A stretch of DNA of 64,000 bases from Bacteroidales bacterium (lineage in GTDB: Bacteria > Bacteroidota > Bacteroidia > Bacteroidales > UBA1715): contig JAKSUA010000013.1 in assembly GCA_024409235.1 (NCBI GenBank), positions 808 through 64,807 on the forward strand, read 5' to 3'. A program made the translations under genes and the position numbers. The notes beneath the pieces were generated by a model. It had not been told where the DNA came from. It made no database searches and saw only the letters and a program-made list of their open reading frames with translations. Positions within the stretch are counted from its first letter, which is position 1; every line of letters begins with the position of its first letter. This document shows, one piece after another, positions 1 through 64,000 of this stretch.

Positions 1-3000
1 CGCAAGATATAGATCTTGAAGCGAAAGGTTTCTCTGCCAGTGAACTTGACGGTGGTTGTAAAGCATTGCTGCAAGGTTATGCTAACGGTGGTGTCTCTGG
101 TAGCAGTACCGGTGTCATGAAAATGATAGTGTATATGCTTGATGCTGACAAAAATGTTTTGCAGACAGTAACGTTGGTTGACATGAACTTTACCACAGCT
201 CCAGATTGGACTGGATATGATAAAAAGACTACTGTGCCGGCGGGTACGCGATATGTTCGGTACCAAATCACAGGTAAGGATGCTAAATATTGGGCAGGAC
301 AGTACGGACCAAACTTTACTGGTATGTCTGTCCGTTTGTGCCAATCAGGCGATGAGTTTAAGTTTACTGTTACCAATGCAATGTATTCCAATGGTTCGGT
401 AAAATGGAAGGGTACAACTGAAATGGATCCAAATGGTGATGCTTTTTCTGTTGAGGTTTCTCAAGGAGCATCGGTTTCTTTTACTGTTACTCCTGATTCT
501 GGTAGTGAATTGGTGCGTTGTGCAGTAAAATCTGCTTTGGGACTTGTCTCTGTTACTGAAAATGGTACAACGTATAGTTTCTCTATGCCAGCGAGTGATG
601 TGGTTATTGTTCCTGTATTCGAAAAAACAGAGATTCCTACTATTAGTGAAAGTGGATACTATAATATTTATAACGAAAACACACTTAAGTGGTTTGTTAA
701 TCAAGTAAATAAGGGTAATACTACCATTAAGGGACGTTTGTTGAACGATATAGACATGACTGGCAAACATTTCTCGCCTATAGCTGCTGGTACTGTCTTG
801 GAATATAATACGTCAACACTGTCTCAAAAAGGATTTGCCGGTATTTTTGATGGTCAAGGGTATGCAATTAGTAATCTTACTATTGATGCAACTATGGGTG
901 AAGTGATTACCGGTTTTGTCGGTAATCTTTCGGGTACAGTAAAAAATACGGTATTTATTAATTGTAGTTACGACCAATTGTCTCAAGACGGTCGTTACGG
1001 TATTATTGCCGGTGTTGTTCAGCCTGGTGGTCTTATAGAAAATTGTGGTGTTATAAATTCTACTGTGAATGCAACAGACCATATTGGAGGTGCTGTGGCA
1101 GGTGCCAACTATGGGGGTACAATACGGGCATGTTATTCATATAAAAATACTGTGCGTGCACATAGCAGAATTGGTAATCTTGTTGGTGATAACCGTAACG
1201 ATGCTGGTTCATTAAAAGGAACTGTTATTGACTGTATTTGTGACGGTAAAATAGAAGGTACTACTTCGGACGCTCTTAAAGGAACTATAACTAACTGTAC
1301 GGCAAATTCTACACTTAACCTTACCAATGGAGCGCTTGCTTATGCAATGTATGCAAAAAATACTGTTTGGCGTCAGAATATAGATGTAGATGCATTTCCT
1401 CGACCAAATGGAAATGGACCACGTGTATATCGGTCGCAATGTAATATAAGTAAATATTCAAATAATTCATTAGTAGAACAGGGCCATGTGTATGGATCCG
1501 ATGGACGTTGTTCTATTTGTGGTGCTGCTGGTTGTGTGCAAATCAATGGTGTGTTCCAAATTGCTAGCAAAGCGAATTTGGATTTCTTCAGTAATTACGT
1601 AAACTCCAATCATTCATCGGCTAAAGCGGTGCTTGTTGCAGATATTGTTTACAATACTGATTTGTTGAGCAAAATTACTTTAGACGGTAGTAATATAGCA
1701 ACCGTAAATGCCGGAGCTACGGTTAATAAATGGATACCAATAGATACCGTAGGTTTTACTGGTTCATTTGATGGACAAGGACATAGCATTACGGGACTAT
1801 ATATCAATGAAAGTTCTACAGGTTTGCGTGCTGGTTTATTTGCCAAAGCAGGAAGTGGTTCAACTATTTCTAATGTGGTTATAAAAGATTCATACATTCG
1901 TGGTGCAATTTGTGGTGGTATTACGGCAAATGCAGATGGTTCTACTATTACAAATTGCGCAGTAGAGAATTCGTATGTTGTCGGTTCAAAATCAGCAGGA
2001 ACAGGTGGTATCGTGGGAAATAGTGCTTCTGTAAACACTGTTATACAGCATTGTTACAACACAAGTACAATTTATAGTTCGTATTCTGATGTTGGTGGTA
2101 TTTTAGGCTATGGTTATGCAATGATAAACAATTGCTACAACCAAGGTCCTGTTCGTGGTAGCGATGATACCGGTGGTATTGCTGGTGAGTTACGAGCAGG
2201 TTCTGTTATTTCTAACAGCTACAGTTCTGGTACTATTACTTGTGGTAGTTCTTATATTGGTGGTATTGTGGGATACACTCCATCCACTAACTCTGTTACG
2301 GCAACATTTAATAATAGTTATAGTGTAATGGCTCCAAGTAGAGGTTCTTCTCCATCTGGAACATCTCAAAAATCTGCTGAGGTATTTGCCCGCGGTGAAG
2401 TAACGTATTTGCTTAATAATGGACAAGGTGGTGTTGTTTGGTTTCAAAGAATAGGAAGCGATGCATACCCTCATTTTAATGAAACTCAAGATAATAATGT
2501 ATATCTTACCAGCGGTGTTTATACAAACACACCTACAGATGACTTTTTGTATGGTGGGGGAACAGGTTCTGAGAAGTACCCTTTTGTTATAAAAACTCGT
2601 GCGCACTTGGCAAAACTTGCTACCAAGGTTAATTCGGGTATTACCTATAAAGGTTACTACTTTATTGTTGCGAACGATATAGATTTAACAACATCATCTT
2701 GGACGCCTATTGGTAGATTTACTTCAAGTACCGATACAAAACCATTTAGTGGATACTTTGATGGTGGAAACCATGTGATAGATCATTTGACGATTCCATC
2801 AACACAAAGCGGTGTATCTGGTTTGTTTGCTATGGTTATTTCGGGAGAAGTACGAAATGTTATTCTTACGAATGTCAATATATCTCGTCCTATTAACGAA
2901 GGCTACTCTTTTGCTGGTGCAGTAGTCGGCCGTGCGTGCTATGCTATAATAGAAAACTGCGAGGCTCGTAGTGGAACTATTACTACTGGTTATGATAATG

Positions 3001-6000
3001 TAAATGGTGGTGTAGTCGGATGTTTGACAGGTGGAACAATTAAGAATTGTATTAACCGCATAAATATTACATCTTCAACAGGATCTAATACGAGCCACAT
3101 AGGTGGTATTGTAGGTCGTGTTTATCCTGGTACGACCTGGAATGGTTTTACAAATCCCTATTCATCTAGGGTTGCCGCCCATATTGAAGATTGCCGTAAC
3201 TATGGTGATATCACATCATCAGGTTCTCAAGTTGCTGGAATTGTAGGTTCTCTCTATAACGAATTTACTAGTTCCTATAAAGCTTATGTAGAACGATGTG
3301 CGAATGCTGGTACTATTACTGCAAACGGTGCTGGCGGTGGTATAGTTGGTGAGGTAGATTCATATGGTCTAGTTAATTACTGTGTGAATATTGGTTCTAT
3401 CCGTAACTATTCTACCGAATCTACGAGATATAGATATGGAGGTATCGTTGGTTCTATGAGATATAATAATAGTGGCCTATATGGAAACTTGAATGCTGGT
3501 AATATTGCAATGCCAAGTGCTGTGAGCGAAACCGGTGGTATTGTTGGTTGTGTTGGATATGGAAGTGAAGAGTATTATAATAATGCCGTACAACGAAATT
3601 TGAACATAGCAGATGTTTCTTCATCAGGAAGTTATGCAGGTACCATTGTTGGTAGAAATTCAGCATCTAAGCAAATTGGTGCTGGTATGACCAACTCTCA
3701 GGTTAAAGTTCTTGCAAATTGCGGTAGTTCAACCGATGCAACAACAGCATCCTGGGGTTTGGGTGGTTTTGTTGCTTTGCCAACCGAGAGCATTGTTGGT
3801 CTGAAACAACGCGGTTCTCAACAATTGGGAGGTCAAGACGAATATTTCCATTTTGAAGAAGGTCGTTATCCTTGTCCAAAGGGCATAGAAATGAGCGATA
3901 TTGTTCGTGTTGCCACTACACCTATCAATTTAAAAGAAGGTGAAATGTACAACACAGCAGGTTCTAAATCAACATCGTTTGCATACAATACCGATGTTGA
4001 ATTTAGTACAGAAAAAGGCTATATTAATTTTGAAAGTGGTACGGCAACGTATGATGCTGCAGGTGAAGATGTCATCTGGATTAAGTATGGTGATGCCAAA
4101 CGTTACCTATATGTTGTTATTACATGGAATAAGTCCCGTAAATTGACAGTATCTTCTGCACAAGATCTTGCAGATTTGGCAACAGGTGTTAATGCTGGTT
4201 CAGCGAGTGGTTTCATGTATCACGGTGCAACTTTGCCAAGATATGCGGCAGGATGTAGTTTCGTTCAAACATGCGATATTAAACGCGGTGTTCATACTCC
4301 AATTGGTAATGATACATATAAATTCAACGGAACATACGATGGTAATGGTCACAGCATAACAGGTTTGATTTATAATAATACATCAGGTTCAAATGTAGGT
4401 TTGTTTGGTGTGGCATCTGATGGTGTAGTAATTAAGAACCTAAGTATAGATGGTTCTATAACTGCATTAAGCACAGCTGCAGGTTTTGTAGGACTTATTA
4501 GATCGGGGTCGTTAACTATTGAGAACTGTTCTAACAATGTCATAGTGAATACTACATCAACCACAGGTAGTGGAACAGCCGCCTTTGTCGGTAATGCAGG
4601 AAATGCGAATGTTACTATACGCAATTGCTACAATTCAGCTGCAATTTCTTCTTCGGCAGATGGCTATTTGGCAGCAGTTGCGAATAAGCCAGATAATGCA
4701 ACTGGTGTGTTGGTTATAGAAAACGTACATAACTATGGTGCGATTACCGGTGTGTTAAAAGCGGGAGGTAATGCATTTGCAAATAATGCAACGAAAATGA
4801 CCAACTGTTACATAAATATTACTAAAACAACATTGAATACAGTAACAACTGGTTTAACTCGTGTTCCGGAAACAGACTTTAATAATGGTAAAGTATGTTG
4901 GATGCTAAACGGAAAACCTGAAACACGTAGTCAGTGCGAGGATGTGTTGTTTACACAAAATCTTGATCCACAAACTGGTGAACTTTGGCCTGTATTCAAT
5001 AGTTTATATGTATATCCTAATGGTACGGATGCATTTACAAACATTCGTCCTGACGGTGAATATACTTTGAGTGAATATATAGTGTATGACATTACGAATG
5101 CTCCAAAGGATACATTATTCGCAGCTGCAAACTTGTTGGCTTTTGCGTCAGAAAATGCTGTATGGACTATCAATCAAACAGAATATCTCCAAGTAGATTC
5201 AATTAAGAATGGTTATGCCTATGTAACATCAAAAACCGACGAGGAACATGCTGGTTGGATGGGTACAGAAGTAATAACATTCTCTACTACAATGCAAAAC
5301 GCAGATGGAACGATTATTCAGATTGATGTACCTATAAAATATGAAAAGAAATTCATTAGTGCCGATGCTTCAACAGAATTGAAAGTGAAGTTGGAAACAT
5401 TACGTACTGTAGGTACGCCTGATGATTTGTTCCGTGTTGTTGCTACAGTTATTGGTCGTCGCGACGGATATAGCTGGTCTCTTGTTAAGAAAGGTACCTC
5501 AGGAGAATATACGAATGTAATATTGAGTCAAACCACATTGGGACAAGATTTTAAAATTCCAGATGTTGGTGATTATACTTTGACTTTTACGGCTACAAGT
5601 ACAGATGAAGAACATGTAAGAAAGACATTCTCTGCTTCTAAGGAGCTTAGTGTTATTGGTATAACCAACCGTACACCGCAAGTTTGTTATGGTGAAACTA
5701 TCTCGTTGGCAACTTCTGGTGCTGATTTTTGTGATTGGAGTAATGGAAGTTCTTTAACTTCAATTACTGTAAGTCCAACAAAAACAACTACATATGTAGT
5801 TGAAATGTCAAAACTTTCTGCAGGTGCTTCGAAATTTACAGATTCGGTAACGGTTATTGTTTCTGTACCAGTTAGCGTAACTCCAAATTCATGTCTTCGT
5901 GTTGGAAATACAATGGAGATTGAAGCAATGGGAGACTACGAAACATATTCGTGGTCAACAGGCGAAACAACTTCTAGCATTTCGGTTTCTAATCCTGGTA

Positions 6001-9000
6001 GATATACTGTTGAAACTCTAGATGCACTTGGTTGTACAAGTAACGCTTCAACAGAAGTGTCGGTATATGGTATTACAACCACAGATTTGGCTATATGCTA
6101 CGGTGAAGGTATTACTTTGAATGCGGCAGCTTCTATGGACAGCGTTGTATGGAATGACGCGAACGCAACACATGGTGAAACTCTTTCGATAAACTATCTG
6201 TTAGAAACCCAGTCTGTTTCTGCAACTTCATATAAAAATGGTGTTCCATATCTTGATGCGGTAACGGTTGTTGTTGGCGAACCTGTATCATTCAACGATG
6301 TGCGTGCAATTTGTACCGGAGTAACAACTACTATTTCTCCTATTGCCGATTATGCAACATACAGTTGGGACAATGGCGAGGGAACAGATGTGATAAGTAC
6401 TCAGAAAAGCATCATTGTCAACGAAGCAAATACCTATCGTTTGACTGCAGTAGATACACTTGGTTGTAGTTCTTTCAAAAGTGTTGATTTGGATGTCGTA
6501 CCAAATCCAGTAGTTGACTTGGGTGAGGATAGAAATATCTGCTACGGAGATACCATTGTTTTTGATGCAGGTGCTGGTTTCTTGAAATATACCTGGTCTG
6601 CAACCCGCGACTTTGAAACTGCCGAAATAGACCAGATATTTATTGCCGATACTATTTTGTTGCATACAGTTCAAGGTTTAGGCAACGAACGTAAACTTTC
6701 TGTTGAGGTGCAGGACAAATTTGGATGTTCGAACAGCGATACAGTTGTCTTAACATTCCGTTCCCGTCCAACAATTACTTTCGGTGAAGGAGGTTTATAT
6801 TGTGGTGTGGAAGAATCAGTTGCACCTACATTCACTGTTTCAGGTGTTGCACCATTCCGATTTACATATACCGACGGTGTTGAACAATTCATTGAAGACT
6901 TTAGCGGAAAAACATTTACTCCTACAGCTCCGGGTATAGGTGAGTACACATATAAAATGAATACGTTGGAAGATGCGTACTGTTCGGCCGATACTACAAG
7001 TCAGACAGCTGTAGTAAAAGTTGTTGCGTTACCAACTGTAGAGCTAGGTGTAGATACAACACTATGTTATGGTGAAAGTTTTACGTTAAATGTTCATAAT
7101 GACGGTGCAACATATTCGTGGTTGCCATTACGTGATGGTGTTCACGCAGAGTTGAAGGAATCATATGTTGTAGATACTGCTATTGTAAATCATAATTTCC
7201 CAATTTCAAATGTTCACGAAGTTGTTGCTACTGTAACGAGTGCAGAAGGTTGTGTTGTAAAGGATACGGTTGTGGTGACATTTAAAGAACGTCCAACTGT
7301 TTCTATAACAGGTTCAACTACATACTGCGGTCTTGATAAAGCACAAGGTGCAACATTCAACTTTAAAGGAACTGCACCATTTACATTTACATATACCGAT
7401 GGTGATGAAACAACAGATGTAGAATCGTTGGAGACAGCATCGTTACAGGCACAAAAACCAACAACAACAGGTGTGTATGATTATTCACTTCTTTCGTTGA
7501 AAGATGCAACATGTACTGCCGATCTTCAGGTAGTTAAAGCACGCGTTGTTGTAGCCGAAGTACCTGAGGTTTCTCTTGGAGAAGATACAACATTGTGTTA
7601 TGGTGAAGAACTTACATTACAATTAAATGCTGAAGAAGGTGCATCGTATGTATGGAGTCCTCGTCGTGATGGTATTCACATTACTACTTCTGCTTCATTC
7701 ATTGTTGACACAGCAATTGTAAACAATAATTTCCCTGTTTCAAAAGTACAGGAAATTGTTGCAACAAAAACAACATCTGATGGTTGTTCCGCAAGCGACA
7801 CATTGATGGTGACATTCAAGGAACGTCCAAGTGCAACGATATCCGGTAACGCTACATACTGTGGCACAGAAGGTGTTGAAGGCGCCACAATCAGCTTGAA
7901 AGGAACAGCACCGTTTACATTAGTCTATACAGACGGTATCGATACAACATCCATAGAATCTCAGGAGGAGGCAATGCTTCAAACAGCAGTTCCGTCGTCA
8001 GTAGGTGTGTACAATTATTCAATTGTGTCATTGAAGGATGCAAACTGTAGTGCGGACTATCAGTCGTCAAAAGCAAAGGTTGTTGTTGCCGAAATTCCAA
8101 CGGTTTCATTGGGAATGGATACAACATTATGTTATGGCGAAAGCGTTGTGTTAAATGCTGGCTCTGAAGCAAAATGGTACGCAAACGGTAACTATGTAAG
8201 CCGCTCATCGTCGATGGAAGTGGATACAGCCTTAATATACGCATACTATCCAAACAAAAACGAACAGGAGATTGTTGCTGTTGTTACGAATGCTGAGGGC
8301 TGTTCTGCAAGCGATACAATGATGGTAACATTCATTGAACGTCCAAGTGCAACGATATCCGGTAACGCTACATACTGCGGCACAGAAGGTGTTGAAGGTG
8401 CCACAATCAGCCTGAAAGGAACTGCACCGTTCACATTCGTTTATACAGACGGTATCGACACAACAAGCATAGAGTCTCTGGAGGAAGCAATGCTTCAAAC
8501 AGCGGCTCCGTCGTCAGTAGGTGTGTACAACTATTCAATTGTTTCGTTGAAGGATGCATATTGTTCTTCTAACAGACAAACAGCGAAAGCGAGAATTATT
8601 GTTTCTGAAATTCCTACACTATCGCTTGGTGCAGATACAACTCTTTGTTATGGAGAAACTCTTGTTTTGAATGCCGGAAATGCAGATTCTTACGAATGGA
8701 GTTCAAATGGAACTGTAGTCGGTAAAGCAAGTTCTTTGAATGTTGATGAAAGTCTTGTGTTAAATTATTGGCCAGTTGTTAACGATAAAAAGATTGTGGC
8801 TACGATTGTAAACGAATATGGCTGTACAAATTCAGATACGATAGATGTTACATTCCGCTCTCGTCCAACGGCAAGTGTTTCGGGAGCAAAAGTATATTGT
8901 GGTGACGAAGAAGTTCAACCTGCATCGTTCCAATTCGATGGTGTTGCACCATTCACATTCACATATAATGATGGTGAACAATCATTTACTGAAACGGTAG

Positions 9001-10214
9001 AGGAAAAAGAATTTGTTCTTGATGTACCACATTCAGAAGGTGTTTATTCATATCGTTTGACATCTCTTGGTGATGCTGAATGTTCTGAAACAGCTTATGG
9101 ACTTGCAACATCAGTTACTATTGCGGCTAAGCCATCTGTTAATGTTGGTGAAGACCAAGTATTATGTAAAGGTGAACTTGCTTATCTTGATGCTCAGACA
9201 GAAGAAGAGAACTCGTGTGTTTGGTTCCGTCAAAGCAAGAAAAACTCTATTTCTGTAAATTCATCAATATACTTTGGTGAAACAGATACTGTAACTGTTA
9301 TGGTAACATCTCCTTATGGTTGTAAGGCATACGATACAGTTGCAATTACCGTTAAGAAGCCATACGCTGAGCAACTTGGTGTTGTAACATACAGTGAGAA
9401 TGCAAAAGACATGATCATTGCTTGGGAAAAAACAGTTGATGTTGGAACTATTGGTTATATAGTAGAACGTGAAACTGATTTTACAAACAATTGGGTTGCT
9501 GTTGATGACACAGTTTTAATCAGTCAACCAGCGTTAGTTGTTGATTATAACGTTCCTGCAAATCGTGCGTATAAGTATCGTTTAAAAACAATTGACGAAT
9601 GTGGAAACTCGGCTATAAGCAAAACACATCGTTCAATGCATTTGTCAATTCAAAAACAACTTGACGATAAGCCAAGTTTGAATTGGAACGCATACGAGCC
9701 AATGGAATTAGTTTCTCAATATCTTGTTTTGCGTGGCTCTGATTCAACTGCAATGGATACTGTTGATCGTGTACCAGCAAGTAACTTGACAGAAACTTGG
9801 GATGAGCTTGAATCTTTTGATGGCAAGATGTATTACAAGGTGTTGTTTGTTCTTGAAAATGAAGTAAACGAAAACTGCTACCGTGATATTTATGGCAATA
9901 AGGTTGAAGGTTCTGCAATTAAAGCAGAATCGGGACCATTCTCATTAGCGTTGTCTAATATTGCAGAAGCAGAAAATGACGATGAACCAACAGCTGTAGA
10001 AGATGTAGAGAATGCAGTGGTTGTATATGCTGTTGATCATACAATCAATGTGAAGAATGCTGGAGACAAATCTATTGTAGTGTATGATAACTCAGGTAGA
10101 GTAGTCTTGCACACATCTTCTGTTGATGATGTAATGCAAAGTTTCGACGTAAGATTGGAAGGTGTATATTTCGTGAAGGTAGGAGACAAAACATTCACGG
10201 TAATGGTAAAATAA
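1..10214 (+). CDS. Giant secreted surface protein, 5'-truncated by the window edge: GLUG/beta-helix modules + Cys-bracketed Ig-like (SprB-repeat-like) modules + FN3-like modules + T9SS type A CTD
   Basis: Frame 3 is open from nt 3 with no stop before the track's TTG at 66, so the gene continues upstream of the window. Single uninterrupted ORF to TAA at 10212-10214. Domain motifs are listed in the sub-features below. Confidence 0.85.
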   Translation, partial: QDIDLEAKGFSASELDGGCKALLQGYANGGVSGSSTGVMKMIVYMLDADKNVLQTVTLVDMNFTTAPDWTGYDKKTTVPAGTRYVRYQITGKDAKYWAGQYGPNFTGMSVRLCQSGDEFKFTVTNAMYSNGSVKWKGTTEMDPNGDAFSVEVSQGASVSFTVTPDSGSELVRCAVKSALGLVSVTENGTTYSFSMPASDVVIVPVFEKTEIPTISESGYYNIYNENTLKWFVNQVNKGNTTIKGRLLNDIDMTGKHFSPIAAGTVLEYNTSTLSQKGFAGIFDGQGYAISNLTIDATMGEVITGFVGNLSGTVKNTVFINCSYDQLSQDGRYGIIAGVVQPGGLIENCGVINSTVNATDHIGGAVAGANYGGTIRACYSYKNTVRAHSRIGNLVGDNRNDAGSLKGTVIDCICDGKIEGTTSDALKGTITNCTANSTLNLTNGALAYAMYAKNTVWRQNIDVDAFPRPNGNGPRVYRSQCNISKYSNNSLVEQGHVYGSDGRCSICGAAGCVQINGVFQIASKANLDFFSNYVNSNHSSAKAVLVADIVYNTDLLSKITLDGSNIATVNAGATVNKWIPIDTVGFTGSFDGQGHSITGLYINESSTGLRAGLFAKAGSGSTISNVVIKDSYIRGAICGGITANADGSTITNCAVENSYVVGSKSAGTGGIVGNSASVNTVIQHCYNTSTIYSSYSDVGGILGYGYAMINNCYNQGPVRGSDDTGGIAGELRAGSVISNSYSSGTITCGSSYIGGIVGYTPSTNSVTATFNNSYSVMAPSRGSSPSGTSQKSAEVFARGEVTYLLNNGQGGVVWFQRIGSDAYPHFNETQDNNVYLTSGVYTNTPTDDFLYGGGTGSEKYPFVIKTRAHLAKLATKVNSGITYKGYYFIVANDIDLTTSSWTPIGRFTSSTDTKPFSGYFDGGNHVIDHLTIPSTQSGVSGLFAMVISGEVRNVILTNVNISRPINEGYSFAGAVVGRACYAIIENCEARSGTITTGYDNVNGGVVGCLTGGTIKNCINRINITSSTGSNTSHIGGIVGRVYPGTTWNGFTNPYSSRVAAHIEDCRNYGDITSSGSQVAGIVGSLYNEFTSSYKAYVERCANAGTITANGAGGGIVGEVDSYGLVNYCVNIGSIRNYSTESTRYRYGGIVGSMRYNNSGLYGNLNAGNIAMPSAVSETGGIVGCVGYGSEEYYNNAVQRNLNIADVSSSGSYAGTIVGRNSASKQIGAGMTNSQVKVLANCGSSTDATTASWGLGGFVALPTESIVGLKQRGSQQLGGQDEYFHFEEGRYPCPKGIEMSDIVRVATTPINLKEGEMYNTAGSKSTSFAYNTDVEFSTEKGYINFESGTATYDAAGEDVIWIKYGDAKRYLYVVITWNKSRKLTVSSAQDLADLATGVNAGSASGFMYHGATLPRYAAGCSFVQTCDIKRGVHTPIGNDTYKFNGTYDGNGHSITGLIYNNTSGSNVGLFGVASDGVVIKNLSIDGSITALSTAAGFVGLIRSGSLTIENCSNNVIVNTTSTTGSGTAAFVGNAGNANVTIRNCYNSAAISSSADGYLAAVANKPDNATGVLVIENVHNYGAITGVLKAGGNAFANNATKMTNCYINITKTTLNTVTTGLTRVPETDFNNGKVCWMLNGKPETRSQCEDVLFTQNLDPQTGELWPVFNSLYVYPNGTDAFTNIRPDGEYTLSEYIVYDITNAPKDTLFAAANLLAFASENAVWTINQTEYLQVDSIKNGYAYVTSKTDEEHAGWMGTEVITFSTTMQNADGTIIQIDVPIKYEKKFISADASTELKVKLETLRTVGTPDDLFRVVATVIGRRDGYSWSLVKKGTSGEYTNVILSQTTLGQDFKIPDVGDYTLTFTATSTDEEHVRKTFSASKELSVIGITNRTPQVCYGETISLATSGADFCDWSNGSSLTSITVSPTKTTTYVVEMSKLSAGASKFTDSVTVIVSVPVSVTPNSCLRVGNTMEIEAMGDYETYSWSTGETTSSISVSNPGRYTVETLDALGCTSNASTEVSVYGITTTDLAICYGEGITLNAAASMDSVVWNDANATHGETLSINYLLETQSVSATSYKNGVPYLDAVTVVVGEPVSFNDVRAICTGVTTTISPIADYATYSWDNGEGTDVISTQKSIIVNEANTYRLTAVDTLGCSSFKSVDLDVVPNPVVDLGEDRNICYGDTIVFDAGAGFLKYTWSATRDFETAEIDQIFIADTILLHTVQGLGNERKLSVEVQDKFGCSNSDTVVLTFRSRPTITFGEGGLYCGVEESVAPTFTVSGVAPFRFTYTDGVEQFIEDFSGKTFTPTAPGIGEYTYKMNTLEDAYCSADTTSQTAVVKVVALPTVELGVDTTLCYGESFTLNVHNDGATYSWLPLRDGVHAELKESYVVDTAIVNHNFPISNVHEVVATVTSAEGCVVKDTVVVTFKERPTVSITGSTTYCGLDKAQGATFNFKGTAPFTFTYTDGDETTDVESLETASLQAQKPTTTGVYDYSLLSLKDATCTADLQVVKARVVVAEVPEVSLGEDTTLCYGEELTLQLNAEEGASYVWSPRRDGIHITTSASFIVDTAIVNNNFPVSKVQEIVATKTTSDGCSASDTLMVTFKERPSATISGNATYCGTEGVEGATISLKGTAPFTLVYTDGIDTTSIESQEEAMLQTAVPSSVGVYNYSIVSLKDANCSADYQSSKAKVVVAEIPTVSLGMDTTLCYGESVVLNAGSEAKWYANGNYVSRSSSMEVDTALIYAYYPNKNEQEIVAVVTNAEGCSASDTMMVTFIERPSATISGNATYCGTEGVEGATISLKGTAPFTFVYTDGIDTTSIESLEEAMLQTAAPSSVGVYNYSIVSLKDAYCSSNRQTAKARIIVSEIPTLSLGADTTLCYGETLVLNAGNADSYEWSSNGTVVGKASSLNVDESLVLNYWPVVNDKKIVATIVNEYGCTNSDTIDVTFRSRPTASVSGAKVYCGDEEVQPASFQFDGVAPFTFTYNDGEQSFTETVEEKEFVLDVPHSEGVYSYRLTSLGDAECSETAYGLATSVTIAAKPSVNVGEDQVLCKGELAYLDAQTEEENSCVWFRQSKKNSISVNSSIYFGETDTVTVMVTSPYGCKAYDTVAITVKKPYAEQLGVVTYSENAKDMIIAWEKTVDVGTIGYIVERETDFTNNWVAVDDTVLISQPALVVDYNVPANRAYKYRLKTIDECGNSAISKTHRSMHLSIQKQLDDKPSLNWNAYEPMELVSQYLVLRGSDSTAMDTVDRVPASNLTETWDELESFDGKMYYKVLFVLENEVNENCYRDIYGNKVEGSAIKAESGPFSLALSNIAEAENDDEPTAVEDVENAVVVYAVDHTINVKNAGDKSIVVYDNSGRVVLHTSSVDDVMQSFDVRLEGVYFVKVGDKTFTVMVK
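831..4367 (+). other. Four GLUG-type beta-helix modules inside giant gene 1
   Basis: Each module opens with F-x-G-x-[FY]-D-G-x-G-[HY]-x-I: GFAGIFDGQGYAISNL (831-878), GFTGSFDGQGHSITGL (1752-1799), FSGYFDGGNHVIDHL (2745-2789), FNGTYDGNGHSITGL (4323-4367). Each is followed by many GG[IV][VA]G turns (GGIVG, GGIAG, GGILG) typical of GLUG-motif beta-solenoids. Confidence 0.6.
6498..9123 (+). repeat. Five in-frame tandem units (~516-536 bp, ~172-178 aa) inside giant gene 1
   Basis: Units start near 6498, 7026, 7552, 8088 and 8604. Each has LGxDTTLCYGE ... VTF(K/R)xRP(T/S) ... YCG ... G(T/V)APFTFTYTDG ... GVYxYS ... SLKDAxC. Segments 7821-8042 and 8337-8558 differ at about 18 of 222 nt by eye, and their first 41 nt are identical. 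Confidence 0.85.
10014..10211 (+). other. T9SS type A C-terminal sorting domain (Por_Secre_tail-like) of giant gene 1
   Basis: Terminal ~66 aa AVVVYAVDHTINVKNAGDKSIVVYDNSGRVVLHTSS...LEGVYFVKVGDKTFTVMVK match the pattern (v.vyp..d.l.v ... i.iyd..Gr.v ... GvYfvkv ... kv.K). Confidence 0.8.
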
Positions 10215-10240
10215 CAACTATCAATCTTGTAAATAAATTC

Positions 10241-10278
10241 TATGTTCCTTTCTTTCTACAGCTAAAGAAAGGAACATA
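10241..10278 (+). terminator. 15-bp perfect stem-loop 27 nt downstream of giant gene 1 (no U-tract)
   Basis: tatgttcctttcttt (10241-10255) / loop ctacagct / aaagaaaggaacata (10264-10278). It is followed by agagttg, so it is not a canonical intrinsic terminator. Confidence 0.4.
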
Positions 10279-10408
10279 AGAGTTGTCGATGCCACTCCTC
10301 ACTAAAATATGCCTGCGTTACGCTAAATGGGTAAGGATTGCTCCTGCACATAATGCAAACGCCGCAAAGTAGCTTGTTTTTAGCATTTTACTATGTCAGA
10401 TTAACCTT

Positions 10409-10521
10409 CTGCTGTGAAATCGGCTGAGTCCGGCAAGGTGATAATAAAAACAACAACTTATTATGATTTTCACCTTTCCATAATTGGACTTAGCTGCACG
10501 GTGTTTCAAATAAATCAGCGG
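10409..10521 (+). ncRNA. Candidate structured RNA or element: 113-nt extended imperfect hairpin in a 387-bp intergenic region
   Basis: Nested complementary arms read from sequence. CTGCTG 10409-14 pairs with CAGCGG 10516-21. TGAAA 10415-19 pairs with TTTCA 10504-08. GCTGAGTCC 10423-31 pairs with GGACTTAGC 10486-94. AAGGTGA 10435-41 pairs with TCACCTT 10470-76. TAATAA 10442-47 pairs with TTATTA 10458-63. Strand and function are unknown. Confidence 0.3.
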
Positions 10522-10544
10522 AGCGTAAAAAGGAGTCTTTACAA

Positions 10545-10581
10545 AAAAACGGCTCGTTGGTATTTCCAGCGAGCCGTTTTT
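10545..10581. terminator. Bidirectional intrinsic terminator (serves the AsmA-like gene and any plus-strand transcript)
   Basis: AAAAACGGCTCG (10545-56) / 13-nt loop / CGAGCCGTTTTT (10570-81). The A-run upstream and T-run downstream give a U-tract on both strands. It lies 21 nt beyond the stop of the minus-strand gene ending at 10602. Confidence 0.75.
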
Positions 10582-10601
10582 CGTATAACTTATTTTCAGG
10601 C

Positions 10602-13600
10602 CTAATCTTTAATCAAAACCTCTTGATTTTTTACTCCTGCTTGTAATGACGAGCTGATTGTTTTCTTTAAAGAAAGTATCTGTTCGTCAACAACGCCTCG
10701 TTTTTGTGGCTTGTAGAGTTTCTTGTATTCACATTTACCAAGTTTGTATTTCAAATCATCAAGATTTCCAAGAACATTTAGTCCGAGTTTAAATAATAAA
10801 GGACTCTTGGTTAATGAAATGTGGTATTTACAAGACATGTCCAGGTTATGATATCCAGAAAGCACTGCCTGATATTTGTCCATTGAAATAACAAAAGGAT
10901 ACAATTCAACTTCGTTTCGGAAGACTGTCATTTCAACATCAAGACTGTCAACTACATTCTTTGTTTTCTTTTTGTTGAACAACAACATTTTGGAAATTTG
11001 TTCGAATGTTTCAGTGTCCATTAAAACTAAATCTTTACCCTTGATAGCTGCAGCACCGCGGAGTGTAGAAAATTTAGGATCATAATTAGATTTTAAATAA
11101 GTTTCCGCCGCTAAGTGGAATTCTGCTTTTCCTGAAAATGATTTCAACATTGGAACGATTGTGTCAATGTCTGGAATCATTTCTATCAAATCATTTACAC
11201 TGATGTCAATTAAGTGGAAATCAAGCCCGGCGAATAGATGATTCTTTCTCGAAGAGCGGTAAATGGCTGTAAGTTGCATTTGTGCCGCATCGCACGTGAA
11301 ACCCATTTCTTCAATAACTAACACTCCGTCACGGATTGTTACGCCACCTCCGGCATGTTCAATAATAGATTTACCAACAAGCGCTTTTTTAATGTCTGTT
11401 TTTAATACAAGATCGACACCAAGAGGAACCATAAATGGATTGTCTTCTTCTAAAGTAGTGTCGGCAGCCTGTTGTTCCTGAACTATTGTATTTTCAGCAA
11501 CTTCGGTTGTGTCGCCAGCTCCGCTGACCAGTTCCATTAATTCCATTACATCAGTGTAGTCGGAAATAAATTCCAGTTCACCTCTTAAAATGTCTTCACC
11601 AGTAAGGTAATCAGCAATATTTTTAATGATACCGGTAAGTTGAAAATCTGAATTACCTAGAATTATCTTGCTTTGTCCTATGTGTAGCTGATTTCTATCT
11701 AATTCGCACTGGATTTTCGATATTTTGATAGGGGCTTCCAATGCACTTACAGCAACTTGTCCCTGATTAAAATTAAATTTTACATCAGGATTCCATTGTA
11801 ATAGGGCATCTTCCTGGTTCTCGTCGTATTCTGCTTTTGCGTCAATGCTGATCATTCCTGTTCTTGCAGAAATATCTTCAGCCATTTTTGCATAAACGCT
11901 GTCACATTTCATTACACATACATATCCGGTATTTTTTCCTTTTGGATACATTTTTACAGTTCCTTTTGGTGTACGTATGTTTGCTGAAATAGTATCTGCT
12001 TCCATAATGTAATCAACATTTTTAATGTCGAAATCGCAGGCAATGGCAACGTCTTTTGTTGTATCCATCACGTCTGAAAGTCCTAATATTAAATCTGTAT
12101 TATTTAATGATGTCTTAAAGAAATCAGTCATAGTTACATTCATGCAGTTACTTACGATGCCAACCTCAATTAATTCTTTGAATTCTTTTGTGTTACGAGT
12201 ACTTGGAAGTGTAACTTTTACCAGCATGTTTTTACTATTTACAAAGGTTGAATCTTCGTAAACTGCATCAAAGTCTGTAAGATTTATTGTACCGTTAGCT
12301 TTGATTTTATTTAAATCAACGTTGGTTAAATCTTCAAGGTTGCATTTAGCTGAGAAAGCAGCATCAGCCCAGCCTGTAGCAAAAATGTATTCAGGTATGT
12401 CGTTCTTTAAATCAAGTAACCACAGACGTGCGTTGAGTTTAACATCAAGGTCCATGTCGTTCAATAAATCTGTAATGTCGCCCGAGACCGAAACGGAAGA
12501 TTTTCCCGTTTTTGCAGAGAAAGAATTCAGTTTGATAGAAGAATTTTTTTCTTCGTTCATGTCAAGATTGATGTGTGCATTTGCAGCAACATCATATAAA
12601 TCATGTCCAAGGCCATCAATTACAATGGAACCGTCGGAATATGCTGCATCAACTGAAATTAGTGGCATTAGAGTATCGTTCATAATTCCTCGTACTGAGC
12701 CGGTTAACTGGACTGTTCCGTCAAGATTTATACCATCAAGATATTCTTTCAACATTTCCTGAGGAATGAGAGGTAAAAGTTTATTAAGAATAATATTGTT
12801 CGTGGCAAAATTCATATCCATACGGATGTCGTCGCCAATCTCAGCATCTCCGGTTAATGAAATTTGATGTTCGTTAATACCAATTAATGCATTGGATAGG
12901 GCAACTTTTAAGATATCAATAGAAGCAACAATTGGCAGAGCGAATGAAATATTGAGAGAGTCAGCATATTTAGTGCTGTCCATTGTTGCAGAAACGCCAG
13001 ACAGCAAAAGATTTAACGTTCCGTCAATTGTATTGAAATCGCCAATATTTCCATTGAAATTTCCTTCGATAGAATTAACAGAGGCTTTAATATCTGTGGA
13101 ATCCGTCATCGAAAAGAGCACGTTTTGGGCATCTAATGACAAATCTGTTGTAATATCATCGCCATTCATAAGAATATTAGTAGCAACATTGATATTGTTA
13201 ATCGATGCATTTAAATGCGAAGGAATATCTATGTATGATGCAGAAATATTTTTCAGTTCAACATCTTCTATTTTCAACATGTTAAACAAAGAAGTCGAGC
13301 TAGTATCTTCCTCGGCTGTTGTATCAGAAACAAAGACATCGTAGTTTGCTAGAGAATCAGCATTTACAAATATGTTTGCTTTTGTATTTAAAAGGTATAA
13401 ACCGTTGATGACAACATTGCTGTTAGATAAATATTCCTTAACATCAACAGTAGCAATAAGTTTGTCAACAAAAGCAACCGTGTCCGACTGAGCACCTTCC
13501 ATTGGGTTTATTAATGCAAAATTGTGTAAACGAATTCCGAAGTGAGGGAACGTGCTGAAGAATGTTAAATCAACCGTGTCTAATTCTGTCTGACAACTGA

Positions 13601-13742
13601 TAAATTCAGGAACATATTTTTTTACAATAGGTGTAAGTTTAGCTGGAGTAAAAACAAACCAGACGGCAATGCAGACTGTTATTAAAACAATACCAATAAT
13701 GGAACCAAGGGAGATTCCAAAGATTTTAAAAACTTTTTTCAT
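10602..13742 (-). CDS. AsmA/TamB-like family outer-membrane biogenesis protein
   Basis: 1046-aa ORF. N-terminal single TM helix (MKKVFKIFGISLGSIIGIVLITVCIAVWFVF), then DLTFFSTFPHFGIRLHNFAL, which resembles AsmA-family N-termini. Long repetitive beta-rich body. Family recalled from motifs, not searched. Confidence 0.7.
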   Translation of the reverse strand: MKKVFKIFGISLGSIIGIVLITVCIAVWFVFTPAKLTPIVKKYVPEFISCQTELDTVDLTFFSTFPHFGIRLHNFALINPMEGAQSDTVAFVDKLIATVDVKEYLSNSNVVINGLYLLNTKANIFVNADSLANYDVFVSDTTAEEDTSSTSLFNMLKIEDVELKNISASYIDIPSHLNASINNINVATNILMNGDDITTDLSLDAQNVLFSMTDSTDIKASVNSIEGNFNGNIGDFNTIDGTLNLLLSGVSATMDSTKYADSLNISFALPIVASIDILKVALSNALIGINEHQISLTGDAEIGDDIRMDMNFATNNIILNKLLPLIPQEMLKEYLDGINLDGTVQLTGSVRGIMNDTLMPLISVDAAYSDGSIVIDGLGHDLYDVAANAHINLDMNEEKNSSIKLNSFSAKTGKSSVSVSGDITDLLNDMDLDVKLNARLWLLDLKNDIPEYIFATGWADAAFSAKCNLEDLTNVDLNKIKANGTINLTDFDAVYEDSTFVNSKNMLVKVTLPSTRNTKEFKELIEVGIVSNCMNVTMTDFFKTSLNNTDLILGLSDVMDTTKDVAIACDFDIKNVDYIMEADTISANIRTPKGTVKMYPKGKNTGYVCVMKCDSVYAKMAEDISARTGMISIDAKAEYDENQEDALLQWNPDVKFNFNQGQVAVSALEAPIKISKIQCELDRNQLHIGQSKIILGNSDFQLTGIIKNIADYLTGEDILRGELEFISDYTDVMELMELVSGAGDTTEVAENTIVQEQQAADTTLEEDNPFMVPLGVDLVLKTDIKKALVGKSIIEHAGGGVTIRDGVLVIEEMGFTCDAAQMQLTAIYRSSRKNHLFAGLDFHLIDISVNDLIEMIPDIDTIVPMLKSFSGKAEFHLAAETYLKSNYDPKFSTLRGAAAIKGKDLVLMDTETFEQISKMLLFNKKKTKNVVDSLDVEMTVFRNEVELYPFVISMDKYQAVLSGYHNLDMSCKYHISLTKSPLLFKLGLNVLGNLDDLKYKLGKCEYKKLYKPQKRGVVDEQILSLKKTISSSLQAGVKNQEVLIKD

Positions 13743-13745
13743 GGG

Positions 13746-14090
13746 TTATTGCTTATAAAATGTGTATGTTCTTCCGTTTTTTGTGTAAACCAAAGTGGTT
13801 GCATTCAAAGTAGTTATTGTATATTGTTTAGGTACAACACCTGAACTACTTTCCATCTGATGATATTGAGTTAGTGTGCTTCCGTTAAGTTCCCAAGTGA
13901 AACTTTGAGCTTCGCTTTCGTCAACATCGTCAGCAGTATTCCATGTATATCCTGTACCACTTGAAGAGTATTTTTCATATAAAGTTCCCGATTTCCATTT
14001 TCCGTAAAGATCGGATTCATCAAACTTGAACTTATTACATCCACAAAAAAGTAATAATGCAGCACAAAGTGCAAGAAGTATTCTTTTCAT
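13746..14090 (-). CDS. Small lipoprotein, lipocalin-like
   Basis: Signal peptide ending LLFCGC (lipobox-like) and a YGKWKSG motif. There is a 3-nt gap to the AsmA-like start and a 2-nt gap to the upstream gene, so it is probably co-transcribed. Confidence 0.6.
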   Translation of the reverse strand: MKRILLALCAALLLFCGCNKFKFDESDLYGKWKSGTLYEKYSSSGTGYTWNTADDVDESEAQSFTWELNGSTLTQYHQMESSSGVVPKQYTITTLNATTLVYTKNGRTYTFYKQ

Positions 14091-14092
14091 AG

Positions 14093-14827
14093 CTATTCGT
14101 TTGTGTTTTCTTGATTTTCGTTGTTTTCTTGATTGTCAGAATCTTTTTGTTCGGATTTTCTCCAAACATAGGAGATTCCATATTCAGCACAAGCTTCACG
14201 TTTTTTTTCTGGGTCAAGATCTTGAAAATGATTTTCAACTTCATTCCAGATTTCAACGATGATTGCGTCACCACGTTTACGCAAGTCGTCAATATATTCA
14301 GCTGTTCTTTGATTGTTTGTTAGCCGGAATTCGTTTGTTCTTGCGGCAGCAGCGAATTTTTCATATTCAATTTTTACCATCGAAATTCTTGGATTTGTCA
14401 TATAGATTCCTCCGGCGGCTGCACGTTTTGCTTCACCTTCAATAAGTTTCTTGCCCCATTCAAGAATTTCTTCCGTTGTTTCAAGATTTGGTAGTTTTTT
14501 CCCTTTTAAGCCATAGAAATCGCGGGAGTTTGGTTTCATTTCTCCTCGTAAAATGGCCATGTTCAGCACTTGAATGAAATGTGAAATATACATTTTGGTA
14601 CGTTTCTGCAGTAAAGAGAAATTTGCACCTTTTTCCACAGACTGCGAATAGGAAGAACGACATTGTAAAATACCATTTCGCAGAGATGGAAGATAAAATT
14701 TAGCACGTAAGAGCAAATCGTAGGATATAGCACTCTCTGTTATTGGCAAACTGGAACCTTTGTCTATGGCTGTTTGCAAGGCACGGACTCGTGCTGCATC
14801 TGTATTTGGAAGTCTTCTATAGGGCAT
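14093..14827 (-). CDS. Hypothetical protein (244 aa) with an acidic Asn/Glu-rich C-terminal tail
   Basis: Clean ATG ORF (MPYRRLPNTDAARVRALQTAIDKG...), first gene of a tightly packed three-gene minus-strand operon. I recognise no family. Confidence 0.6.
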   Translation of the reverse strand: MPYRRLPNTDAARVRALQTAIDKGSSLPITESAISYDLLLRAKFYLPSLRNGILQCRSSYSQSVEKGANFSLLQKRTKMYISHFIQVLNMAILRGEMKPNSRDFYGLKGKKLPNLETTEEILEWGKKLIEGEAKRAAAGGIYMTNPRISMVKIEYEKFAAAARTNEFRLTNNQRTAEYIDDLRKRGDAIIVEIWNEVENHFQDLDPEKKREACAEYGISYVWRKSEQKDSDNQENNENQENTNE

Positions 14828-14896
14828 AATAAACGCAAATTAATCACTGCAAATCTAAAGAAAACTTTTTTATCTATATAAAAGATTTTGAGAAAT

Positions 14897-15316
14897 TTAG
14901 GTGATAACGAATAAATAATTTACTAAAGAATATTTGATATTCGCATTGCCTGTTGACGGATTCCAACTCTGAACAGCCTTGCACCACAAATGAGTGTATT
15001 CATGAATAAGAGTATTAGGATTTATCTTGGACTTATCAATATAAATCTGCCCCTCATGAGCAAATCCGTAAATCTCCATAGTATCAGGGTTTACCATCAG
15101 CTCGACATATCGTGGACCATTTGTTCCATCCCCCCCAGTTTTTACTTGACCTGTTCCATTATTTCCTGTGCCTTGTCCATCACCTGCTCCTGAGTTGGCA
15201 TTATCTTTTTTTGAAAATTTTGATAGAGCCATTCTAACATCACCATTATCTGTGATTCTGAACGAAGCATCAGACCAACCATTATTATGTTGTCTTTTTC
15301 TAAGTTTAAAAGTTCT
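14897..15316 (-). pseudogene. Relic fragment of a large polyvalent (mobile-element type) protein carrying a zincin HExxH motif
   Basis: The track ORF 14897-15232 (111 aa) reads ...GQGTGNNGTGQVKTGGDGTNG... YGFAHEGQIYIDKSKINPNTLIHEYTHLW, then ends. The same frame stays open upstream of the Met (RTFKLRKRQHNNGWSDASFRITDNGDVR) until a stop at 15317-15319. There is no signal or N-terminal domain and no plausible promoter context. It sits in a 767-bp divergent intergenic gap. Confidence 0.35.
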
Positions 15317-15572
15317 TCATTGCCATGTATCTCAATTTGAGAACAGATTTCACAAATATACCAACAGTAGGCAGTACGGTCAATACATCCAAAAGCAGAT
15401 TTTTTCTCAAAAACTCCTATTTCGCTACCTTTTCTTTCAAGAGAAAAGGTAGAAAATATCTTTACAAGATTTAAAGGGATAATTCCGAAAAATATGACTT
15501 AATGCATGATAATTTGTTACATATTAACGTTGGTTGTGTCGAAAATTTGAAATCTTTTTTGTTTAATTTCTA

Positions 15573-15580
15573 TATATTTG
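15573..15580 (+). promoter_or_regulatory. Bacteroidota -7 promoter motif TAnnTTTG upstream of the acyl-CoA ligase gene
   Basis: TATATTTG(C) lies 15 nt upstream of the ATG at 15595. It falls inside the track ORF's N-terminal extension, which argues for the 15595 start. Confidence 0.5.
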
Positions 15581-15594
15581 CGAAAACTAAAAAA

Positions 15595-17403
15595 ATGAAA
15601 ACGATGGAGGTTACTCGAATTTTTGATGTCCTTGACAGATATAAGGCTGTTATGCCAGAAGCTCTGAAAGTAGAAAACTCTACGTTAAACCCAGATGTGG
15701 CTTTGGCTCATAAAGTAGATGGTAAGTGGGAAACTTTCAGCATCGATGAATATATTGAAAATGCAAATAATGTAAGTTATGGTTTGTTGGCTTTAGGCCT
15801 GAAGCCAGGTGATAAAATTGGTATTGTGAGCGGCAACCGTCCTGAATGGAATTTTCTTGACATGGGTGCTATGCAGGTTGGAATTATTCCTGTGCCAATT
15901 TACCCAACTATTAGCCAGGAAGAATATCGTTATATTCTCAATCATGCCGAAATGAAAATATTATTCATCGAAGGCAAAGAATTGGGAAAGAAAATAGAAC
16001 CGCTTATTCCAGAATTAAAATATCTTCAGGAGGTTTTTACTTTTGTTGAACAAAAGAAAGAATATAGATTTTTCAAGAACCTTGTTGATTTAGGAAAAGA
16101 AAATGCCAATCCTGAAAAATTAGCTGAATTTAAGGCTGCTGTAAAACCTGAGGATATGGCAACAATTATTTATACTTCAGGAACAACAGGAAATCCAAAA
16201 GGTGTAATGTTGTCGCATAACAATATTGTTATGCAGGTAAAAGGTGTATATGATTTGTTAAACAAAGCGAGTCATACTGCATTGAGTTTCTTGCCTTTAT
16301 GTCATGCGTACGAACGAATGTTGAATTATGTGTATCAATATAATGCGTGTTCAATTTATTACTCAAATATTGCTTTAATAAACGAGAATATGAAGGAAAT
16401 TCAACCAACGGTAATGTGTTGCGTTCCTCGTTTGTTAGAGAAAATTTATGAGAAATTGTATTCGGCAGGAAAGAAATTCTCCGGCCCTAAGAAATGGTTG
16501 TATTATTGGGCTATAGATTTGGCAAAACAATACAAGATTGAACCTTCAAAACGTAGCTGCTGGTACAATATCCGTCATAAAATTGCAGACAAATTAATTT
16601 ATTCTCAATTCCGTGAAGCTCTTGGTGCACAAAGAATCTACGAAGTAGTTTCGGGCGGTTCTGCATTACAGGCTCAGTTAGCTGCATTCTTTCAAGCAAT
16701 TGGTTTGATGATTTATGAAGGATATGGTTTGTCGGAAACTTCTCCGGTAATTGCTGTTGCAAGTTATGAACCTTATACGCACGAACCTGGAACGGTTGGC
16801 TTACCTTTACCTGGAATCGAAGTAAAAGTGGGTGCAAATGATGAGTTGCTTTGCCGTGGACATAATGTGATGTTGGGATATTATCATGACGAGGAAAGAA
16901 CAAAAGAGGTAATTGATGCAGAAGGATGGTTCCATACTGGTGACACTGCTGTGATTACTGATAAAGGCCTTGTAAAAATTACTGGACGTTTGAAGAGTTT
17001 GTTCAAAACCTCTTTTGGAAAATATGTTAATCCAGATTTGATTGAAGCAAAATTTGTTACTTCAGTTTTCATCAATACAGTTGTTGTATGCGGCGAAAAT
17101 CGTCAGTATCCAGTTGCTTTGATTGTCCCTGATTTTTCAGTTTTAAAAGGATGGTGTGCTACGCACAAGGTTCCTTATGAATCCGACGAAGAGGTTATAA
17201 AACAACCTGAGGTAATTGCCAGAATACAAAAAGAAGTGAAAGCTTTTAACGAAAGTTTCGCTGATTACGAACAAGTTAAACGTTTTGCTTTAATTGCGGA
17301 TGAATGGACCCCTCAAAATGGTTTGTTGTCACCAACCTTGAAGGTAAAACGTAAAGCGGTGCATACAAAATATGCTGATATATTAGAAAAACTTTGGAAC
17401 TAA
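15595..17403 (+). CDS. Long-chain fatty acid--CoA ligase (AMP-forming, FadD-like)
   Basis: AMP-binding signature IYTSGTTGNPKGVML, plus YGLSETSP and TGD motifs. The start was moved to Met32 of the track ORF (MKTMEVTRIF...). Confidence 0.85.
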   Translation: MKTMEVTRIFDVLDRYKAVMPEALKVENSTLNPDVALAHKVDGKWETFSIDEYIENANNVSYGLLALGLKPGDKIGIVSGNRPEWNFLDMGAMQVGIIPVPIYPTISQEEYRYILNHAEMKILFIEGKELGKKIEPLIPELKYLQEVFTFVEQKKEYRFFKNLVDLGKENANPEKLAEFKAAVKPEDMATIIYTSGTTGNPKGVMLSHNNIVMQVKGVYDLLNKASHTALSFLPLCHAYERMLNYVYQYNACSIYYSNIALINENMKEIQPTVMCCVPRLLEKIYEKLYSAGKKFSGPKKWLYYWAIDLAKQYKIEPSKRSCWYNIRHKIADKLIYSQFREALGAQRIYEVVSGGSALQAQLAAFFQAIGLMIYEGYGLSETSPVIAVASYEPYTHEPGTVGLPLPGIEVKVGANDELLCRGHNVMLGYYHDEERTKEVIDAEGWFHTGDTAVITDKGLVKITGRLKSLFKTSFGKYVNPDLIEAKFVTSVFINTVVVCGENRQYPVALIVPDFSVLKGWCATHKVPYESDEEVIKQPEVIARIQKEVKAFNESFADYEQVKRFALIADEWTPQNGLLSPTLKVKRKAVHTKYADILEKLWN

Positions 17404-17900
17404 TGGAAGTAAGCAAGAAATATTCTTTGCCGATGCAGGCTTTGGTGGGAGTGATTTTTGCTGCCGAGCTTTTTATAGTATTTATTTTGCTGTATCTGCA
17501 AAAGAGTTTTTCTTTTGATTTGTCTGCTGCAACAGGTCTGTTTGGCATTATAATGCTTGTATCTACGCTGATTCTCTCTGTTTGGAATATAGTGTTGCTT
17601 ATTGGTCGAAAAAGAAACCTAAGAAAAACCGCAGACGAAGATGCTCGTAAACAGATATTTCAGTCAACAACCTATGGACGCTATTTTACTTTGTTTGCAA
17701 TCGTCATTATAGGAGTTGCACTTACTTTTTTTACAGGAAATTTATATTATTTAATTTATGTTGTTTTTTCAATTGTTTGGCAGGTTGGAATTTTCCCGTC
17801 CTGGAATTCTATCTTTGCTGTACTGAATAACGAAAAGGCTGCAGAAATAAATAGTGAAGAAACATCAGAAATCACAACAGTTAATACGGAAAGTCTATGA
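17403..17900 (+). CDS. Small multi-pass membrane protein (hypothetical)
   Basis: Four hydrophobic segments. The ATG at 17403 overlaps the upstream TAA (TAATG). Its stop overlaps the next gene's start (ATGA at 17897-17900). Confidence 0.45.
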   Translation: MEVSKKYSLPMQALVGVIFAAELFIVFILLYLQKSFSFDLSAATGLFGIIMLVSTLILSVWNIVLLIGRKRNLRKTADEDARKQIFQSTTYGRYFTLFAIVIIGVALTFFTGNLYYLIYVVFSIVWQVGIFPSWNSIFAVLNNEKAAEINSEETSEITTVNTESL

Positions 17901-19360
17901 AAATAGGATTTGATAATGATAAATATTTAAAAATTCAGTCAGAACACATCAAGGAACGCATCACAAAGTTTGGTGATAAATTGTATTTGGAGTTTGGGGG
18001 GAAATTGTTTGATGATTATCATGCAAGCCGTGTTTTGCCAGGTTTTCAGCCTGACAGTAAGTTGAAGATGTTGATGCAGCTGAGCGATTATGCAGAGATT
18101 ATTATTGTTATCAGTGCTGTTGACATAGAAAAAAACAAAGTGCGTGGCGATTTAGGAATTACGTATGACGAAGATGTGCTTCGTTTGAAGGACGAATTTG
18201 AAAAACGTGGTTTAATGGTGGGTGCAGTCGTAATCACTCATTTTAACGGTCAGGAAAGCGCAAAGGCATTCAGAAATCGCTTGAAACGAATGAATGTAAA
18301 AGCATATTACCATTACACGATAGAGGGTTATCCATCAAATATTGCTTTGATTGATTCTGACGAGGGTTTTGGTAAAAATGATTATGTTGAAACAACTCGT
18401 CCGTTGGTAGTTGTAACTGCTCCAGGGCCTGGTAGTGGAAAAATGGCTGTTTGCTTGAGTCAGTTGTATCAGGAAAATAAAAAGGGAGTGAAGGCTGGTT
18501 ATGCAAAATTTGAAACATTTCCTATTTGGAATTTGCCGTTGAAACATCCTGTAAATATTGCTTATGAGGCTGCTACTGCAGACTTGAATGATATTAACAT
18601 GATTGATCCATTCCATTTGGAAGCATACGGAAAAACAACGGTAAATTACAACCGTGATATTGAAATTTTCCCTGTCTTGAATGCTATCTTTGAGGGAATT
18701 TATGGTGAAAATCCATATAAATCACCTACAGACATGGGCGTTAACATGGCAGGTAACTGCATAATTGATGACGATGCATGCCGTGAGGCTTCAAATCAGG
18801 AAATTATACGACGTTACTATAATGCTCGAAATAATTTAGTTGAGGGTAAAAGTGATGAGAATGAAGTAAATAAAATTGCTTTGTTGATGCAGCAGACAAA
18901 GATTTCTACTAAAAATAGAAAAACTACTGTAGCAGCTCTTGAAAAGAGTGAAAAGGCTAAAGGTCCAGCTGCAGCTATCGAATTGTCTGATGGAACTATA
19001 ATTACTTCAAAAACAAGTGATTTGCTTGGTACAAGTGCGGCTCTTATCCTTAACGCAACAAAATATCTGGCTGGAATTGATCATAAAATAAATCTAATTC
19101 CTGCAGAAATGATTGAACCTATTCAAAACATGAAGGTTTCATATCTTCATGGAAGCAATCCTCGTCTTCATACTGATGAGGTTTTGGTTGCACTTGCAAT
19201 GTTAAGCTTGAATGATGAAAATTGTAAGAAGGCTTTGGCTCAGCTTCCAAAATTGAAAGGTTGTCAGTTACACACAACAGTAATGTTGAGTGAGGTCGAT
19301 CGTAAAATATTCCAGAAATTGGGAGTTGACTTTACGTGTGATCCAATAAAGAAGAAATAA
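17897..19360 (+). CDS. DUF1846 / UPF0371 family protein
   Basis: 487 aa. The N-terminus MKIGFDNDKYLKIQSEHIKERITKFGDKLYLEFGGKLFDDYHASRVLPGF matches my recollection of the conserved UPF0371 N-terminus. Confidence 0.75.
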   Translation: MKIGFDNDKYLKIQSEHIKERITKFGDKLYLEFGGKLFDDYHASRVLPGFQPDSKLKMLMQLSDYAEIIIVISAVDIEKNKVRGDLGITYDEDVLRLKDEFEKRGLMVGAVVITHFNGQESAKAFRNRLKRMNVKAYYHYTIEGYPSNIALIDSDEGFGKNDYVETTRPLVVVTAPGPGSGKMAVCLSQLYQENKKGVKAGYAKFETFPIWNLPLKHPVNIAYEAATADLNDINMIDPFHLEAYGKTTVNYNRDIEIFPVLNAIFEGIYGENPYKSPTDMGVNMAGNCIIDDDACREASNQEIIRRYYNARNNLVEGKSDENEVNKIALLMQQTKISTKNRKTTVAALEKSEKAKGPAAAIELSDGTIITSKTSDLLGTSAALILNATKYLAGIDHKINLIPAEMIEPIQNMKVSYLHGSNPRLHTDEVLVALAMLSLNDENCKKALAQLPKLKGCQLHTTVMLSEVDRKIFQKLGVDFTCDPIKKK

Positions 19361-20245
19361 TTATTTCTGTAATTTTTCGTTAATGTAATTAGCAATGTGA
19401 GTTCTTAAACTTTCATTGCTAATTTGTTGTAGGACATCGTTTGCAAATCCGGAAACGAGAAGTTTCGTTGCTGTGATTTTGTCAATACCGCGTGCCTGCA
19501 TATACCATAATGCTTCTTCATCAATTTGCCCTGTGCTGCTACCGTGGTTACAAACTACGTCGTCTGCATAAATCTCAAGTTGTGGTTCGCTGTGAATTTG
19601 TGCATCTTTTGACAGTAAAATATTTCTGTTTTGTTGTTTTGCCGATGTCTTTTGAGCTCCTTTTGCGACATAAATAAGTCCGGAAAATGAACCTTTGCCA
19701 TTTTCTTCAGCAATACCGCGGAATAACTCTATTGTTTCGCAGTTTTGCTTATTGTGTGTGACTTTTGTATTGATAGAGTACTTTTCATTTTCAGCAGGAA
19801 AGAATACGCCCGAAAGGTACGTATTTGCATTTTCTCCTGATTTATCAATATACATTTCAATCGCATCCTGTTTCCCATTTAATTGGAAAATTCTTGCATT
19901 GTAGGAAGAATTTGCGCTTTGTTTGACAGTAATTAGCTGAGAAGATGTTTCCAATTGTAGAATATAGTGTTCGCACAAAGAATTCTCGTCGCAATTAATA
20001 TAAACTTCGCTTTGGGAGTCTGAAGAGAAACAACTGTAAAGTGAAATCTGAGAATTTTTCTCAACATTAATTGTATAAGAAGTTTGCTTTACACTTGAGA
20101 AGTATAAAAAAACATGTTGTTTTCCTTTAAAGGAATAAATTTTACTTTGGCATTCATTCTCAAGGCTACAAAGAGTGTTGAACTGAATGGATTCTCCAAA
20201 CAAATTGGCTGAAAGTTCAGCAAGAGATGAGTCTATTTTTCCCAT
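19361..20245 (-). CDS. sufD: Fe-S cluster assembly protein SufD (short form)
   Basis: The C-terminal half reads ...GKGSFSGLIYVAKGAQKTSAKQQNRNILLSKDAQIHSEPQLEIYADDVVCNHGSSTGQIDEEALWYMQARGI..., typical of the SufB/SufD beta-helix. I prefer the ATG at 20245 (13-nt overlap with sufC) over the GTG at 20269. Confidence 0.7.
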   Translation of the reverse strand: MGKIDSSLAELSANLFGESIQFNTLCSLENECQSKIYSFKGKQHVFLYFSSVKQTSYTINVEKNSQISLYSCFSSDSQSEVYINCDENSLCEHYILQLETSSQLITVKQSANSSYNARIFQLNGKQDAIEMYIDKSGENANTYLSGVFFPAENEKYSINTKVTHNKQNCETIELFRGIAEENGKGSFSGLIYVAKGAQKTSAKQQNRNILLSKDAQIHSEPQLEIYADDVVCNHGSSTGQIDEEALWYMQARGIDKITATKLLVSGFANDVLQQISNESLRTHIANYINEKLQK

Positions 20246-20994
20246 TCTGAACTGTTTTTGGTAATCCACTCGTAGCCTTTTTCTTCAAGTTCAAGAGCTA
20301 ACGATTTATCTCCGGTCTTTATGATTCTTCCATCGTAAAGAATATGTACAACATCGGGAACAATATAATCAAGCAGTCGCTGATAGTGTGTAATTACAAT
20401 ATAAGCGTTATCTGGAGTTTTTAGTTTGTTAACTCCTTCCGAAACAATACGTAATGCATCAATATCAAGACCGCTGTCTGTTTCGTCAAGAATAGCAACT
20501 TTTGGTTCAAGCATTGCCATTTGAAAAATGTCATTTTTCTTTTTTTCTCCGCCCGAAAATCCCTCATTTACAGAACGGCCAGAAAGTTTGTTTGGCAGAC
20601 CAACTAGTTCACTGTTCTTTTTTATCATTTTCAGGAATTCTGTTGCTGAAGGCGGTTCAATGCCAAGATATTTACACTTTGCTTCAACTGCTGCTTTCAT
20701 AAAGTTAGTCATTGTAATTCCTGGAATTTCCACTGGATATTGGAATGCAAGAAATAAACCTTCACAGGCACGTTGGTCGGCAGTAAGTTTAAGTAAATCT
20801 TTTCCGTTAAAAATAACTTCTCCTTCGGTAACATTGTAAATATCACGTCCCGCAAGCACACTGGACAATGTACTCTTTCCAGAACCGTTAGGGCCCATAA
20901 TTGCGTGAATTTCACCAGGATTTACAGTTAAATTAATTCCTTTAAGAATTTCTTTGCCATCAACAGAAGCATGTAAATTTTTAATCGTCAGCAT
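20233..20994 (-). CDS. sufC: Fe-S cluster assembly ATPase SufC
   Basis: Walker A GPNGSGKST, ABC signature FSGGEKKK, Walker B ILDETDSGLD. Length 253 aa. Confidence 0.9.
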   Translation of the reverse strand: MLTIKNLHASVDGKEILKGINLTVNPGEIHAIMGPNGSGKSTLSSVLAGRDIYNVTEGEVIFNGKDLLKLTADQRACEGLFLAFQYPVEIPGITMTNFMKAAVEAKCKYLGIEPPSATEFLKMIKKNSELVGLPNKLSGRSVNEGFSGGEKKKNDIFQMAMLEPKVAILDETDSGLDIDALRIVSEGVNKLKTPDNAYIVITHYQRLLDYIVPDVVHILYDGRIIKTGDKSLALELEEKGYEWITKNSSEWEK

Positions 20995-21070
20995 AGTTTT
21001 TTCCTTTCAACTGCAAAAGTACGATAAAAATATTGAGATGTGTTTATTTCGGAAATACTTTTAGTTTGCT

Positions 21071-21595
21071 CTATGACAAATTCTTTAATATTTTTTTTGC
21101 TCTGCTTAGTCCGCCTGCAGACAAATACGGTAGAATTTCTTCTATAACTAAAAGGAATTCTTCTTTTAGCTCGGGTTCTATTTCTGTAATTCTCTCAATA
21201 ACAGACATTGCATTTGCTTTTACTCCGGCAGGCATTGTCATGTTTGTGAGTAGGTTAAGATTAAAGTCGAAGAGTAATCCAAGATTTTCTATGTTCCACT
21301 GTGGAGTTACAATAAAAAACCGAAGAACTAACCGTAGAAAACCAGTTCTTGTGATTTTGGGAAGTAAATCAACGGCTTCGTTTAGGTGTTTTTCTAGTGC
21401 ATCTGGGTGTTTGTCAATATAGTGATTCAGAATCCAACTGGCATACCATGATTGTGGATCATCGTTTTTCAGTACTATTTCAAATAAATCTAATGCTGAA
21501 ATTTCTCCATTTTCAAGGAATCCAACCATTTGCTGCATGTCCATTTGGATTCCATCTTGGAGCATTTTTTCAACGAAATCTTGTACACTTACCAT
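21071..21595 (-). CDS. Hypothetical all-helical protein (174 aa)
   Basis: ATG ORF overlapping the upstream gene's end by 7 nt. No motif recognised. The composition suggests a HEAT/ARM-like helical repeat. Confidence 0.45.
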   Translation of the reverse strand: MVSVQDFVEKMLQDGIQMDMQQMVGFLENGEISALDLFEIVLKNDDPQSWYASWILNHYIDKHPDALEKHLNEAVDLLPKITRTGFLRLVLRFFIVTPQWNIENLGLLFDFNLNLLTNMTMPAGVKANAMSVIERITEIEPELKEEFLLVIEEILPYLSAGGLSRAKKILKNLS

Positions 21596-23058
21596 GTTCT
21601 TCCCTTGCTTCCCTGACCTTGACGTTTCTTTTTGGCAGCTTCTTCTTTACGTTTCTTAATCATCATTTTTGAAAACGTTTCCTGGAAATTGTCGGCAGGA
21701 GTAGGTGCAGAAATCATTTCTATCTTACCTGTTTTGTCAAGTAACATGTACGTTGGCATGCCTCGTAATTTATATTGACGGCCGATTTCAGGATTGTCTC
21801 CAGCATAAAGGAACGTCCAATTGTATTGAGGATTTGCCTTTCTGAATGAACGGAAATCTTCGAAAGTTTTCTCGTAACTAAGTGTTACGATACTCAAATC
21901 TCTTTTAGTTTTTTCATTCATCTTTTTTAATACTTTGTAATCCTTTATACAAGCGTAATTTTCTGAACGACAGAAATTTAAATATACATATTTCCCTTTG
22001 AATTTATCTAAAGTATATAATACACTGTCTTGATTGTATAATTCAAAGTAAGGTGCATTATCATGAAATTCAAGAGCAGTATATTTTTTCTTGATGTTTT
22101 CAGCTATACTTTTGTGTTCAGGAATAGTCGATATAATAATCACAGAATCAAGAGTTTGATAAACTGGAGCTGGCGGAAATACATCGGGGTCTTTCAAGCA
22201 GTCATCCAAGCACTGTAGTAGAAAAAGCTCCTTAAGTGTGTCGTTGCGAAAAGCAATATTTTTACCTAACGTTTTCTTAAACATGTTAGGACTTTTTCCA
22301 TAGATAATGTCAATCTTCAGGTTTTTTCCCATGTCACGGGTATGATTGTTTATAATATAATCTTTCCACATCATTTTAAACAAGTTCATGTATGAAGGAT
22401 TATAGTAGAAGAAAGGTTGATTTAGATAGTGTTTTCGCGTTACGCTCATGTTGTCTCTTTGGTAAACCATATAGCGTAAGGAATACAGACGGTAATTCTT
22501 GTAAATTCTAAAGAAATCATCGTCGTCGTAGCGTGAAAAGATGCTATCTATTCGGCTTTCAAATTTTTCAACAAGATTTTTGTCACGATATAAAAATGCT
22601 TCTTGACCGTGTTCACTTAAAAAGGTTTCAAAAACAGAATTAAATGAGAGAATTAGTATGTTTATGTCGCGTTCAGATAAACTATTTATGACGCCAAGAC
22701 TAATGTCTGTTGGCTCATAGTATGGATTTAATTCTTCGGCAAGTGTTTTTTCTTGATAAGGAGGCATTGCTAACTCATATTCTGAGCCTGGCGAAACAAA
22801 CAAAAATGCTTTGTAAATGCCTAAATACATGTAGATTTCACGTGTTGTAGTACAGTCAAACGTGAATGAGAAATATCCAGTTCCGTCTGTTGTAAACGTA
22901 CCGATAAGTTCTTCATTTTTTGTAAAGTAATCTGAATATTGATATACGCTGATAGTTTGGTTTGCATATTCTTCATTGCATCCAATAATGGTTGCTTTTT
23001 GTGCATGTGCAATGAAAGCAGCAAATAGAATTGAAAAAAAAGCGATGACTTTTCGCAT
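21589..23058 (-). CDS. Exported TlpA/thioredoxin-fold protein lacking the canonical CxxC
   Basis: Signal peptide MRKVIAFFSILFAAFIAHAQ. The C-terminal ~150 aa resemble a redoxin fold (KGKYVYLNF-CRSENYAC ... RGMPTYMLLDKTGKI). The WCxxC position reads FCRSENYAC. Confidence 0.5.
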   Translation of the reverse strand: MRKVIAFFSILFAAFIAHAQKATIIGCNEEYANQTISVYQYSDYFTKNEELIGTFTTDGTGYFSFTFDCTTTREIYMYLGIYKAFLFVSPGSEYELAMPPYQEKTLAEELNPYYEPTDISLGVINSLSERDINILILSFNSVFETFLSEHGQEAFLYRDKNLVEKFESRIDSIFSRYDDDDFFRIYKNYRLYSLRYMVYQRDNMSVTRKHYLNQPFFYYNPSYMNLFKMMWKDYIINNHTRDMGKNLKIDIIYGKSPNMFKKTLGKNIAFRNDTLKELFLLQCLDDCLKDPDVFPPAPVYQTLDSVIIISTIPEHKSIAENIKKKYTALEFHDNAPYFELYNQDSVLYTLDKFKGKYVYLNFCRSENYACIKDYKVLKKMNEKTKRDLSIVTLSYEKTFEDFRSFRKANPQYNWTFLYAGDNPEIGRQYKLRGMPTYMLLDKTGKIEMISAPTPADNFQETFSKMMIKKRKEEAAKKKRQGQGSKGRTW

Positions 23059-23139
23059 TAACTCTTTTAAAATATCAGTTTCACTAAACGCAAAGGTAAT
23101 AAATTAACTTGAGCTTTTTTAGGTGATAGCTAAAAAACG

Positions 23140-23147
23140 TATATTTG
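23140..23147 (+). promoter_or_regulatory. TAnnTTTG -7 promoter motif for tRNA-Arg
   Basis: TATATTTG(C) ends 8 nt before tRNA position 1. Confidence 0.5.
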
Positions 23148-23154
23148 CAACGAC

Positions 23155-23226
23155 GGCTTCGTAGTTCAATGGATAGAATGGTAGTTTCCGGAACTATAGA
23201 TTAGGGTTCGATTCCCTACGAGGCTA
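23155..23226 (+). tRNA. tRNA-Arg (anticodon CCG)
   Basis: Manual cloverleaf. Acceptor GGCTTCG/CGAGGCT (two G-U pairs). D arm GTTC-AATGGATA-GAAT. Anticodon arm GTAGT-TTCCGGA-ACTAT (U33, CCG, G37). 4-nt variable loop. T arm TAGGG-TTCGATT-CCCTA. Discriminator A. CCA not encoded. Confidence 0.8.
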
Positions 23227-24870
23227 CTTTTTTTGCAAAATATTGTCATAGAGGTCTTTATTATTCAAGACCTCTTTTGCTTTAGTAATATATTCATCAT
23301 CACGGATAGAGTATTCAATCTGACCTTTTTCAAAATAAAGATGACGGATGATGAATAATCCTAATTCTTGCATTATTGCAGTTTTATCTAATTCAAAAAG
23401 TTTTTCTTGTTGAAGGTTTATTTTTTCTTGAATATGCTGTACCTCATTATCTACGTTAATCTGTTCATTATTAGTAGCTTCAGCGAACTGCAGAAGTAAT
23501 TTCTCACTAGGCGAAATAAAAGAATAATTTGATTCCTTGCAAAAAGATAGGAATTTCGAGTAATCGCTTTCGGAGAAAATATAGGTCTCCGGTTTAATGT
23601 TAATGGTATCTTTATGAGAGTAGTTTTTATTGATAAAGTCAAAGAGTACAAATCTATTTCTTAGGTCTGCAAGTAGCGAAGAACTGGAATCTTTTGTAAC
23701 GATAATATCGGGAATAATTCCGCCTCCGTCTTTTACAGGCCTATGATTGCGTGTATAGAAGGTTTTTTGTAATGAATCGGGTACTGATGTTGGATTTCCA
23801 TCTGAATCCCTATGACTGTAGTCAAGCTTTTGAATACATCGTCCACTTGGAATGTAGTATTTCGACGTTGTGATTTTTAATAAACAGTTGTGTGGCAGTT
23901 CTTTACGAGTCTGAACTAAGCCTTTCCCAAATGTCTGCAAACCAATAACAACAGCTCTGTCTAAATCCTGAAGTGAACCAGATACGATTTCTGCTGCAGA
24001 AGCAGAATGTTCGTTAACTAAAACAACAAGTGGAATTTCTGTGTCGAAAGGATCGCTTATGGTTGAGAATTTTGAGTTCTCGGTTGTTTTTTGTCCTTTG
24101 GTAAAAACAATGCGTTCGCCTTTTGGAACAAACATATTTACAATTTTAATAGCTTCGATTAGCAGACCTCCGGGGTTGTCGCGCAAATCAAGAATGAATG
24201 CTTTTGCTTGTTTTTTCTTTAATTCTGTACAAGCCTTATATACATCGTTTGCGCATTCTTGTGAAAATTCGTTCAGTTTGATATAGCCATATTGTTGATC
24301 TATTATTCCGTAGTAAGGTACACTTCCAATTTTTATTTTCTCACGAACTACTGAGATATTTAAGTTTTCGTTGTTTCGCAAAATTCCTAAATGAAGCGTT
24401 GTTCCTGCTTCACCTTGTAATAATTCTCTACTTTCTTTAGCAGGTTCGTTTAGGATAGAGTGGCCATCAACTGATGTGATAAAATCTCCTACAAGAAGTC
24501 CGCTTTTTTGTGCGGGTGAATTTTCCCTAATATCAATAATCATAAGGGAATTATCTCGGTCGGTAACAGTTGCACCAATGCCGCCGTATTCACCTTTGGT
24601 TAATATTGTATATCTTTCAACATCGGACTCTGGAATAAAATTGGTGTATGGATCAAGAGTTTTTAGCATTTCGGTGAGAGTTCGTTCCATCAAATCACCT
24701 GGTGCAAGTTCATCAACATAAGAATTCGATATTTCTGTGAATAGAGAGTAGAAAATATCAAGATTTTTTGCCGTCTCAAAATCTTTACTGGTATCGTAAC
24801 TCATCAAATTAAGTGATATGATAAGCATAAAAATAATGACGGCGAATTTGTATATAAATCCTTTTTTCAT
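23224..24870 (-). CDS. S41 family C-terminal processing peptidase (Ctp/Prc-like) with a PDZ domain
   Basis: Motifs FILDLRDNPGGLL and NEHSASAAEIVSGSLQD, and a PDZ-like GDFITSVDG. The start was moved to MKKGFIYKFAVIIFML (Met21 of the track ORF). The stop overlaps the last 3 nt of the tRNA on the opposite strand. Confidence 0.85.
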   Translation of the reverse strand: MKKGFIYKFAVIIFMLIISLNLMSYDTSKDFETAKNLDIFYSLFTEISNSYVDELAPGDLMERTLTEMLKTLDPYTNFIPESDVERYTILTKGEYGGIGATVTDRDNSLMIIDIRENSPAQKSGLLVGDFITSVDGHSILNEPAKESRELLQGEAGTTLHLGILRNNENLNISVVREKIKIGSVPYYGIIDQQYGYIKLNEFSQECANDVYKACTELKKKQAKAFILDLRDNPGGLLIEAIKIVNMFVPKGERIVFTKGQKTTENSKFSTISDPFDTEIPLVVLVNEHSASAAEIVSGSLQDLDRAVVIGLQTFGKGLVQTRKELPHNCLLKITTSKYYIPSGRCIQKLDYSHRDSDGNPTSVPDSLQKTFYTRNHRPVKDGGGIIPDIIVTKDSSSSLLADLRNRFVLFDFINKNYSHKDTINIKPETYIFSESDYSKFLSFCKESNYSFISPSEKLLLQFAEATNNEQINVDNEVQHIQEKINLQQEKLFELDKTAIMQELGLFIIRHLYFEKGQIEYSIRDDEYITKAKEVLNNKDLYDNILQKK

Positions 24871-24887
24871 AGTTGAGTTTAAGTTGA

Positions 24888-25115
24888 TTAAGGAACTGGG
24901 TCGTATCCTGAACCTCCCCAAGGATGGCAACGTAGTAACCGTTTTAATAGTAGCCAGCCTCCTTTAAAAATGCCATATTTTTGGATTGCTTCTATCCCAT
25001 ACTGAGAGCAGGTTGGGGTATAACGGCATGAGTCTGGAAGAAGAGGTGAGATACACAACTGATATAACCGAATAGGAATAATAAAAATAGAACTAATGAT
25101 TTTTCGCATAGTCAA
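24888..25115 (-). CDS. yidD: Membrane protein insertion efficiency factor YidD
   Basis: [49 protein letters not shown] is the hallmark YidD sequence. Confidence 0.85.
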
Positions 25116-25458
25116 GAATATTGTTAATACCTATTTCTATTATTTCTTCTAATTTTTGTTGAGAATAAAAGGTGTTGTTGCAGTAAACAATCAAAAGTTT
25201 TAAGGAAATATCTGGCATTTCTGTTTTGTTGTAGATGTGTCGTACACTTTCTCTGATTCTTCGTTTCATTAAATTTCGGTCAACTGCATGATGAAATCTT
25301 TTTTTGGGAACACTTACTGCGAGTTGAAAAGATTTTTTTTCGGTCTTTTCTATTGTGTATAAAAATCTAAGGGGGAAACTTGTATAAGTTTTTCCCCCTT
25401 TTAATAATGCTTGAAAGTCGTTTTCAAGTGCAAGTTTATGTTCGTGAAGAAACCCCAC
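25093..25458 (-). CDS. rnpA: Ribonuclease P protein component
   Basis: 121 aa, basic. Contains [21 protein letters not shown] (RNR-like motif). Lies immediately upstream of yidD and overlaps it. GTG start. Confidence 0.75.
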
Positions 25459-25464
25459 GATGAA

Positions 25465-26205
25465 TTATTTTATTTTTTTTACAAAATCTTCCAGTGCTGA
25501 TGTCATTGATGGACATTTGATAGTTGGAGCTGGTATGTCCAAACGGAATCCTGCGTCAACAACTGCTTTTCCTGTAGTGGCACCGAATGCACCTATGTAT
25601 GTTTCTTCCTGTTTGAAGTCAGGGAAGTTTTTCTTTAAAGATGCAATTCCTGCAGGGCTGAAGAATACCAAGATGTCGTAATCTTTAATATTCACGTCAG
25701 AAAGATCGCTACTAACAGTTCTGTAGAAGATTGCTTTTGTATAATTGAAATTTGCTGCTGTTAGCTTTTCTGGAATCTCAGCTTTGTGAATATCCGAAAG
25801 GGGCACAAGAATTTTCTCGTCAATGTATTTCTTTGATATTTCAATCAAATCATCGAATTTTCCGTTTGCAAAAACAATTTTTCTTTTGCGGTACTGAACA
25901 TATTTCTGAAGATAGAAAGCTGTTGATTCTGAGATACATAGGTATTTCATTGTCGCAGGCATCACAACTCGCAGTTCTTCGCATAAACTAAAGAAATGGT
26001 CTATTGCAGTACGGCTTGTGAACATAACAGCACTATGGTCAAGAATAGAAATTTTCTGTTCTCTGAAATCCTTTGCTGAGATTGCTTCAACGTGTATAAA
26101 TGGTCTGAATTCAATTTGGATATTGTATTTTTTTGCAAAATCCAAATATGGAGATTTCTCTGTTTCTGGTTTTGGTTGAGAGACTAATATTTTCTTTACC
26201 TTCAT
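25465..26205 (-). CDS. hemD: Uroporphyrinogen-III synthase (HemD) family protein
   Basis: 246 aa. MKVKKILVSQPKPETEKSPYLDFAKKY...VMFTSRTAIDHFF matches the Bacteroidota HemD-like family as I recall it. No other heme genes are nearby. Confidence 0.6.
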   Translation of the reverse strand: MKVKKILVSQPKPETEKSPYLDFAKKYNIQIEFRPFIHVEAISAKDFREQKISILDHSAVMFTSRTAIDHFFSLCEELRVVMPATMKYLCISESTAFYLQKYVQYRKRKIVFANGKFDDLIEISKKYIDEKILVPLSDIHKAEIPEKLTAANFNYTKAIFYRTVSSDLSDVNIKDYDILVFFSPAGIASLKKNFPDFKQEETYIGAFGATTGKAVVDAGFRLDIPAPTIKCPSMTSALEDFVKKIK

Positions 26206-27254
26206 AGGATATTAAATTCAGATAAAACAATGCCCGAAAGAATTTTTACCAACAAAAGTATCGGTAAAATTTCGAGTGTGCAAAAGTACAAAAAAATGTA
26301 AAAAATAGAAATCTTATTTTTTAGACTGATTTGAATTTCACGATAAATACGGAATGCGAAAAATAATCCGATGAGAATGTAGCCGATGTTAAGCAGTAAA
26401 TTTGGAGAAATCACATTAGAACTTACAAATGCTAATGCTATAACAATTGGGTACAGACAAATTCCTAAAACGCGGTTGAAAAGATATATGTTGAAAACAC
26501 ATTCGTAGGCATATTCACGACGGTCAAAAACGCCTGAGAGGAAGTAATAGAACATCTTCTTGAAGAAATATAACAATAGTATGCCAATTGTTAGAATTCC
26601 TGTGCATAGAATTGCCTGTGTTGTTGGAATTTCTTCCCAATTAAGATTAACTTTCAGTGCAAAGAAAGCGAACAAACCTGCGTTAAATGCAAATAGGCAC
26701 TGTAAGATAAACGATGCAAGCTGAGAGTTTTCCCCAGCTTTATGAAATTCCTTTTGAGCAAAGCTGAAATTAAATGTATGGCTGAACAAGGAATTAGCTC
26801 CTTTGTGGAATACAATTTTTGTGATTCCAAAAACTACTAAACTCGCTAAAAGTGTCCAGAACATCCATCCGTTTTCTATCTGACCGATTTTTGTGTAGTT
26901 GATTCTAAAAACCTTTTCGTCAAATTCGGTGAACGGGGAAGTGTTGATTGTTTCCTGTGTTTCTACGACGCTTTCTTTTTGTTGTAAAGTATCTACGGAC
27001 ACGTAAGTGGTAGTATCTTCTGCTTGTGAACTTTTTTGCGAAGCAGATTGATTTGCTGTCGTATCAATTTCGTTTAATAAATCTTCTGGCGTGACTTCTA
27101 ATGTGGAGAAGCCTTTTTGCATAGGAAGCTCAATACGTGTAGTTGTATCTGCATCCTGAAACAGCGAGATACTTCCAAAACTATTGGAGATGTTCGAAGA
27201 GTCAATAGACTGCTTTTCGACGGTATTTGTTACTTCAGGCAAATCTAATCGCAT
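26202..27254 (-). CDS. Multi-pass membrane protein, DUF4271-like
   Basis: The N-terminal ~130 aa are Ser/Thr/Gln-rich and probably disordered, followed by about 6 TM helices. 4-nt overlap with the hemD-like gene. I prefer the ATG at 27254 over the TTG at 27269. Confidence 0.5.
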   Translation of the reverse strand: MRLDLPEVTNTVEKQSIDSSNISNSFGSISLFQDADTTTRIELPMQKGFSTLEVTPEDLLNEIDTTANQSASQKSSQAEDTTTYVSVDTLQQKESVVETQETINTSPFTEFDEKVFRINYTKIGQIENGWMFWTLLASLVVFGITKIVFHKGANSLFSHTFNFSFAQKEFHKAGENSQLASFILQCLFAFNAGLFAFFALKVNLNWEEIPTTQAILCTGILTIGILLLYFFKKMFYYFLSGVFDRREYAYECVFNIYLFNRVLGICLYPIVIALAFVSSNVISPNLLLNIGYILIGLFFAFRIYREIQISLKNKISIFYIFLYFCTLEILPILLLVKILSGIVLSEFNIL

Positions 27255-27386
27255 TAAAATCCGTGACAAAGATAAGAATCAAATGTTTTTATGACATGTA
27301 TCACGTTTCTTTTTTTCAAATAATTGTGAACAGCCTGCATATTCCAATAATTTATTGGCAGTGTTTTTTACATTTGTTTTATTTCG

Positions 27387-27394
27387 TAGATTTG
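27387..27394 (+). promoter_or_regulatory. TAnnTTTG -7 promoter motif upstream of hflX
   Basis: TAGATTTG lies 18 nt upstream of the ATG at 27412. Confidence 0.4.
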
Positions 27395-27411
27395 TAATCT
27401 AAAAATAATGT

Positions 27412-28605
27412 ATGGTAGAACCTTTTTCGACAGAAATAGAACAGGAAACTGCAATAATTGTGGGGGTAATGCTGCCTTCACAAACAGAGTTACAGGTAAA
27501 GGAATATCTTGATGAATTGGCTTTTTTGGCAGAAACTGCGGGCATAATTGTTAAAAAACAATTTCTGCAGCGATTGCCTCAGGCGATTTCAAAAACGTTC
27601 ATTGGGTCAGGTAAAATAGAGGAAATCAGAGAATATTTAAAAGATAATGAGACTGATATGGTGATTTTTGATGACGAACTTGCACCAACTCAGTTGCGAA
27701 ATCTTGAGAAAGAACTGAATCATCCTATTGTTGACCGCACAAAGTTGATACTTGACATTTTTGCCCAGCGTGCGCAGACTGCATACGCAAAAACGCAGGT
27801 GGAAATGGCACGTTTGCAATATATGCTGCCGCGTTTGTCCAGAATGTGGACTCACTTGGACCGTCAGCATGGTGGAGGAACCACTTCGCGTGGTATGGGT
27901 GAATCACAGATTGAAGTTGACCGAAGAATCATCCAGTCACGTATTGCTTTTCTAAAAGATGAACTTTCGAAGATTGACAGGCAGATGATAACGCAAAGGA
28001 AAAACCGCCAAAGTCTGATTCGCGTTGCTTTAGTTGGATATACTAACGTTGGTAAATCTACCATAATGAATATGATTAGTAAATCGGAGGTTCTTGCTGA
28101 AAACAAATTGTTTGCAACTCTTGATACAACTGTCCGAAAAGTTGTGATAGAAAATCTTCCTTTTTTGTTGTCCGATACAGTTGGTTTTATCAGAAAACTT
28201 CCAACAACGCTTGTTGAATCTTTCAAATCAACCTTGGATGAAGTTCGTGAAGCTGATTTGCTTTTGCATGTAATTGATGTGTCTCACAAAAATTTTCAGG
28301 AGCAGATTCAGGTTGTCAGCCAAACAATTGCTGACATTGGAGCTGGAGACAAACCTGTGATTTTAGTGTTTAATAAAATAGATGCTTTTACATATACAGA
28401 GAAGGACGAAGATGATTTAAGTCCTAAAACACATGAAAATTATTCGTTAGACGATTTTAAAAACATGTATTTCGCAAAACAGGAACCTTGCATCTTTATA
28501 TCTGCGAAGAACAAAGAAAATATAGAAGAATTCAGAAAGATGGTTTATGAGAGAGTAAAGGAAATGCATGCAATTCGTTATCCATATAATAATTTCTTGT
28601 ATTAG
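27412..28605 (+). CDS. hflX: GTPase HflX
   Basis: HflX N-terminal domain, then G1 GYTNVGKST, G3 DTVGF and G4 NKID. Confidence 0.9.
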   Translation: MVEPFSTEIEQETAIIVGVMLPSQTELQVKEYLDELAFLAETAGIIVKKQFLQRLPQAISKTFIGSGKIEEIREYLKDNETDMVIFDDELAPTQLRNLEKELNHPIVDRTKLILDIFAQRAQTAYAKTQVEMARLQYMLPRLSRMWTHLDRQHGGGTTSRGMGESQIEVDRRIIQSRIAFLKDELSKIDRQMITQRKNRQSLIRVALVGYTNVGKSTIMNMISKSEVLAENKLFATLDTTVRKVVIENLPFLLSDTVGFIRKLPTTLVESFKSTLDEVREADLLLHVIDVSHKNFQEQIQVVSQTIADIGAGDKPVILVFNKIDAFTYTEKDEDDLSPKTHENYSLDDFKNMYFAKQEPCIFISAKNKENIEEFRKMVYERVKEMHAIRYPYNNFLY

Positions 28606-28632
28606 TTAAGTAAAACAGAACAGTTATTAAAT

Positions 28633-28661
28633 AAAAAAAGACGCTTTAAAGCGTCTTTTTT
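28633..28661. terminator. Bidirectional intrinsic terminator between convergent hflX and pdxK
   Basis: AAAAAAGACGC (28634-44) / TTTAAA / GCGTCTTTTTT (28651-61), with A/T runs on both sides. Confidence 0.8.
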
Positions 28662-28681
28662 GTTTAGATGAATATCCGAAC

Positions 28682-29521
28682 TTATCTGATAGCATCGATT
28701 AATCCTGGTAAAGCAAGCTCAAATTTAACTCCGTACCAGTGATTTTTATCATTGATTGTTTTTGCAATTGCATCAACTGTAAAGTCAACAGCGATTTTTC
28801 CGGCCTCGTCAACAGATTTTCCAAGAATCATTGCTCCCGCAAAACTACTTGCAAATACGTCTCCGGTTCCGTGGAACATTCCATTAATAAGGTCACGGAA
28901 ATAATAAGTAATTTGATTTGTTTCGCCATTATATGCTGCGATTCCTAATTTTCCTGGTTCAAGACTTACGCCCGTAAGTAATGCATTCTTACAACCAAGT
29001 CCCATAAGCTTTTTTAGAATTCGTTCTATGTATTCTTTTGTATGGCCTGTTTCTATATATTCCTCGTCAAGCATGAAAGCTGCTTCGGTAAGATTTGGAA
29101 CGATAACGTCAGCTTTCTTACACATTTTTGCCATTTCTTTCGCAAAACTTGGCTCAAATCCTGGATATAATTTCCCTTTGTCACCCATAACAGGGTCTAC
29201 TATAATAAGACTTTCTGGTTTTCTCAGTTCGTCCATTATTTCTGTGATGTATTGAAGTTGTTTTACACTTCCTACATAACCTGTATAAAAGGCATCAAAT
29301 AGTATATTTTCTTTTTTCCAGTGTTCTTTGATAGCAGGAAGATCTTCTGTTAAATCGTGGAAGGTATATCCTGTAAAACCACCAGTGTGAGTTGACAAAA
29401 TTGCGGAAGGAAGGATTGCTGTTTCTATTCCCATTGCGGAAATAACAGGTAAAGCAACTGTTAAAGAACATTGTCCAACGCATGAAATGTCCTGAATTGT
29501 AAGTATTTTCTTTTCGCTCAT
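28682..29521 (-). CDS. pdxK: Pyridoxal/pyridoxamine kinase (PdxK/PdxY family)
   Basis: ILTIQDISCVGQCSLTVALPVISAMGIE... and the C-terminal GTGDVFAS motif of ribokinase-fold pyridoxal kinases. Confidence 0.8.
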   Translation of the reverse strand: MSEKKILTIQDISCVGQCSLTVALPVISAMGIETAILPSAILSTHTGGFTGYTFHDLTEDLPAIKEHWKKENILFDAFYTGYVGSVKQLQYITEIMDELRKPESLIIVDPVMGDKGKLYPGFEPSFAKEMAKMCKKADVIVPNLTEAAFMLDEEYIETGHTKEYIERILKKLMGLGCKNALLTGVSLEPGKLGIAAYNGETNQITYYFRDLINGMFHGTGDVFASSFAGAMILGKSVDEAGKIAVDFTVDAIAKTINDKNHWYGVKFELALPGLIDAIR

Positions 29522-29678
29522 ATCTTTAAGATTTTTGACGCAAGGTAATTATTTTTATTTGGAACAAACAATTTAATCTTGCAAAATTGCTTTCTACAAG
29601 ACTGAAATGAGTAAGTTCGTTTTTTTATAAAAAATAATATCTTATTTTTGTGGTATTCATTACGATAAACTTAATGAG

Positions 29679-30290
29679 ATGAAAAAACTATTATTCATAT
29701 TAATATGTATGTTTGCTGTTGTGCAGGTGGAAGCACAATCTCGTCCAACTCCAAGTTCAAAATCTGCCGCTGCAAAAACAGCAAAAGAAGCTCAGGCTCC
29801 AAGAAAAACCTATGCAGAGCGTGTTGCAGATTCTATTGCCGGGAAATACGGACCAGATAACGTATTAATCACGAATGTGGTAACGGTTGAATCATCTGTT
29901 CAGAATGTAACTGCCACAGATATAACAATCGAGCAGACTGTTATTACTAATGTGTTGATAGAAAATGTAATTTGTCACTTTTTAACATTAACAAATGCGA
30001 CAATTTCTGATTTAACTATTCGAAATTGTAAAATAGAAGATTTTTTGATTGAAAATTCGTCTATCGGAAGTATGATTGTAGAAGATTCCCAGGTGGATGC
30101 GTTTGAATCGGACGAAAGTACAATTCGTCGCCAGACATTTATGTCTACGGAAAAAGACGAGGAAGTAAAGCCTGCGGCAAAATCCACAACAACAAAAACA
30201 ACAGCGAGCAAAACGCCGACTTCTACGCAAGCAAAACCTTCTTCAAGCAACAATAACAATAATAAGAAGAAAGGACAAATCCGTCGATAG
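29679..30290 (+). CDS. Secreted hypothetical protein with short beta-solenoid-like repeats and a low-complexity basic tail
   Basis: Signal peptide MKKLLFILICMFAVVQVEAQ. The central region has a repetitive (I/V)xN(V/A)x pattern (ITNVLIENVICHFLTLTNATISDLTIRNCKIEDFLIENSSIG). The tail is T/S/K-rich and ends NNNNNKKKGQIRR. Confidence 0.55.
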   Translation: MKKLLFILICMFAVVQVEAQSRPTPSSKSAAAKTAKEAQAPRKTYAERVADSIAGKYGPDNVLITNVVTVESSVQNVTATDITIEQTVITNVLIENVICHFLTLTNATISDLTIRNCKIEDFLIENSSIGSMIVEDSQVDAFESDESTIRRQTFMSTEKDEEVKPAAKSTTTKTTASKTPTSTQAKPSSSNNNNNKKKGQIRR

Positions 30291-30310
30291 GGATTTTATA
30301 TAAAATTTTT

Positions 30311-30352
30311 AAAATGGCTCAGGGTGTTTCTTATACACATTGAGCCATTTTC
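30311..30352 (+). terminator. Stem-loop terminator after the 203-aa gene, upstream of the giant gene 2 promoter
   Basis: AAAATGGCTCA (30311-21) pairs with TGAGCCATTTT (30341-51), with an inner GTGT/ACAC pairing. Confidence 0.6.
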
Positions 30353-30387
30353 GTTGTGTTAATTTCTTGTTGAAAACAAAAATCGTT

Positions 30388-30395
30388 TATATTTG
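30388..30395 (+). promoter_or_regulatory. TAnnTTTG -7 promoter motif for giant gene 2
   Basis: TATATTTG(C), with TTG-containing sequence about 20 nt upstream. It lies inside the track ORF's N-terminal extension, supporting the ATG at 30484 (MYKFKRLSLVIAALAVSTFSYAQ signal peptide). Confidence 0.5.
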
Positions 30396-30483
30396 CAAAA
30401 TATACTGCAAAAAAGGGTTAGTGTGTAACCTTTTCTCAGTAGAAATAGTCTTGTTGAATAGTATTTTGCAAAATATATTGTTT

Positions 30484-33400
30484 ATGTATAAGTTTAAAAG
30501 ACTCTCATTAGTTATCGCTGCATTGGCAGTAAGTACATTCTCTTATGCTCAGAAGGATTTGTTGATTTCCGGAGGAAATGCGGTTTCGAGTTTGGTTTGT
30601 AGTAATAACTATGTGTATGTTACCGGTTTAAATAGCGTTCAGGAAGGAACAGGTGTTTTAGGTGCTGGTTCGAGTGCTAAAATGGAAACAAAATGGATTC
30701 GTGTCGAAGCTCCTAAAGATGCTTCGGGTGTGATTGTTAATATGTCCCAGGTAAACTCGGGATCAGGAGCTTCGTTTGTTGCGTTGGACTGTAAAGGACA
30801 AGTTTGGGGATGGGGAGGAAATGCTTATGGGCAAACGGGAGCGGGTGAAGGGTCTGCTTCTGTGATTGACAAACCTACGCAAGTAAAGCTTGGAAACTCT
30901 CCGTTAAAAAATACTGAGTACGATGACGGTTACGGACATTTAACAAATGTTGAGGTTGTGTATGCGGGAAATGCAAACTCGTTTGCTATTTTAGGAGAAG
31001 GTAGATACAAAGGACGTATAGTTGCATGGGGAGGAAATATTGCAAATGATAATTTCACGTCTTGTTTGGGTACAGGTTCGAATGCTCAGGCTTATTATCC
31101 AACATTCTGTAAAAAATTGGATGGTTCCTATGTGGAAGGGGCTATAAGAATCTTTTCAGGTGACCATATTACAATGACTCTTCTTGAAGATGGAACAGTT
31201 TGGACATGTGGTGACTCGGCTCATGGAGATTTTTTAGGCAGAAATGCAAGAGGAGGAAAATATACAGGTTCCGGCGGTGCCAGCAATGCATTTGGAATGG
31301 TGTATTTGGCTAACGGCGAACCGTTGTCAAACATTAAAGAGATTGCCTGCGGTGACGGTGCCTATTTAGCTCTTGACGGTGACGGATATATCTGGTCTTG
31401 GGGTAATGATGGGTGGAATAGTTGCGGTGGTACAGGTTCTAATGGACAAGGCGAAGGAGGTACTACTCCAGGACGTGTGTTGGCTGGAGATACGGATGAT
31501 GAGGATAATGACGGAACTTATTTGTTGGCAAAAGCTGTAGGTGCAGGTCAGTCATTTGGTATGGCAGTAACTGTTACCGGAAAACCGGTAGCATGGGGTG
31601 GCGGTGGCTGTAAGGGTGGTTATGTTGGTAACGGAACTGAAACTACTTCTCAATTGCCAGTTTACGTACAATATGCAAAGGGTGCTGTTCATAACGATGT
31701 GATTTTGATTAACCGTGGTGATTCATGGGGATTTTATGGCCGTTCGGACGGTTCCATGTATGCATGGGGCTGTGCTGAGAACGGACAGTTAGGAAACGGT
31801 TCAACCACAGCTCTTTTGTATGCGCAGAAGATAAATCCGCCTTCGGGTTGTGCTTTCCGTGATCCTTCGCCGGTAGCTACATTGTCGCCAAGAAGCATGT
31901 CAGTGTGTAAGTCTGCTTTTCAAAAAACTAAATTGACATGTGGTTTTACGGTAAGTTCCACAGATTTGTTGAGCGCATATAAAATTACATGGTATAAGGA
32001 TGGAAATGTTGTATTGACGGGTGATGGATCAAAAACCTCATATACAACAGAAGCAGGGGAAAAAGGTTTAGGTGAGTATAAAGTTGTTATTCAGTATGTT
32101 GGAAAGAATAGTGGTTGTGAAAGTTATAAGGATGGACGTGATTCTATTGTGATTTCCGCATACGAAAAGGAATTTGATGTTGTGGAAGAAATGGAGTTCT
32201 GTAATGACGAGGTTGTTGCAGGAGTAACAACAAAGAATACGAAGGCTGTTTATTCATGGTGGGGAGATAAAGATGGAACAGAACTTCTTGGGAAAACAAC
32301 AGGAAATGCAACAGGCACAATCGATGTGTCGGCAGTTCCTTATTCAGATACTAAGAAGACATATAAAACAATATATGTTCAGGAAACTGCTTTGGGAAGT
32401 GGTTCTTTAATTCCAGGAACACAAGCAAGCAGAACAGCAGCAAGTAATGCTGTTGGTCAGTCGTTCCCTTCTTTGGGTCTTGAAGCTTCAACGAAGACGA
32501 CATTTGTAAGTGCTTCGGTATATCTTCTACCAGCTATTACTAGAGGTAATGATCAGGGAAATTTTTATGATACCAACGAAGAAGCTGCTGCTCAGTATAA
32601 AACTTTGACTGGATCTGTTACGTTTACAATTACCGTTTATGGAACAAAGATGGTAAATGCTAAACTTGTAGCAAATTCGTCTGATATTAAGAAGAAGATA
32701 ACATATTCGGTTCCTTATACATATAAATATGAACCTGATAAAATTCAGTCTCAAGGTCAATGGGATAATAAAACCCAAACGAATGTTACGAGATATCAAC
32801 CAATTTGGAATGGCGGTGATGTAAACTTACCGATAGAGTTGATTGAGATTCCGTTGGATGTAACATTGGAAGTTGGGACATATTATTTTGCTATTTCTGG
32901 TTCTACAACAGGAAGTATGAACTCAAATAACACAAAACTATATGAATTAAATAGTAGTTTGGTTGGAGCGGTAGATGATTTGTCTGGAAAAGTATCTATA
33001 TATGGAGCCGACTCTTATGGTAATTATACTAATGAAAAATCTGGACCGCTGTTTAATTTCCAATTAAATTCGGAACAAGGTTACTGCGATTTGGTTCCTG
33101 TTAAATTAGTAGAAAGTTGTCCTTGTAACAAACCTGGAGAATTTAAGGTTGTTGCAGCAGATGATAAAACATACATTTGTCCAGATGAAACAGCAGTTTT
33201 GTCTTTCAAGGAAGTTTCTAAACCAGATAATGCAACTAAGGTTGTTTACGAATGGTATAAGGGAACTAAGAAATTAGATAATGATAACCAGAAATCGTTG
33301 GAGGTTGCCGAAAAAGGAACATATACATTATATGCATATGATAAGGATAATCCTAATACAGCTTCGTGCCAGTTTACTGCAGAAATAGAAATTACTGAAG

Positions 33401-36400
33401 CACCAAAACCAACAGTTGAAATCGGTGCTGGTGGAGACTATTGTGCTGGTGATGTTGTTAAAGACATTGCTCTAACATTTACGGGTTCCGCTCCGTTTAA
33501 TTTCACATATACGGAAAATGGTGGTACGGAACAAAAAGGTCTTGCTGCAACAGCGACAGGTAAAATAGAACCTGCATCTACTGTAGCTGCAGGAAAAGTT
33601 TCTTCAGAATACATATATAAAATAGCATCATTAACAGATAAATATTGTACTGCAGATGCGTATAATGGAAGTGCGATTGTAAACATTGCTGCAGTTCCTA
33701 CTGCAACAATAGAGGCATCGGATGAGGAAGTTTGTGCTCCTGAAACAATTACGCTTACAGGATCTTCAAACGTTACAGGTGCTGTTTTGGCATGGGGTGG
33801 TGATGGCAGTGGTGCTACTGCTACTCAAACTGTTGACGGTGCAGGTTCATATACATATACATTAGTAGCTACAAATACTGTCGGTAAAGCTGTTTGTAAG
33901 AGTGAAACTGCTACACAAACAGTGAAAATTGACGCAAAACCAGTTGTTACGATTTCATCTGACAAGACTGCTGTATGTAGTGATGGAACAATCAATGTTA
34001 CTGCTGTCGCTAAAATTGGTACGGATAAAGCTACAGATGGTAAATATACATGGACTGGTGCTACAGGAACAGGTGCTACTGCTACTGTAACAAAAACAGC
34101 AACTTGGCCTAATCCGGAAGAAGTGAAGGTAATGGTTGATTATGAGTCAAAAGCAGGTTGTAAGGCTGATCAGTCTGCACCTATAACGGTAACATTCAAC
34201 CCTGCTCCAACTGCTCCAACAGAAAGCAACAAGGCTTCATATTGTATGAACCCTTCTGGAGCTGATGTAACATTGGATGCAAATGCAGAAAAGAATTGTA
34301 CACTTCAATGGTACGATGGTACAACAAAATTGACAAAGGCACCAACAATTAGTATTAAGAGTGCAAAGACATATACATATAGTGTAACTCAGATTTATGA
34401 AGGTTGCGAAAGTGATCCTACTGATATTACAATAGTTGTAAATGACAAATTAAAACCAAAGATTTCGATAAACACTGATGAATTGTGTATCGGTGGTACA
34501 ACAGAAGTAACTGTGGAGGATGCAAACAAATATTCAGTAACATGGTCGGGAACAGCAGCTACTGCAGGATTTGGAAGTACTGCAACTGCAAAAGCTCCGA
34601 CATTTACAGCTCCGTCAGTTGCATCAAAGACTGAATACACTGTACATGTTTATGTTGAAAATGCAGAATGTGATGGTGAAAACGAAGCTACAATAACAGT
34701 ACATCCAACTCCAACTGTTACATTGGCGGTTGATGACAATGATATCTGTGACGGTGAAACTGCTACAATTACAGCTACAATAGCTGGAGATGATAATACT
34801 GGTAGTCAGACTGTATATACATGGAAAAATGCTGAAGAAGAAAGTAAAACAAGCGGAGCGTTGACAGGTGCAAATACAACAGCTACAGATAAGACAGAAA
34901 CTATTTCATATTCATATACAAGTAGTCATGGTTGTAAAGCTAAGGATGTAACAACAACGGTAACAGTTCGTGCTACACCACAGGCTCCGGTAACAGAACC
35001 ATATACAAAGTGTCTTGATGCATCGGAAGAATCATTGGATAACTATGTTACAAAGGCTGCGGGAGCAACTTTAAATTGGTATGGAAAGAATGAAACAGGA
35101 GGAACGGCAAGCAGTACAGCACCAATGGGTGCAACAAACAAAGTTGTGTCTCCTGCAGAAAACTATTATGTATCACAGACAATAAATGGTTGTGAAGGAG
35201 CAAGAGCTGCTCTTCCTGTTACTATCAATGCTAATCTTGAACCTGTAATCACAGCAACAGAGGCTAGTGGTTTGGAAGAAAATGACGGTATAGTTTGTGC
35301 TGGAACAGCAATTGTTCTTAAATCAAGTGGAAATTATACAGAAAAATGGTTTGCAGAGGGAAGTGGAAGCACATATCTGCAAGTAACATCGAATGCAAAA
35401 ACATTCTTGGGAACTGCACCTGCAGGAACATATAATGTGAAAGTGGAAGTTGAGGATGAAAATGGTTGTAAGGGTGAAGCAAGTAAAGCAATTACTGTAA
35501 ATGCAATACCTGTTGCTGAACTTTCTACTCCTGATAATGAACACTGTATAACAGAAACAACAGTTCAATTAATTACAGCAACAATTACTCCTTCAATGGA
35601 TGGAGTTGGAACTTGGACAAATGCAGATAAGAAAACAGATAAAACTGCAGAATTTACACCAAGTGCAAAAAGTTCTGGAACATATAAAGTTGCATACTCA
35701 TTTGTAAGTAATGATGGATGTTCGACAGCAAAAGATGCAGAACAGACAATGATTGTAAATGCTTTGCCAACACCAGAAATTACAGTTAGCAATGCTGTTG
35801 TTTGTAAAGATGGAACTACAAATAAAGATGTAGTAACAATAACAACAAAGAATACAATTCCTGCTGGAACATTCAGCTATGCTGTTAATAATGGTGGTAG
35901 TGTTGATGCTGCAAATGGAAGTTTTGATCCAACTGAAAATGAAGCAGGAACATATACAATAACATTAACATATACAGATGCAAATGGTTGTACAAATACG
36001 GCAACTGATGATGTAACTGTTTATGCTAAACCAACAGTGTCAATAACTGTTCCTTCTGAGGTATGCTATAATAATGAGACAAAATCAGAATTGGAACCTG
36101 TTGTTTCTCCAGCAAACGGAAAAGGAACATGGACAGGAACTGTTTCTGCAAATAGTAACCAATTTGATCCTAAATCGTATGCTGCTGGAAGTCAAAAAGT
36201 AACATATACATATACTGATCCAAATGGTTGTACAAACAGTGCAGAGGAAAATATAGATGTTGTAAAAGTTGATGCACCTACAGTAAGTGAAACTGCAACG
36301 GTAATGATAAATACAGAAAGCCATACCGTTGATGGAGAGGGAACTATGACCGCTACTGTCGCAGTAAGTTCAGATTCAGATGTTTTACAATGGTTTGAAG

Positions 36401-39400
36401 GAGATAAAGGTAGTGCAGGTTCACAGGTAGGTATAGACGGAGATGATACTTATACAAAAACAGTTGTAGAGACAACTCCGGAGGGATCTTATCCATATAC
36501 AGTACGTTCATATAGAGTGTTATCAACAGGTGCTAGTTGTTATAGTGATTCTGCTGTGACAAGAGTTGTAGTAACAAAATGTTCTGCAATTGCACCAAAG
36601 GCATCGGATAAATACATCTGTACTAATGACAATAATCCACAAACAGAATTAACTGCTACTAAAGTTTCCACGTTGGAAAGTTCTTATATAGCATGGATGA
36701 GTGAGGATCCTGTTGCAAAAACAAATGATGAAGTAAAAACATTGCTTGAAACAACAGAAGGTGTTGATACAAAAATTTATTCTCCATCTATTGAAAAGGA
36801 TGGAAGCTTAAATAAGATTAAGGACTATGTTTACTATGTTGCAGAATATGATAATGTAGGTAATTGTTGGTCTGCAGGAACAAAGGTAACAATACATGTT
36901 GTGGATACACCTTCTGTAAAAATTACTATGAATCCTGATTATTGTGCGTATGGAACAGATGTTATTTCTATTGATGTGGCGCCAAGAACAGGTACATTAG
37001 CATTCAAGGGTGGTTCTACATCAATGGGAAGTCTTAGTGGATTTGACTGGACTCCAGGAGACTATAGTGGTTCAGAGTTAGAGGGCGTATTTACATATAG
37101 TGTTGTAAGTTCTGCATATGCAGATGGAACACAATGTACATCTGTGCCAGAATTCAAGATTAATGCACATTATATGGATAAGCCAGAGGGAAGCACTACA
37201 AATTGGTTGATAAAACTTGCAGATCAAATTCCTGATCTTCCTGCTTATACTGAGAACAAGCCAGTTGAACCTGTAACTTGGTATTCAACATCTAGTATGT
37301 CCTCAAAAATTGGAGATGACAATTCTTCAAAAACATATTCACCTGGTGATTTGTCTTCAGTTGTGGCAGGTTTAACAGATTACAACGTAAGCTATTGGGT
37401 AACAAGAACAAAAGTAGTAAGTTCTGATTTGAGTTGTGAGAGTGAACCTGCTGAAGTAAAACTTATTCTTGCAGAATGTCCATGGGCAGCACCTCAGGTT
37501 GAGGATATTGTAATCTGTAGTGGTGATACCGATCCATTAACATTGATAGGAACACCAGGAGATTTAACTCAGGCAACAGGTGGAAAGGTAACGGGTTGGA
37601 AGTGGAATACAACAGAAACAGCTGGAGATAAGAATGAATATTCTACAGGACTTTCAAATGTAGCAACAGGAACTGCTTCTGTAACAGAATATATGGTAAG
37701 TTATAAGGCAGAGGAAAAAAATAGTAAGGCCGAATGTTGGAGTCCTGAAACAAAAGTAACGGTAACTGTAAATCCATTGCCAGTTATTGAAATTGATGAA
37801 ATAGGTACTTCATATGAAGCTGACAAACCAGGTGTATTATGTTACAATGGTGGTACATTTATGGCAACAGCAAAAGTAAATGGTGCTGCGGCTGCTGGTG
37901 GAACTTGGAGTTCCGAAACAGCTGGAATTATAGATGCATCGGGTATAATTGATCCTACAAATAGTAAAAATGCTGGAGAACCAGTTGATGGGAAATATAC
38001 TGTTAAGTATGAGTACACTGATGGTAATACCTGCTATAACTCAGAAGAAAAAGATTTCTGGGTAGAATATCCTGAAAATCCAGAAACTGCTAAATATACA
38101 GGCATTGCAGAACCAGATGCAGTTGAGGTTACTGTTGAAGCAAGAAATATTGATGAAACAGATATTCAGACTGCAACTGTAGTAACTTGGTACAGAAGTG
38201 CAAATGCTAAGAATAAGTTAAGTGATGAAAATCCATGGAAAATAGGAACTTCTGTTCTTGACCCTACATCTGTAACAGATGGAGAGGTAACATTCTATGT
38301 TTCACAAACGGTAAATGGATGTACAAGCGAAAGAGTTCCTTCAATAGTGGAGATCGTTGCATGTCCTTGGAAAATAGTTGATATTACTCCAGATGAAACT
38401 TGTGAAGGAACGGAATTCTCAGGAATGACAGCGACTGCAATGGAATCATATAATGGACAGACTGTTGCTCCGTTAAAATGGAGTTGGTCAACTGATGCTG
38501 ATGTAACATCTGCAACAGGCACATTGTCGGGTTCTCCTGTTACATATAAACAAACAGACAACAATACTGTTGGTCGAACTACATACTATGTACGTTATAG
38601 TGCAGAGTACGATGCGGCATCATATGAGTATGGAACTGTTGATAAAGAATGTTGGTCTGAAGTAGCTACAACAACATCTACAGTGTACAAAAATCCTACG
38701 GTTGAATTTGCTGAAAAATCTGGGGCTGTCTGCTTTACAGATGGAGCTGTAAAAGTTAATGTAAAGGTTAACTTAGGCGATGATGGAAGTGGAAATACAA
38801 ATAGTTTGGAAGAATGGACATGGAGTACTGATGGAAGTTCTGAATCGTTCACAACAAAAGAGTCAAGCTATGCATATTTCAACACACTTGCTCAGGATAA
38901 AGCAACAAAAACTTACGAGATTTCTCTTTATGTAAAAGATGACAAAGGTTGTGATAACACAACGACAATAGATGCTGAAAAACGTACTTTGGAGGTAATC
39001 TATTTGGATGCACCAGAAACTGAAGGATTCTACTCAATGACAAGTCAGGAACATGATGTTGAAGTAAAAGTGACTACTGCTGTTGCAGATGGAGCTGTTA
39101 TTCATTGGTTTGGTGATGCTACAACAATGTCTGATTCTGAGAAAAAGAATAAAAATGTTGCAGAGTCGTCAGATAAAGGAAAAACATGGGCTACTGGTGA
39201 TGCATATAATAGAACCGTTTTGAAATCATATTTCGCTCGTCAGTATGATGCTACGGCAAACTGTTATTCAGAGCCAACGGAAGCTATTGTGAAAATCGTT
39301 CCATGTCCTATACCAAATGTTATTGTAGATGCTCCACAAGCTTGTATCTATGATGTTGCCAGTGGTGCTGTTGCAATGACCGTTTCAACTGGAGTTGCTC

Positions 39401-42198
39401 CTGAAGGTAGTGAAGAATGGACAGAACGTGATCCAGCAAAATCTGAATTTAGATTCTATACAAGTACAGATAAAGATGTTGCATATAGTGCAACAGTTTC
39501 TGAAGGTGAAAAATATGATCCTAAGAATGAATTAACAGCTGCAGGCGTGTATTCTTATTATGTAACAGAATACAATTCTGAACCATTGGCAGGATTGACA
39601 TTCAATGAAGGATGTGAAAGCCAGAAGGTTAAAACAACTGTAACTGTGAAGGAGACTGAAGCTCCTAAGATTTCTCCAGAGAGTGATGCTGTATGTGAAG
39701 GACAGAATGATAAGCTTAAATTTAAATCAACTTTGAATTCTAATGTAACACCTTCATATTGGTATGAGGAAGATCCAGGTGCTTATGGTATTCCAACTGC
39801 AGAAGGAACTGTTGAGCAGCAAATGTATTACACTCCAAAACAGGAGGCTCCGGATACATATACAATATATGCAGTACGTTACGTAGATGATTGTTATAGT
39901 CAAAAAGTAACTGCTACATATACAATCAAACCAATTCCTGATGCACCTGAAGTTACAAACAATTCGGTTTGTGAGGAAAGTAATAATGTTGCTGTAACAG
40001 CAGAAGGTTCTACTGAAGATGCAGTAATCAACTGGTATGCTGATGAAAAAGCAACAAAATCATTGCTAAAGAATAGTGCAGAATATATTTCAAAAGAAAC
40101 AGAACCTGAAACATATTCTTACTATGCAACACAAACAATCGATGGTTGTGAAAGTAGTATGAAAACAACAGGTATAGCAAAAGCTCTTTATACTATCATT
40201 GCATTACCTTTACCTCCAAATGTTGATTACAAAACATCTCTTTGTGAATATGATGAAAATCAGGTAATGGTTGCTTCGGATCCAGCTTCTGGAAATCCAG
40301 TTGATAGCGTATTGTGGTATGCAACTGCAGATTTAGCAGAACCATTAGAAGATGGTGTATATACTAATTCATATACTGTAGAAGATGATGTAATGCTTGC
40401 AGGTATCAAGAGATTCTATGCAACACAAACCGTTAATGGTTGCGAAGGTCATTCAAAAATGATTACGTTTAATGTGTATGTGAAACCAGAATCTCCAAAA
40501 GTAGTTGGTGCAAGTATTTGTCAAGGAGAAACTGATATTCCAACATTATCTACAAACTTAAGTATAGATAAATGGTGGGCTGATGACATGATGACAACTA
40601 AGGTTACGGAAGGTTATACATATACACCAAAAGTTGAAGAAGTTGGTGCTACAGATTTAACATATTACATTACTCGTACACAAAATGGTTGTATTAGTGA
40701 TACCGTACCTGTTACATTGCATGTTATTCCAACACCTTCGTTGACAATAAGTGAGGATGTTTTAGCATGTATTTATGAAGACATACAAGAAATAAAAGCA
40801 GATGACTTTAAACCAGAAATGAACGAGGGTTCTTCTGTAAAATGGCAAGTTGTTAAAGATGGAGTTTCAAAGGCTGTTGCTGATGGAGAAAACCATTCTA
40901 TTACTCCTTCAGACTTGTTGACTGAAGCAACTGTATATACAATTAATGCTTCGTATAAGTATGTATATGATGGAATATTCTGTACAAGTGAACCTGTATC
41001 AATGACATATACATTGAAAGAACGTGCTCGTAAACCAATTGTGTTCACAAAAACAATTTGCCAGGGTGATCAGATTACAGATCTTCAGGCATTGGGTAGT
41101 CCAAATGTTGTATGGAAGAGTTTAAGTGGTACGCTTCCTGAGGATTATCATGGTGTTAAATATCATTTCCAACCAGGTCAAGTTTTGGATACAGGTACAT
41201 ATTACTACGAAATCTATGATTTGAATATGTATGATGAAGAAAACTTGTTGGGATGTGAAAGTATTCATGATACAGTACAAATGGTTGTTGCACCTGGTGC
41301 TCACACTAAATTGTATGGTAAAGATTCTATCTGTGTTGGTTCTGTTGGAGAAAGTTATTATACTCAATATGAAAGCACAAGTCAGTACTTCTGGACTGTA
41401 ACTGGTGATAACTTGAACTATTCTAAAGACGCAGCTTCAATGTCAGTTCGTTATATAGATTGGCTAACTCCTGGAGTTGATACTTTAATGGTGTACGAAC
41501 AAACTTGGGCTGGTTGTGAGGGCTTTGATACATTGATTGTAAAAGTTGCTCCTGTTCCTAAAGCTCATTTCTCATGGTCTATGCCTGGTGCCTCAAATAT
41601 TATAGAATTGGTTGACAGTACAATTCAGGATAGTTTGTGGACTACAGATGAAAAAGGTGAACCGCTTGCTTTGCCTGTAACATATACTATGGCATGGAAC
41701 TATGGACACCAAGGAACTCCAGATAGTCAGATAGATACATTGGTTCCATATAATCAAAGAAATTACCCTCTTCAGGAAGGTGGTTATTTGTATGGTTTCA
41801 ATTGCCCGATATTGACTGTAACTAACGACTTTGGATGTAAGAGTACATATACAGAATGTATTTTTGTAAATATTGCGTCATCAATATATGTACCAACGGC
41901 ATTCTCACCTACAAACCCTGCACATAGTGTAAGGATGTTCCAACCAAAAGGTTTCAATCTTGCAAGCTGCGAAGTATCAGTTTATGACAAATGGGGTAAC
42001 TTGTTGTGGTATTCTGATGAAGTAGAGGATGGTATGTTTGTAGGATCATGGGATGGACGTTACGATGGTAAGATGATGAAGTCTGACATTTATATCTGGA
42101 AGATGGAAGCAACCTTCCTTGATGGTCAAAAATGGCAAGGATTTGATAATGGTAATGGTAAAAAATCGAAATTCGGTAGTGTTACTTTGGTTCGATAA
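30484..42198 (+). CDS. Giant (3904 aa) SprB-like surface adhesin: signal peptide + RCC1 beta-propeller + many Cys-bracketed Ig-like modules + T9SS type B (gliding-motility CHU_C-type) CTD
   Basis: Uninterrupted ORF. The signal peptide starts at Met49 of the track ORF. Domain motifs are in the sub-features below. Confidence 0.9.
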   Translation: MYKFKRLSLVIAALAVSTFSYAQKDLLISGGNAVSSLVCSNNYVYVTGLNSVQEGTGVLGAGSSAKMETKWIRVEAPKDASGVIVNMSQVNSGSGASFVALDCKGQVWGWGGNAYGQTGAGEGSASVIDKPTQVKLGNSPLKNTEYDDGYGHLTNVEVVYAGNANSFAILGEGRYKGRIVAWGGNIANDNFTSCLGTGSNAQAYYPTFCKKLDGSYVEGAIRIFSGDHITMTLLEDGTVWTCGDSAHGDFLGRNARGGKYTGSGGASNAFGMVYLANGEPLSNIKEIACGDGAYLALDGDGYIWSWGNDGWNSCGGTGSNGQGEGGTTPGRVLAGDTDDEDNDGTYLLAKAVGAGQSFGMAVTVTGKPVAWGGGGCKGGYVGNGTETTSQLPVYVQYAKGAVHNDVILINRGDSWGFYGRSDGSMYAWGCAENGQLGNGSTTALLYAQKINPPSGCAFRDPSPVATLSPRSMSVCKSAFQKTKLTCGFTVSSTDLLSAYKITWYKDGNVVLTGDGSKTSYTTEAGEKGLGEYKVVIQYVGKNSGCESYKDGRDSIVISAYEKEFDVVEEMEFCNDEVVAGVTTKNTKAVYSWWGDKDGTELLGKTTGNATGTIDVSAVPYSDTKKTYKTIYVQETALGSGSLIPGTQASRTAASNAVGQSFPSLGLEASTKTTFVSASVYLLPAITRGNDQGNFYDTNEEAAAQYKTLTGSVTFTITVYGTKMVNAKLVANSSDIKKKITYSVPYTYKYEPDKIQSQGQWDNKTQTNVTRYQPIWNGGDVNLPIELIEIPLDVTLEVGTYYFAISGSTTGSMNSNNTKLYELNSSLVGAVDDLSGKVSIYGADSYGNYTNEKSGPLFNFQLNSEQGYCDLVPVKLVESCPCNKPGEFKVVAADDKTYICPDETAVLSFKEVSKPDNATKVVYEWYKGTKKLDNDNQKSLEVAEKGTYTLYAYDKDNPNTASCQFTAEIEITEAPKPTVEIGAGGDYCAGDVVKDIALTFTGSAPFNFTYTENGGTEQKGLAATATGKIEPASTVAAGKVSSEYIYKIASLTDKYCTADAYNGSAIVNIAAVPTATIEASDEEVCAPETITLTGSSNVTGAVLAWGGDGSGATATQTVDGAGSYTYTLVATNTVGKAVCKSETATQTVKIDAKPVVTISSDKTAVCSDGTINVTAVAKIGTDKATDGKYTWTGATGTGATATVTKTATWPNPEEVKVMVDYESKAGCKADQSAPITVTFNPAPTAPTESNKASYCMNPSGADVTLDANAEKNCTLQWYDGTTKLTKAPTISIKSAKTYTYSVTQIYEGCESDPTDITIVVNDKLKPKISINTDELCIGGTTEVTVEDANKYSVTWSGTAATAGFGSTATAKAPTFTAPSVASKTEYTVHVYVENAECDGENEATITVHPTPTVTLAVDDNDICDGETATITATIAGDDNTGSQTVYTWKNAEEESKTSGALTGANTTATDKTETISYSYTSSHGCKAKDVTTTVTVRATPQAPVTEPYTKCLDASEESLDNYVTKAAGATLNWYGKNETGGTASSTAPMGATNKVVSPAENYYVSQTINGCEGARAALPVTINANLEPVITATEASGLEENDGIVCAGTAIVLKSSGNYTEKWFAEGSGSTYLQVTSNAKTFLGTAPAGTYNVKVEVEDENGCKGEASKAITVNAIPVAELSTPDNEHCITETTVQLITATITPSMDGVGTWTNADKKTDKTAEFTPSAKSSGTYKVAYSFVSNDGCSTAKDAEQTMIVNALPTPEITVSNAVVCKDGTTNKDVVTITTKNTIPAGTFSYAVNNGGSVDAANGSFDPTENEAGTYTITLTYTDANGCTNTATDDVTVYAKPTVSITVPSEVCYNNETKSELEPVVSPANGKGTWTGTVSANSNQFDPKSYAAGSQKVTYTYTDPNGCTNSAEENIDVVKVDAPTVSETATVMINTESHTVDGEGTMTATVAVSSDSDVLQWFEGDKGSAGSQVGIDGDDTYTKTVVETTPEGSYPYTVRSYRVLSTGASCYSDSAVTRVVVTKCSAIAPKASDKYICTNDNNPQTELTATKVSTLESSYIAWMSEDPVAKTNDEVKTLLETTEGVDTKIYSPSIEKDGSLNKIKDYVYYVAEYDNVGNCWSAGTKVTIHVVDTPSVKITMNPDYCAYGTDVISIDVAPRTGTLAFKGGSTSMGSLSGFDWTPGDYSGSELEGVFTYSVVSSAYADGTQCTSVPEFKINAHYMDKPEGSTTNWLIKLADQIPDLPAYTENKPVEPVTWYSTSSMSSKIGDDNSSKTYSPGDLSSVVAGLTDYNVSYWVTRTKVVSSDLSCESEPAEVKLILAECPWAAPQVEDIVICSGDTDPLTLIGTPGDLTQATGGKVTGWKWNTTETAGDKNEYSTGLSNVATGTASVTEYMVSYKAEEKNSKAECWSPETKVTVTVNPLPVIEIDEIGTSYEADKPGVLCYNGGTFMATAKVNGAAAAGGTWSSETAGIIDASGIIDPTNSKNAGEPVDGKYTVKYEYTDGNTCYNSEEKDFWVEYPENPETAKYTGIAEPDAVEVTVEARNIDETDIQTATVVTWYRSANAKNKLSDENPWKIGTSVLDPTSVTDGEVTFYVSQTVNGCTSERVPSIVEIVACPWKIVDITPDETCEGTEFSGMTATAMESYNGQTVAPLKWSWSTDADVTSATGTLSGSPVTYKQTDNNTVGRTTYYVRYSAEYDAASYEYGTVDKECWSEVATTTSTVYKNPTVEFAEKSGAVCFTDGAVKVNVKVNLGDDGSGNTNSLEEWTWSTDGSSESFTTKESSYAYFNTLAQDKATKTYEISLYVKDDKGCDNTTTIDAEKRTLEVIYLDAPETEGFYSMTSQEHDVEVKVTTAVADGAVIHWFGDATTMSDSEKKNKNVAESSDKGKTWATGDAYNRTVLKSYFARQYDATANCYSEPTEAIVKIVPCPIPNVIVDAPQACIYDVASGAVAMTVSTGVAPEGSEEWTERDPAKSEFRFYTSTDKDVAYSATVSEGEKYDPKNELTAAGVYSYYVTEYNSEPLAGLTFNEGCESQKVKTTVTVKETEAPKISPESDAVCEGQNDKLKFKSTLNSNVTPSYWYEEDPGAYGIPTAEGTVEQQMYYTPKQEAPDTYTIYAVRYVDDCYSQKVTATYTIKPIPDAPEVTNNSVCEESNNVAVTAEGSTEDAVINWYADEKATKSLLKNSAEYISKETEPETYSYYATQTIDGCESSMKTTGIAKALYTIIALPLPPNVDYKTSLCEYDENQVMVASDPASGNPVDSVLWYATADLAEPLEDGVYTNSYTVEDDVMLAGIKRFYATQTVNGCEGHSKMITFNVYVKPESPKVVGASICQGETDIPTLSTNLSIDKWWADDMMTTKVTEGYTYTPKVEEVGATDLTYYITRTQNGCISDTVPVTLHVIPTPSLTISEDVLACIYEDIQEIKADDFKPEMNEGSSVKWQVVKDGVSKAVADGENHSITPSDLLTEATVYTINASYKYVYDGIFCTSEPVSMTYTLKERARKPIVFTKTICQGDQITDLQALGSPNVVWKSLSGTLPEDYHGVKYHFQPGQVLDTGTYYYEIYDLNMYDEENLLGCESIHDTVQMVVAPGAHTKLYGKDSICVGSVGESYYTQYESTSQYFWTVTGDNLNYSKDAASMSVRYIDWLTPGVDTLMVYEQTWAGCEGFDTLIVKVAPVPKAHFSWSMPGASNIIELVDSTIQDSLWTTDEKGEPLALPVTYTMAWNYGHQGTPDSQIDTLVPYNQRNYPLQEGGYLYGFNCPILTVTNDFGCKSTYTECIFVNIASSIYVPTAFSPTNPAHSVRMFQPKGFNLASCEVSVYDKWGNLLWYSDEVEDGMFVGSWDGRYDGKMMKSDIYIWKMEATFLDGQKWQGFDNGNGKKSKFGSVTLVR
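30568..31830 (+). other. RCC1-repeat beta-propeller region of giant gene 2
   Basis: Recurrent RCC1 blade signatures: GQVWGWGGNAYGQTGAG, RIVAWGGNIAND, GTVWTCGDSAHGDFLG, GYIWSWGNDGWNSCGGTG, KPVAWGGGGCKGGYVGNG, SMYAWGCAENGQLGNGS. Confidence 0.75.
36382..40020 (+). repeat. Four divergent ~900-bp (~300 aa) super-repeats inside giant gene 2
   Basis: Units start at V(L/T/V/I)xW(F/Y) motifs near 36382, 37273, 38179 and 39097 (spacing 891, 906, 918 nt). Each ends a module with ...C(Y/E/T)S(D/E)...V(V/K/E)(V/L/I)(V/I)...C(S/P)... and continues with ...CWS...VT(I/V)xV. Conservation is at the protein-pattern level, not near-identical DNA. Confidence 0.55.
41884..42195 (+). other. T9SS type B C-terminal domain (gliding motility-associated, CHU_C-like)
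   Basis: IYVPTAFSPTNPAHSVRMFQPKG...CEVSVYDKWGNLLWYSDE...GSWDGRYDGKMMKSDIYIWKMEA...GSVTLVR matches the pattern vPNaFtPn.d..N..f ... v.iynRWG.lv ... WdG...G..l..g.Y.y ... G.vtLiR. Confidence 0.8.
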
Positions 42199-42220
42199 GC
42201 ATTACAAATCGTTATAACTT

Positions 42221-42256
42221 AAAGAGGAATTTCAGTTGCGAAGTTCCTCTTTTTGT
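42221..42256 (+). terminator. Intrinsic terminator between giant genes 2 and 3
   Basis: AAAGAGGAA (42221-29) / 14-nt loop / TTCCTCTTT (42244-52), then TTGTTTT. Confidence 0.65.
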
Positions 42257-42358
42257 TTTAAATGGTTGTGTTTGTTTTCAATAGAAGACTGATTCCAAAG
42301 TGTAATATAAACACGTACAAATCAGTGAATTATATTTTGTTTTTATTTATTTTTAATC

Positions 42359-42366
42359 TAATTTTG
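42359..42366 (+). promoter_or_regulatory. TAnnTTTG -7 promoter motif for giant gene 3
   Basis: TAATTTTG lies 36 nt upstream of the ATG at 42402. Confidence 0.4.
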
Positions 42367-42401
42367 AGTGCTTATAATGTGATTTTTCTAAATAAAAAAA
42401 T

Positions 42402-45400
42402 ATGAAAAGATTTTCGTTCTTATTTGTTTTGTTAGTTGTTGTATATCAGGCATTTTCGCAGTCAATTGCGACGGGTTATACGGTAGGAACTTGGTCGGGT
42501 TTCCGTTCTGCGGCAGCGTCTTTCACATTTGATGATGATGCTCCGAGTCATGTGTCGGTGGTTGCACCGGAATTTGATAAGCGTGGTTTCAATGCAACAT
42601 TCAATGTCGTTGTAAATTGGATGAATCAGTCTAGTCAATGGTCTGATTTTCAAAAAATGGCAGCGAAAGGTCACGAAATTGCGAGCCATACGGTTACTCA
42701 CTCGGAAAACACACCATCGTCGGAGTTAAGTAGTTCAAAAACAACTATCAATCAAAAAATCACAGGACAAGATTGTAATACCATTGCGTACCCATATTGC
42801 AATGTTCCGTCAGATGCAAGTGCGTTGGCTGCAAACTATATTGGTGGCCGTATTTGCGATGGTCAAATAATGGGAAAAACTCCAAGTGACTATTTCAGAA
42901 TATCTGCTATCACAACAGGTAGTGAAACAGGTTTCACAAAAGCTGATGACTTCACGTCATCAATGCAATCTGCTGCAAGTAAAGGTGGTTGGGTTGTGTT
43001 TCTAACACACGGAATTACTGGCGAAACCAATGGTAATGCTACATATTCCCCTACTCCTATTAATGCCATTACTGGTGCACTTGATTGGGCGAAGGAAAAC
43101 GATTCTAAAATATGGGTTGCTACTTTCCGCGATGCAATTTTGTATGCAAAAGAACGCGATGCGCTATCGTTGTCAGAGAAAAAAGTAAGTTCTACAAACT
43201 ACCAACTTACTGCAAGTGTAGGCATTACAAGTTCAGTTGTTACATACGATTATCCAATAACTGTTCGTCGTGAAATGCCAAGTGGTTGGAAAAATTTTGC
43301 GGCTTCAACTGGTGGAAAGGACATTTCGGTAAAAACAGTGACTGTGGGTTCAACAAAATATGCTCAGTTTGATGTTGTTCCTGGAAAAACATATTCTTTG
43401 GAAGATCGCGAAAGTGAATATACAGAAGAAGGTGAAACTGTTGAAGTTCCAAAAATGAAAAATCTCATTGAAAATGGTGAGTTTGATGAAGGAACAAGTT
43501 CATGGCAAACACAAACAGGTGATGATGCAAAATGTACTTTGACAGCGACTACAACGGCAGGTTTATCTGGTGCAAATGCAGTCCAATTATGCCCAGATGG
43601 CAATTATGGAACAGAAAACTGGCATATACAAGTATATCAAAACGTAGAATTAGAGGGTGATGTGGAATATACGCTATCATTTAGCGCCAAAGCTTCTACT
43701 GCAAGGAAATTGTATGTGATGGTGCAAAAAATTGCTGCAGATTATGATACATACTTGTATCAGGAATGTGATTTGACGACAACTGCCAAAGATTTTGAAT
43801 TTACTATGGTAGCTCCATCTGATGTTGCTATGGATTCAAAGGTTACATTCTGTATTGGTGGTTCTGATGGTTGTGTTATGCTTGACAAGGTGTTCTTTGG
43901 TTATGAAAATCAGTCAAGTTCAGAAGGTGGAGGCGACAGACCATCATACGATGTAGAGGTTTCTGGCGGAATTGAAAAATATTTTGTTGACAAGGCGTAC
44001 ATCGGACCAAGTTGCGATGCTCTTCCTGGTGAGGAAGTAACTAATGGTGCATATTATACTGGTGAATACACTAACTTGTTTGTTAAATATCTTGGTAAAA
44101 CAGAAGCGCAGGTTCAAGCAAAAATGAAAAGCGTTTGGGATCATTTCTATACACCAAATGGTCAAAACACGGTGTATTATGAGGCTGGAAGTGACATGGC
44201 GTATATCTATGATACTGGTAACCAAGATGTTCGTACCGAAGGTCAGTCATATGGTTTGATGATCTGCGTTCAAATGGGGGACCAAGAAAAATTTGACAAA
44301 TTATGGCGTTGGGCAAAGAAATATATGCAATATAAATCTGGTGATGCCCGCGAAGGTTTGTTTGCTTGGCAATGCGAAACTAATGGTACTATCAAAGGTG
44401 CTTCTTCTGCTCCTGATGGTGAAATGTATTTCTTGACAGCATTGTTCTTCGCTTCTCACCGTTGGGGTAACGATGGTGCTATCAATTATGAAGAAGAAGC
44501 ACAATATCTTGCAAAATGTCTTTTGAATAAGAGTGGTAGAGGTAATGGTCAAGTTAGTCCATTGTTCAACAAGAGTAACTATCTTGTAACATTCGGTGAA
44601 ACTTCGTATGATTTTTCTGACCCTTCATATAACTTACCAGGTTTCTTGGAATTGTGGGCTCGTTGGATAAATACAAATACTGATTTCTGGGTAAAAACTC
44701 CACAGGCAGCTCGTGATTTGTTGTACAACTCAGCTCATAAAACGACAGGTTTGTATCCTGATTATTGTAACTTTGATGGATCGGGTTATTATCCTAATTG
44801 GGCTGGATACAATACAAGTATTTACAAATATGACGCTATCCGTTGTCCTATGAATGTTGGTATGGATTATCATTGGTTTGCTGCTGATTCTCGTCAGGAA
44901 ACAATGATGTACAACATTTTGAATTTCTTTAAGAAAGATGGTTATTCACACGCGTACTTTAATGTTGACGGAACGGGTGCTGATGGCTATTATTCAGAAG
45001 GTCAAAAAGGAGCAAATGGTGTGGGCGTATTTGGTTTGACTGCGGGAAATGAAGCATTGGCAAAAGAAAATCTTCAAAAACTTTGGGATGTAACGCCTCC
45101 AACAGGACAATGGCGTTATTACAATGGTATGGTGTATATGCTTTCTATGCTTCACGCAACAGGAAACTTCCGTATTTTCAAACCAACACCTGAGGTTGTT
45201 GTTGAAACTCTTTCTGGACCTGCTCCTGTAATTTTTAATGAAGAAGAATTTACGAAAGATACTACTTTCAAAACATTGATAGACTGTAAGATTTACGATG
45301 TAACTATCACTATTGAGGAATCTGCTGCAACATATACAGTAACATTTGAAGATTATGACGGCACAGAATTGAAGTCGGAAGAAGTTGCTGCTGGCGATGC

Positions 45401-48400
45401 TGCTACTGCACCTACAGAACCAACAAGAACGGGTTATACATTCAAAGAATGGGATACAGATTTCTCAAATGTAACAAAAGACTTGACAGTGACTGCGGTG
45501 TATGACATCAATACATACACGGTTACATTTGTTGACTACGATGGTTCTACAATAGACGAACAAACTGTTGAATATGGTAGTGATGCTTTTGCACCAACAG
45601 AACCAACTCGTGAAGGGTATGAATTTGATGGTTGGGACAAAACATTTACAAACATTACGAAAGATGTTGTTGTAACAGCTACATATACAGAAAAAGCAGT
45701 TCCGTCATCGTTAAAATATGAAGCCGAAGATGCAATTGCTTCTGGAACAACAACTGCATCAAGTTCTGCTGCTTCCAATGGTAAGTACGTAAAAATGCAA
45801 TCTGGAAACTTAACATTTAATGTGACGGTTGAAAAAGCTGGCATATATGATGTTACGATTGTATATTCATTAACAGAAGATTACAAGGCTCAAAATTTGG
45901 AAGTGAATGGTGTGCAGGTTGGTACTTTGGCTTTCAATAAATCGGGTAGTGCAAATCCTACTTTTTCAAGTATTACCGCGGCTGCTGCATTGAATTCAGG
46001 TGCAAATACTATAGCGATTACAAATAGCTGGGGATGGGTTGATATAGATTATATTGAATTATCAACTCACGAATCAGTGAAATTCAATATTGATGCTAAT
46101 CTTGTTATAGAAAACCCTACATCGGGAACTGTTGAATTGTATGAATTCTTAAAGAAGAATTTTGGCAAGAAAACTATCAGTGGTGTAATGACATTGGATA
46201 TGCCAGACAATGCATCGTTCAAACAACAACCAGATGTTTCATACATCTATGATAAGTCAGGAAAATATACGGCATTGGTTGGTTTTGACTTTATGCAATC
46301 GGTAGGTAAGGGAACAGATTGGGCTACTACCTACAATAAAACTATGATTGCAATGGCAAAAGAATTATGGAACGAAGGTGGTATACCATATTTCACTTGG
46401 CACTGGCGTGACCCGACAAAAAGCACAAGCTCATTTAATACAAGTGGTGTGTCATTTAGTTTGAAAGACGCATTTACTGATGCAAGTTGTACAAAATGGA
46501 ATACGAATTCTACTTTATATAAAGGAATTATTGCCGACCTTGATGTGATTGCAAATCATTTGTTGGATTTACAAAATGCAGGTGTTTCTGTTCTTTGGCG
46601 TCCATTGCACGAAGCAAGTGGCAAATGGTTCTGGTGGGGTGCCGAAGGTGCTGAACCATACAAACAATTATATTATTTGTTGTTTGAAAAATTGACTAAG
46701 GAATATGACTTGCATAACTTAGTTTGGGTATGGAACTCAGATGGTACAGATGCAGATTGGTATCCAGGTGATAATTATGTAGATATTGCTGGCCGCGATT
46801 TTTATTATCAAGCGCCAAACACCTATAATCACTCTTCGTTAGTGACAGAATTTGAGGCTGTTGCGAAGGTTGTTAATGGTAAGAAAATTGTAACCTTGGC
46901 TGAATGTGGCGCTGTTCCTTATCCACAAAATATGGACGAAGACGGTGCAATGTGGTCGTGGTTTATGCCTTGGTACGACGAAGGTGATATAAAATATGTG
47001 TCTTCCGATGACCATAACAAAGCATCTGACTGGGATTTAATAATGAACGACGACAGAGTTATTACTTTGGAAGATATGCCAGGTTGGGGTTCTGTTTTAG
47101 CTACAACATACACTGTTACATTCGTTGATTATGATGGAACAGTTCTTGACGAACAAACAGTTGAAGAAGGTGAAGATGCTGTTGCACCAGAAGAGCCAAC
47201 ACGCGCTGGCTACACTTTCAAAGAATGGGATACAGACTTTACAAAAGTAAGTGAAGATTTGACTGTTACGGCTGTGTATGTTGAAAAAGCAAAAGCAGAT
47301 TATACAGCGTTGAACAAAGCAATTGCTGATGCGGAAGCACTTGAAACAACAGGTTTCACAGCAGCAACCGTTGCAGCATTGCAAAATGCATTAACTGCTG
47401 CAAAAGCAGTAGATACAGACTTGTTGGCAAAAGACCAAGCAACAGTAGATGCTGCAACAAAAGCGTTGACAGATGCGATGGCTGCTCTTGCAGTTCAAAC
47501 ATTTACTGTAATTTTCGTTGATTACGATGGAACAACAATAGATGAACAAACTGTTGAATACGGTCAATCAGCAACAAAACCAGCAACGGATCCTGTTCGT
47601 AACGGATATGTATTTTCTGGTTGGATAGGTTCGTATGAAAATGTAACTGCTGATGTAACAGTACAAGCAAGTTACACAGAAAAAGGCAAAGCTGATTATA
47701 CAGCATTAAACAATGCAATTGCGGCTGCTGAAAAGCTTGAAACAACAAGTTATACTGATGCAACAGTTGCAGCCTTACAAAAAGCTTTAACTGCAGCAAA
47801 AGCAGTAGATACAGATTTGTTGGCGGAAGACCAAGCAACAGTAGATGCTGCAACAAAAGCGTTGGAAGATGCAATGTCTGCTCTTGCAGTTCAAACATTT
47901 ACAGTAACATTCGTTGATTATGACGGGAAAGTTATTGATGCACAAACAGTTGAATATGGTGCTTCGGCAGTAGCTCCAAAAGAACCAAGTCGCAACGGCT
48001 ATACATTCTCGGCTTGGGAAGGTTCTTACGAAAAAGTAACAGAAGATGTTACTATCACAGCAACATATACTGCAAAAGAGAAAGCTGACTATACTTCTTT
48101 GGATAAGGCAATTTCAAGTGCGGAAGCTTTGGAGGCAGAAAAGGATAAGTATGCTGACGACACATGGAAAGTATTGCAGTCGGCATTAGCTGCAGCAAAG
48201 GCTATTGATAGAAATTTGTATAAGGATAATCAGAAAAAAATTGATGATGCAAAAGATCTTTTAGTGTCTGCAATTTCAACATTGTCGGTAAAATCATTTA
48301 CGGTAAAATTTACTGCTGACGAAAAAATTATTTCAGAACAAATAGTTGAATATGGAAAAGATGCAGAAGCACCATTCAATCCAACAAAAGAGGGATACGA

Positions 48401-50552
48401 TTTTGTTAAGTGGGTTGGTAGTTATACAAATGTTACAGAAGATCTTATTATAACTGCAGAATTTTCAGAAAAGAGCAAAGCTGATTATACTCAGTTAGAT
48501 ATTGCAATAAAAAAAGCAGAAGCAATAGAAGCCTCGCAATATGATGATGAATCTTTACAATTGTTGGAATCTGTATTGAGTATGGCAGATAAAATTGATA
48601 GAAACCTTCTGGCAGAAAACCAATCTGTAGTTGATGATGCAGTTGAGTCTATAAATGAGGTATTGGGTTCGTTGAAACTAAAGACATTTACAGTAACGTT
48701 TATTGTAGATGGAGAGATTGTTGCAGAAAAAATTGTAGAATATGGAGAAACGGTTACTGCACCTTCTGTTCCTGTGAAGAAAGGCTACGAGTTTGTAGGA
48801 TGGAAAGGTGATTATTCAAATGTAATAAAAGATGTTACCGTGGAGGCTGAATTCACGATTCAAATGTTTACTGTAACTTTTGTTGATTACGATGGAAGTG
48901 AAATTAAAAAACAAACTGTAGAATATGGTCAATCTGCTGAAAAACCGGCAAATCCGTCTCGTTCTGGATTTGAATTTACTGGTTGGATTGGTTCGTATGA
49001 GAATGTGACTTCTAATGTGACAGTAATGGCTGGTTATACAGAAATTGGTAAAGCTGTTTATACTAATTTAGATAATGCAATAGCAAAAGCAAAGAATTTA
49101 TCTGAAGATAAATACACTGTAGAAACATGGAAGAAGTTACAATCTGCAATTGTGGAAGCCGAATCTATTGACAGAAATCTTGAAGAAGAGAATCAGTCTA
49201 TGGTTGATGTTGTTGCAGACAACTTGAATGATGCAATAGATAGTCTTGTATTGAAATCATTTACTGTAACGTTTGTTGTAGAAGGAAAAGAGGTTGATAG
49301 TCAAATAGTAATCTATGGAGAAGCTGCAAAATTACCTACAACAACTCCGGAAAAAGAAGGTTATGATTTCGTACAATGGATAGGCAATTATTCTGAAATA
49401 ACTGGAGATGTAGAGATTGTAGCTGAATTTAAGGAAAAAGCTAAAGCTGATTATACAGCCTTGGATGCCGCAATTGTAAAAGCTGAATCTGTGGATGTTT
49501 CCTACTATAGTGAGGCTTCTTTGAAGAAATTACAATCAGTTTTGACAGAGGTAAAAGCAATAGACAGAAATCTGTATTCAGATAAACAGTCTGTTGTTAA
49601 TACAGCATTAATTTCATTGAAAGATGCTTTGTCAAATCTTGCTCTAAGAACATTCGAGGTTACGTTTATTGTAGATGGTGAAGTTGTTTCAAAACAAGAT
49701 GTTGAGTATGGACGTTCGGCGTTGGCTCCTGCAACTCCTGTGAAGAATGGTTATACTTTTGTAAGATGGAGCGACAGTTATTCAAATATTACTGCCGACA
49801 TTCAAATTGAAGCAATATTCACAGAAAAAGTTGTTGTAAATTTAGATAGAACATTGTTGAATTATACTATAGAACAGGCAAATAAAGCAATGGAAAAGGC
49901 TGAAGGTAATGTTGGTAATGCTGCCGGTCAATATCCTGCATCTGCTGTTTTACAGTTCCAGGCAATGATTGAAACTGCTTTAGATGTTTATGAAAATGCG
50001 ACAAAACAAGTTGTTGTTGATAATGAAGTAACAATACTTGAAAATGCTATAAATGTATTCCTGGAATCTGTTAATCCAGAAATACCTGATAAAACAGAAC
50101 TAGCATTATTAATAAAACAGGCTGGTGATATTTTGGACACAACAAGTGTGGGTACTAAACCTGGTCAGTATTCATTAATGGAAAACTGGAATTTAACTAA
50201 TGTTAGAATGGATGCGTCATTGATATATGATAATCCAAATGCGAAAAAATCAGAAGTTGATGCCCAGGTCGAATTATTAAGAAATTCTATAGAAGCATAT
50301 GTAAACTCTGTAGTAAAAGAAGAAACTTCTGCTGTGGAGACACTATTGAACGAAATTGTTATTTATGCAAAAGGACATGTTGTCGTAGTTGAGAATGCAG
50401 ATATTTCTGATGTTCAGATATATGATATTACTGGTCAATGTGTTAGCAGAAATGGTAATAATCAGATTTCTTCAAATGAGATTTTTATTAAAAATGTAGG
50501 TGTGTATATTGTTAAGGTAAAATCAATTTCACAACGAGTTGTAATAAAATAA
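42402..50552 (+). CDS. Giant (2716 aa) multi-catalytic secreted carbohydrate-active enzyme: CE4 - CBM4_9-like - GH8 - 2x Flg_new - CBM6/35-like - GH26 - (Flg_new/FIVAR) stalk - T9SS type A CTD
   Basis: Uninterrupted ORF with signal peptide MKRFSFLFVLLVVVYQAFSQ. Catalytic and binding-module motifs are in the sub-features below. Confidence 0.9.
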   Translation: MKRFSFLFVLLVVVYQAFSQSIATGYTVGTWSGFRSAAASFTFDDDAPSHVSVVAPEFDKRGFNATFNVVVNWMNQSSQWSDFQKMAAKGHEIASHTVTHSENTPSSELSSSKTTINQKITGQDCNTIAYPYCNVPSDASALAANYIGGRICDGQIMGKTPSDYFRISAITTGSETGFTKADDFTSSMQSAASKGGWVVFLTHGITGETNGNATYSPTPINAITGALDWAKENDSKIWVATFRDAILYAKERDALSLSEKKVSSTNYQLTASVGITSSVVTYDYPITVRREMPSGWKNFAASTGGKDISVKTVTVGSTKYAQFDVVPGKTYSLEDRESEYTEEGETVEVPKMKNLIENGEFDEGTSSWQTQTGDDAKCTLTATTTAGLSGANAVQLCPDGNYGTENWHIQVYQNVELEGDVEYTLSFSAKASTARKLYVMVQKIAADYDTYLYQECDLTTTAKDFEFTMVAPSDVAMDSKVTFCIGGSDGCVMLDKVFFGYENQSSSEGGGDRPSYDVEVSGGIEKYFVDKAYIGPSCDALPGEEVTNGAYYTGEYTNLFVKYLGKTEAQVQAKMKSVWDHFYTPNGQNTVYYEAGSDMAYIYDTGNQDVRTEGQSYGLMICVQMGDQEKFDKLWRWAKKYMQYKSGDAREGLFAWQCETNGTIKGASSAPDGEMYFLTALFFASHRWGNDGAINYEEEAQYLAKCLLNKSGRGNGQVSPLFNKSNYLVTFGETSYDFSDPSYNLPGFLELWARWINTNTDFWVKTPQAARDLLYNSAHKTTGLYPDYCNFDGSGYYPNWAGYNTSIYKYDAIRCPMNVGMDYHWFAADSRQETMMYNILNFFKKDGYSHAYFNVDGTGADGYYSEGQKGANGVGVFGLTAGNEALAKENLQKLWDVTPPTGQWRYYNGMVYMLSMLHATGNFRIFKPTPEVVVETLSGPAPVIFNEEEFTKDTTFKTLIDCKIYDVTITIEESAATYTVTFEDYDGTELKSEEVAAGDAATAPTEPTRTGYTFKEWDTDFSNVTKDLTVTAVYDINTYTVTFVDYDGSTIDEQTVEYGSDAFAPTEPTREGYEFDGWDKTFTNITKDVVVTATYTEKAVPSSLKYEAEDAIASGTTTASSSAASNGKYVKMQSGNLTFNVTVEKAGIYDVTIVYSLTEDYKAQNLEVNGVQVGTLAFNKSGSANPTFSSITAAAALNSGANTIAITNSWGWVDIDYIELSTHESVKFNIDANLVIENPTSGTVELYEFLKKNFGKKTISGVMTLDMPDNASFKQQPDVSYIYDKSGKYTALVGFDFMQSVGKGTDWATTYNKTMIAMAKELWNEGGIPYFTWHWRDPTKSTSSFNTSGVSFSLKDAFTDASCTKWNTNSTLYKGIIADLDVIANHLLDLQNAGVSVLWRPLHEASGKWFWWGAEGAEPYKQLYYLLFEKLTKEYDLHNLVWVWNSDGTDADWYPGDNYVDIAGRDFYYQAPNTYNHSSLVTEFEAVAKVVNGKKIVTLAECGAVPYPQNMDEDGAMWSWFMPWYDEGDIKYVSSDDHNKASDWDLIMNDDRVITLEDMPGWGSVLATTYTVTFVDYDGTVLDEQTVEEGEDAVAPEEPTRAGYTFKEWDTDFTKVSEDLTVTAVYVEKAKADYTALNKAIADAEALETTGFTAATVAALQNALTAAKAVDTDLLAKDQATVDAATKALTDAMAALAVQTFTVIFVDYDGTTIDEQTVEYGQSATKPATDPVRNGYVFSGWIGSYENVTADVTVQASYTEKGKADYTALNNAIAAAEKLETTSYTDATVAALQKALTAAKAVDTDLLAEDQATVDAATKALEDAMSALAVQTFTVTFVDYDGKVIDAQTVEYGASAVAPKEPSRNGYTFSAWEGSYEKVTEDVTITATYTAKEKADYTSLDKAISSAEALEAEKDKYADDTWKVLQSALAAAKAIDRNLYKDNQKKIDDAKDLLVSAISTLSVKSFTVKFTADEKIISEQIVEYGKDAEAPFNPTKEGYDFVKWVGSYTNVTEDLIITAEFSEKSKADYTQLDIAIKKAEAIEASQYDDESLQLLESVLSMADKIDRNLLAENQSVVDDAVESINEVLGSLKLKTFTVTFIVDGEIVAEKIVEYGETVTAPSVPVKKGYEFVGWKGDYSNVIKDVTVEAEFTIQMFTVTFVDYDGSEIKKQTVEYGQSAEKPANPSRSGFEFTGWIGSYENVTSNVTVMAGYTEIGKAVYTNLDNAIAKAKNLSEDKYTVETWKKLQSAIVEAESIDRNLEEENQSMVDVVADNLNDAIDSLVLKSFTVTFVVEGKEVDSQIVIYGEAAKLPTTTPEKEGYDFVQWIGNYSEITGDVEIVAEFKEKAKADYTALDAAIVKAESVDVSYYSEASLKKLQSVLTEVKAIDRNLYSDKQSVVNTALISLKDALSNLALRTFEVTFIVDGEVVSKQDVEYGRSALAPATPVKNGYTFVRWSDSYSNITADIQIEAIFTEKVVVNLDRTLLNYTIEQANKAMEKAEGNVGNAAGQYPASAVLQFQAMIETALDVYENATKQVVVDNEVTILENAINVFLESVNPEIPDKTELALLIKQAGDILDTTSVGTKPGQYSLMENWNLTNVRMDASLIYDNPNAKKSEVDAQVELLRNSIEAYVNSVVKEETSAVETLLNEIVIYAKGHVVVVENADISDVQIYDITGQCVSRNGNNQISSNEIFIKNVGVYIVKVKSISQRVVIK
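42470..43150 (+). other. CE4 (NodB-type polysaccharide deacetylase) module
   Basis: NodB motif 1 TFDDD (~42524-42538) and motif 2 GHEIASHTVTH (~42669-42701). Confidence 0.7.
43970..45185 (+). other. GH8 module (xylanase / reducing-end xylose-releasing exo-oligoxylanase-like)
   Basis: DVRTEGQSYGLMICVQMGD (candidate catalytic Glu codon 44238-44240), SAPDGEMYFLTALFFASHRWGN, DPSYNLPGFLELWARW, YDAIRCPMNVGMDYHWF. It is preceded by a CBM4_9-like module at ~43455-43905 (NLIENGEFDEGTSSWQ...). Confidence 0.7.
46100..47090 (+). other. GH26 module (beta-mannanase/xylanase family)
   Basis: FTWHWRDP and VLWRPLHEASGKWFWWG (candidate acid/base Glu codon 46611-46613). LVWVWNSDG and TLAECGAVP (candidate nucleophile Glu codon 46902-46904). 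It is preceded by a CBM6/35-like module at 45709-46068 (LKYEAEDA...WVDIDYIELS). Confidence 0.75.
47104..49830 (+). repeat. Stalk of alternating Listeria-Bacteroides (Flg_new) repeats and FIVAR-like three-helix modules (~132-135 aa super-unit)
   Basis: Eight Flg_new units (F/Y-TVTF-x-DYDG/x-G ... VEYG..A..P..P.r.GY.F.GW ... V..D..v.A.Y), interleaved with six KADYT(A/S/Q)L(N/D)xAIxxAE...(A/S)(A/L)...A(I/V)D(T/R)(D/N)L... modules. DNA segments 47292-47510 and 47688-47906 (offset 396 nt) are near-identical in their 3' halves. Confidence 0.8.
50355..50549 (+). other. T9SS type A C-terminal sorting domain of giant gene 3
   Basis: IVIYAKGHVVVVENADISDVQIYDITGQCVSRNG...IFIKNVGVYIVKVKSISQRVVIK. Confidence 0.8.
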
Positions 50553-50553
50553 G

Positions 50554-51483
50554 ATGCAGTTAAAATATGCGATAATAGGAAGTGGTGGTATAGGTGGACT
50601 TTATGGAGGATTTTTAGCGAAATCAGAACATGAAGTTCACTTTCTCCTTCGTTCTGATTATGATTTTGTAAAGCAGAATGGTTTGCAGATTGATTCGGTG
50701 AAAGGTGATTTTCACTTATCATCACCGAATGTTTATAAAGAAGCCTCTGCAATGCCAGTATGTGACGTTGTGCTTGTATGTTTAAAAACAATACAGAATA
50801 AAATTCTAAAAGATTTATTGCCTTCAATTTTGCATAAGAATTCGGTTGTAATTCTTGTACAAAACGGTTTGGGTATAGAAAAAGAATTGTCCGACATTTT
50901 TACAAATGTGTCTGTTGCTGGAGCTACAGCTTTTGTTTGTACGACAAAAGTTGGTCCGGGACATATTCATCATGCAGAATATGGCACATTGACAATAGCA
51001 AAATATTGTGGAGATTGCGATATGATTTTAAATCAGGTTGCAGACGATTTTATAAATGCTGGAATTCAAGTGAATTTATCTGATGATTTAAATTCGATTC
51101 GTTGGAAAAAACTTGTCTGGAACATTCCATATAATGGTTTAACTGTAGTTTTGAATGCGGCAACAGATGAACTTACTTTTAACACAGCTACACGTTCCTT
51201 GGTAATTGATTTAATGAATGAAGTAGTTGATGCGGGAAGAATTTGTGGAGCAAAAATCTCGGATTCTTTTGTGTCGAAAATGATTGAGATGACAGAAAAA
51301 ATGACTCCTTATTCTCCAAGTATGCGCTTAGATTATGAAGCTCGCCGTCCTATGGAGATTCAAACAATGTACACGAATCCCATAAAAATAGCTAAGGAGA
51401 AAGGTTTCGAGATGAAAAAAACACAGATGTTGGAGCAACAGCTACGTTTTATTTCTGATACCCAACAGACTGTGAAAGAATAA
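50554..51483 (+). CDS. panE: 2-dehydropantoate 2-reductase (ketopantoate reductase)
   Basis: N-terminal Rossmann motif YAIIGSGGIGGLYGGFLA, ApbA/PanE-like length (309 aa) and a C-terminal helical domain. The ATG lies 1 nt after the giant gene's TAA. Confidence 0.8.
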   Translation: MQLKYAIIGSGGIGGLYGGFLAKSEHEVHFLLRSDYDFVKQNGLQIDSVKGDFHLSSPNVYKEASAMPVCDVVLVCLKTIQNKILKDLLPSILHKNSVVILVQNGLGIEKELSDIFTNVSVAGATAFVCTTKVGPGHIHHAEYGTLTIAKYCGDCDMILNQVADDFINAGIQVNLSDDLNSIRWKKLVWNIPYNGLTVVLNAATDELTFNTATRSLVIDLMNEVVDAGRICGAKISDSFVSKMIEMTEKMTPYSPSMRLDYEARRPMEIQTMYTNPIKIAKEKGFEMKKTQMLEQQLRFISDTQQTVKE

Positions 51484-52081
51484 CTTTTTCTTCCGCTTTA
51501 AGATTTAATGTTTTCGAGAGTAATTCTTTGTCAACATAACCTCTTATAACGCAGCCAATATTTTCTGAAGCACACATAAGATAGACATTTTGTGCAATAA
51601 ATCCGCAGTCGGCGTATGCCATGACGTCACGGTTTGATGCAACAATAGTCCCCATTTTGTTATAATCTGCAACATAAACAATGTTCATAGAGGCGTGGGC
51701 AACATAATCCTGTCCTCCTGCTTTGGCACGGAAATCTCCTTTTTGAAGAAGTATCAGTTCATTTGTTTTGTCATTCCATTTGTAAATTCCTTCGGCAAGT
51801 ATAATGTAAAGTGTAAATTCCTGACAATTCATTGCGGAAGGAACTGTTCTTTTCTCAGGTCTATTAAAACCGTATGCAGCCCAAAGAATATTTGAAATTT
51901 GTTGATTGCTTAGTTTTTTAGAATCATTAAACTCCTTTGTCGATTTTCGGTTTTGAAGACAATAGGAAATTGATTTTCCGTTGTCTTTTTGTGGCGTAGG
52001 AAGTTGTATGTTTTGAGCTTTTGTAGTCATAATAAATAGTCCTAAAAAAAGAATGTTACATATAAATCGTTGTATTTTCAT
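51449..52081 (-). CDS. Exported nitroreductase-fold (SagB-type-like) protein
   Basis: The start was moved to MKIQRFICNILFLGLFIMTTKAQ (signal peptide). The body reads ISNILWAAYGFNRPEKRTVPSAMN...IVYVADYNKM...DCGFIAQNVYLMCASENIG, typical of the nitroreductase fold. The 3' end overlaps panE by 35 nt (convergent). Confidence 0.65.
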   Translation of the reverse strand: MKIQRFICNILFLGLFIMTTKAQNIQLPTPQKDNGKSISYCLQNRKSTKEFNDSKKLSNQQISNILWAAYGFNRPEKRTVPSAMNCQEFTLYIILAEGIYKWNDKTNELILLQKGDFRAKAGGQDYVAHASMNIVYVADYNKMGTIVASNRDVMAYADCGFIAQNVYLMCASENIGCVIRGYVDKELLSKTLNLKAEEKVILSQSVGYQK

Positions 52082-52280
52082 CGTCTTTATCTTTATTGTT
52101 AGTGTTTGTTGTGTCAAGAAAAATGTATATGGCAACAGTAACTACATGAAAAAATAGAATCATTGCTGACCATAATAATTTTTCAGATGTGCTGCGCATG
52201 TTCTTTTCAGCTACCCATATCTGGTGAAGAAGCCAGATGTCGCAGACGATACAAAGTGTTATGATTAAAACTCGAACCAT
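52056..52280 (-). CDS. Small 2-TM membrane protein (PLD N-terminal-domain-like)
   Basis: 74 aa with two hydrophobic helices flanking EKNMRSTSEKLLW. Overlaps the downstream nitroreductase-fold gene's start by 26 nt. Confidence 0.4.
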   Translation of the reverse strand: MVRVLIITLCIVCDIWLLHQIWVAEKNMRSTSEKLLWSAMILFFHVVTVAIYIFLDTTNTNNKDKDDENTTIYM

Positions 52281-52358
52281 GTTTATAAATGTTACTTTGC
52301 AAATGTATGAATAATATTTCTTAAAAATAATGAATAACTTTACGGCAAAATCAGTAGT

Positions 52359-53309
52359 ATGTTAATTTTCATCGCCTTAATCCTATCTGTTGTGTTTCAG
52401 CTTACAGCTTCCATAATTGCGGTAAGTCTTATAAAAAGGACTCGATATAACATTGCATGGATTTTACTTTCCATAGGTTTTTCTTTAATGGCAGTTCAAC
52501 AGATGTCAGATTTGCTCTACATCTTTTATCATCTGCAATATTCCAAAGATGCCTCTGAATTTTCAGTAATAAGAAACTGGACAAATGTTTTAATTTCACT
52601 TTTACTTTTTGTTGGAACGATTTTCATTAAGAAGTTGTTTAATTATACGAGAAAGATGGAAAATCTTGCGAAACAGAATGAAAGCCTTGTCTTTTCTGCA
52701 ATTGTCAAGACAGAAGAGAATGAAAGGCAGATGTTTGCAAAGGAATTGCATGATGGGCTTGCTCCAATATTGTCATCGGTGAAAATGGCTTTTTCGGCTT
52801 TGAATAAGGATATAGTAACTGAGTCAAATAAACAGATTTTGCTGAAAACTAACTTTGCTATAGATGAGGCGATTATCACGATAAAAGAAATTTCTAATAA
52901 ATTGAGTCCTCATATTTTATCTAATTTCGGACTTGAACGTGCGGTAAAATCCTTTCTTGATACTGTAATGATAAAGCAACATGCTGAGGTTGATTATAAT
53001 TCTAATCTTGGAGCGGCACGTTTTGATTTTAATATAGAAGCTGTTTTGTATCGTGTTGTTTGCGAATTAATTACAAATACTTTGCGACATTCAAATGCTC
53101 AGCATATTGTTATAAAATTACAGAAAGAGAATGATGAATTGTGCTTGAAATATTCTGATGACGGAGTCGGCTTCGATGTGAAAAAATTACCGATTAAGGG
53201 TATGGGAATATCTAATATTGAGTCACGGGTAAAATCAATCAATGGAGTGTTTTCCATAGTGAGTTCTCCAAACAATGGAATGAGTGTTAGCATACAGGTA
53301 AGATTATGA
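52359..53309 (+). CDS. Sensor histidine kinase (HisKA_3 / NarX-LiaS type) with a membrane-embedded sensor only
   Basis: Three N-terminal TM segments with no sizeable periplasmic loop. H-box ERQMFAKELHDGLAPILS. The HATPase region has N-box ELITNTLRHSNA and G-boxes DDGVGFD and GMGISNIESR. Confidence 0.85.
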   Translation: MLIFIALILSVVFQLTASIIAVSLIKRTRYNIAWILLSIGFSLMAVQQMSDLLYIFYHLQYSKDASEFSVIRNWTNVLISLLLFVGTIFIKKLFNYTRKMENLAKQNESLVFSAIVKTEENERQMFAKELHDGLAPILSSVKMAFSALNKDIVTESNKQILLKTNFAIDEAIITIKEISNKLSPHILSNFGLERAVKSFLDTVMIKQHAEVDYNSNLGAARFDFNIEAVLYRVVCELITNTLRHSNAQHIVIKLQKENDELCLKYSDDGVGFDVKKLPIKGMGISNIESRVKSINGVFSIVSSPNNGMSVSIQVRL

Positions 53310-53950
53310 ATAAGAAATTGCATATACATTTAGTTGATGATCATTCTTTGTTTCGGGAAGGACTGAAGTTTCTTTTGTCAAATTGTGATTTTATTGAAAG
53401 AATAGATGAGTCTGAGAATGGGAGAATATTCTTGGAAAAAATAGAGCAAGAAATTCCTGATATTGTCCTTATGGATATACAAATGCCTGAAATTGATGGA
53501 ATTGTAGCATCTCAGAAAGCAATAGAAAAATATCCGAATTTGAAAATAATTGCACTTTCAATGTATTCTGAAGAGGAGTATTATTCGAAGATGATAGATG
53601 TTGGCGTTAAAGGATTTCTTTTGAAGAACTCACAATTTGGTGATGTGCAAAAAGCAATAATTGATGTAAGTGAAGGAAATAATTTCTTTTCACAGGAAAT
53701 CTTAGATCGAATTATTGCAAATATGTATAAAAAGAAAAATGAGAAGCCTATTTTAGACTTGACAGAGAGAGAAATTGAAGTGCTATATAACATCTGTAAA
53801 GGTTTGTCGAATGTGGAAATTGCTGATATGTTGTATATTAGCAAACGTACAGTAGATAAACATAGGGAAAATTTGCTTCTGAAAACAGAAGCAAAAAATA
53901 CGGCAGGCTTGGTAGTCTATGCGATAAAAAATGGAATTTTCGAAATTTAG
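53306..53950 (+). CDS. Response regulator, NarL/LuxR family DNA-binding
   Basis: REC domain (IHLVDDH...VLMDIQMPEIDG...ALSMY) plus a LuxR HTH (LTEREIEVLYNICKGLSNVEIADMLYISKRTVDKHRENLL). ATGA overlap with the kinase gene. Confidence 0.9.
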   Translation: MNKKLHIHLVDDHSLFREGLKFLLSNCDFIERIDESENGRIFLEKIEQEIPDIVLMDIQMPEIDGIVASQKAIEKYPNLKIIALSMYSEEEYYSKMIDVGVKGFLLKNSQFGDVQKAIIDVSEGNNFFSQEILDRIIANMYKKKNEKPILDLTEREIEVLYNICKGLSNVEIADMLYISKRTVDKHRENLLLKTEAKNTAGLVVYAIKNGIFEI

Positions 53951-54978
53951 GCTTGTTCTAAAATTTCGTTAAGGTAATTCGGTAAATTTTTCGCAAGTTT
54001 TCGTTGCTTGATATACCAGTAACGTTCCTTATGTTCAAGATAATGACCAAGATAAACTTGTTCACTTTGGCCAGGTGTTGGAACTAGAATAGCTTTACAT
54101 TTTAACTTCTCGTAATCCATAATTGAACTGTAGCCAGCTCGTGAAATTATTAGTTTGCTTCCACAGATTAATTTTGTTATTTCTTCGTTGGTTGCAAATG
54201 TTTGTATTTTACAGTTTCCAATTTTTGTGGAATTGTTTCTTGGAGCAACAACACCACGTATGATGCAGGATTTATAAGGTAATTTGGGTAAAATTCCCCG
54301 TAGTTTAGTCTCAAAAATCCCTCTTTGTGGTTCTGGACCTGAAAGAATAGCAACAATGTCATATTCTTTTTCACATTGAATCTTTGATCTTCCTGAAAGC
54401 GGTCCGATAAAATGGGAATTAGGAATCTTCCAACTATGAGATAAGATACCGGATATATTTTTCGTCCCTTTATAATCGGGAATCCAACATTCATCAAATT
54501 TGCTGATGATGGATTTGTTTACCAAATGAAATGGATATTCTAACCAACGAAAAATAAAAGGAAGGCGGATTCTAATTTGATGTGTAATAAAAATTGATTT
54601 ACACAAATTGCTGTGCATACCAAACCGGTTGTCTGCAATTATAATATCCGCATTATACTTTTCAACTAATTGATTTGCAATTCTTTCCTCGCTATTTTTT
54701 GTTAATAAAGCTTTAGGAATTTGTAGTGTAAGTTTTAAAAAAGTTGAAAAAGCGTTTGTACTATAGGAAATGCCATATTCAGGAATCTGTTCATGGTTAA
54801 CTTCAGGAAACTCTTGTTTAAGAAGTTCCAATGAGCGTCCAGAAGAAGCAATAATGCATTTATTATTGTTCTGCAATAGCTCTTTAATAATTGGAATACA
54901 GCGTGTTGCGTGTCCCAATCCCCAGTCAAGCGGAGAGATTATAACAGTTTTGTTTTGTATGTCGGAAATTCTAGTCAT
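53947..54978 (-). CDS. Glycosyltransferase (GT-B fold, MurG/GT28-like family)
   Basis: The N-terminal SPLDWGLGHATRCIPIIKELL glycine-rich loop and the C-terminal ...ISRAGYSSIMD...PTPGQSEQ motif are typical of GT1/GT28 enzymes. Confidence 0.6.
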   Translation of the reverse strand: MTRISDIQNKTVIISPLDWGLGHATRCIPIIKELLQNNNKCIIASSGRSLELLKQEFPEVNHEQIPEYGISYSTNAFSTFLKLTLQIPKALLTKNSEERIANQLVEKYNADIIIADNRFGMHSNLCKSIFITHQIRIRLPFIFRWLEYPFHLVNKSIISKFDECWIPDYKGTKNISGILSHSWKIPNSHFIGPLSGRSKIQCEKEYDIVAILSGPEPQRGIFETKLRGILPKLPYKSCIIRGVVAPRNNSTKIGNCKIQTFATNEEITKLICGSKLIISRAGYSSIMDYEKLKCKAILVPTPGQSEQVYLGHYLEHKERYWYIKQRKLAKNLPNYLNEILEQA

Positions 54979-55075
54979 AGTAATTCTGTGGCAAAAATAG
55001 AATTATCTTTCATTTAAAAAAGTGCTTTTTCAAAATTGCGGTTAAGCAGTTGAACAGGCATATTGAAAATAAAAC

Positions 55076-55083
55076 TATATTTG
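55076..55083 (+). promoter_or_regulatory. TAnnTTTG -7 promoter motif upstream of rdgB
   Basis: TATATTTG(C) lies 16 nt upstream of the ATG at 55099, inside the track ORF's extension. Confidence 0.45.
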
Positions 55084-55098
55084 CGTAAACTTAATAAT

Positions 55099-55677
55099 AT
55101 GGAACTGATTTTTGCATCGAACAATCGTCATAAACTTGAGGAAATTTCAAAAATAGCTGGAGATAAATTCTCTATACTTAATTTGAAACAGGCAAATTGT
55201 GAGGGAGAGATTCCTGAAACTGGTGAAACTTTAGCAGAGAATGCCTTGCAAAAAGCTCGTTGGGTTTACGAGAGAACAGGTAAAAATTGTTTTGCTGATG
55301 ATACTGGTTTGGAAATAGATGCATTAAATGGGGCTCCGGGTGTTTATACTGCTCGTTTTGCTGGAGAAAATTGTACTCCAAAGGATAATATTATAAAGAC
55401 TTTGGCGTTGTTGGAAGGGGAAAAGAATAGAAAGGCTTGTTTTAAAACAGTGATTGCGTGCATTATCGACGGCAAGGAGTATCTTTTTAACGGAGAGGTA
55501 GAAGGAGATATTGCAACTGAGGAAATGGGAGAAGGTGGTTTTGGTTATGATCCAATCTTTATTCCAAAGGGTTTTGATGTTTCTTTTGCTCAAATGCCGT
55601 TGGATCAAAAAAATAAAATGAGTCATAGAGGTAGAGCTACAGCAAAGTTCATTGATTTTATTCAGACTCTACTTTAA
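55099..55677 (+). CDS. rdgB: Non-canonical purine NTP pyrophosphatase (RdgB/HAM1 family)
   Basis: MELIFASNNRHKLEEI..., FADDTGLEIDALNGAPGVYTARFAG, GFGYDPIF and SHRGRA motifs. Confidence 0.85.
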   Translation: MELIFASNNRHKLEEISKIAGDKFSILNLKQANCEGEIPETGETLAENALQKARWVYERTGKNCFADDTGLEIDALNGAPGVYTARFAGENCTPKDNIIKTLALLEGEKNRKACFKTVIACIIDGKEYLFNGEVEGDIATEEMGEGGFGYDPIFIPKGFDVSFAQMPLDQKNKMSHRGRATAKFIDFIQTLL

Positions 55678-55701
55678 ATTTTTGACATAAAAATAAACCG
55701 A

Positions 55702-56427
55702 ATGAAATCAGATAGTATTGTCATAATACCAACGTATAACGAAAAGGAGAATATAGAGAGGATTCTTCGTTGTGTTCTTTCCTACGAGAAACAATTTGAT
55801 ATTCTTGTTGTTGACGACAATTCTCCTGATGGAACGGCAACAATAGTAAAAACGTTACAGAAGGAATTTTCTGATAGAATTTATTTACTTGAACGTCCTG
55901 GAAAACAAGGACTTGGTGTTGCTTATATTGCGGGTTTCAAGTGGGCACTCGAAAATTGTTATGACTTTATTTTTGAAATGGATGCCGATTTTTCTCATAA
56001 TCCTGATGATTTAATCCGTTTGTATAATGCTTGTGCAGTTGGAGGTGCGGACGCTTCTGTTGGTTCCCGTTATGTAACAGGAGTAAATGTGGTAAATTGG
56101 CCAATGAAACGTGTGTTACTTTCATATTTTGCTTCAAAATATGTACGTTTTGTCACTCGCATGCCTTTGCGTGATGCAACTGCTGGGTTTGTGTGCTATA
56201 CTTCTAAAGTATTGAAATCGTTAGATTTAGATAATATCAAATTTAAAGGTTATGCATTTCAGATAGAAATGAAATTTAAAATTTGGGATTCTGGAAACAA
56301 AATTGTTGAGGTTCCAATAATATTTACAGATAGAAAGGAAGGCACGTCAAAAATGAATGGCGGAATTATCAAGGAAGCTGTTTTCGGAGTGATTTCACTA
56401 AAGTTACAAAGTTTGTTCAAGAAATAG
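55702..56427 (+). CDS. GT2 polyprenol-phosphate mannosyltransferase (Dpm1/Ppm1-like)
   Basis: IVIIPTYNEKENI, VVDDNSPDGT and EMDADFSH (DxD-like) motifs. 241 aa. Confidence 0.8.
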   Translation: MKSDSIVIIPTYNEKENIERILRCVLSYEKQFDILVVDDNSPDGTATIVKTLQKEFSDRIYLLERPGKQGLGVAYIAGFKWALENCYDFIFEMDADFSHNPDDLIRLYNACAVGGADASVGSRYVTGVNVVNWPMKRVLLSYFASKYVRFVTRMPLRDATAGFVCYTSKVLKSLDLDNIKFKGYAFQIEMKFKIWDSGNKIVEVPIIFTDRKEGTSKMNGGIIKEAVFGVISLKLQSLFKK

Positions 56428-56429
56428 AT

Positions 56430-57773
56430 ATGGCGACACTTTTACGTGATGGAATAATCGTAAATGAAGGCGAGCAGTTTCAAGGAAGTATTTTAATCGA
56501 AGGGGAAAAAATTGCCGAGATTTTTCGTGGAGATTTACCGCAGGATTTTTCTTTTTCAAATGTGGAAATCGTTTCTTGTGAAGGGAAAATCATTATTCCT
56601 GGAGTTATTGATGATCAAGTTCATTTCCGTGAGCCTGGATTAACACATAAAGCTACTATTGCAACGGAATCTCGTGCGGCTTTAGCTGGTGGTGTAACAA
56701 CATTTATGGATATGCCAAATGTTGCTCCGCAAACTACAACAATAGAATATTTAGAACAAAAGCTTTCAATCGCGTCAGATTCGTCTTTTGCGAATTATGC
56801 TTTCTACTTTGGAGCAACAAACACTAATATTGATCAGCTTCGTGCTTTGGACAAAAACATTGTTTGCGGTGTAAAAGTTTTTATGGGATCAAGCACAGGA
56901 AACATGCTAGTAGATGATGAAGATACTTTACGAAAGATTTTCTCAGAAACAAAAATTCCTGTTGCGGTTCATTGCGAAGATGAAATAACAATAAAAGAAA
57001 ACATAGCTAAATTTTCCGCTATGTATGGTGACAATATACCGTTTAGTTGTCATCCAAAAATTCGTAGCAATGAAGCTTGTTTTAAGTCAACCCAAAAGGC
57101 AGTAGAATTGGCAAAACAGTGCGAGACTCATCTTCATGTATTACATCTTTCAACTGCTGAAGAAATGAACTTGTTTAGTCAGGAAGATGTCAAGAACAAA
57201 AGAATCACAGCTGAGGTTTGTGTGCATCATTTGTGGTTTACAGATAATGATTATGCAGAAAAGGGTGCTTTTATTAAATGTAATCCTGCAATAAAATCAC
57301 AAAAGGATAGAGACGCACTTCGCCAGGCGTTGATGGAAGGAAGAATTGATGTTGTTGCAACTGACCATGCTCCACATACAATTGATGAAAAAAATCGTCC
57401 TTATACAAAATCAGCATCGGGAATGCCGTTGGTTCAACATTCGTTACTTGTAATGCTTGAATTATATAAACAAGGTGTGATTTCCTTGCCTCTTGTTGTA
57501 CAGAAAATGTGTCATAATCCGGCGATTTTGTTCAGTATTAAGGACAGAGGATTTATTCGTAAGAATTACTTCGCAGATTTGGTAGTAATTGATTTACAGA
57601 AAGATACACTGGTTAATAAAGATAATATTCTGTACAAATGTGGTTGGTCACCATTAGAAGGTACTTGTTTATCTGCAAAAGTTGAAAAAACATTCTTGAA
57701 TGGTACTTGTGTATATTCAGAGGGGAATTTTTCTGATATACGAAAAGCACATCAAATTACGTTCTCACATTAA
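56430..57773 (+). CDS. pyrC: Dihydroorotase
   Basis: Amidohydrolase metal-binding motif GVIDDQVHFREPG, then AALAGGVTTFMDMPN and VATDHAPH. 447 aa. Confidence 0.85.
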   Translation: MATLLRDGIIVNEGEQFQGSILIEGEKIAEIFRGDLPQDFSFSNVEIVSCEGKIIIPGVIDDQVHFREPGLTHKATIATESRAALAGGVTTFMDMPNVAPQTTTIEYLEQKLSIASDSSFANYAFYFGATNTNIDQLRALDKNIVCGVKVFMGSSTGNMLVDDEDTLRKIFSETKIPVAVHCEDEITIKENIAKFSAMYGDNIPFSCHPKIRSNEACFKSTQKAVELAKQCETHLHVLHLSTAEEMNLFSQEDVKNKRITAEVCVHHLWFTDNDYAEKGAFIKCNPAIKSQKDRDALRQALMEGRIDVVATDHAPHTIDEKNRPYTKSASGMPLVQHSLLVMLELYKQGVISLPLVVQKMCHNPAILFSIKDRGFIRKNYFADLVVIDLQKDTLVNKDNILYKCGWSPLEGTCLSAKVEKTFLNGTCVYSEGNFSDIRKAHQITFSH

Positions 57774-57783
57774 AAATATTAAT

Positions 57784-59964
57784 ATGAAAAAGTTTCTATT
57801 TACAGTTTGCGTTTTGTGTTGTATTAATCCGATTTTTGCGGATGAAGGAATGTGGTTGTTGAATATGCTTGACAAATTAAATATCGAGCAGAAAGGATGT
57901 AAACTCACACCAGATCAGATATATAGCATAAATCATTCTTCTTTAAAAGATGCAATTTTAGGACTTTCCGAAGCAGACAGACCATATAATTTCTTTTGTA
58001 CGTCGGAAATTGTTTCTCCACAGGGATTGGTATTCACCAACTATCATTGTGGTTTTGAAATGATACAGAAGCACACAAGTATTACAAAGAATTATATTGA
58101 TAATGGATTCTGGGCAATGAGTCAAGAGGAAGAATTGCCTAATGAAGGTATTATGGCAACACGTGTTGTTGCAATGTACGATGTAACTGACCGAGTTTTT
58201 GCAGGATTAAATCCTCAAAAAGCTTCTGGTGAATTGGAATATGATGATGACGAAGAAAAAGAAATTACTCCGTCATTGAAATCAGTTCTTGAGGATATTA
58301 AGAAAAGTGTTACAGATACATGCTCTTATGGGGCTTCAGTAAAGTCATTTTTTGAAGGAAATCAATATTTTCTATTCGTTTATGAATCATATAAGGATGT
58401 TCGTTTGGTAGGAGCTCCTCCAAGAACAATTGGAAAATTTGGTGATGAAACAGACAACTGGATTTGGCCTCGTCAAACAGGTGATTTTTGTGTTTTGCGT
58501 GTATATACAGATGAATCAGGAATACCTGCAGAATATTCTGAAAAAAATAAACATCTATCTCCTAAACATTTTTTACCAGTTTCATTAAAAGGTGTTGAAG
58601 AAGGTGATTACGCAATGATTTTGGGTTTCCCTGGCTCAACAGATCGTTATCGCTCGGCTGATGATATAAAGTATTTCCAACAAGTTAATAATGCGACTGT
58701 TAAATTAGTTGGAGACCTTTCTTTGGCAACTTATAAGAAATATATGAATGTTGATAGCCTTATTCGTATTAAATATGCCTCGAAGTATGATTCAATGAGT
58801 AATTATTGGAAATACAGTATTGGTCAAAATAAGGGAATAAAAGATTTAAACGTCGTTGAGAAAAAATTAGAACAGGAAAAACTGTTGTCGCAGTGGATTA
58901 ATTCTGATTCTGCGCGTATAGAAAAATACGGTCATGTTCTTGATACAATGAAGAACTATTATTCAGATTTAGTATTTCAGAATAGTCGTATGGTGATGTT
59001 AAATATTGGCATTATGAATGTAGTTGAAGCATTAATGTTTACTTACGATTGTATTGATATTCTTGACGCTATTGAAACTGCTGATCCTGTTATTATAAAG
59101 GAAACTCAGGTTGCATTAAAGGATAAGGCGAAGAAGTTCTTTAAAGATTTTGACACAAATGTCGATAAAGCTCAATTTGTTACGTTAACGCTTGGTGCTG
59201 CATACAATATGGATTATAATATGTATTCATATCCTAAATTTATCTTAAATAAAAAATATAAAGGTGATGTAGCAAAATATGCAGACGCTGTTTATTCAAA
59301 ATCTGTATTTACAGATGAAAATCGTTTTTATCAGTATTTAGAATCGCCAAGCTATAAAAAGTTTGTAGAAGATCCTATGTTTGAATTGTTGCGATACACA
59401 TTATCAAACTATTTTGGAATTAAGGAAATGCTTGCAAATAAGGCAATTGACTCTGCAAAAACTTTATATGTTGATGCTATAATGAAAATGAATCCTGATT
59501 CGTTATTTTATCCGGATGCAAATTCAACAGAACGTTTGACATACGGGAAAGTATGTAGCTATGAACCTAAAGATGGTGTTTCATATCATTATTACACAAC
59601 TTTAAAAGGAGTGATGGAGAAAAAAGATGATAAAAACCCGGAATTCCAAGTTCCTGAAAAGTTAGAACAACTATACAATGAAAAGGATTACGGACAATAT
59701 GCTGATAAAAATGGAGATATGCCTGTATGTTTCATTACAAACAATGATATAACTGGAGGAAATTCGGGAAGTCCTGTTATGAATGCAAATGGAGAATTAA
59801 TTGGACTTGCGTTTGACGGTAATTGGGAGGCTATGAGCGGTGATATAATTTATGAACCAACAGTTCAGCGAACAATAGCTGTGGATGTTCGCTATGTATT
59901 GTTTGTGATAGATAAATTCGCGGGTGCGGGATATTTGTTGGATGAAATGACTATTGTAAAATAG
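57784..59964 (+). CDS. S46 family dipeptidyl-peptidase, DPP7-type
   Basis: The start was moved to MKKFLFTVCVLCCINPIFADEGMWL (the hallmark S46 mature N-terminus DEGMW). Catalytic Ser motif TGGNSGSPV. The residue 18 positions after the Ser is Gly (FDGNWE), as I recall for DPP7; it is Arg in DPP11. Confidence 0.85.
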   Translation: MKKFLFTVCVLCCINPIFADEGMWLLNMLDKLNIEQKGCKLTPDQIYSINHSSLKDAILGLSEADRPYNFFCTSEIVSPQGLVFTNYHCGFEMIQKHTSITKNYIDNGFWAMSQEEELPNEGIMATRVVAMYDVTDRVFAGLNPQKASGELEYDDDEEKEITPSLKSVLEDIKKSVTDTCSYGASVKSFFEGNQYFLFVYESYKDVRLVGAPPRTIGKFGDETDNWIWPRQTGDFCVLRVYTDESGIPAEYSEKNKHLSPKHFLPVSLKGVEEGDYAMILGFPGSTDRYRSADDIKYFQQVNNATVKLVGDLSLATYKKYMNVDSLIRIKYASKYDSMSNYWKYSIGQNKGIKDLNVVEKKLEQEKLLSQWINSDSARIEKYGHVLDTMKNYYSDLVFQNSRMVMLNIGIMNVVEALMFTYDCIDILDAIETADPVIIKETQVALKDKAKKFFKDFDTNVDKAQFVTLTLGAAYNMDYNMYSYPKFILNKKYKGDVAKYADAVYSKSVFTDENRFYQYLESPSYKKFVEDPMFELLRYTLSNYFGIKEMLANKAIDSAKTLYVDAIMKMNPDSLFYPDANSTERLTYGKVCSYEPKDGVSYHYYTTLKGVMEKKDDKNPEFQVPEKLEQLYNEKDYGQYADKNGDMPVCFITNNDITGGNSGSPVMNANGELIGLAFDGNWEAMSGDIIYEPTVQRTIAVDVRYVLFVIDKFAGAGYLLDEMTIVK

Positions 59965-59990
59965 TCGTATGTAAATAGAGGAAGGAGAAA

Positions 59991-60026
59991 AAGAGAGACG
60001 GCATTTGTCGTCTCTCTTTCTTTTTG
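59991..60026. terminator. Bidirectional intrinsic terminator between convergent genes
   Basis: AAGAGAGACG (59991-60000) / gcatttgt / CGTCTCTCTT (60009-18), then TCTTTTT. There is an A-run upstream for the opposite strand. Confidence 0.8.
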
Positions 60027-60380
60027 TTATTTTTTAACTTTTGTAGCTTGTTTCTTTGTAGAATTCTGCTGTGTAGAAGTTTCTTCAGATGAAGTCTTTT
60101 TAACTTTTGTAGCTTGCTTTTTGTTACTGTTTGATGATTTTGTAGTTGATTGAGGATAACATATTCCGCAGGCTGTTTTTCCTGATTTTTTTGCTTCATC
60201 TAAAGTTATGTGTTTTTTAGCTCCTGTACAGTTTTTAATGTCAATGCATGAAGCAACTCTGTGATACAATGTTGATGAACTGCATGTCCAAACACTTTGC
60301 TGTTTAGAAGAGCTGGAACTTGTGCTAATTGAGAATGAACATAAAAGCACAACACTCAGGAATAAAACTGTTTTTTTCAT
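60027..60380 (-). CDS. Small exported protein with a Cys-rich (Ada-like Zn-binding-type) motif and a duplicated Lys-rich tail
   Basis: Signal peptide MKKTVLFLSVVLLCSFS. YHRVASCIDIKNCTGAKKHITLDEAKKSGKTACGICYP resembles the YH..C...A...G...C..C.P pattern. A 20-nt perfect direct repeat (60031-60050 and 60097-60116) encodes KKQATKVKK twice. Confidence 0.55.
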   Translation of the reverse strand: MKKTVLFLSVVLLCSFSISTSSSSSKQQSVWTCSSSTLYHRVASCIDIKNCTGAKKHITLDEAKKSGKTACGICYPQSTTKSSNSNKKQATKVKKTSSEETSTQQNSTKKQATKVKK

Positions 60381-60481
60381 AATTCGATAAATTTAAATTT
60401 GTCAAAGATAAAATAAATGAATTTTTGTTTTTTCTTATCCGCAAATTTTTTGCCAAAAATCCATTGCAAATAAAAAAAGTG

Positions 60482-60489
60482 TACATTTG
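60482..60489 (+). promoter_or_regulatory. TAnnTTTG -7 promoter motif
   Basis: TACATTTG lies 22 nt upstream of the ATG at 60511. Confidence 0.4.
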
Positions 60490-60510
60490 TAGCAACTTAA
60501 AAAAGTAAAA

Positions 60511-61392
60511 ATGAACTCAAAATTAGGTGTAGTTAGTCTTGTTGTAGCCATATTATTGGCACTTGGACTTGGATTTTTTGTATGGCAGAATAATCAGTTG
60601 AAAGCTGAAATAGAAATTTTGCAGGATACGGTTGCTGTAAATCAGGTGGAAAAAGCTAAATTGTTAAGTAATTTGGATTCACTTGAAGTTGAAATTAAGA
60701 AACAAGTTGCTGCAAACGAAGAAATGGATTCAGTGTTAGCTGAACGATTGGCTGAAATAGAACAAACTCGTGCAGAACTTGCTGTAGCAAAAGCTGACGC
60801 AGCATTAGTTGCAAAATATAAAAAGCAAATTGAAATTTTACGTGCAACTGCGGAACAATTTATCCGTGAAAATGATATGTTGAAGCATAAAGTTGATTCT
60901 TTAGGTTTTGAAGATAGCTTGAAGAAACGTAAAATCGATACGATGACAATTATCGATTTCCAAAAAACACAACAGATAGAGAAATTAAGTGAAAAAGTAG
61001 AACTTGGTTCACAGTTACGAATCAGTGATATTATTGCAAGAGGATACAATAAGAGCGGAAAGATTGCTACTAAAGCTCGTCGTACTGCAAAAATTGGTGT
61101 TGCTGGTACTTTGTTGAAAAATAGCTTGGCAGAATCTGGTTCAAAAACATTATTTATTAGAATAATCTCTCCAAGTGGAACTGTACTTACTGCAAGTAAT
61201 GCAAATCAGTTTGATTTTGAAGGAAAAACAATTATGTACACTGAAAAGAAGGAGTTAGGGTATAATAACGAAGATGTTAAGTTTGAAATTTTCTATGATG
61301 CTTCTAACGAAACTCTTGAAGTTGGAAATTATATGATTTCTATCTTCTGTGGAGGAAAAGAAATTGGACGTTCTTCATTAGGTTTACAATAA
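60511..61392 (+). CDS. Membrane-anchored coiled-coil protein (hypothetical)
   Basis: N-terminal TM helix (GVVSLVVAILLALGLGFFVW), ~130 aa of heptad-like coiled coil, and a beta-rich C-terminal domain. Confidence 0.6.
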   Translation: MNSKLGVVSLVVAILLALGLGFFVWQNNQLKAEIEILQDTVAVNQVEKAKLLSNLDSLEVEIKKQVAANEEMDSVLAERLAEIEQTRAELAVAKADAALVAKYKKQIEILRATAEQFIRENDMLKHKVDSLGFEDSLKKRKIDTMTIIDFQKTQQIEKLSEKVELGSQLRISDIIARGYNKSGKIATKARRTAKIGVAGTLLKNSLAESGSKTLFIRIISPSGTVLTASNANQFDFEGKTIMYTEKKELGYNNEDVKFEIFYDASNETLEVGNYMISIFCGGKEIGRSSLGLQ

Positions 61393-61401
61393 AAAAAGTA
61401 A

Positions 61402-61409
61402 TACATTTG
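61402..61409 (+). promoter_or_regulatory. TAnnTTTG motif upstream of the greA leader hairpin
   Basis: TACATTTG(C) lies 13 nt before the hairpin at 61422. Confidence 0.35.
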
Positions 61410-61421
61410 CAAGAAAGATAT

Positions 61422-61456
61422 GGGAATCCTGTTTTGTCGGGATTCCTTTTGTTTTG
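61422..61456 (+). terminator. Intrinsic terminator-like hairpin between the coiled-coil gene and greA
   Basis: GGGAATCC (61422-29) / 10-nt loop / GGATTCC(T) (61440-47), then TTTGTTTTG. It lies 21 nt upstream of the greA ATG. Confidence 0.65.
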
Positions 61457-61476
61457 TATAATTTAAAGTTTCAATT

Positions 61477-61944
61477 ATGGCAAATTATGTGACAGAAGAA
61501 GGCTTGCGAAAACTACAGCAAGAGCTTGAACAGTTGACAACAGTTGAAAGACCAAAAATCTCTCAACAAATTGCAGAGGCTCGTGATAAGGGTGATCTTT
61601 CTGAAAATGCTGAATATGATGCAGCAAGAGAAGCCCAGGGACTTTTGGAATTAAGAATTGCAAAATTGCAACAAACAATAATCGATTCACGAATTATAGA
61701 TGAATCAAAATTGGACAATTCTGTCGTTCAAATTTTATCGAAAGTTACAATTCGAAATATAAAGATGAACAAGACTATGCAATATACATTGGTCGCAGAA
61801 ACTGAAGCTGATTTTAAAAGTGGAAAGATTTCTATCAATACTCCTATTGCAAAAGGTCTTATTGGAAAAAAAGTTGGTGATGTTGCTGAAATCCAACTTC
61901 CTGCAGGAAAAACTTCATTCGAAATCGTTGAAATATCAAGATAG
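61477..61944 (+). CDS. greA: Transcription elongation factor GreA
   Basis: ...RKLQQELEQLTTVERPKISQQIAEARDKGDLSENAEYDAAREAQGLLELRIAKLQ is the canonical GreA coiled-coil with acidic tip. 155 aa. Confidence 0.9.
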   Translation: MANYVTEEGLRKLQQELEQLTTVERPKISQQIAEARDKGDLSENAEYDAAREAQGLLELRIAKLQQTIIDSRIIDESKLDNSVVQILSKVTIRNIKMNKTMQYTLVAETEADFKSGKISINTPIAKGLIGKKVGDVAEIQLPAGKTSFEIVEISR

Positions 61945-61946
61945 TT

Positions 61947-62345
61947 ATGGCTTCAATATTCTCAAAAATAGTTGCTGGTGAAATTCCTGCACACAAAGTT
62001 GCTGAAAACGAAGAGTTTCTAGCTTTTTTGGATATTAGTCCTATGACAATGGGACATACATTGGTAATTCCAAAGAAGGAAATTTCATATATTTTCGATG
62101 TTGATGATGAATTGTTGAGTCGAATGATGGTGTTTGCGAAACGTGTTGCAAAAGCAGTGGAAGCAAGTGTTACTTGTGCTCGAATTGGAGTCGGTGTTGT
62201 TGGCTTGGAAGTTCCTCATTGCCATATTCATTTGATTCCTTTGAAAAATGCTGTCGGAGAAATGAATTTTGGTGGTCCAAAACTTTCGCCGTCAAATGAG
62301 GAATTGGCAGAAATGGCTGAAAAGATTCGTTCAAATTTTAAATAA
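61947..62345 (+). CDS. HIT (histidine triad) family protein
   Basis: IFSKIVAGEIPAHKV... and the histidine triad HCHIHLIP. Confidence 0.85.
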   Translation: MASIFSKIVAGEIPAHKVAENEEFLAFLDISPMTMGHTLVIPKKEISYIFDVDDELLSRMMVFAKRVAKAVEASVTCARIGVGVVGLEVPHCHIHLIPLKNAVGEMNFGGPKLSPSNEELAEMAEKIRSNFK

Positions 62346-62349
62346 TCTG

Positions 62350-62376
62350 AAGCCGTCGATTTAAGACGGCTTTTTT
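62350..62376 (+). terminator. Intrinsic terminator after the HIT gene
   Basis: AAGCCGTC (62350-57) / gatttaa / GACGGCTT (62365-72), then TTTT. It ends 2 nt before the next ATG. Confidence 0.75.
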
Positions 62377-62378
62377 GT

Positions 62379-63692
62379 ATGCAGGACAAGATAATCATAT
62401 ATACGGAATCAAAATTTCTTCCTGAGAAGAAATATGTGTTTCAAGTGATTTTCAATGAAATTCTTGGAATAAATTATGAATTTTTCGATACTTCGGTAAG
62501 TCAGGTCTATAAGTTTGTTTTGCCGAATGGGAAATACATAGAGTTTGCAGATTGCTTTTTTACTAACATCCCAGAATCTATTGGTTATTGTTTTGCAAAA
62601 TATCTTCCTTCAAAAATATCTGAATTAAAAGGTGTTTTAAGTGATGAGGTTGTTCCGTTTTTATATGGAAATAATACTTATACGGAACATGCGAAAACGT
62701 TGTATTGCGGCGGTGATATAATAGGAAGTTCTTTCTTTATGTTAAGCCGTTGGGAAGAGTTAATTTCTGAAAAATTTGATAGATGGGGAAGATTTCCTGA
62801 AAAGGATGCATGTGCAGTAAAGTATGGCTTTATTCAAAAACCACTAGTGCATGTTTATGCAGAATTACTAAGAAAGATTTTTGCAGACTATGGTTTTGAA
62901 ATACCTCAAAATCAAATATTTAGAAAAACTTTAACTCACGATGTTGATTATATTTATAAGTGGGGACGGTCAAAAGATTTTCTAAAAAGCTGCTGTGCAG
63001 ATTTATTTAAAAGATTTTCGGTTAGAACATTCAAGTCGTCGCTAAAAATGCGTAAAAGCGGTCAGGATCCGTATGATATGTATTCGTATTTAATGGATCT
63101 TAGTGAAAAAAATGGTTTGAAATCAACATTTTATTTTTTGAATAACAAGCTGAACGACTGGGAATTAAATACAGAAAAGGGAAAGGAAATAATTTCATTG
63201 ATTCAGAAAAGGAATCATAATGTCGGAATTCATTCAAATTATTATTTGGAGGCAGATTCAGAAAAAGTTAAAATTGATAAAGAGTATTATTCAAAAATCT
63301 TTAATCGTGAGTTAATTCACAATAGACAGCATTTTTTAAAGATGAGATTTCCTCAAACGTTACGGATGCTGGAACAGAATGGTATTATCCAGGATAGCAG
63401 TATGTATTATCCACATTTTCCTGGTTTTAGAACAGGAATGTGTATAGAACATTCTGTTTTTGATTGTGAAACTCGTAAAATAATGAATATAAAAGAATTG
63501 CCTCTTACACTGATGGATGTTTCTCTTTTAAAGGCGCGAAAAAACGATGAGGCAAAGGATATGGTTGATGCCTTAATATCAACAGTAAAAAAATATAATG
63601 GAAATTTCGTCTGTCTTTGGCATAATAGTAGTTTTAATGCTAAGGAATGGAATTTTCTTGATGGTATTTACGAATATGTTGTTAATGCATAA
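62379..63692 (+). CDS. Hypothetical protein, possibly of the polysaccharide-deacetylase (CE4-like) superfamily
   Basis: 437-aa clean ORF. The central LTHDVDYIYKW and NVGIHSNYY resemble divergent NodB-fold metal-site motifs. This is a weak assignment. Confidence 0.4.
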   Translation: MQDKIIIYTESKFLPEKKYVFQVIFNEILGINYEFFDTSVSQVYKFVLPNGKYIEFADCFFTNIPESIGYCFAKYLPSKISELKGVLSDEVVPFLYGNNTYTEHAKTLYCGGDIIGSSFFMLSRWEELISEKFDRWGRFPEKDACAVKYGFIQKPLVHVYAELLRKIFADYGFEIPQNQIFRKTLTHDVDYIYKWGRSKDFLKSCCADLFKRFSVRTFKSSLKMRKSGQDPYDMYSYLMDLSEKNGLKSTFYFLNNKLNDWELNTEKGKEIISLIQKRNHNVGIHSNYYLEADSEKVKIDKEYYSKIFNRELIHNRQHFLKMRFPQTLRMLEQNGIIQDSSMYYPHFPGFRTGMCIEHSVFDCETRKIMNIKELPLTLMDVSLLKARKNDEAKDMVDALISTVKKYNGNFVCLWHNSSFNAKEWNFLDGIYEYVVNA

Positions 63693-63706
63693 TAAAGTTA
63701 TTGATA

Positions 63707-64000
63707 ATGAATAGTTTTGGAACAAATTTTAGAGTAGAAATCTTTGGTGAAAGTCATGGTGTTAAAGTTGGTGTGGTTATAGATGGTTGTCCGTCTGGAA
63801 TTGCGCTGTGCGAAGAAGATTTCTTGACAGATTTACAACGTCGTCGTTCTGGAAAGTTAGGAACTACTCCAAGAATAGAAGCCGATATGCCTCACATTGT
63901 GAGTGGTGTTTTTGAAGGAAGAACATGTGGAACTCCTATAACTATTTTGTTTGATAATACGAACACAAAATCTGGAGATTATGCAAATCTACAGGATCAT
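63707..64000 (+). CDS. aroC: Chorismate synthase, 3'-truncated by the window edge (not in the ORF track)
   Basis: Manual translation from the ATG at 63707 gives MNSFGTNFRVEIFGESHGVKVGVVIDGCPSGIALCEEDFLTDLQRRRSGKLGTTPRIEADMPHIVSGVFEGRTCGTPITILFDNTNTKSGDY..., the canonical AroC N-terminus. It is open to the end of the window. Confidence 0.9.
   Translation, partial: MNSFGTNFRVEIFGESHGVKVGVVIDGCPSGIALCEEDFLTDLQRRRSGKLGTTPRIEADMPHIVSGVFEGRTCGTPITILFDNTNTKSGDYANLQDH

What the first reader, a model, noticed from the sequence alone, without database searches (positions are those of the whole stretch)
30484..42198. 3904-aa RCC1-propeller / Ig-array adhesin with a T9SS type B CTD but no adjacent PorP/SprF-like partner
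The N-terminus has six or more RCC1 blade signatures (for example GQVWGWGGNAYGQTGAG and MYAWGCAENGQLGNGS). About 3300 aa of Cys-bracketed Ig-like modules follow. The last ~100 aa match the gliding-motility CHU_C / type B CTD (…YDKWGNLLWY…WDGRYDGK…GSVTLVR). In Flavobacterium johnsoniae, type B CTD cargo such as SprB depend on a cognate PorP/SprF-like outer-membrane protein that is usually encoded next to the cargo gene. Here the gene is followed by a terminator (42221-42256) and then another cargo gene. It is preceded by a 203-aa secreted repeat protein that does not look like a beta-barrel PorP. An RCC1 propeller as the distal head of a SprB-like filament is an unusual combination.
Basis: partly seen in the sequence, partly recalled or inferred. 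Interest (0 to 1): 0.65.

Follow-up and report, generated by a model that had tools for sequence, protein, structure and literature searches.

The report
Giant RCC1-headed T9SS surface adhesin
This is a real 3904-residue cell-surface fibre protein of an uncultured gut Bacteroidales bacterium, one of a multi-copy family that shares a divergent type B secretion tail; having no carrier gene next door is normal for this family and has published precedents, so the finding is solid but fairly ordinary.

Summary
Window 30484-42198 encodes an intact 3904-aa protein. It has a Sec signal peptide, a confidently modelled 7-bladed RCC1-like propeller, 31 Cys-bracketed Ig-like modules interrupted by a 230-aa orphan domain, two PKD-like domains and a C-terminal domain homologous to the T9SS type B CTD.

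The CTD is divergent. It scores below both curated cutoffs, but profile-profile comparison with canonical CHU_C domains gives 98.7% probability.

No PorP/SprF gene lies next to the gene or anywhere in the window, and the 203-aa upstream gene is not one.

- RCC1 heads on T9SS cargo are common, including RCC1 + CHU_C + adjacent PorP/SprF cassettes.
- "Orphan" type B cargo is documented in F. johnsoniae (3 of 12, sharing one unlinked shuttle) and in P. gingivalis (PG1035 on the core PorP).
- This gene belongs to a paralogous family of giants in rumen, hindgut and termite Bacteroidales MAGs, with 2-7+ copies seen per MAG.
- The family has variable heads, a collinear stalk and a highly conserved C-terminal module, and essentially never a linked shuttle.
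- MAGs of this clade do encode PorP/SprF elsewhere, including a core porP-porK locus.

Best reading: a T9SS-exported adhesin anchored by a shared, unlinked PorP-family carrier.

The parts
30388..30395 (+). TATATTTG, a match to the Bacteroidota -7 promoter consensus TAnnTTTG, ~90 nt upstream of the ATG. It is part of a 13-nt direct repeat TTTGCAAAATATA (30392-30404 and 30465-30477).
   Evidence: Read directly from the sequence. The consensus is from established knowledge of Bacteroides promoters. Promoter function is inferred, not shown.
30484..30549 (+). Sec signal peptide (aa 1-22, MYKFKRLSLVIAALAVSTFSYA|QK).
   Evidence: The N-terminus is conserved in relatives (consensus M...K......AQK.L.ISGG). 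In the AF2 model it is a helix of low confidence.
30556..31848 (+). RCC1-like 7-bladed beta-propeller head (aa ~25-455).
   Evidence: PF00415, PF13540 and PF25390. AF2 pLDDT 87.4. Foldseek matches to UVR8, RCC1 and HERC2 RLD with E down to 7e-26 and target TM-scores of 0.82-0.87.
31861..32409 (+). Ig-like modules 1-2 (aa 460-642).
   Evidence: Self-derived HMM, E 8e-14 and 4e-11.
32410..33099 (+). Cys-free insert domain of unknown fold (aa 643-872). It is shared only with RCC1-headed relatives.
   Evidence: 295-aa gap in the Cys pattern. No significant Pfam hit, no PDB sequence hit and no database homologue. It is 24-29% identical to the same region of L020, L010 and L067.
33100..41268 (+). 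Stalk of 29 Cys-bracketed Ig-like modules (aa 873-3595). It includes four ancient ~300-aa three-module super-repeats (aa ~1921-3136, window 36244-39891).
   Evidence: Self-HMM hits. Pfam Ig_7 'CHU_C associated' 79.6 bits and Pom152-like Ig. Cys periodicity. Super-repeats are 23-28% identical to each other. The stalk is collinear with paralogues at 38-49% identity.
41269..41865 (+). Two PKD-like beta-sandwich domains (aa 3596-3794) that form the conserved C-terminal module together with the CTD.
   Evidence: Weak PKD_6 hit here; 10 of 22 relatives hit PKD_6. AF2 model of aa 3575-3904 has pLDDT 83.3 and is all-beta. The module is 62-79% identical among paralogues.
41866..42195 (+). Divergent T9SS type B (CHU_C-like) C-terminal sorting domain (aa 3795-3904). 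TNPAHSVR replaces the canonical NGDGxND, there are two insertions, and the terminal motif is GSVTLVR.
   Evidence: TIGR04131 21 bits (below 35) and PF13585 22.8 bits (below 27). 21 of 22 family members hit PF13585, best E 6.7e-14. Aligns with the canonical CTD of P0142. hhalign against canonical CTDs gives 98.7% probability, E 3.5e-16.
42221..42262 (+). Intrinsic-terminator-like hairpin (13-bp stem at 42221-42252) plus T-run.
   Evidence: 1 site found against 0.2 expected in shuffles.
29679..30290 (+). Upstream 203-aa secreted protein with a beta-helix-like repeat core and low-complexity tails. It is context only: not a PorP/SprF and not conserved with the family. It is followed by a hairpin at 30311-30351.
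   Evidence: No Pfam or NCBIfam hit. No tblastn hit in 84 related loci. Not hit by PorP jackhmmer. Sequence.
42402..50552 (+). Downstream neighbour (context): a 2716-aa multi-domain protein with CE4, GH8, CBM35, GH26, Listeria-Bacteroides repeats and a type A CTD. It shows that the organism has a T9SS.
   Evidence: TIGR04183 24.6 bits against a cutoff of 23.

Best explanation
The gene encodes a giant cell-surface adhesin or fibril of an uncultured herbivore-gut Bacteroidales bacterium.

Proposed mechanism, with steps marked S (shown by sequence or structure analysis) or I (inferred).
1. Sec export via the N-terminal signal peptide (S: the peptide is present).
2. Recognition by the T9SS through a conserved C-terminal module of about 330 aa, made of two PKD-like domains plus a divergent type B CTD (S: homology; I: function).
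3. Extraction from the SprA/Sov translocon and permanent anchoring on the outer membrane by a PorP/SprF-family beta-barrel carrier that is encoded elsewhere in the genome and shared by all paralogues carrying this module. This would be either the core PorP of the porP-porK operon, as for P. gingivalis PG1035, or a dedicated orphan shuttle like F. johnsoniae Fjoh_1677 (I).
4. A stalk of about 31 disulfide-braced Ig-like modules, on the order of 100 nm long, holds the RCC1-like propeller and an orphan 230-aa domain away from the cell as the ligand-binding head (I).

Paralogues keep the stalk and the anchor module but swap heads, which gives the cell a repertoire of binding specificities.
For: The ORF is intact, and its orthologue L020 is 61.6% identical over 3687 aa.

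The propeller is confirmed.

The CTD is homologous to canonical type B CTDs: only type B models hit it, 21 of 22 relatives hit CHU_C, and hhalign gives 98.7%. NCBI names relatives 'gliding motility-associated C-terminal domain-containing protein'.

A T9SS is implied by the type A cargo next door.

The family has 113 genomic relatives, and the 80 loci kept come from ~21 MAGs with 2-7+ copies each. Conservation rises along the protein: head ~30%, stalk 38-49%, C-terminal module 62-79%, CTD 72-85%. That gradient is expected if all paralogues dock on one partner.

Type B signals are known to extend beyond the ~100-aa CTD, up to 235 aa (PMC12618676).

No recurrent PorP_SprF was found among 132 downstream ORFs. 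Only 3 PorP homologues occur in ~1.1 Mb of family loci, and none is paired with a family gene.

Clade MAGs do encode PorP/SprF. L031 carries porP followed by an FGE-sulfatase protein (PorK/GldK-like) in UBA3754, a MAG that has at least 6 family copies. L017 carries a canonical CHU_C giant plus PorP cassette.

Precedents for unlinked carriers are in PMC12618676 and PMC9143113. GhpA shows that a giant Ig-stalk T9SS substrate can be anchored by PorP/PorE homologues.
Against: The CTD fails both curated thresholds and lacks the canonical NGDGxND stretch, so recognition by a PorP-family carrier is not guaranteed.

The window's own genome could not be searched, so a PorP/SprF gene in that genome is inferred from related MAGs only.

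No experiment or complex prediction links this CTD to any carrier.

The ligand of the RCC1 head is unknown.

The upstream sides of most paralogues were not covered, because the genes are longer than the 10-kb flank.

The Pfam batch output lists only the 25 commonest families, so a rare PorP neighbour cannot be excluded from that test alone. The jackhmmer scan covers that gap.
Confidence: 0.68

Rival explanations
1. The divergent C-terminal module defines a distinct T9SS sorting class. It would be handled by a carrier or anchor that is not a PorP/SprF protein, or the protein would be released or self-assembled without a carrier. On this view the absence of linked shuttles is mechanistically meaningful.
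For: Scores are below threshold on both curated type B models. NGDGxND is replaced by TNPAHSVR and there are two insertions. An extended module of 330-450 positions is conserved as a unit in 466 50%-identity clusters at E<=1e-30. No linked PorP was seen in 80 loci, whereas canonical CHU_C cargo in the same clade does keep its linked PorP (L017).
Against: Homology to the type B CTD over its full length is clear. Unlinked PorP-family shuttles that serve several cargos are already demonstrated (PMC12618676). A core PorP is present in a MAG rich in these genes. No alternative conserved neighbour gene was found.
Confidence: 0.17
2. The protein is a mobile gliding adhesin, a functional analogue of SprB, propelled along the cell surface by the gliding machinery.
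For: It has a type B CTD, giant repetitive architecture, and the family name 'gliding motility-associated'. Orphan type B cargos in F. johnsoniae are directed to the gliding machinery (PMC12618676).
Against: No SprB repeat (PF13573) was detected. No gld or spr gene is in the window. The two PorP homologues recovered from clade MAGs lack the C-terminal Cys-X-Cys tail that SprF needs to attach to GldK tracks (PMC12635249). The hosts are anaerobic gut Bacteroidales, for which gliding is not established (own knowledge).
Confidence: 0.1
3. The upstream 203-aa secreted repeat protein is the dedicated partner (anchor or chaperone) of the giant protein.
For: It is on the same strand, 193 nt upstream, has a signal peptide, and belongs to no known family.
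Against: It has no PorP/SprF or beta-barrel signature. No homologue occurs in any of 84 related loci, including upstream of the RCC1-headed relatives L010 and L054. It is separated from the giant gene by a hairpin and a promoter-like element.
Confidence: 0.04

Closest known systems
Orphan type B CTD substrates of Flavobacterium johnsoniae (Fjoh_1123, Fjoh_1720, Fjoh_4934) served by the unlinked SprF-like shuttle Fjoh_1677 (PMC12618676)
   Same: They have a type B-family CTD and no porP/sprF-like gene next to the cargo gene. Several cargos with similar CTDs share one carrier.
   Different: Here the CTD is a divergent subfamily that scores below curated cutoffs. The cargos are 3000-3900-aa giants with a collinear stalk, and 2-7+ paralogues were seen per MAG. 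The carrier is unidentified.
Porphyromonas gingivalis PG1035 bound to the core PorP-PorE complex (PMC9143113)
   Same: It comes from a Bacteroidales organism. The type B cargo is not linked to its carrier gene, and the carrier is the core PorP of the T9SS. A porP-porK-like locus exists in a clade MAG (L031).
   Different: PG1035 is a ~50-kDa single protein and the only type B cargo in its genome. Here there is a large paralogous family of giant adhesins.
Aureispira GhpA grappling hook (PDB 9flw/9flx/9g8b etc.; bioRxiv 10.1101/2024.01.29.577165)
   Same: [quoted passage not shown] It is the top structural match for the C-terminal module.
   Different: GhpA is 5898 aa with 52 Ig repeats, forms heptamers, and has PorP (ghpB) and PorE (ghpC) homologues directly downstream. 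The resemblance here is only a generic tandem-Ig one (TM-scores <0.4). Oligomerisation is unknown and no linked anchor genes are present.
Canonical RCC1 + CHU_C + PorP/SprF cassettes (e.g. P0119 with PF11751 4 nt downstream) and RCC1 + type A CTD proteins (e.g. F. psychrophilum THC0290_2385, PMC5682007)
   Same: An RCC1-like propeller is displayed as T9SS cargo.
   Different: Those proteins are 500-950 aa with no long stalk, and they have a canonical CTD, with a linked shuttle for the type B examples.
SprB of F. johnsoniae
   Same: [quoted passage not shown]
   Different: No SprB repeats were detected here, no adjacent sprF, and no evidence of gliding. The clade's PorP homologues lack the SprF Cys-X-Cys tail.

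Membership tests
T9SS type B CTD (TIGR04131 / Pfam PF13585 CHU_C) | Scores at or above the curated cutoff of the family HMM | tested here: not met
   TIGR04131 21 bits against 35. PF13585 22.8 bits against 27 on the isolated C-terminus.
T9SS type B CTD (TIGR04131 / Pfam PF13585 CHU_C) | Homology to canonical type B CTDs over the whole ~90-100-aa domain, located at the extreme C-terminus of a Sec-signal protein | tested here: met
   hhalign of the family CTD against canonical CTDs gives 98.7% probability, E 3.5e-16, 92 columns. 21 of 22 relatives hit PF13585, best E 6.7e-14. The domain ends at the stop codon, and a signal peptide is present.
T9SS type B CTD (TIGR04131 / Pfam PF13585 CHU_C) | Conserved sequence motifs (five motifs A-E required for SprB secretion, PMC12618676) | tested here: inconclusive
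   These motifs are conserved: VPTAFSP, F.P, VYDKWGNLLW (compare VYNRWG..VY), WDG.Y.G, Y.WK and GSVTLVR. The canonical NGDGxND stretch is replaced by TNPAHSVR. The paper defines motifs A-E only in a figure, which I could not read.
T9SS type B CTD (TIGR04131 / Pfam PF13585 CHU_C) | Secretion depends on, and the protein is anchored by, a PorP/SprF-like carrier, independently of PorV | not testable with these tools
   This needs genetics or biochemistry. Only precedents are available (PMC9143113, PMC12618676).
T9SS type B CTD (TIGR04131 / Pfam PF13585 CHU_C) | porP/sprF-like gene directly downstream (typical of the family, but not universal) | tested here: not met
   No PF11751 hit and no jackhmmer hit in the window. 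The same holds for the family loci.
T9SS type A CTD (TIGR04183 / PF18962) | HMM match at the C-terminus | tested here: not met
   No hit at E<=0.01 on the full protein or at E<=10 on the C-terminal 132 and 232 aa.
RCC1-like beta-propeller (PF00415 / PF13540 / PF25390) | RCC1 repeat HMM matches and a 7-bladed propeller fold | tested here: met
   PF00415 41 bits and PF13540 36 bits, both above cutoff; PF25390 144 bits against 150. AF2 pLDDT 87.4. UVR8, RCC1 and HERC2 matches at target TM-scores of 0.82-0.87.
SprB gliding adhesin family | SprB repeats (PF13573), a cognate sprF downstream, and movement on the gliding track | tested here: not met
   No PF13573 hit and no sprF. Movement is not testable here.
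PorP/SprF (PF11751 / TIGR03519), applied to the 203-aa upstream gene | HMM match to a ~300-aa 14-strand barrel | tested here: not met
   No hit even at E<=10. Not found by PorP jackhmmer. At 203 aa with low-complexity tails it is also too short.

The most novel reading that the evidence does not exclude
The conserved C-terminal module of about 330-450 aa (two PKD-like domains plus a TNPAHSVR-type CTD) marks a previously unrecognised T9SS sorting and anchoring subclass in gut and termite Bacteroidales. A whole repertoire of head-swapped giant fibrils would dock onto one common carrier, possibly the core PorP itself or a non-PorP anchor. That would be a one-anchor-many-adhesins system, distinct from the cognate-pair logic of Flavobacterium type B cargo.
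Probability: 0.2. Interest if true: 0.55.

Novelty: new member of a known kind. Interest (0 to 1): 0.3.

Why it matters
The result documents that fibre-degrading gut Bacteroidales carry multi-copy families of ~3000-3900-aa T9SS adhesins with interchangeable heads and a shared, unusually conserved anchor module.

That module slips under the curated type B HMM cutoffs, so such cargo is under-annotated in rumen and hindgut MAGs.

It offers a natural test case for how one PorP-family carrier can serve many cargos.

It does not overturn current T9SS models, because orphan type B cargo and RCC1-headed cargo are both already known.

Tried and rejected
- The whole-protein homology search timed out.
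- Exact look-up of the protein found no record, so the source genome could not be retrieved. The best genomic relative is 81% identical in the C-terminal module.
- The 309-aa ORF after the second cargo gene was considered as a hidden PorP. It is a ketopantoate reductase.
- ~281-aa ORFs recurring downstream of several paralogues were considered as carriers. They are ABC-2 permeases.
- A regex for the PorP N-terminal motif, recalled from memory, found nothing useful. It was replaced by jackhmmer seeded with a Pfam-verified PorP from L017.
- The AFDB50 fold library was unavailable.
- The PDB fold search of the C-terminal module returned only generic tandem-Ig matches. [quoted passage not shown]
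- The type A CTD reading was rejected.
- The reading of the 203-aa gene as a partner was rejected as unlikely.
Full report
**1. Observation**

The window has one uninterrupted reading frame, 30340-42198 (+). The first ATG, at 30484, starts MYKFKRLSLVIAALAVSTFSYA|QK. This is a typical Sec signal peptide, and it is conserved in relatives. The protein is 3904 aa, as reported.

A terminator-like hairpin (13-bp stem, 42221-42252, then a T-run) follows the stop codon; 1 site was found against 0.2 expected by chance.

Upstream, the 203-aa gene ends at 30290 and is followed by an 11-bp-stem hairpin (30311-30351). A TATATTTG element at 30388-30395 matches the Bacteroidota -7 consensus TAnnTTTG (the consensus is from established knowledge). 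The giant gene therefore probably has its own promoter. This is an inference.

**2. Anatomy**

*Head.* Pfam finds RCC1 repeats: PF00415 at 41 bits, PF13540 at 36 bits, and PF25390 at 144 bits against a cutoff of 150. An AlphaFold2 model of aa 1-500, built with 36 homologues, is confident (pLDDT 87.4, pTM 0.86). It superposes on the complete 7-bladed propellers of UVR8, RCC1 and HERC2-RLD, with E down to 7e-26 and target TM-scores of 0.82-0.87.

*Stalk.* The 82 cysteines show a regular spacing of about 60 aa, then about 26 aa. An HMM grown from one module finds 31 modules:
- two at aa 460-642;
- 29 at aa 873-3595.

Pfam labels them Ig_7 ("CHU_C associated", 79.6 bits) and Pom152-like Ig. Between aa ~1921 and 3136 the modules form four three-module super-repeats. 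These are only 23-28% identical to each other, so they are ancient rather than recent duplications or assembly artefacts.

*Insert.* A Cys-free stretch at aa 643-872 interrupts the array. It has no Pfam, PDB or database homologue. It is shared, at 24-29% identity, only with RCC1-headed relatives.

*C-terminus.* The last 330 aa model confidently (pLDDT 83.3) as all-beta domains: two PKD-like domains followed by the CTD.

**3. The C-terminal domain**

Only type B models hit it, and both fall below their curated cutoffs:
- TIGR04131: 21 bits against 35;
- PF13585 CHU_C: 22.8 bits against 27.

No type A model hits it.

The 22 closest relatives of the last 330 aa all come from Bacteroidales MAGs, and NCBI names several of them [quoted passage not shown]. 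Of these 22, 21 hit CHU_C, with a best E of 6.7e-14.

The family aligns motif for motif with canonical CTDs: VPTAFSP, VY[ND][KR]WG, WDG.Y.G, Y.WK and G.V.L.R. It differs in two ways. NGDGxND is replaced by TNPAHSVR, and there are two insertions.

A profile-profile comparison with four canonical CTDs gives 98.7% probability and E 3.5e-16 over 92 columns.

Conclusion: this is a divergent subfamily of the type B CTD. It is homologous to the family but does not pass the curated membership thresholds.

**4. Neighbourhood**

No ORF in the window matches PorP_SprF. A jackhmmer search seeded with a Pfam-verified PorP from a related MAG finds nothing among all window ORFs of 60 aa or more.

- The 203-aa upstream protein has a signal peptide, a short beta-helix-like repeat core and low-complexity tails. 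It matches no family, even at E<=10.
- The downstream gene (42402-50552) encodes a 2716-aa protein with CE4, GH8, CBM35, GH26, Listeria-Bacteroides repeats and a type A CTD. The organism therefore has a T9SS. This is an inference.
- The 309-aa ORF after that gene is a ketopantoate reductase.

**5. Relatives**

A scan of one genome per species found 113 relatives of the C-terminal module. The 80 loci kept come from about 21 uncultured Bacteroidales or Bacteroidota MAGs with 2-7+ copies each. Sources include buffalo, yak and sheep digestive tracts, horse faeces, termite gut and digesters. The window's own genome is not among them; the best match is 81% identical.

Nearly all of these genes are giants of about 3100-3660+ aa.

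L020 is the orthologue, at 61.6% identity over 3687 aa. The other paralogues are collinear with the window protein from about aa 860-880 to the end. RCC1 heads occur only on some copies (the window gene, L010, L020, L054, L067 and weakly L056); the other complete copies have different heads.

Identity to the window protein rises along its length:

| Region | Identity among paralogues |
|---|---|
| Head | ~30% |
| Stalk | 38-49% |
| C-terminal module | 62-79% |
| CTD proper | 72-85% |

A search of 1.84 billion representative proteins finds 466 clusters at E<=1e-30. Most of the top ~100 carry the full module at the extreme C-terminus, and many of those proteins are 3000-5400 aa long.

**6. Is the missing partner unusual?**

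In this family it is the rule. Among 132 ORFs lying just downstream of family genes, the recurrent Pfam families are housekeeping ones. The ~281-aa recurrent ORF is an ABC-2 permease.

Only three PorP homologues exist in about 1.1 Mb of family loci, and none is paired with a family gene:
- **L017:** the PorP (PF11751, 201.7 bits) sits directly after a canonical CHU_C giant (85.7 bits) on the opposite strand. This is a classic cognate cassette in the same clade.
- **L031:** from UBA3754, which has at least 6 family copies. The PorP (138 bits) is followed by an FGE-sulfatase-domain protein, the PorK/GldK signature. This is the core porP-porK arrangement.
- **L052:** a partial PorP at a contig end.

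As a positive control, the canonical RCC1 + CHU_C protein P0119 has PF11751 starting 4 nt after its stop.

The literature supports the same conclusion:
- In F. johnsoniae only 9 of 12 type B genes have an adjacent sprF-like gene. The three orphans share the unlinked shuttle Fjoh_1677. Type B signals can extend to 235 aa (PMC12618676).
- In P. gingivalis, the only type B protein, PG1035, binds the single core PorP and PorE and stays on the surface with its CTD uncleaved (PMC9143113).

An orphan type B cargo is therefore an established situation.

**7. Is an RCC1 head unusual?**

No. The closest relatives of the head include many RCC1 + type A CTD proteins, two RCC1 + CHU_C proteins, and an RCC1 protein of Cytophaga hutchinsonii. 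An RCC1-repeat protein with a T9SS CTD was detected on the F. psychrophilum surface, in a gld-dependent manner (PMC5682007).

What is specific to this protein is the combination of that head with a stalk of about 2700 aa.

**8. Mechanism proposed**

1. The protein is exported by Sec.
2. The T9SS translocates it, guided by the C-terminal module.
3. An unlinked PorP-family carrier, shared by all paralogues, captures it and anchors it permanently.
4. The Ig stalk projects the RCC1 + insert head away from the cell as the binding end.

What is shown: the domains, the homology of the CTD, the family structure, the conservation gradient, and the presence of PorP genes in clade MAGs. What is inferred: secretion, the identity of the carrier, and the adhesive function.

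The closest solved analogue is Aureispira GhpA. It is a 5898-aa T9SS substrate with 52 disulfide-braced Ig repeats and a distal hook, and PorP and PorE homologues are encoded downstream of it. The structural match is only generic, with TM-scores below 0.4.

A gliding role like that of SprB is less likely, for three reasons:
- no SprB repeats are present;
- no gld genes are in the window;
- the two clade PorPs lack the C-terminal Cys-X-Cys tail that SprF needs to link to GldK (PMC12635249).

**9. Verdict**

The protein is a new member of a known kind: a giant T9SS type B-family adhesin.

The modestly new points are:
- the divergent anchor module, which escapes the curated HMM cutoffs;
- its multi-copy, head-swapping, shuttle-unlinked family in herbivore-gut and termite Bacteroidales.

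The main uncertainty is the identity of the carrier, or whether one exists at all. That needs a complete genome and either complex prediction or genetics.

Noticed in passing
window 66-10214 (+): A second giant ORF of at least 3382 aa, which may begin before the window. It has Pom152-like Ig, PKD and Ig_7 modules and a C-terminus that weakly matches DUF6383 (20.5 bits) and the type A CTD (19.5 bits), both below cutoff. It is probably another T9SS surface giant with a different tail.
   Followed up: partly
window 42402-50552 (+): A 2716-aa multi-catalytic protein with CE4 deacetylase, GH8, CBM35, GH26, ~10 Listeria-Bacteroides repeats, FIVAR and a type A CTD (TIGR04183 24.6 bits against a cutoff of 23). 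This is an unusually large multi-enzyme T9SS cargo, apparently for hemicellulose or mannan.
   Followed up: partly
window 32410-33099 (aa 643-872 of the giant protein): A Cys-free 230-aa domain inserted in the Ig array. It has no Pfam, PDB or database homologue and is shared only with RCC1-headed relatives (L020, L010, L067; 24-29% identity). It may form part of the ligand-binding head.
   Followed up: partly
window 10602-13742 (-), 14093-14827 (-), 60511-61392 (+): ORFs of 1046, 244 and 293 aa with no significant Pfam hit (E<=0.001); the first two also have no NCBIfam hit.
   Followed up: no
L017 4699-11847 (-): A canonical type B cassette in a MAG of the same clade: a 2080-aa giant with CHU_C (85.7 bits) directly followed by PorP_SprF (201.7 bits). 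It lies 2.6 kb from a divergent-CTD giant and converges on it, with a phosphoglucose isomerase gene between them.
   Followed up: yes
L031 16227-18445 (+): A core T9SS locus in MAG UBA3754: PorP_SprF (138 bits) followed by an FGE-sulfatase-domain protein (PorK/GldK-like) that runs off the contig end. Neither this PorP nor the L017 PorP has a C-terminal Cys-X-Cys motif.
   Followed up: partly
L067 780-2381 and 2366-10852; L002 3-7139 and 7159-8700: Family genes are split into two ORFs (RCC1 head and stalk in L067; 2378 + 513 aa in L002). These could be frameshifts from assembly error, or pseudogenisation of some paralogues.
   Followed up: no
L008 5874-15857, L070 399-10337, L073 from 514: Another ORF of more than 3000 aa starts right after the end of a family gene. 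The giants are sometimes arranged in tandem.
   Followed up: no
window 30392-30404 and 30465-30477: A 13-nt direct repeat TTTGCAAAATATA occurs twice in the 193-nt leader of the giant gene. The first copy overlaps the TAnnTTTG-like -7 box. This could be a duplicated promoter or an operator element.
   Followed up: no
window 15502-20994 compared with L002 11311-14787: The AMP-binding, SufD and SufC genes that lie ~10-15 kb upstream of the giant gene in the window sit immediately downstream of a family gene in L002. Synteny is partial and has been rearranged around the adhesin loci.
   Followed up: no

Follow-up and report, generated by a model that had tools for sequence, protein, structure and literature searches.

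The locus described here raises the question of how a gut Bacteroidales bacterium may attack plant hemicelluloses with one giant protein that is encoded away from any SusC/SusD locus. The gene lies in a stretch of 64 kb, hereafter called the window, and its ORF (42402..50552, + strand) is one frame of 2716 codons with an ATG start and no internal stops, as had been claimed from the first reading of this DNA. The protein is probably best explained as a surface hemicellulase of an uncultured herbivore-gut member of the Bacteroidales, which has a xylan unit and a mannan unit and no adjacent SusC/SusD. The predicted mass of this hemicellulase is about 300 kDa.

Domain architecture of the protein

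The modules follow each other in the order of signal peptide, CE4, beta-sandwich, CBM4_9, GH8, two Flg_new repeats, CBM35, GH26, stalk, helical region, and T9SS type A C-terminal sorting domain (CTD). Their positions are as follows.

42402..42461, + strand: putative Sec-type signal peptide MKRFSFLFVLLVVVYQAFSQ (read by eye from the sequence)
42489..43151, + strand: CE4 esterase/deacetylase module, aa 30-250 (Pfam, homologue alignment, predicted fold)
43164..43406, + strand: beta-sandwich module X1, aa 255-335, packed behind CE4 (predicted structure)
43458..43850, + strand: CBM4_9 carbohydrate-binding module, aa 353-483 (Pfam)
44022..45182, + strand: GH8 catalytic module, aa 541-927 (Pfam, PDB alignment)
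45333..45701, + strand: two Flg_new (Listeria-Bacteroides) repeats, aa 978-1100, joining the putative xylan unit to the putative mannan unit (Pfam)
45714..46064, + strand: CBM35 module, aa 1105-1221 (Pfam, PDB match)
46083..47048, + strand: GH26 catalytic module, aa 1228-1549 (Pfam, PDB alignment)
47109..49835, + strand: stalk, aa 1570-2478, with eight Flg_new and six interleaved FIVAR-like helical modules of about 70 aa each (Pfam, repeat search)
49836..50321, + strand: C-terminal helical region, aa 2479-2640, 162 aa (sequence comparison)
50322..50549, + strand: T9SS type A C-terminal sorting domain, aa 2641-2716 (TIGR04183)

Family models (Pfam, TIGR04183) recover CE4, CBM4_9, GH8, Flg_new, CBM35, GH26 and the CTD, and the CE4, GH8 and GH26 matches all exceed their Pfam cut-offs. 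Every motif and catalytic codon named in the original prediction is found where it had been placed, the catalytic residues named there are invariant in 13 orthologues, and those of GH8 and GH26 line up with those of characterised enzymes. The leader MKRFSFLFVLLVVVYQAFSQ resembles a typical signal peptide when judged by eye from the sequence alone, and as it contains no Cys it is not a lipoprotein signal. The proposal that three catalytic modules share a single T9SS cargo is consistent with the intact and conserved residues, the matched type A CTD and this leader.

Spread of the fusion among herbivore-gut genomes

About 11 species-level MAGs carry the same module order; their sources include horse faeces, yak reticulum and buffalo rumen. 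The orthologues are 59-87% identical and were assembled independently in different studies and from different hosts. An alignment of 14 sequences (the window protein and 13 orthologues) shows that the ten proposed catalytic or metal-binding residues are invariant in all 14. The domain order had at first not been recognised; it turns out to be rare and not singular, as the same fusion occurs in these MAGs and the same protein is deposited in NCBI under the name 'MAG: glycosyl hydrolase family 8 [Bacteroidales bacterium]'. The fusion is thus already represented, and its building blocks have been tabulated previously, as can be seen from the tables of Naas et al. (2018; PMC5831590). The orthologues occur in rumen and hindgut MAGs, which agrees with the suggested PUL-independent, T9SS-based strategy as set out in that account. 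A representative search with aa 525-1560 found GH8 plus GH26, or part of this pair, only in P0001, P0050 and the fragment P0052 among its best 150 matches; these matches were swamped by unrelated Flg_new proteins, and hence the search is not usable as an architecture census.

Some lineages carry insertions, namely a GH11 module in orthologue L010, a second GH8 in L013 and a SASA esterase in L084, all of which are xylan-related.

The sequence comes from a metagenome-assembled genome, and both halves occur as separate genes in related lineages, so the ORF might be an artefact, either a MAG chimera or a read-through of a CE4-GH8 gene and a CBM35-GH26 gene. This is hardly credible, as the same junction and order recur in the independent MAGs at the identities given above. 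Likewise, the repeat units of the stalk are only 65-83% identical at a DNA period of 393-396 nt, and Tandem Repeats Finder detects no array there, the repeats being too diverged; they were then characterised by repeat search and by eye. Repeat collapse or mis-joining is therefore unlikely.

The CE4, CBM4_9 and GH8 modules

The CE4 module matches Polysacc_deac_1 (PF01522) over aa 39-144 with 49.3 bits (cut-off 23.1, Pfam scan) and carries the motifs TFDDD (aa 42-46) and GHEIASHTVTH (aa 90-100). By analogy with other CE4 enzymes, D44 is proposed as the base, D45, H96 and H100 as metal ligands, and H203 as the catalytic acid. These Asp-Asp-His-His-His residues are kept in 31-32 of the 32 homologues compared and in the whole orthologue set (14/14). 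Motif 3 (RxPY) lacks its Arg and reads AYPY in the query; as all 32 homologues have (A/T/V)-Y-P-(N/Y) at this place, the loss looks like a subfamily trait and not decay. Comparison with solved structures by sequence (PDB) gave weak matches over motifs 1-2 only. An AlphaFold2 model has pLDDT mostly above 85 across the module, and its Foldseek matches (4dwe, 7ax7, 2c71 and 7fbw) agree with the fold of CE4 acetylxylan esterases and deacetylases; this fold fits xylan esterases, chitin deacetylases and peptidoglycan deacetylases alike, so the substrate class is not separable by it. Two CE4 homologues with 48-50% identity (P0020 and P0029) are fused to GH11 xylanases. The beta-sandwich X1 behind CE4 is modelled at an average pLDDT of about 90, with most values above 80, and matched no Pfam family in the domain scan.

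The CBM4_9 module is absent from the list of the whole-protein scan; a scan restricted to aa 340-520 gives it 54.8 bits (cut-off 25.9). The GH8 module matches Glyco_hydro_8 (PF01270) over aa 601-920 with 91.7 bits (cut-off 24, Pfam scan) and contains the motifs TEGQSYG, with E613 at codon 44238-40, and APDGEMY (aa 670-676). In an alignment counted by hand, E613, D672 and D811 correspond to E70, D128 and D263 of Bacillus halodurans Rex, and all three are invariant in 14/14 sequences.

The substrate of this part of the protein can be read in two ways. The original prediction pointed GH8 towards xylan, which is supported by the similarity values: xylan-active structures match far better (B. halodurans Rex 1.2e-79, TtGH8 1.8e-75, pXyl 1.4e-49) than the cellulases and BcsZ-type glucanases, which span 4e-22 to 1e-7 (CelA cellulase 4e-22), and a chitosanase (1e-7). 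The module is hence predicted to belong to the xylanase/Rex clade, as an endo-xylanase or a Rex enzyme; all characterised GH8 xylanases and Rex enzymes share one clade (PMC8417218). The alternative that GH8 and CBM4_9 target beta-glucans (cellulose or mixed-linkage glucan), which would make the protein a glucanase-mannanase, appears rather improbable. The closest solved GH8 structure, PDB 22gt (56% identity, E 2.5e-139, phmmer), is labelled 'cellulase' by its depositors (a literature search for 22gt traced no matching GH8 paper), and the nearest solved relatives of the CBM4 (laminarinase CBM4-2 and the CBM4 modules of CbhA and CenC) are beta-glucan binders. However, GH8 proteins are often named 'cellulase' by default. 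The fusion partners, moreover, are xylan enzymes (CE4, GH11 and the SASA esterase).

Within the xylanase/Rex clade the GH8 module differs from Rex in one loop. The Leu-His-Pro loop, which in Rex contains His319 (B. halodurans numbering) and closes subsite +2, is replaced by Tyr-Tyr-Ser in the query and by x-Tyr-Ser/Asn in all orthologues.

The CBM35-GH26 pair

The module that had been called CBM6/35-like is identified as CBM35 (aa 1105-1221, 63.2 bits, cut-off 28, Pfam scan), and among solved structures it comes closest to the CBM35 of mannanase PaMan26A. The GH26 module matches Glyco_hydro_26 (PF02156) over aa 1237-1529 with 192.6 bits (cut-off 20.2, Pfam scan). Its two catalytic Glu residues are E1404 (WRPLHEASGKWFWWG, H-E motif, codon 46611-13) and E1501 (AECG, codon 46902-04), both invariant in 14/14 sequences; from the beta-mannanase alignment, E1404 would be the acid/base and E1501 the nucleophile. 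Among PDB entries the best matches are RsMan26C (3wdq, 6.3e-73), 6hf2 (7.6e-55) and PaMan26A (3zm8, 6e-48), and both Glu columns align. The PaMan26A chain has matches to both CBM35 and GH26, which thus form a known mannanase pair. GH26 is accordingly closest to endo-beta-mannanases in the PDB alignment, and an endo-beta-1,4-mannanase activity is predicted from its nearest solved relatives, in line with the mannan direction suggested earlier.

Stalk, sorting domain and secretion

The repeat stalk had been estimated at 2.7 kb, and aa 1570-2478 correspond to 2.73 kb. Flg_new matches ten stretches of the whole protein with 285 bits in sum; FIVAR reaches 40 bits summed, with no individual stretch above the cut-off (Pfam scan). 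Other T9SS cargo of a related genome has a comparable helical region (25-35% identical to aa 2479-2640) in front of its CTD. The proposed type A CTD is recovered by TIGR04183 (aa 2661-2716, 24.6 against a cut-off of 23; orthologues 25.4 and 33.5), and PF18962 scanned alone gives 26.3, below its cut-off of 27, so the match is marginal. Two giant ORFs nearby likewise have CTD-like domains at their ends, and a PorZ-like protein is encoded near one orthologue. No core T9SS genes were found among the ORFs of the 64-kb window.

Flg_new and FIVAR repeats typically occur in surface and adhesion proteins, an NCBIfam scan partially matches the models of internalin A and ZmpB, and about 40% of the protein is non-catalytic. 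It could hence be asked whether the protein is mainly an adhesin, in which the repeats and CBMs hold the cell on plant particles, with catalysis secondary or lost. This is very unlikely: the catalytic residues of all three modules are invariant among orthologues as distant as 59-87% identity, conservation of the catalytic modules equals or exceeds that of the remaining sequence, and the insertions in orthologues bring further catalytic modules.

For the protein as a secreted hemicellulase, the following mechanism may be proposed. The Sec signal peptide would bring the protein into the periplasm. If it behaves like T9SS cargo that has been characterised, it would then lose its CTD and be either bound to the outer membrane or set free. 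A stretch of roughly 1070 residues beside the CTD (Flg_new, three-helix modules and helical region) may act as a spacer that holds a two-part catalytic head off the cell. The N-terminal xylan unit would consist of CE4 as a metal-dependent acetyl esterase, CBM4_9 and an inverting GH8, and the second, mannan unit of CBM35 and a retaining GH26 endo-beta-1,4-mannanase. Together the two units could strip the two main hemicelluloses from plant walls, possibly with synergy between the modules, and the products may then be taken up.

Genomic setting and the absence of a local PUL

The original prediction held that the window contains no SusC/SusD, hybrid sensor or ECF/anti-sigma pair. A profile scan of the window ORFs of at least 150 aa for the SusC, SusD, HTCS and ECF/anti-sigma families found none of them. 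With regard to regulation the claim stands for HTCS and the ECF pair; an ordinary two-component pair of a HisKA_3 kinase and a LuxR-type response regulator is present at 52359..53950, and this is the only regulator pair among the ORFs of at least 150 aa, where no SusR-type regulator was found. A 1046-aa ORF (10602..13742) was considered as a SusC candidate as its size fits, and was rejected since it matches no Plug, TonB-dependent receptor or other family and no SusC seed.

The search was extended with SusC and SusD seeds (phmmer) to about 318 kb, which comprise the window and 14 orthologue loci. No SusD and one lone SusC-like receptor were found in these 318 kb. The latter is a TonB-dependent receptor in locus L007, located 1.1 kb downstream of the orthologue and followed by a PAP2 gene, with no SusD. 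The seeds did pick up the SusC/SusD of a fourth Paludibacter locus (L021), from which none of them had been taken, and this served as the positive control. The stand-alone CBM35-GH26 relatives of Paludibacter sit directly behind SusC-SusD(-SGBP).

The gene therefore lies outside a local PUL. The claim of a PUL-independent strategy stands at this local level; its genome-wide form reaches beyond the 64-kb window, which lies on a contig of about 71 kb, and is a presumption, since SusC/SusD pairs may exist elsewhere in the genome. There is accordingly a lesser but real chance that the protein is a T9SS-displayed front-end whose oligosaccharides are imported by Sus-like SusC/SusD pairs encoded elsewhere, in which case it would not be PUL-independent. 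We take the T9SS-secreted chitinase ChiA of Flavobacterium johnsoniae, which works with a chitin utilisation locus, as a model for such a front-end. The receptor at L007 and the classic PULs that Paludibacter relatives use for CBM35-GH26 favour it, and Naas et al. (PMC5831590) were likewise unable to name transporters for the products. Against it, SusD is absent from all 318 kb, the receptor at L007 is followed by PAP2, and the conserved neighbours of the gene, a giant RCC1/Ig_7 protein and panE, are not transport genes; the gene lies in a housekeeping setting that is syntenic in orthologues. Rumen Bacteroidales that are devoid of PULs and carry similar cargo are also documented in the same account (PMC5831590).

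Relation to known systems

The class of enzyme to which this protein belongs is already described in rumen bacteria, and the current picture of glycan degradation in Bacteroidota is unchanged by it. Naas et al. (2018; PMC5831590) describe PUL-less rumen Bacteroidales with multi-catalytic T9SS CAZymes ('Candidatus Paraporphyromonas polyenzymogenes', Ca. MH11). Their tables include GH8-CBM6-GH11, GH5-GH26, GH11 with CE4, GH26-CBM35-GH26 with a CTD, and a UBA4369 protein of 1069 aa with CE4, GH8 and a CTD. The query resembles the Ca. MH11 proteins in being a polypeptide of several catalytic and CBM modules from a herbivore-gut Bacteroidales, with a terminal T9SS CTD and away from SusC/SusD. It differs in that none of the listed proteins that were compared joins CE4, GH8 and GH26; these reach at most about 1950 aa and hence have no room for a comparable stalk of 1000 aa. 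The seven Ca. MH11 genomes given there do not include the orthologue-bearing MAGs UBA1715 and UBA3754.

The N-terminal half is shared by CE4-CBM-GH8-CTD proteins of about 1100 aa from Paludibacteraceae and other Bacteroidales MAGs (P0007-P0019, L012 and L014-L020), with identities of 36-54% in CE4 and 45-73% in GH8. They also end in Por_Secre_tail, but have an F5/8 type C domain (PF00754/PF22633) in place of CBM4_9 and stop after GH8, with no Flg_new, CBM35, GH26 or stalk. Similarly, BeCE15A-Rex8A of Bacteroides eggerthii, whose GH8 domain boosts a GH11 xylanase, combines an N-terminal carbohydrate esterase with a GH8 of the xylanase/Rex clade and the same three catalytic residues (Kmezik et al., 2021; PMC8417218). 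Unlike the query, it has a CE15 esterase, is encoded in a PUL, is predicted to be periplasmic, and has just two catalytic modules; GH26, stalk and CTD are lacking (PMC8417218). GH8 shares 38% identity and the conserved Glu, Asp and Asp with Rex 1wu4 and resembles the Rex enzymes (1wu4 and PbRex8A, 6shy), from which the query differs in the missing Leu-His-Pro loop, its predicted secretion and its CBMs. The mannan-directed half resembles the CBM35-GH26 mannanases PaMan26A (3zm8) and a cow rumen GH26 (6ueh), with CBM35 preceding GH26 as on the PaMan26A chain; GH26 is 42% identical to RsMan26C (3wdq) and 38% to 6hf2 with the catalytic Glu aligned. Those mannanases are stand-alone or two-module proteins, whereas in the query the pair sits in the middle of 2716 aa. 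A literature search for later T9SS multi-catalytic rumen enzymes found nothing specific.

If the substrates and secretion route are as proposed, the family would extend T9SS-based, PUL-independent fibre degradation to hindgut fermenters such as the horse, and would add hemicellulases with combined xylan and mannan specificities to the known cellulases. It might also supply enzymes for feed or biomass. Published multi-catalytic enzymes leave open whether covalent linkage brings synergy (PMC8417218); the orthologues, whose catalytic modules number three, four or more and share their insertion points, offer a ready set for a synergy test. A more far-reaching reading, which is speculative and on present evidence unlikely, takes the protein as the core hemicellulose device of an uncultured PUL-less herbivore-gut clade classified at order level only. 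It would be a cell-anchored 'hemicellulosome' on a single polypeptide, in which catalytic modules are plugged in at fixed places in the linkers (GH11, a second GH8 or SASA inserted, CE4 swapped), with true intramolecular synergy on intact walls and a GH8 that is neither a classical Rex nor a classical endo-xylanase.

Transcription of the locus

Three features at the borders of the gene relate to its transcription.

42221..42252, + strand: terminator-like hairpin of 13 pairs with a T-run, after the upstream 3952-aa ORF (sequence scan)
42336..42366, + strand: candidate Bacteroidota promoter, TTTG at 42336, a 19-nt spacer and TAATTTTG at 42359-42366 (pattern position, by eye)
50554..51483, + strand: panE/ApbA ketopantoate reductase gene (family match, synteny)

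The hairpin suggests that the gene has its own transcription start. The candidate promoter, read against the Bacteroidota -33/-7 consensus, ends with TAATTTTG 36 nt before the ATG. A sigma-70 promoter scan found 36 sites against 37.9 expected in shuffles, and its consensus is unsuited to Bacteroidota. Downstream, panE starts 1 nt past the stop of the CE4-GH8-GH26 gene with no terminator-like site in between and is the same neighbour after two orthologues, and hence the two genes are likely co-transcribed.

Architecture of the predicted enzyme

The 2716-aa protein is best read as a surface hemicellulase that would be delivered by the type IX secretion system (T9SS), with a putative xylan unit (CE4, CBM4_9 and GH8), a putative mannan unit (CBM35 and GH26) and a spacer of ~1070 residues adjoining the C-terminal domain (CTD), which may keep both units off the outer membrane. 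Any synergy between the two units would be a further supposition. The gene (42402..50552, + strand) is a single open frame of 2716 codons starting with ATG, and most of the modules named in the original prediction scored above their Pfam cut-offs in a whole-protein scan.

Modules of the 2716-aa protein (Pfam, whole-protein scan; + strand)
aa 39-144, Polysacc_deac_1 (CE4), 49.3 bits, cut-off 23.1
aa 601-920, Glyco_hydro_8, 91.7 bits, cut-off 24
aa 1105-1221, CBM_35, 63.2 bits, cut-off 28
aa 1237-1529, Glyco_hydro_26, 192.6 bits, cut-off 20.2
10 stretches at several positions, Flg_new, 285 bits, cut-off 27

FIVAR gave a weak signal in the same scan, summed over stretches. The proposed CBM4_9-like module is absent from the whole-protein listing and was recovered when aa 340-520 were scanned separately (54.8 bits, cut-off 25.9). 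The motifs and catalytic codons had all been placed correctly (E613 at 44238-40, E1404 at 46611-13 and E1501 at 46902-04). The predicted T9SS type A CTD passes the NCBIfam model TIGR04183 (24.6 against 23), and is slightly under the cut-off of the Pfam sorting-domain model (26.3 against 27).

The stalk (aa 1570-2478; 2.73 kb) is built of 8 Flg_new domains and 6 interleaved helical modules of ~70 residues, and is followed by a helical region of 162 residues and the CTD of 76 residues. Such a repeat could be an artefact of assembly. However, its DNA units (period 393-396 nt) are merely 65-83% identical and Tandem Repeats Finder reported no array in the stalk; hence this explanation was rejected, and the stalk is evidently an old repeat array.

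Catalytic modules and their likely substrates

The proposal that GH26 is aimed at mannan is supported by its nearest solved relatives, all endo-beta-mannanases: RsMan26C (6.3e-73, 42% identity), 6hf2 (7.6e-55) and PaMan26A (6e-48). The glutamates of WRPLHEASGKWFWWG and AECG line up with those of the mannanases. The best match of the CBM35 ahead of it is the CBM35 on the PaMan26A chain, and since both modules match this chain, CBM35-GH26 is recognisable as a predicted mannanase cassette.

The GH8 module is closest to PDB 22gt (E 2.5e-139, 56% identity), named 'cellulase' by its depositors. Its match to the true cellulase CelA is weak (4e-22), and those to BcsZ-type glucanases and chitosanases reach 1e-7 at best. 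All characterised GH8 xylanases fall in one clade, with the exo-oligoxylanases that release xylose from the reducing end (Rex) as a sub-branch, and the catalytic residues are common to the endo-xylanases and the Rex enzymes (Kmezik et al. 2021, PMC8417218). The module matches the B. halodurans Rex at E 1.2e-79, TtGH8 at 1.8e-75 and pXyl at 1.4e-49. E70, D128 and D263 of the B. halodurans Rex align with E613, D672 and D811 of the module, as counted on the printed alignment. As both activities share these residues and one clade, the sequence assigns the module to the xylan-active clade and does not fix its mode of action. In Rex enzymes, a Leu-His-Pro loop closes subsite +2. This loop is replaced by Tyr-Tyr-Ser in the GH8 module and by x-Tyr-Ser/Asn in every orthologue, and the module was for this reason not filed as a Rex.

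The CE4 sequence gave weak matches to two solved acetylxylan-esterase CE4 domains, covering motifs 1-2 alone. An AlphaFold2 model of aa 21-335 (pLDDT mostly >85, ~90 on average) has a CE4 fold with a beta-sandwich behind it, and its Foldseek hits (4dwe, 7ax7, 2c71 and 7fbw) are CE4 deacetylases and acetylxylan esterases. D44, D45, H96, H100 and H203 are kept in 31-32 of 32 homologues, and the motif-3 Arg is replaced across this whole subfamily. The probable substrate, acetylated xylan, is indicated best by the fusion of CE4 homologues of 48-50% identity to GH11 xylanases (relatives P0020 and P0029).

Distribution and modular variants

NCBI already has an identical protein from assembly GCA_024500545.1, under the name 'MAG: glycosyl hydrolase family 8 [Bacteroidales bacterium]', and five more 90%-identity clusters span the entire 1553-residue catalytic head at 63-86% identity. 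With each GTDB species represented by a single genome, a search found the full head in ~11 species-level MAGs; the sources given in record titles are horse faeces, yak reticulum and water-buffalo rumen, and the remaining records state no host. Module-by-module BLAST found the identical order in all of them, with protein lengths of 2465-3420 aa. The ten proposed catalytic or metal-binding residues are all invariant in the window protein and 13 orthologues (14/14).

Three orthologues carry extra modules at linkers, giving proteins with four catalytic modules. In L010 the addition is a GH11 xylanase (111 bits; L010:2002-2838), placed between CBM4_9 and GH8; in L013 it is a second GH8 plus one Flg_new repeat (L013:1830-3473), and in L084/P0006 a SASA acetylesterase (153 bits; L084:6995-7759). 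As all three insertions are xylan-related, they support the xylan assignment of the N-terminal half. Each half also occurs by itself, as CE4-CBM-GH8-CTD (~1100 aa) in Paludibacteraceae and other MAGs, and as CBM35-GH26 (~570 aa) in Paludibacter.

The CE4 module (window 42489-43151) is 81-91% identical in loci L001-L005, L011 and L082-L084 and 44-49% in L006-L010 and L013, yet the latter retain 67-75% in GH8 and 60-66% in GH26, on par with the L005, L082-L084 subgroup. This apparent mosaic suggests that CE4 was replaced in one sub-lineage.

More T9SS cargo lies beside the L001 orthologue (L001:863-5791), including a 912-aa GH8+DUF4972+CTD protein; the pre-CTD helical region recurs there at 25-35% identity, which suggests a helical-plus-CTD cassette common to the clade.

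Relation to known systems

Naas et al. 2018 described Ca. MH11 rumen Bacteroidales that have no archetypal PULs and encode numerous multi-catalytic CAZymes with T9SS tags, among them GH8-CBM6-GH11 and GH5-GH26. Table S3 gives for UBA4369 a 1069-aa CE4+GH8+CTD protein, together with GH11+CBM6+GH8+CTD and GH26-CBM35-GH26+CTD proteins (Naas et al. 2018). Judged by these entries, the present protein is a larger, fused example of a type already known, and its MAGs lie outside the seven MH11 genomes of that genome list. The domain order had been called unrecognised: no description of the CE4-GH8-GH26 fusion on a long stalk, or of its modular variants, was found in the literature text available, but the order itself is present in the ~11 MAGs. 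The protein is a sound candidate for biochemistry and would hold little surprise for specialists.

Genomic neighbourhood

The neighbours are housekeeping genes and two further giant ORFs with CTD-like ends.

Sites bordering the gene
42221-42252, terminator-like hairpin separating it from the upstream giant ORF
36 nt ahead of the ATG, candidate Bacteroidota-type promoter, TTTG/TAATTTTG pair (pattern positions, read by eye)
50550-50556, stop codon and, 1 nt beyond it, the start of panE (ketopantoate reductase), with no terminator-like site between

panE also lies downstream of the orthologues in L001 and L082, and a giant RCC1/Ig_7 protein upstream of those in L083 and L084; synteny is conserved. 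A panE beside a huge secreted enzyme is an odd yet conserved housekeeping-gene pairing.

As originally stated, window ORFs of at least 150 aa gave no match to TonB-dependent receptor, SusD, HTCS, ECF sigma or anti-sigma families. SusC and SusD seeds from Paludibacter loci recovered, as a positive control, the SusC/SusD genes of another Paludibacter locus, L021, from which no seed had been taken. Across 318 kb (the window and 14 orthologue loci) they found no SusD and one SusC-like receptor, in L007. With no SusC/SusD pair there, the placement outside any PUL holds locally and across the orthologues. The stand-alone CBM35-GH26 gene of the Paludibacter loci lies directly behind SusC-SusD-SGBP.

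The L007 receptor (L007:19823-22774, - strand; CarboxypepD_reg and Plug domains; 362 bits against the seeds) stands alone 1.1 kb downstream of the orthologue, followed by a PAP2 phosphatase gene instead of SusD, with a CHU_C-type T9SS cargo nearby.

Other ORFs of the window
10602-13742 (-), SusC-sized 1046-aa ORF with no Pfam, NCBIfam or SusC-seed match
52359-53950 (+), classical two-component pair (HisKA_3 histidine kinase and LuxR-type response regulator), 1.8 kb downstream of the gene
30340-42198 (+), 3952-aa ORF with an RCC1-like beta-propeller, CHU_C-associated Ig_7 repeats and a weak C-terminal match to the T9SS type B sorting domain (26.4 bits, cut-off 35)
66-10214 (+), 3382-aa ORF with Ig-like (Pom152-like) repeats and a T9SS type A end (TIGR04183, 29.1 bits), the third giant predicted T9SS cargo within 64 kb
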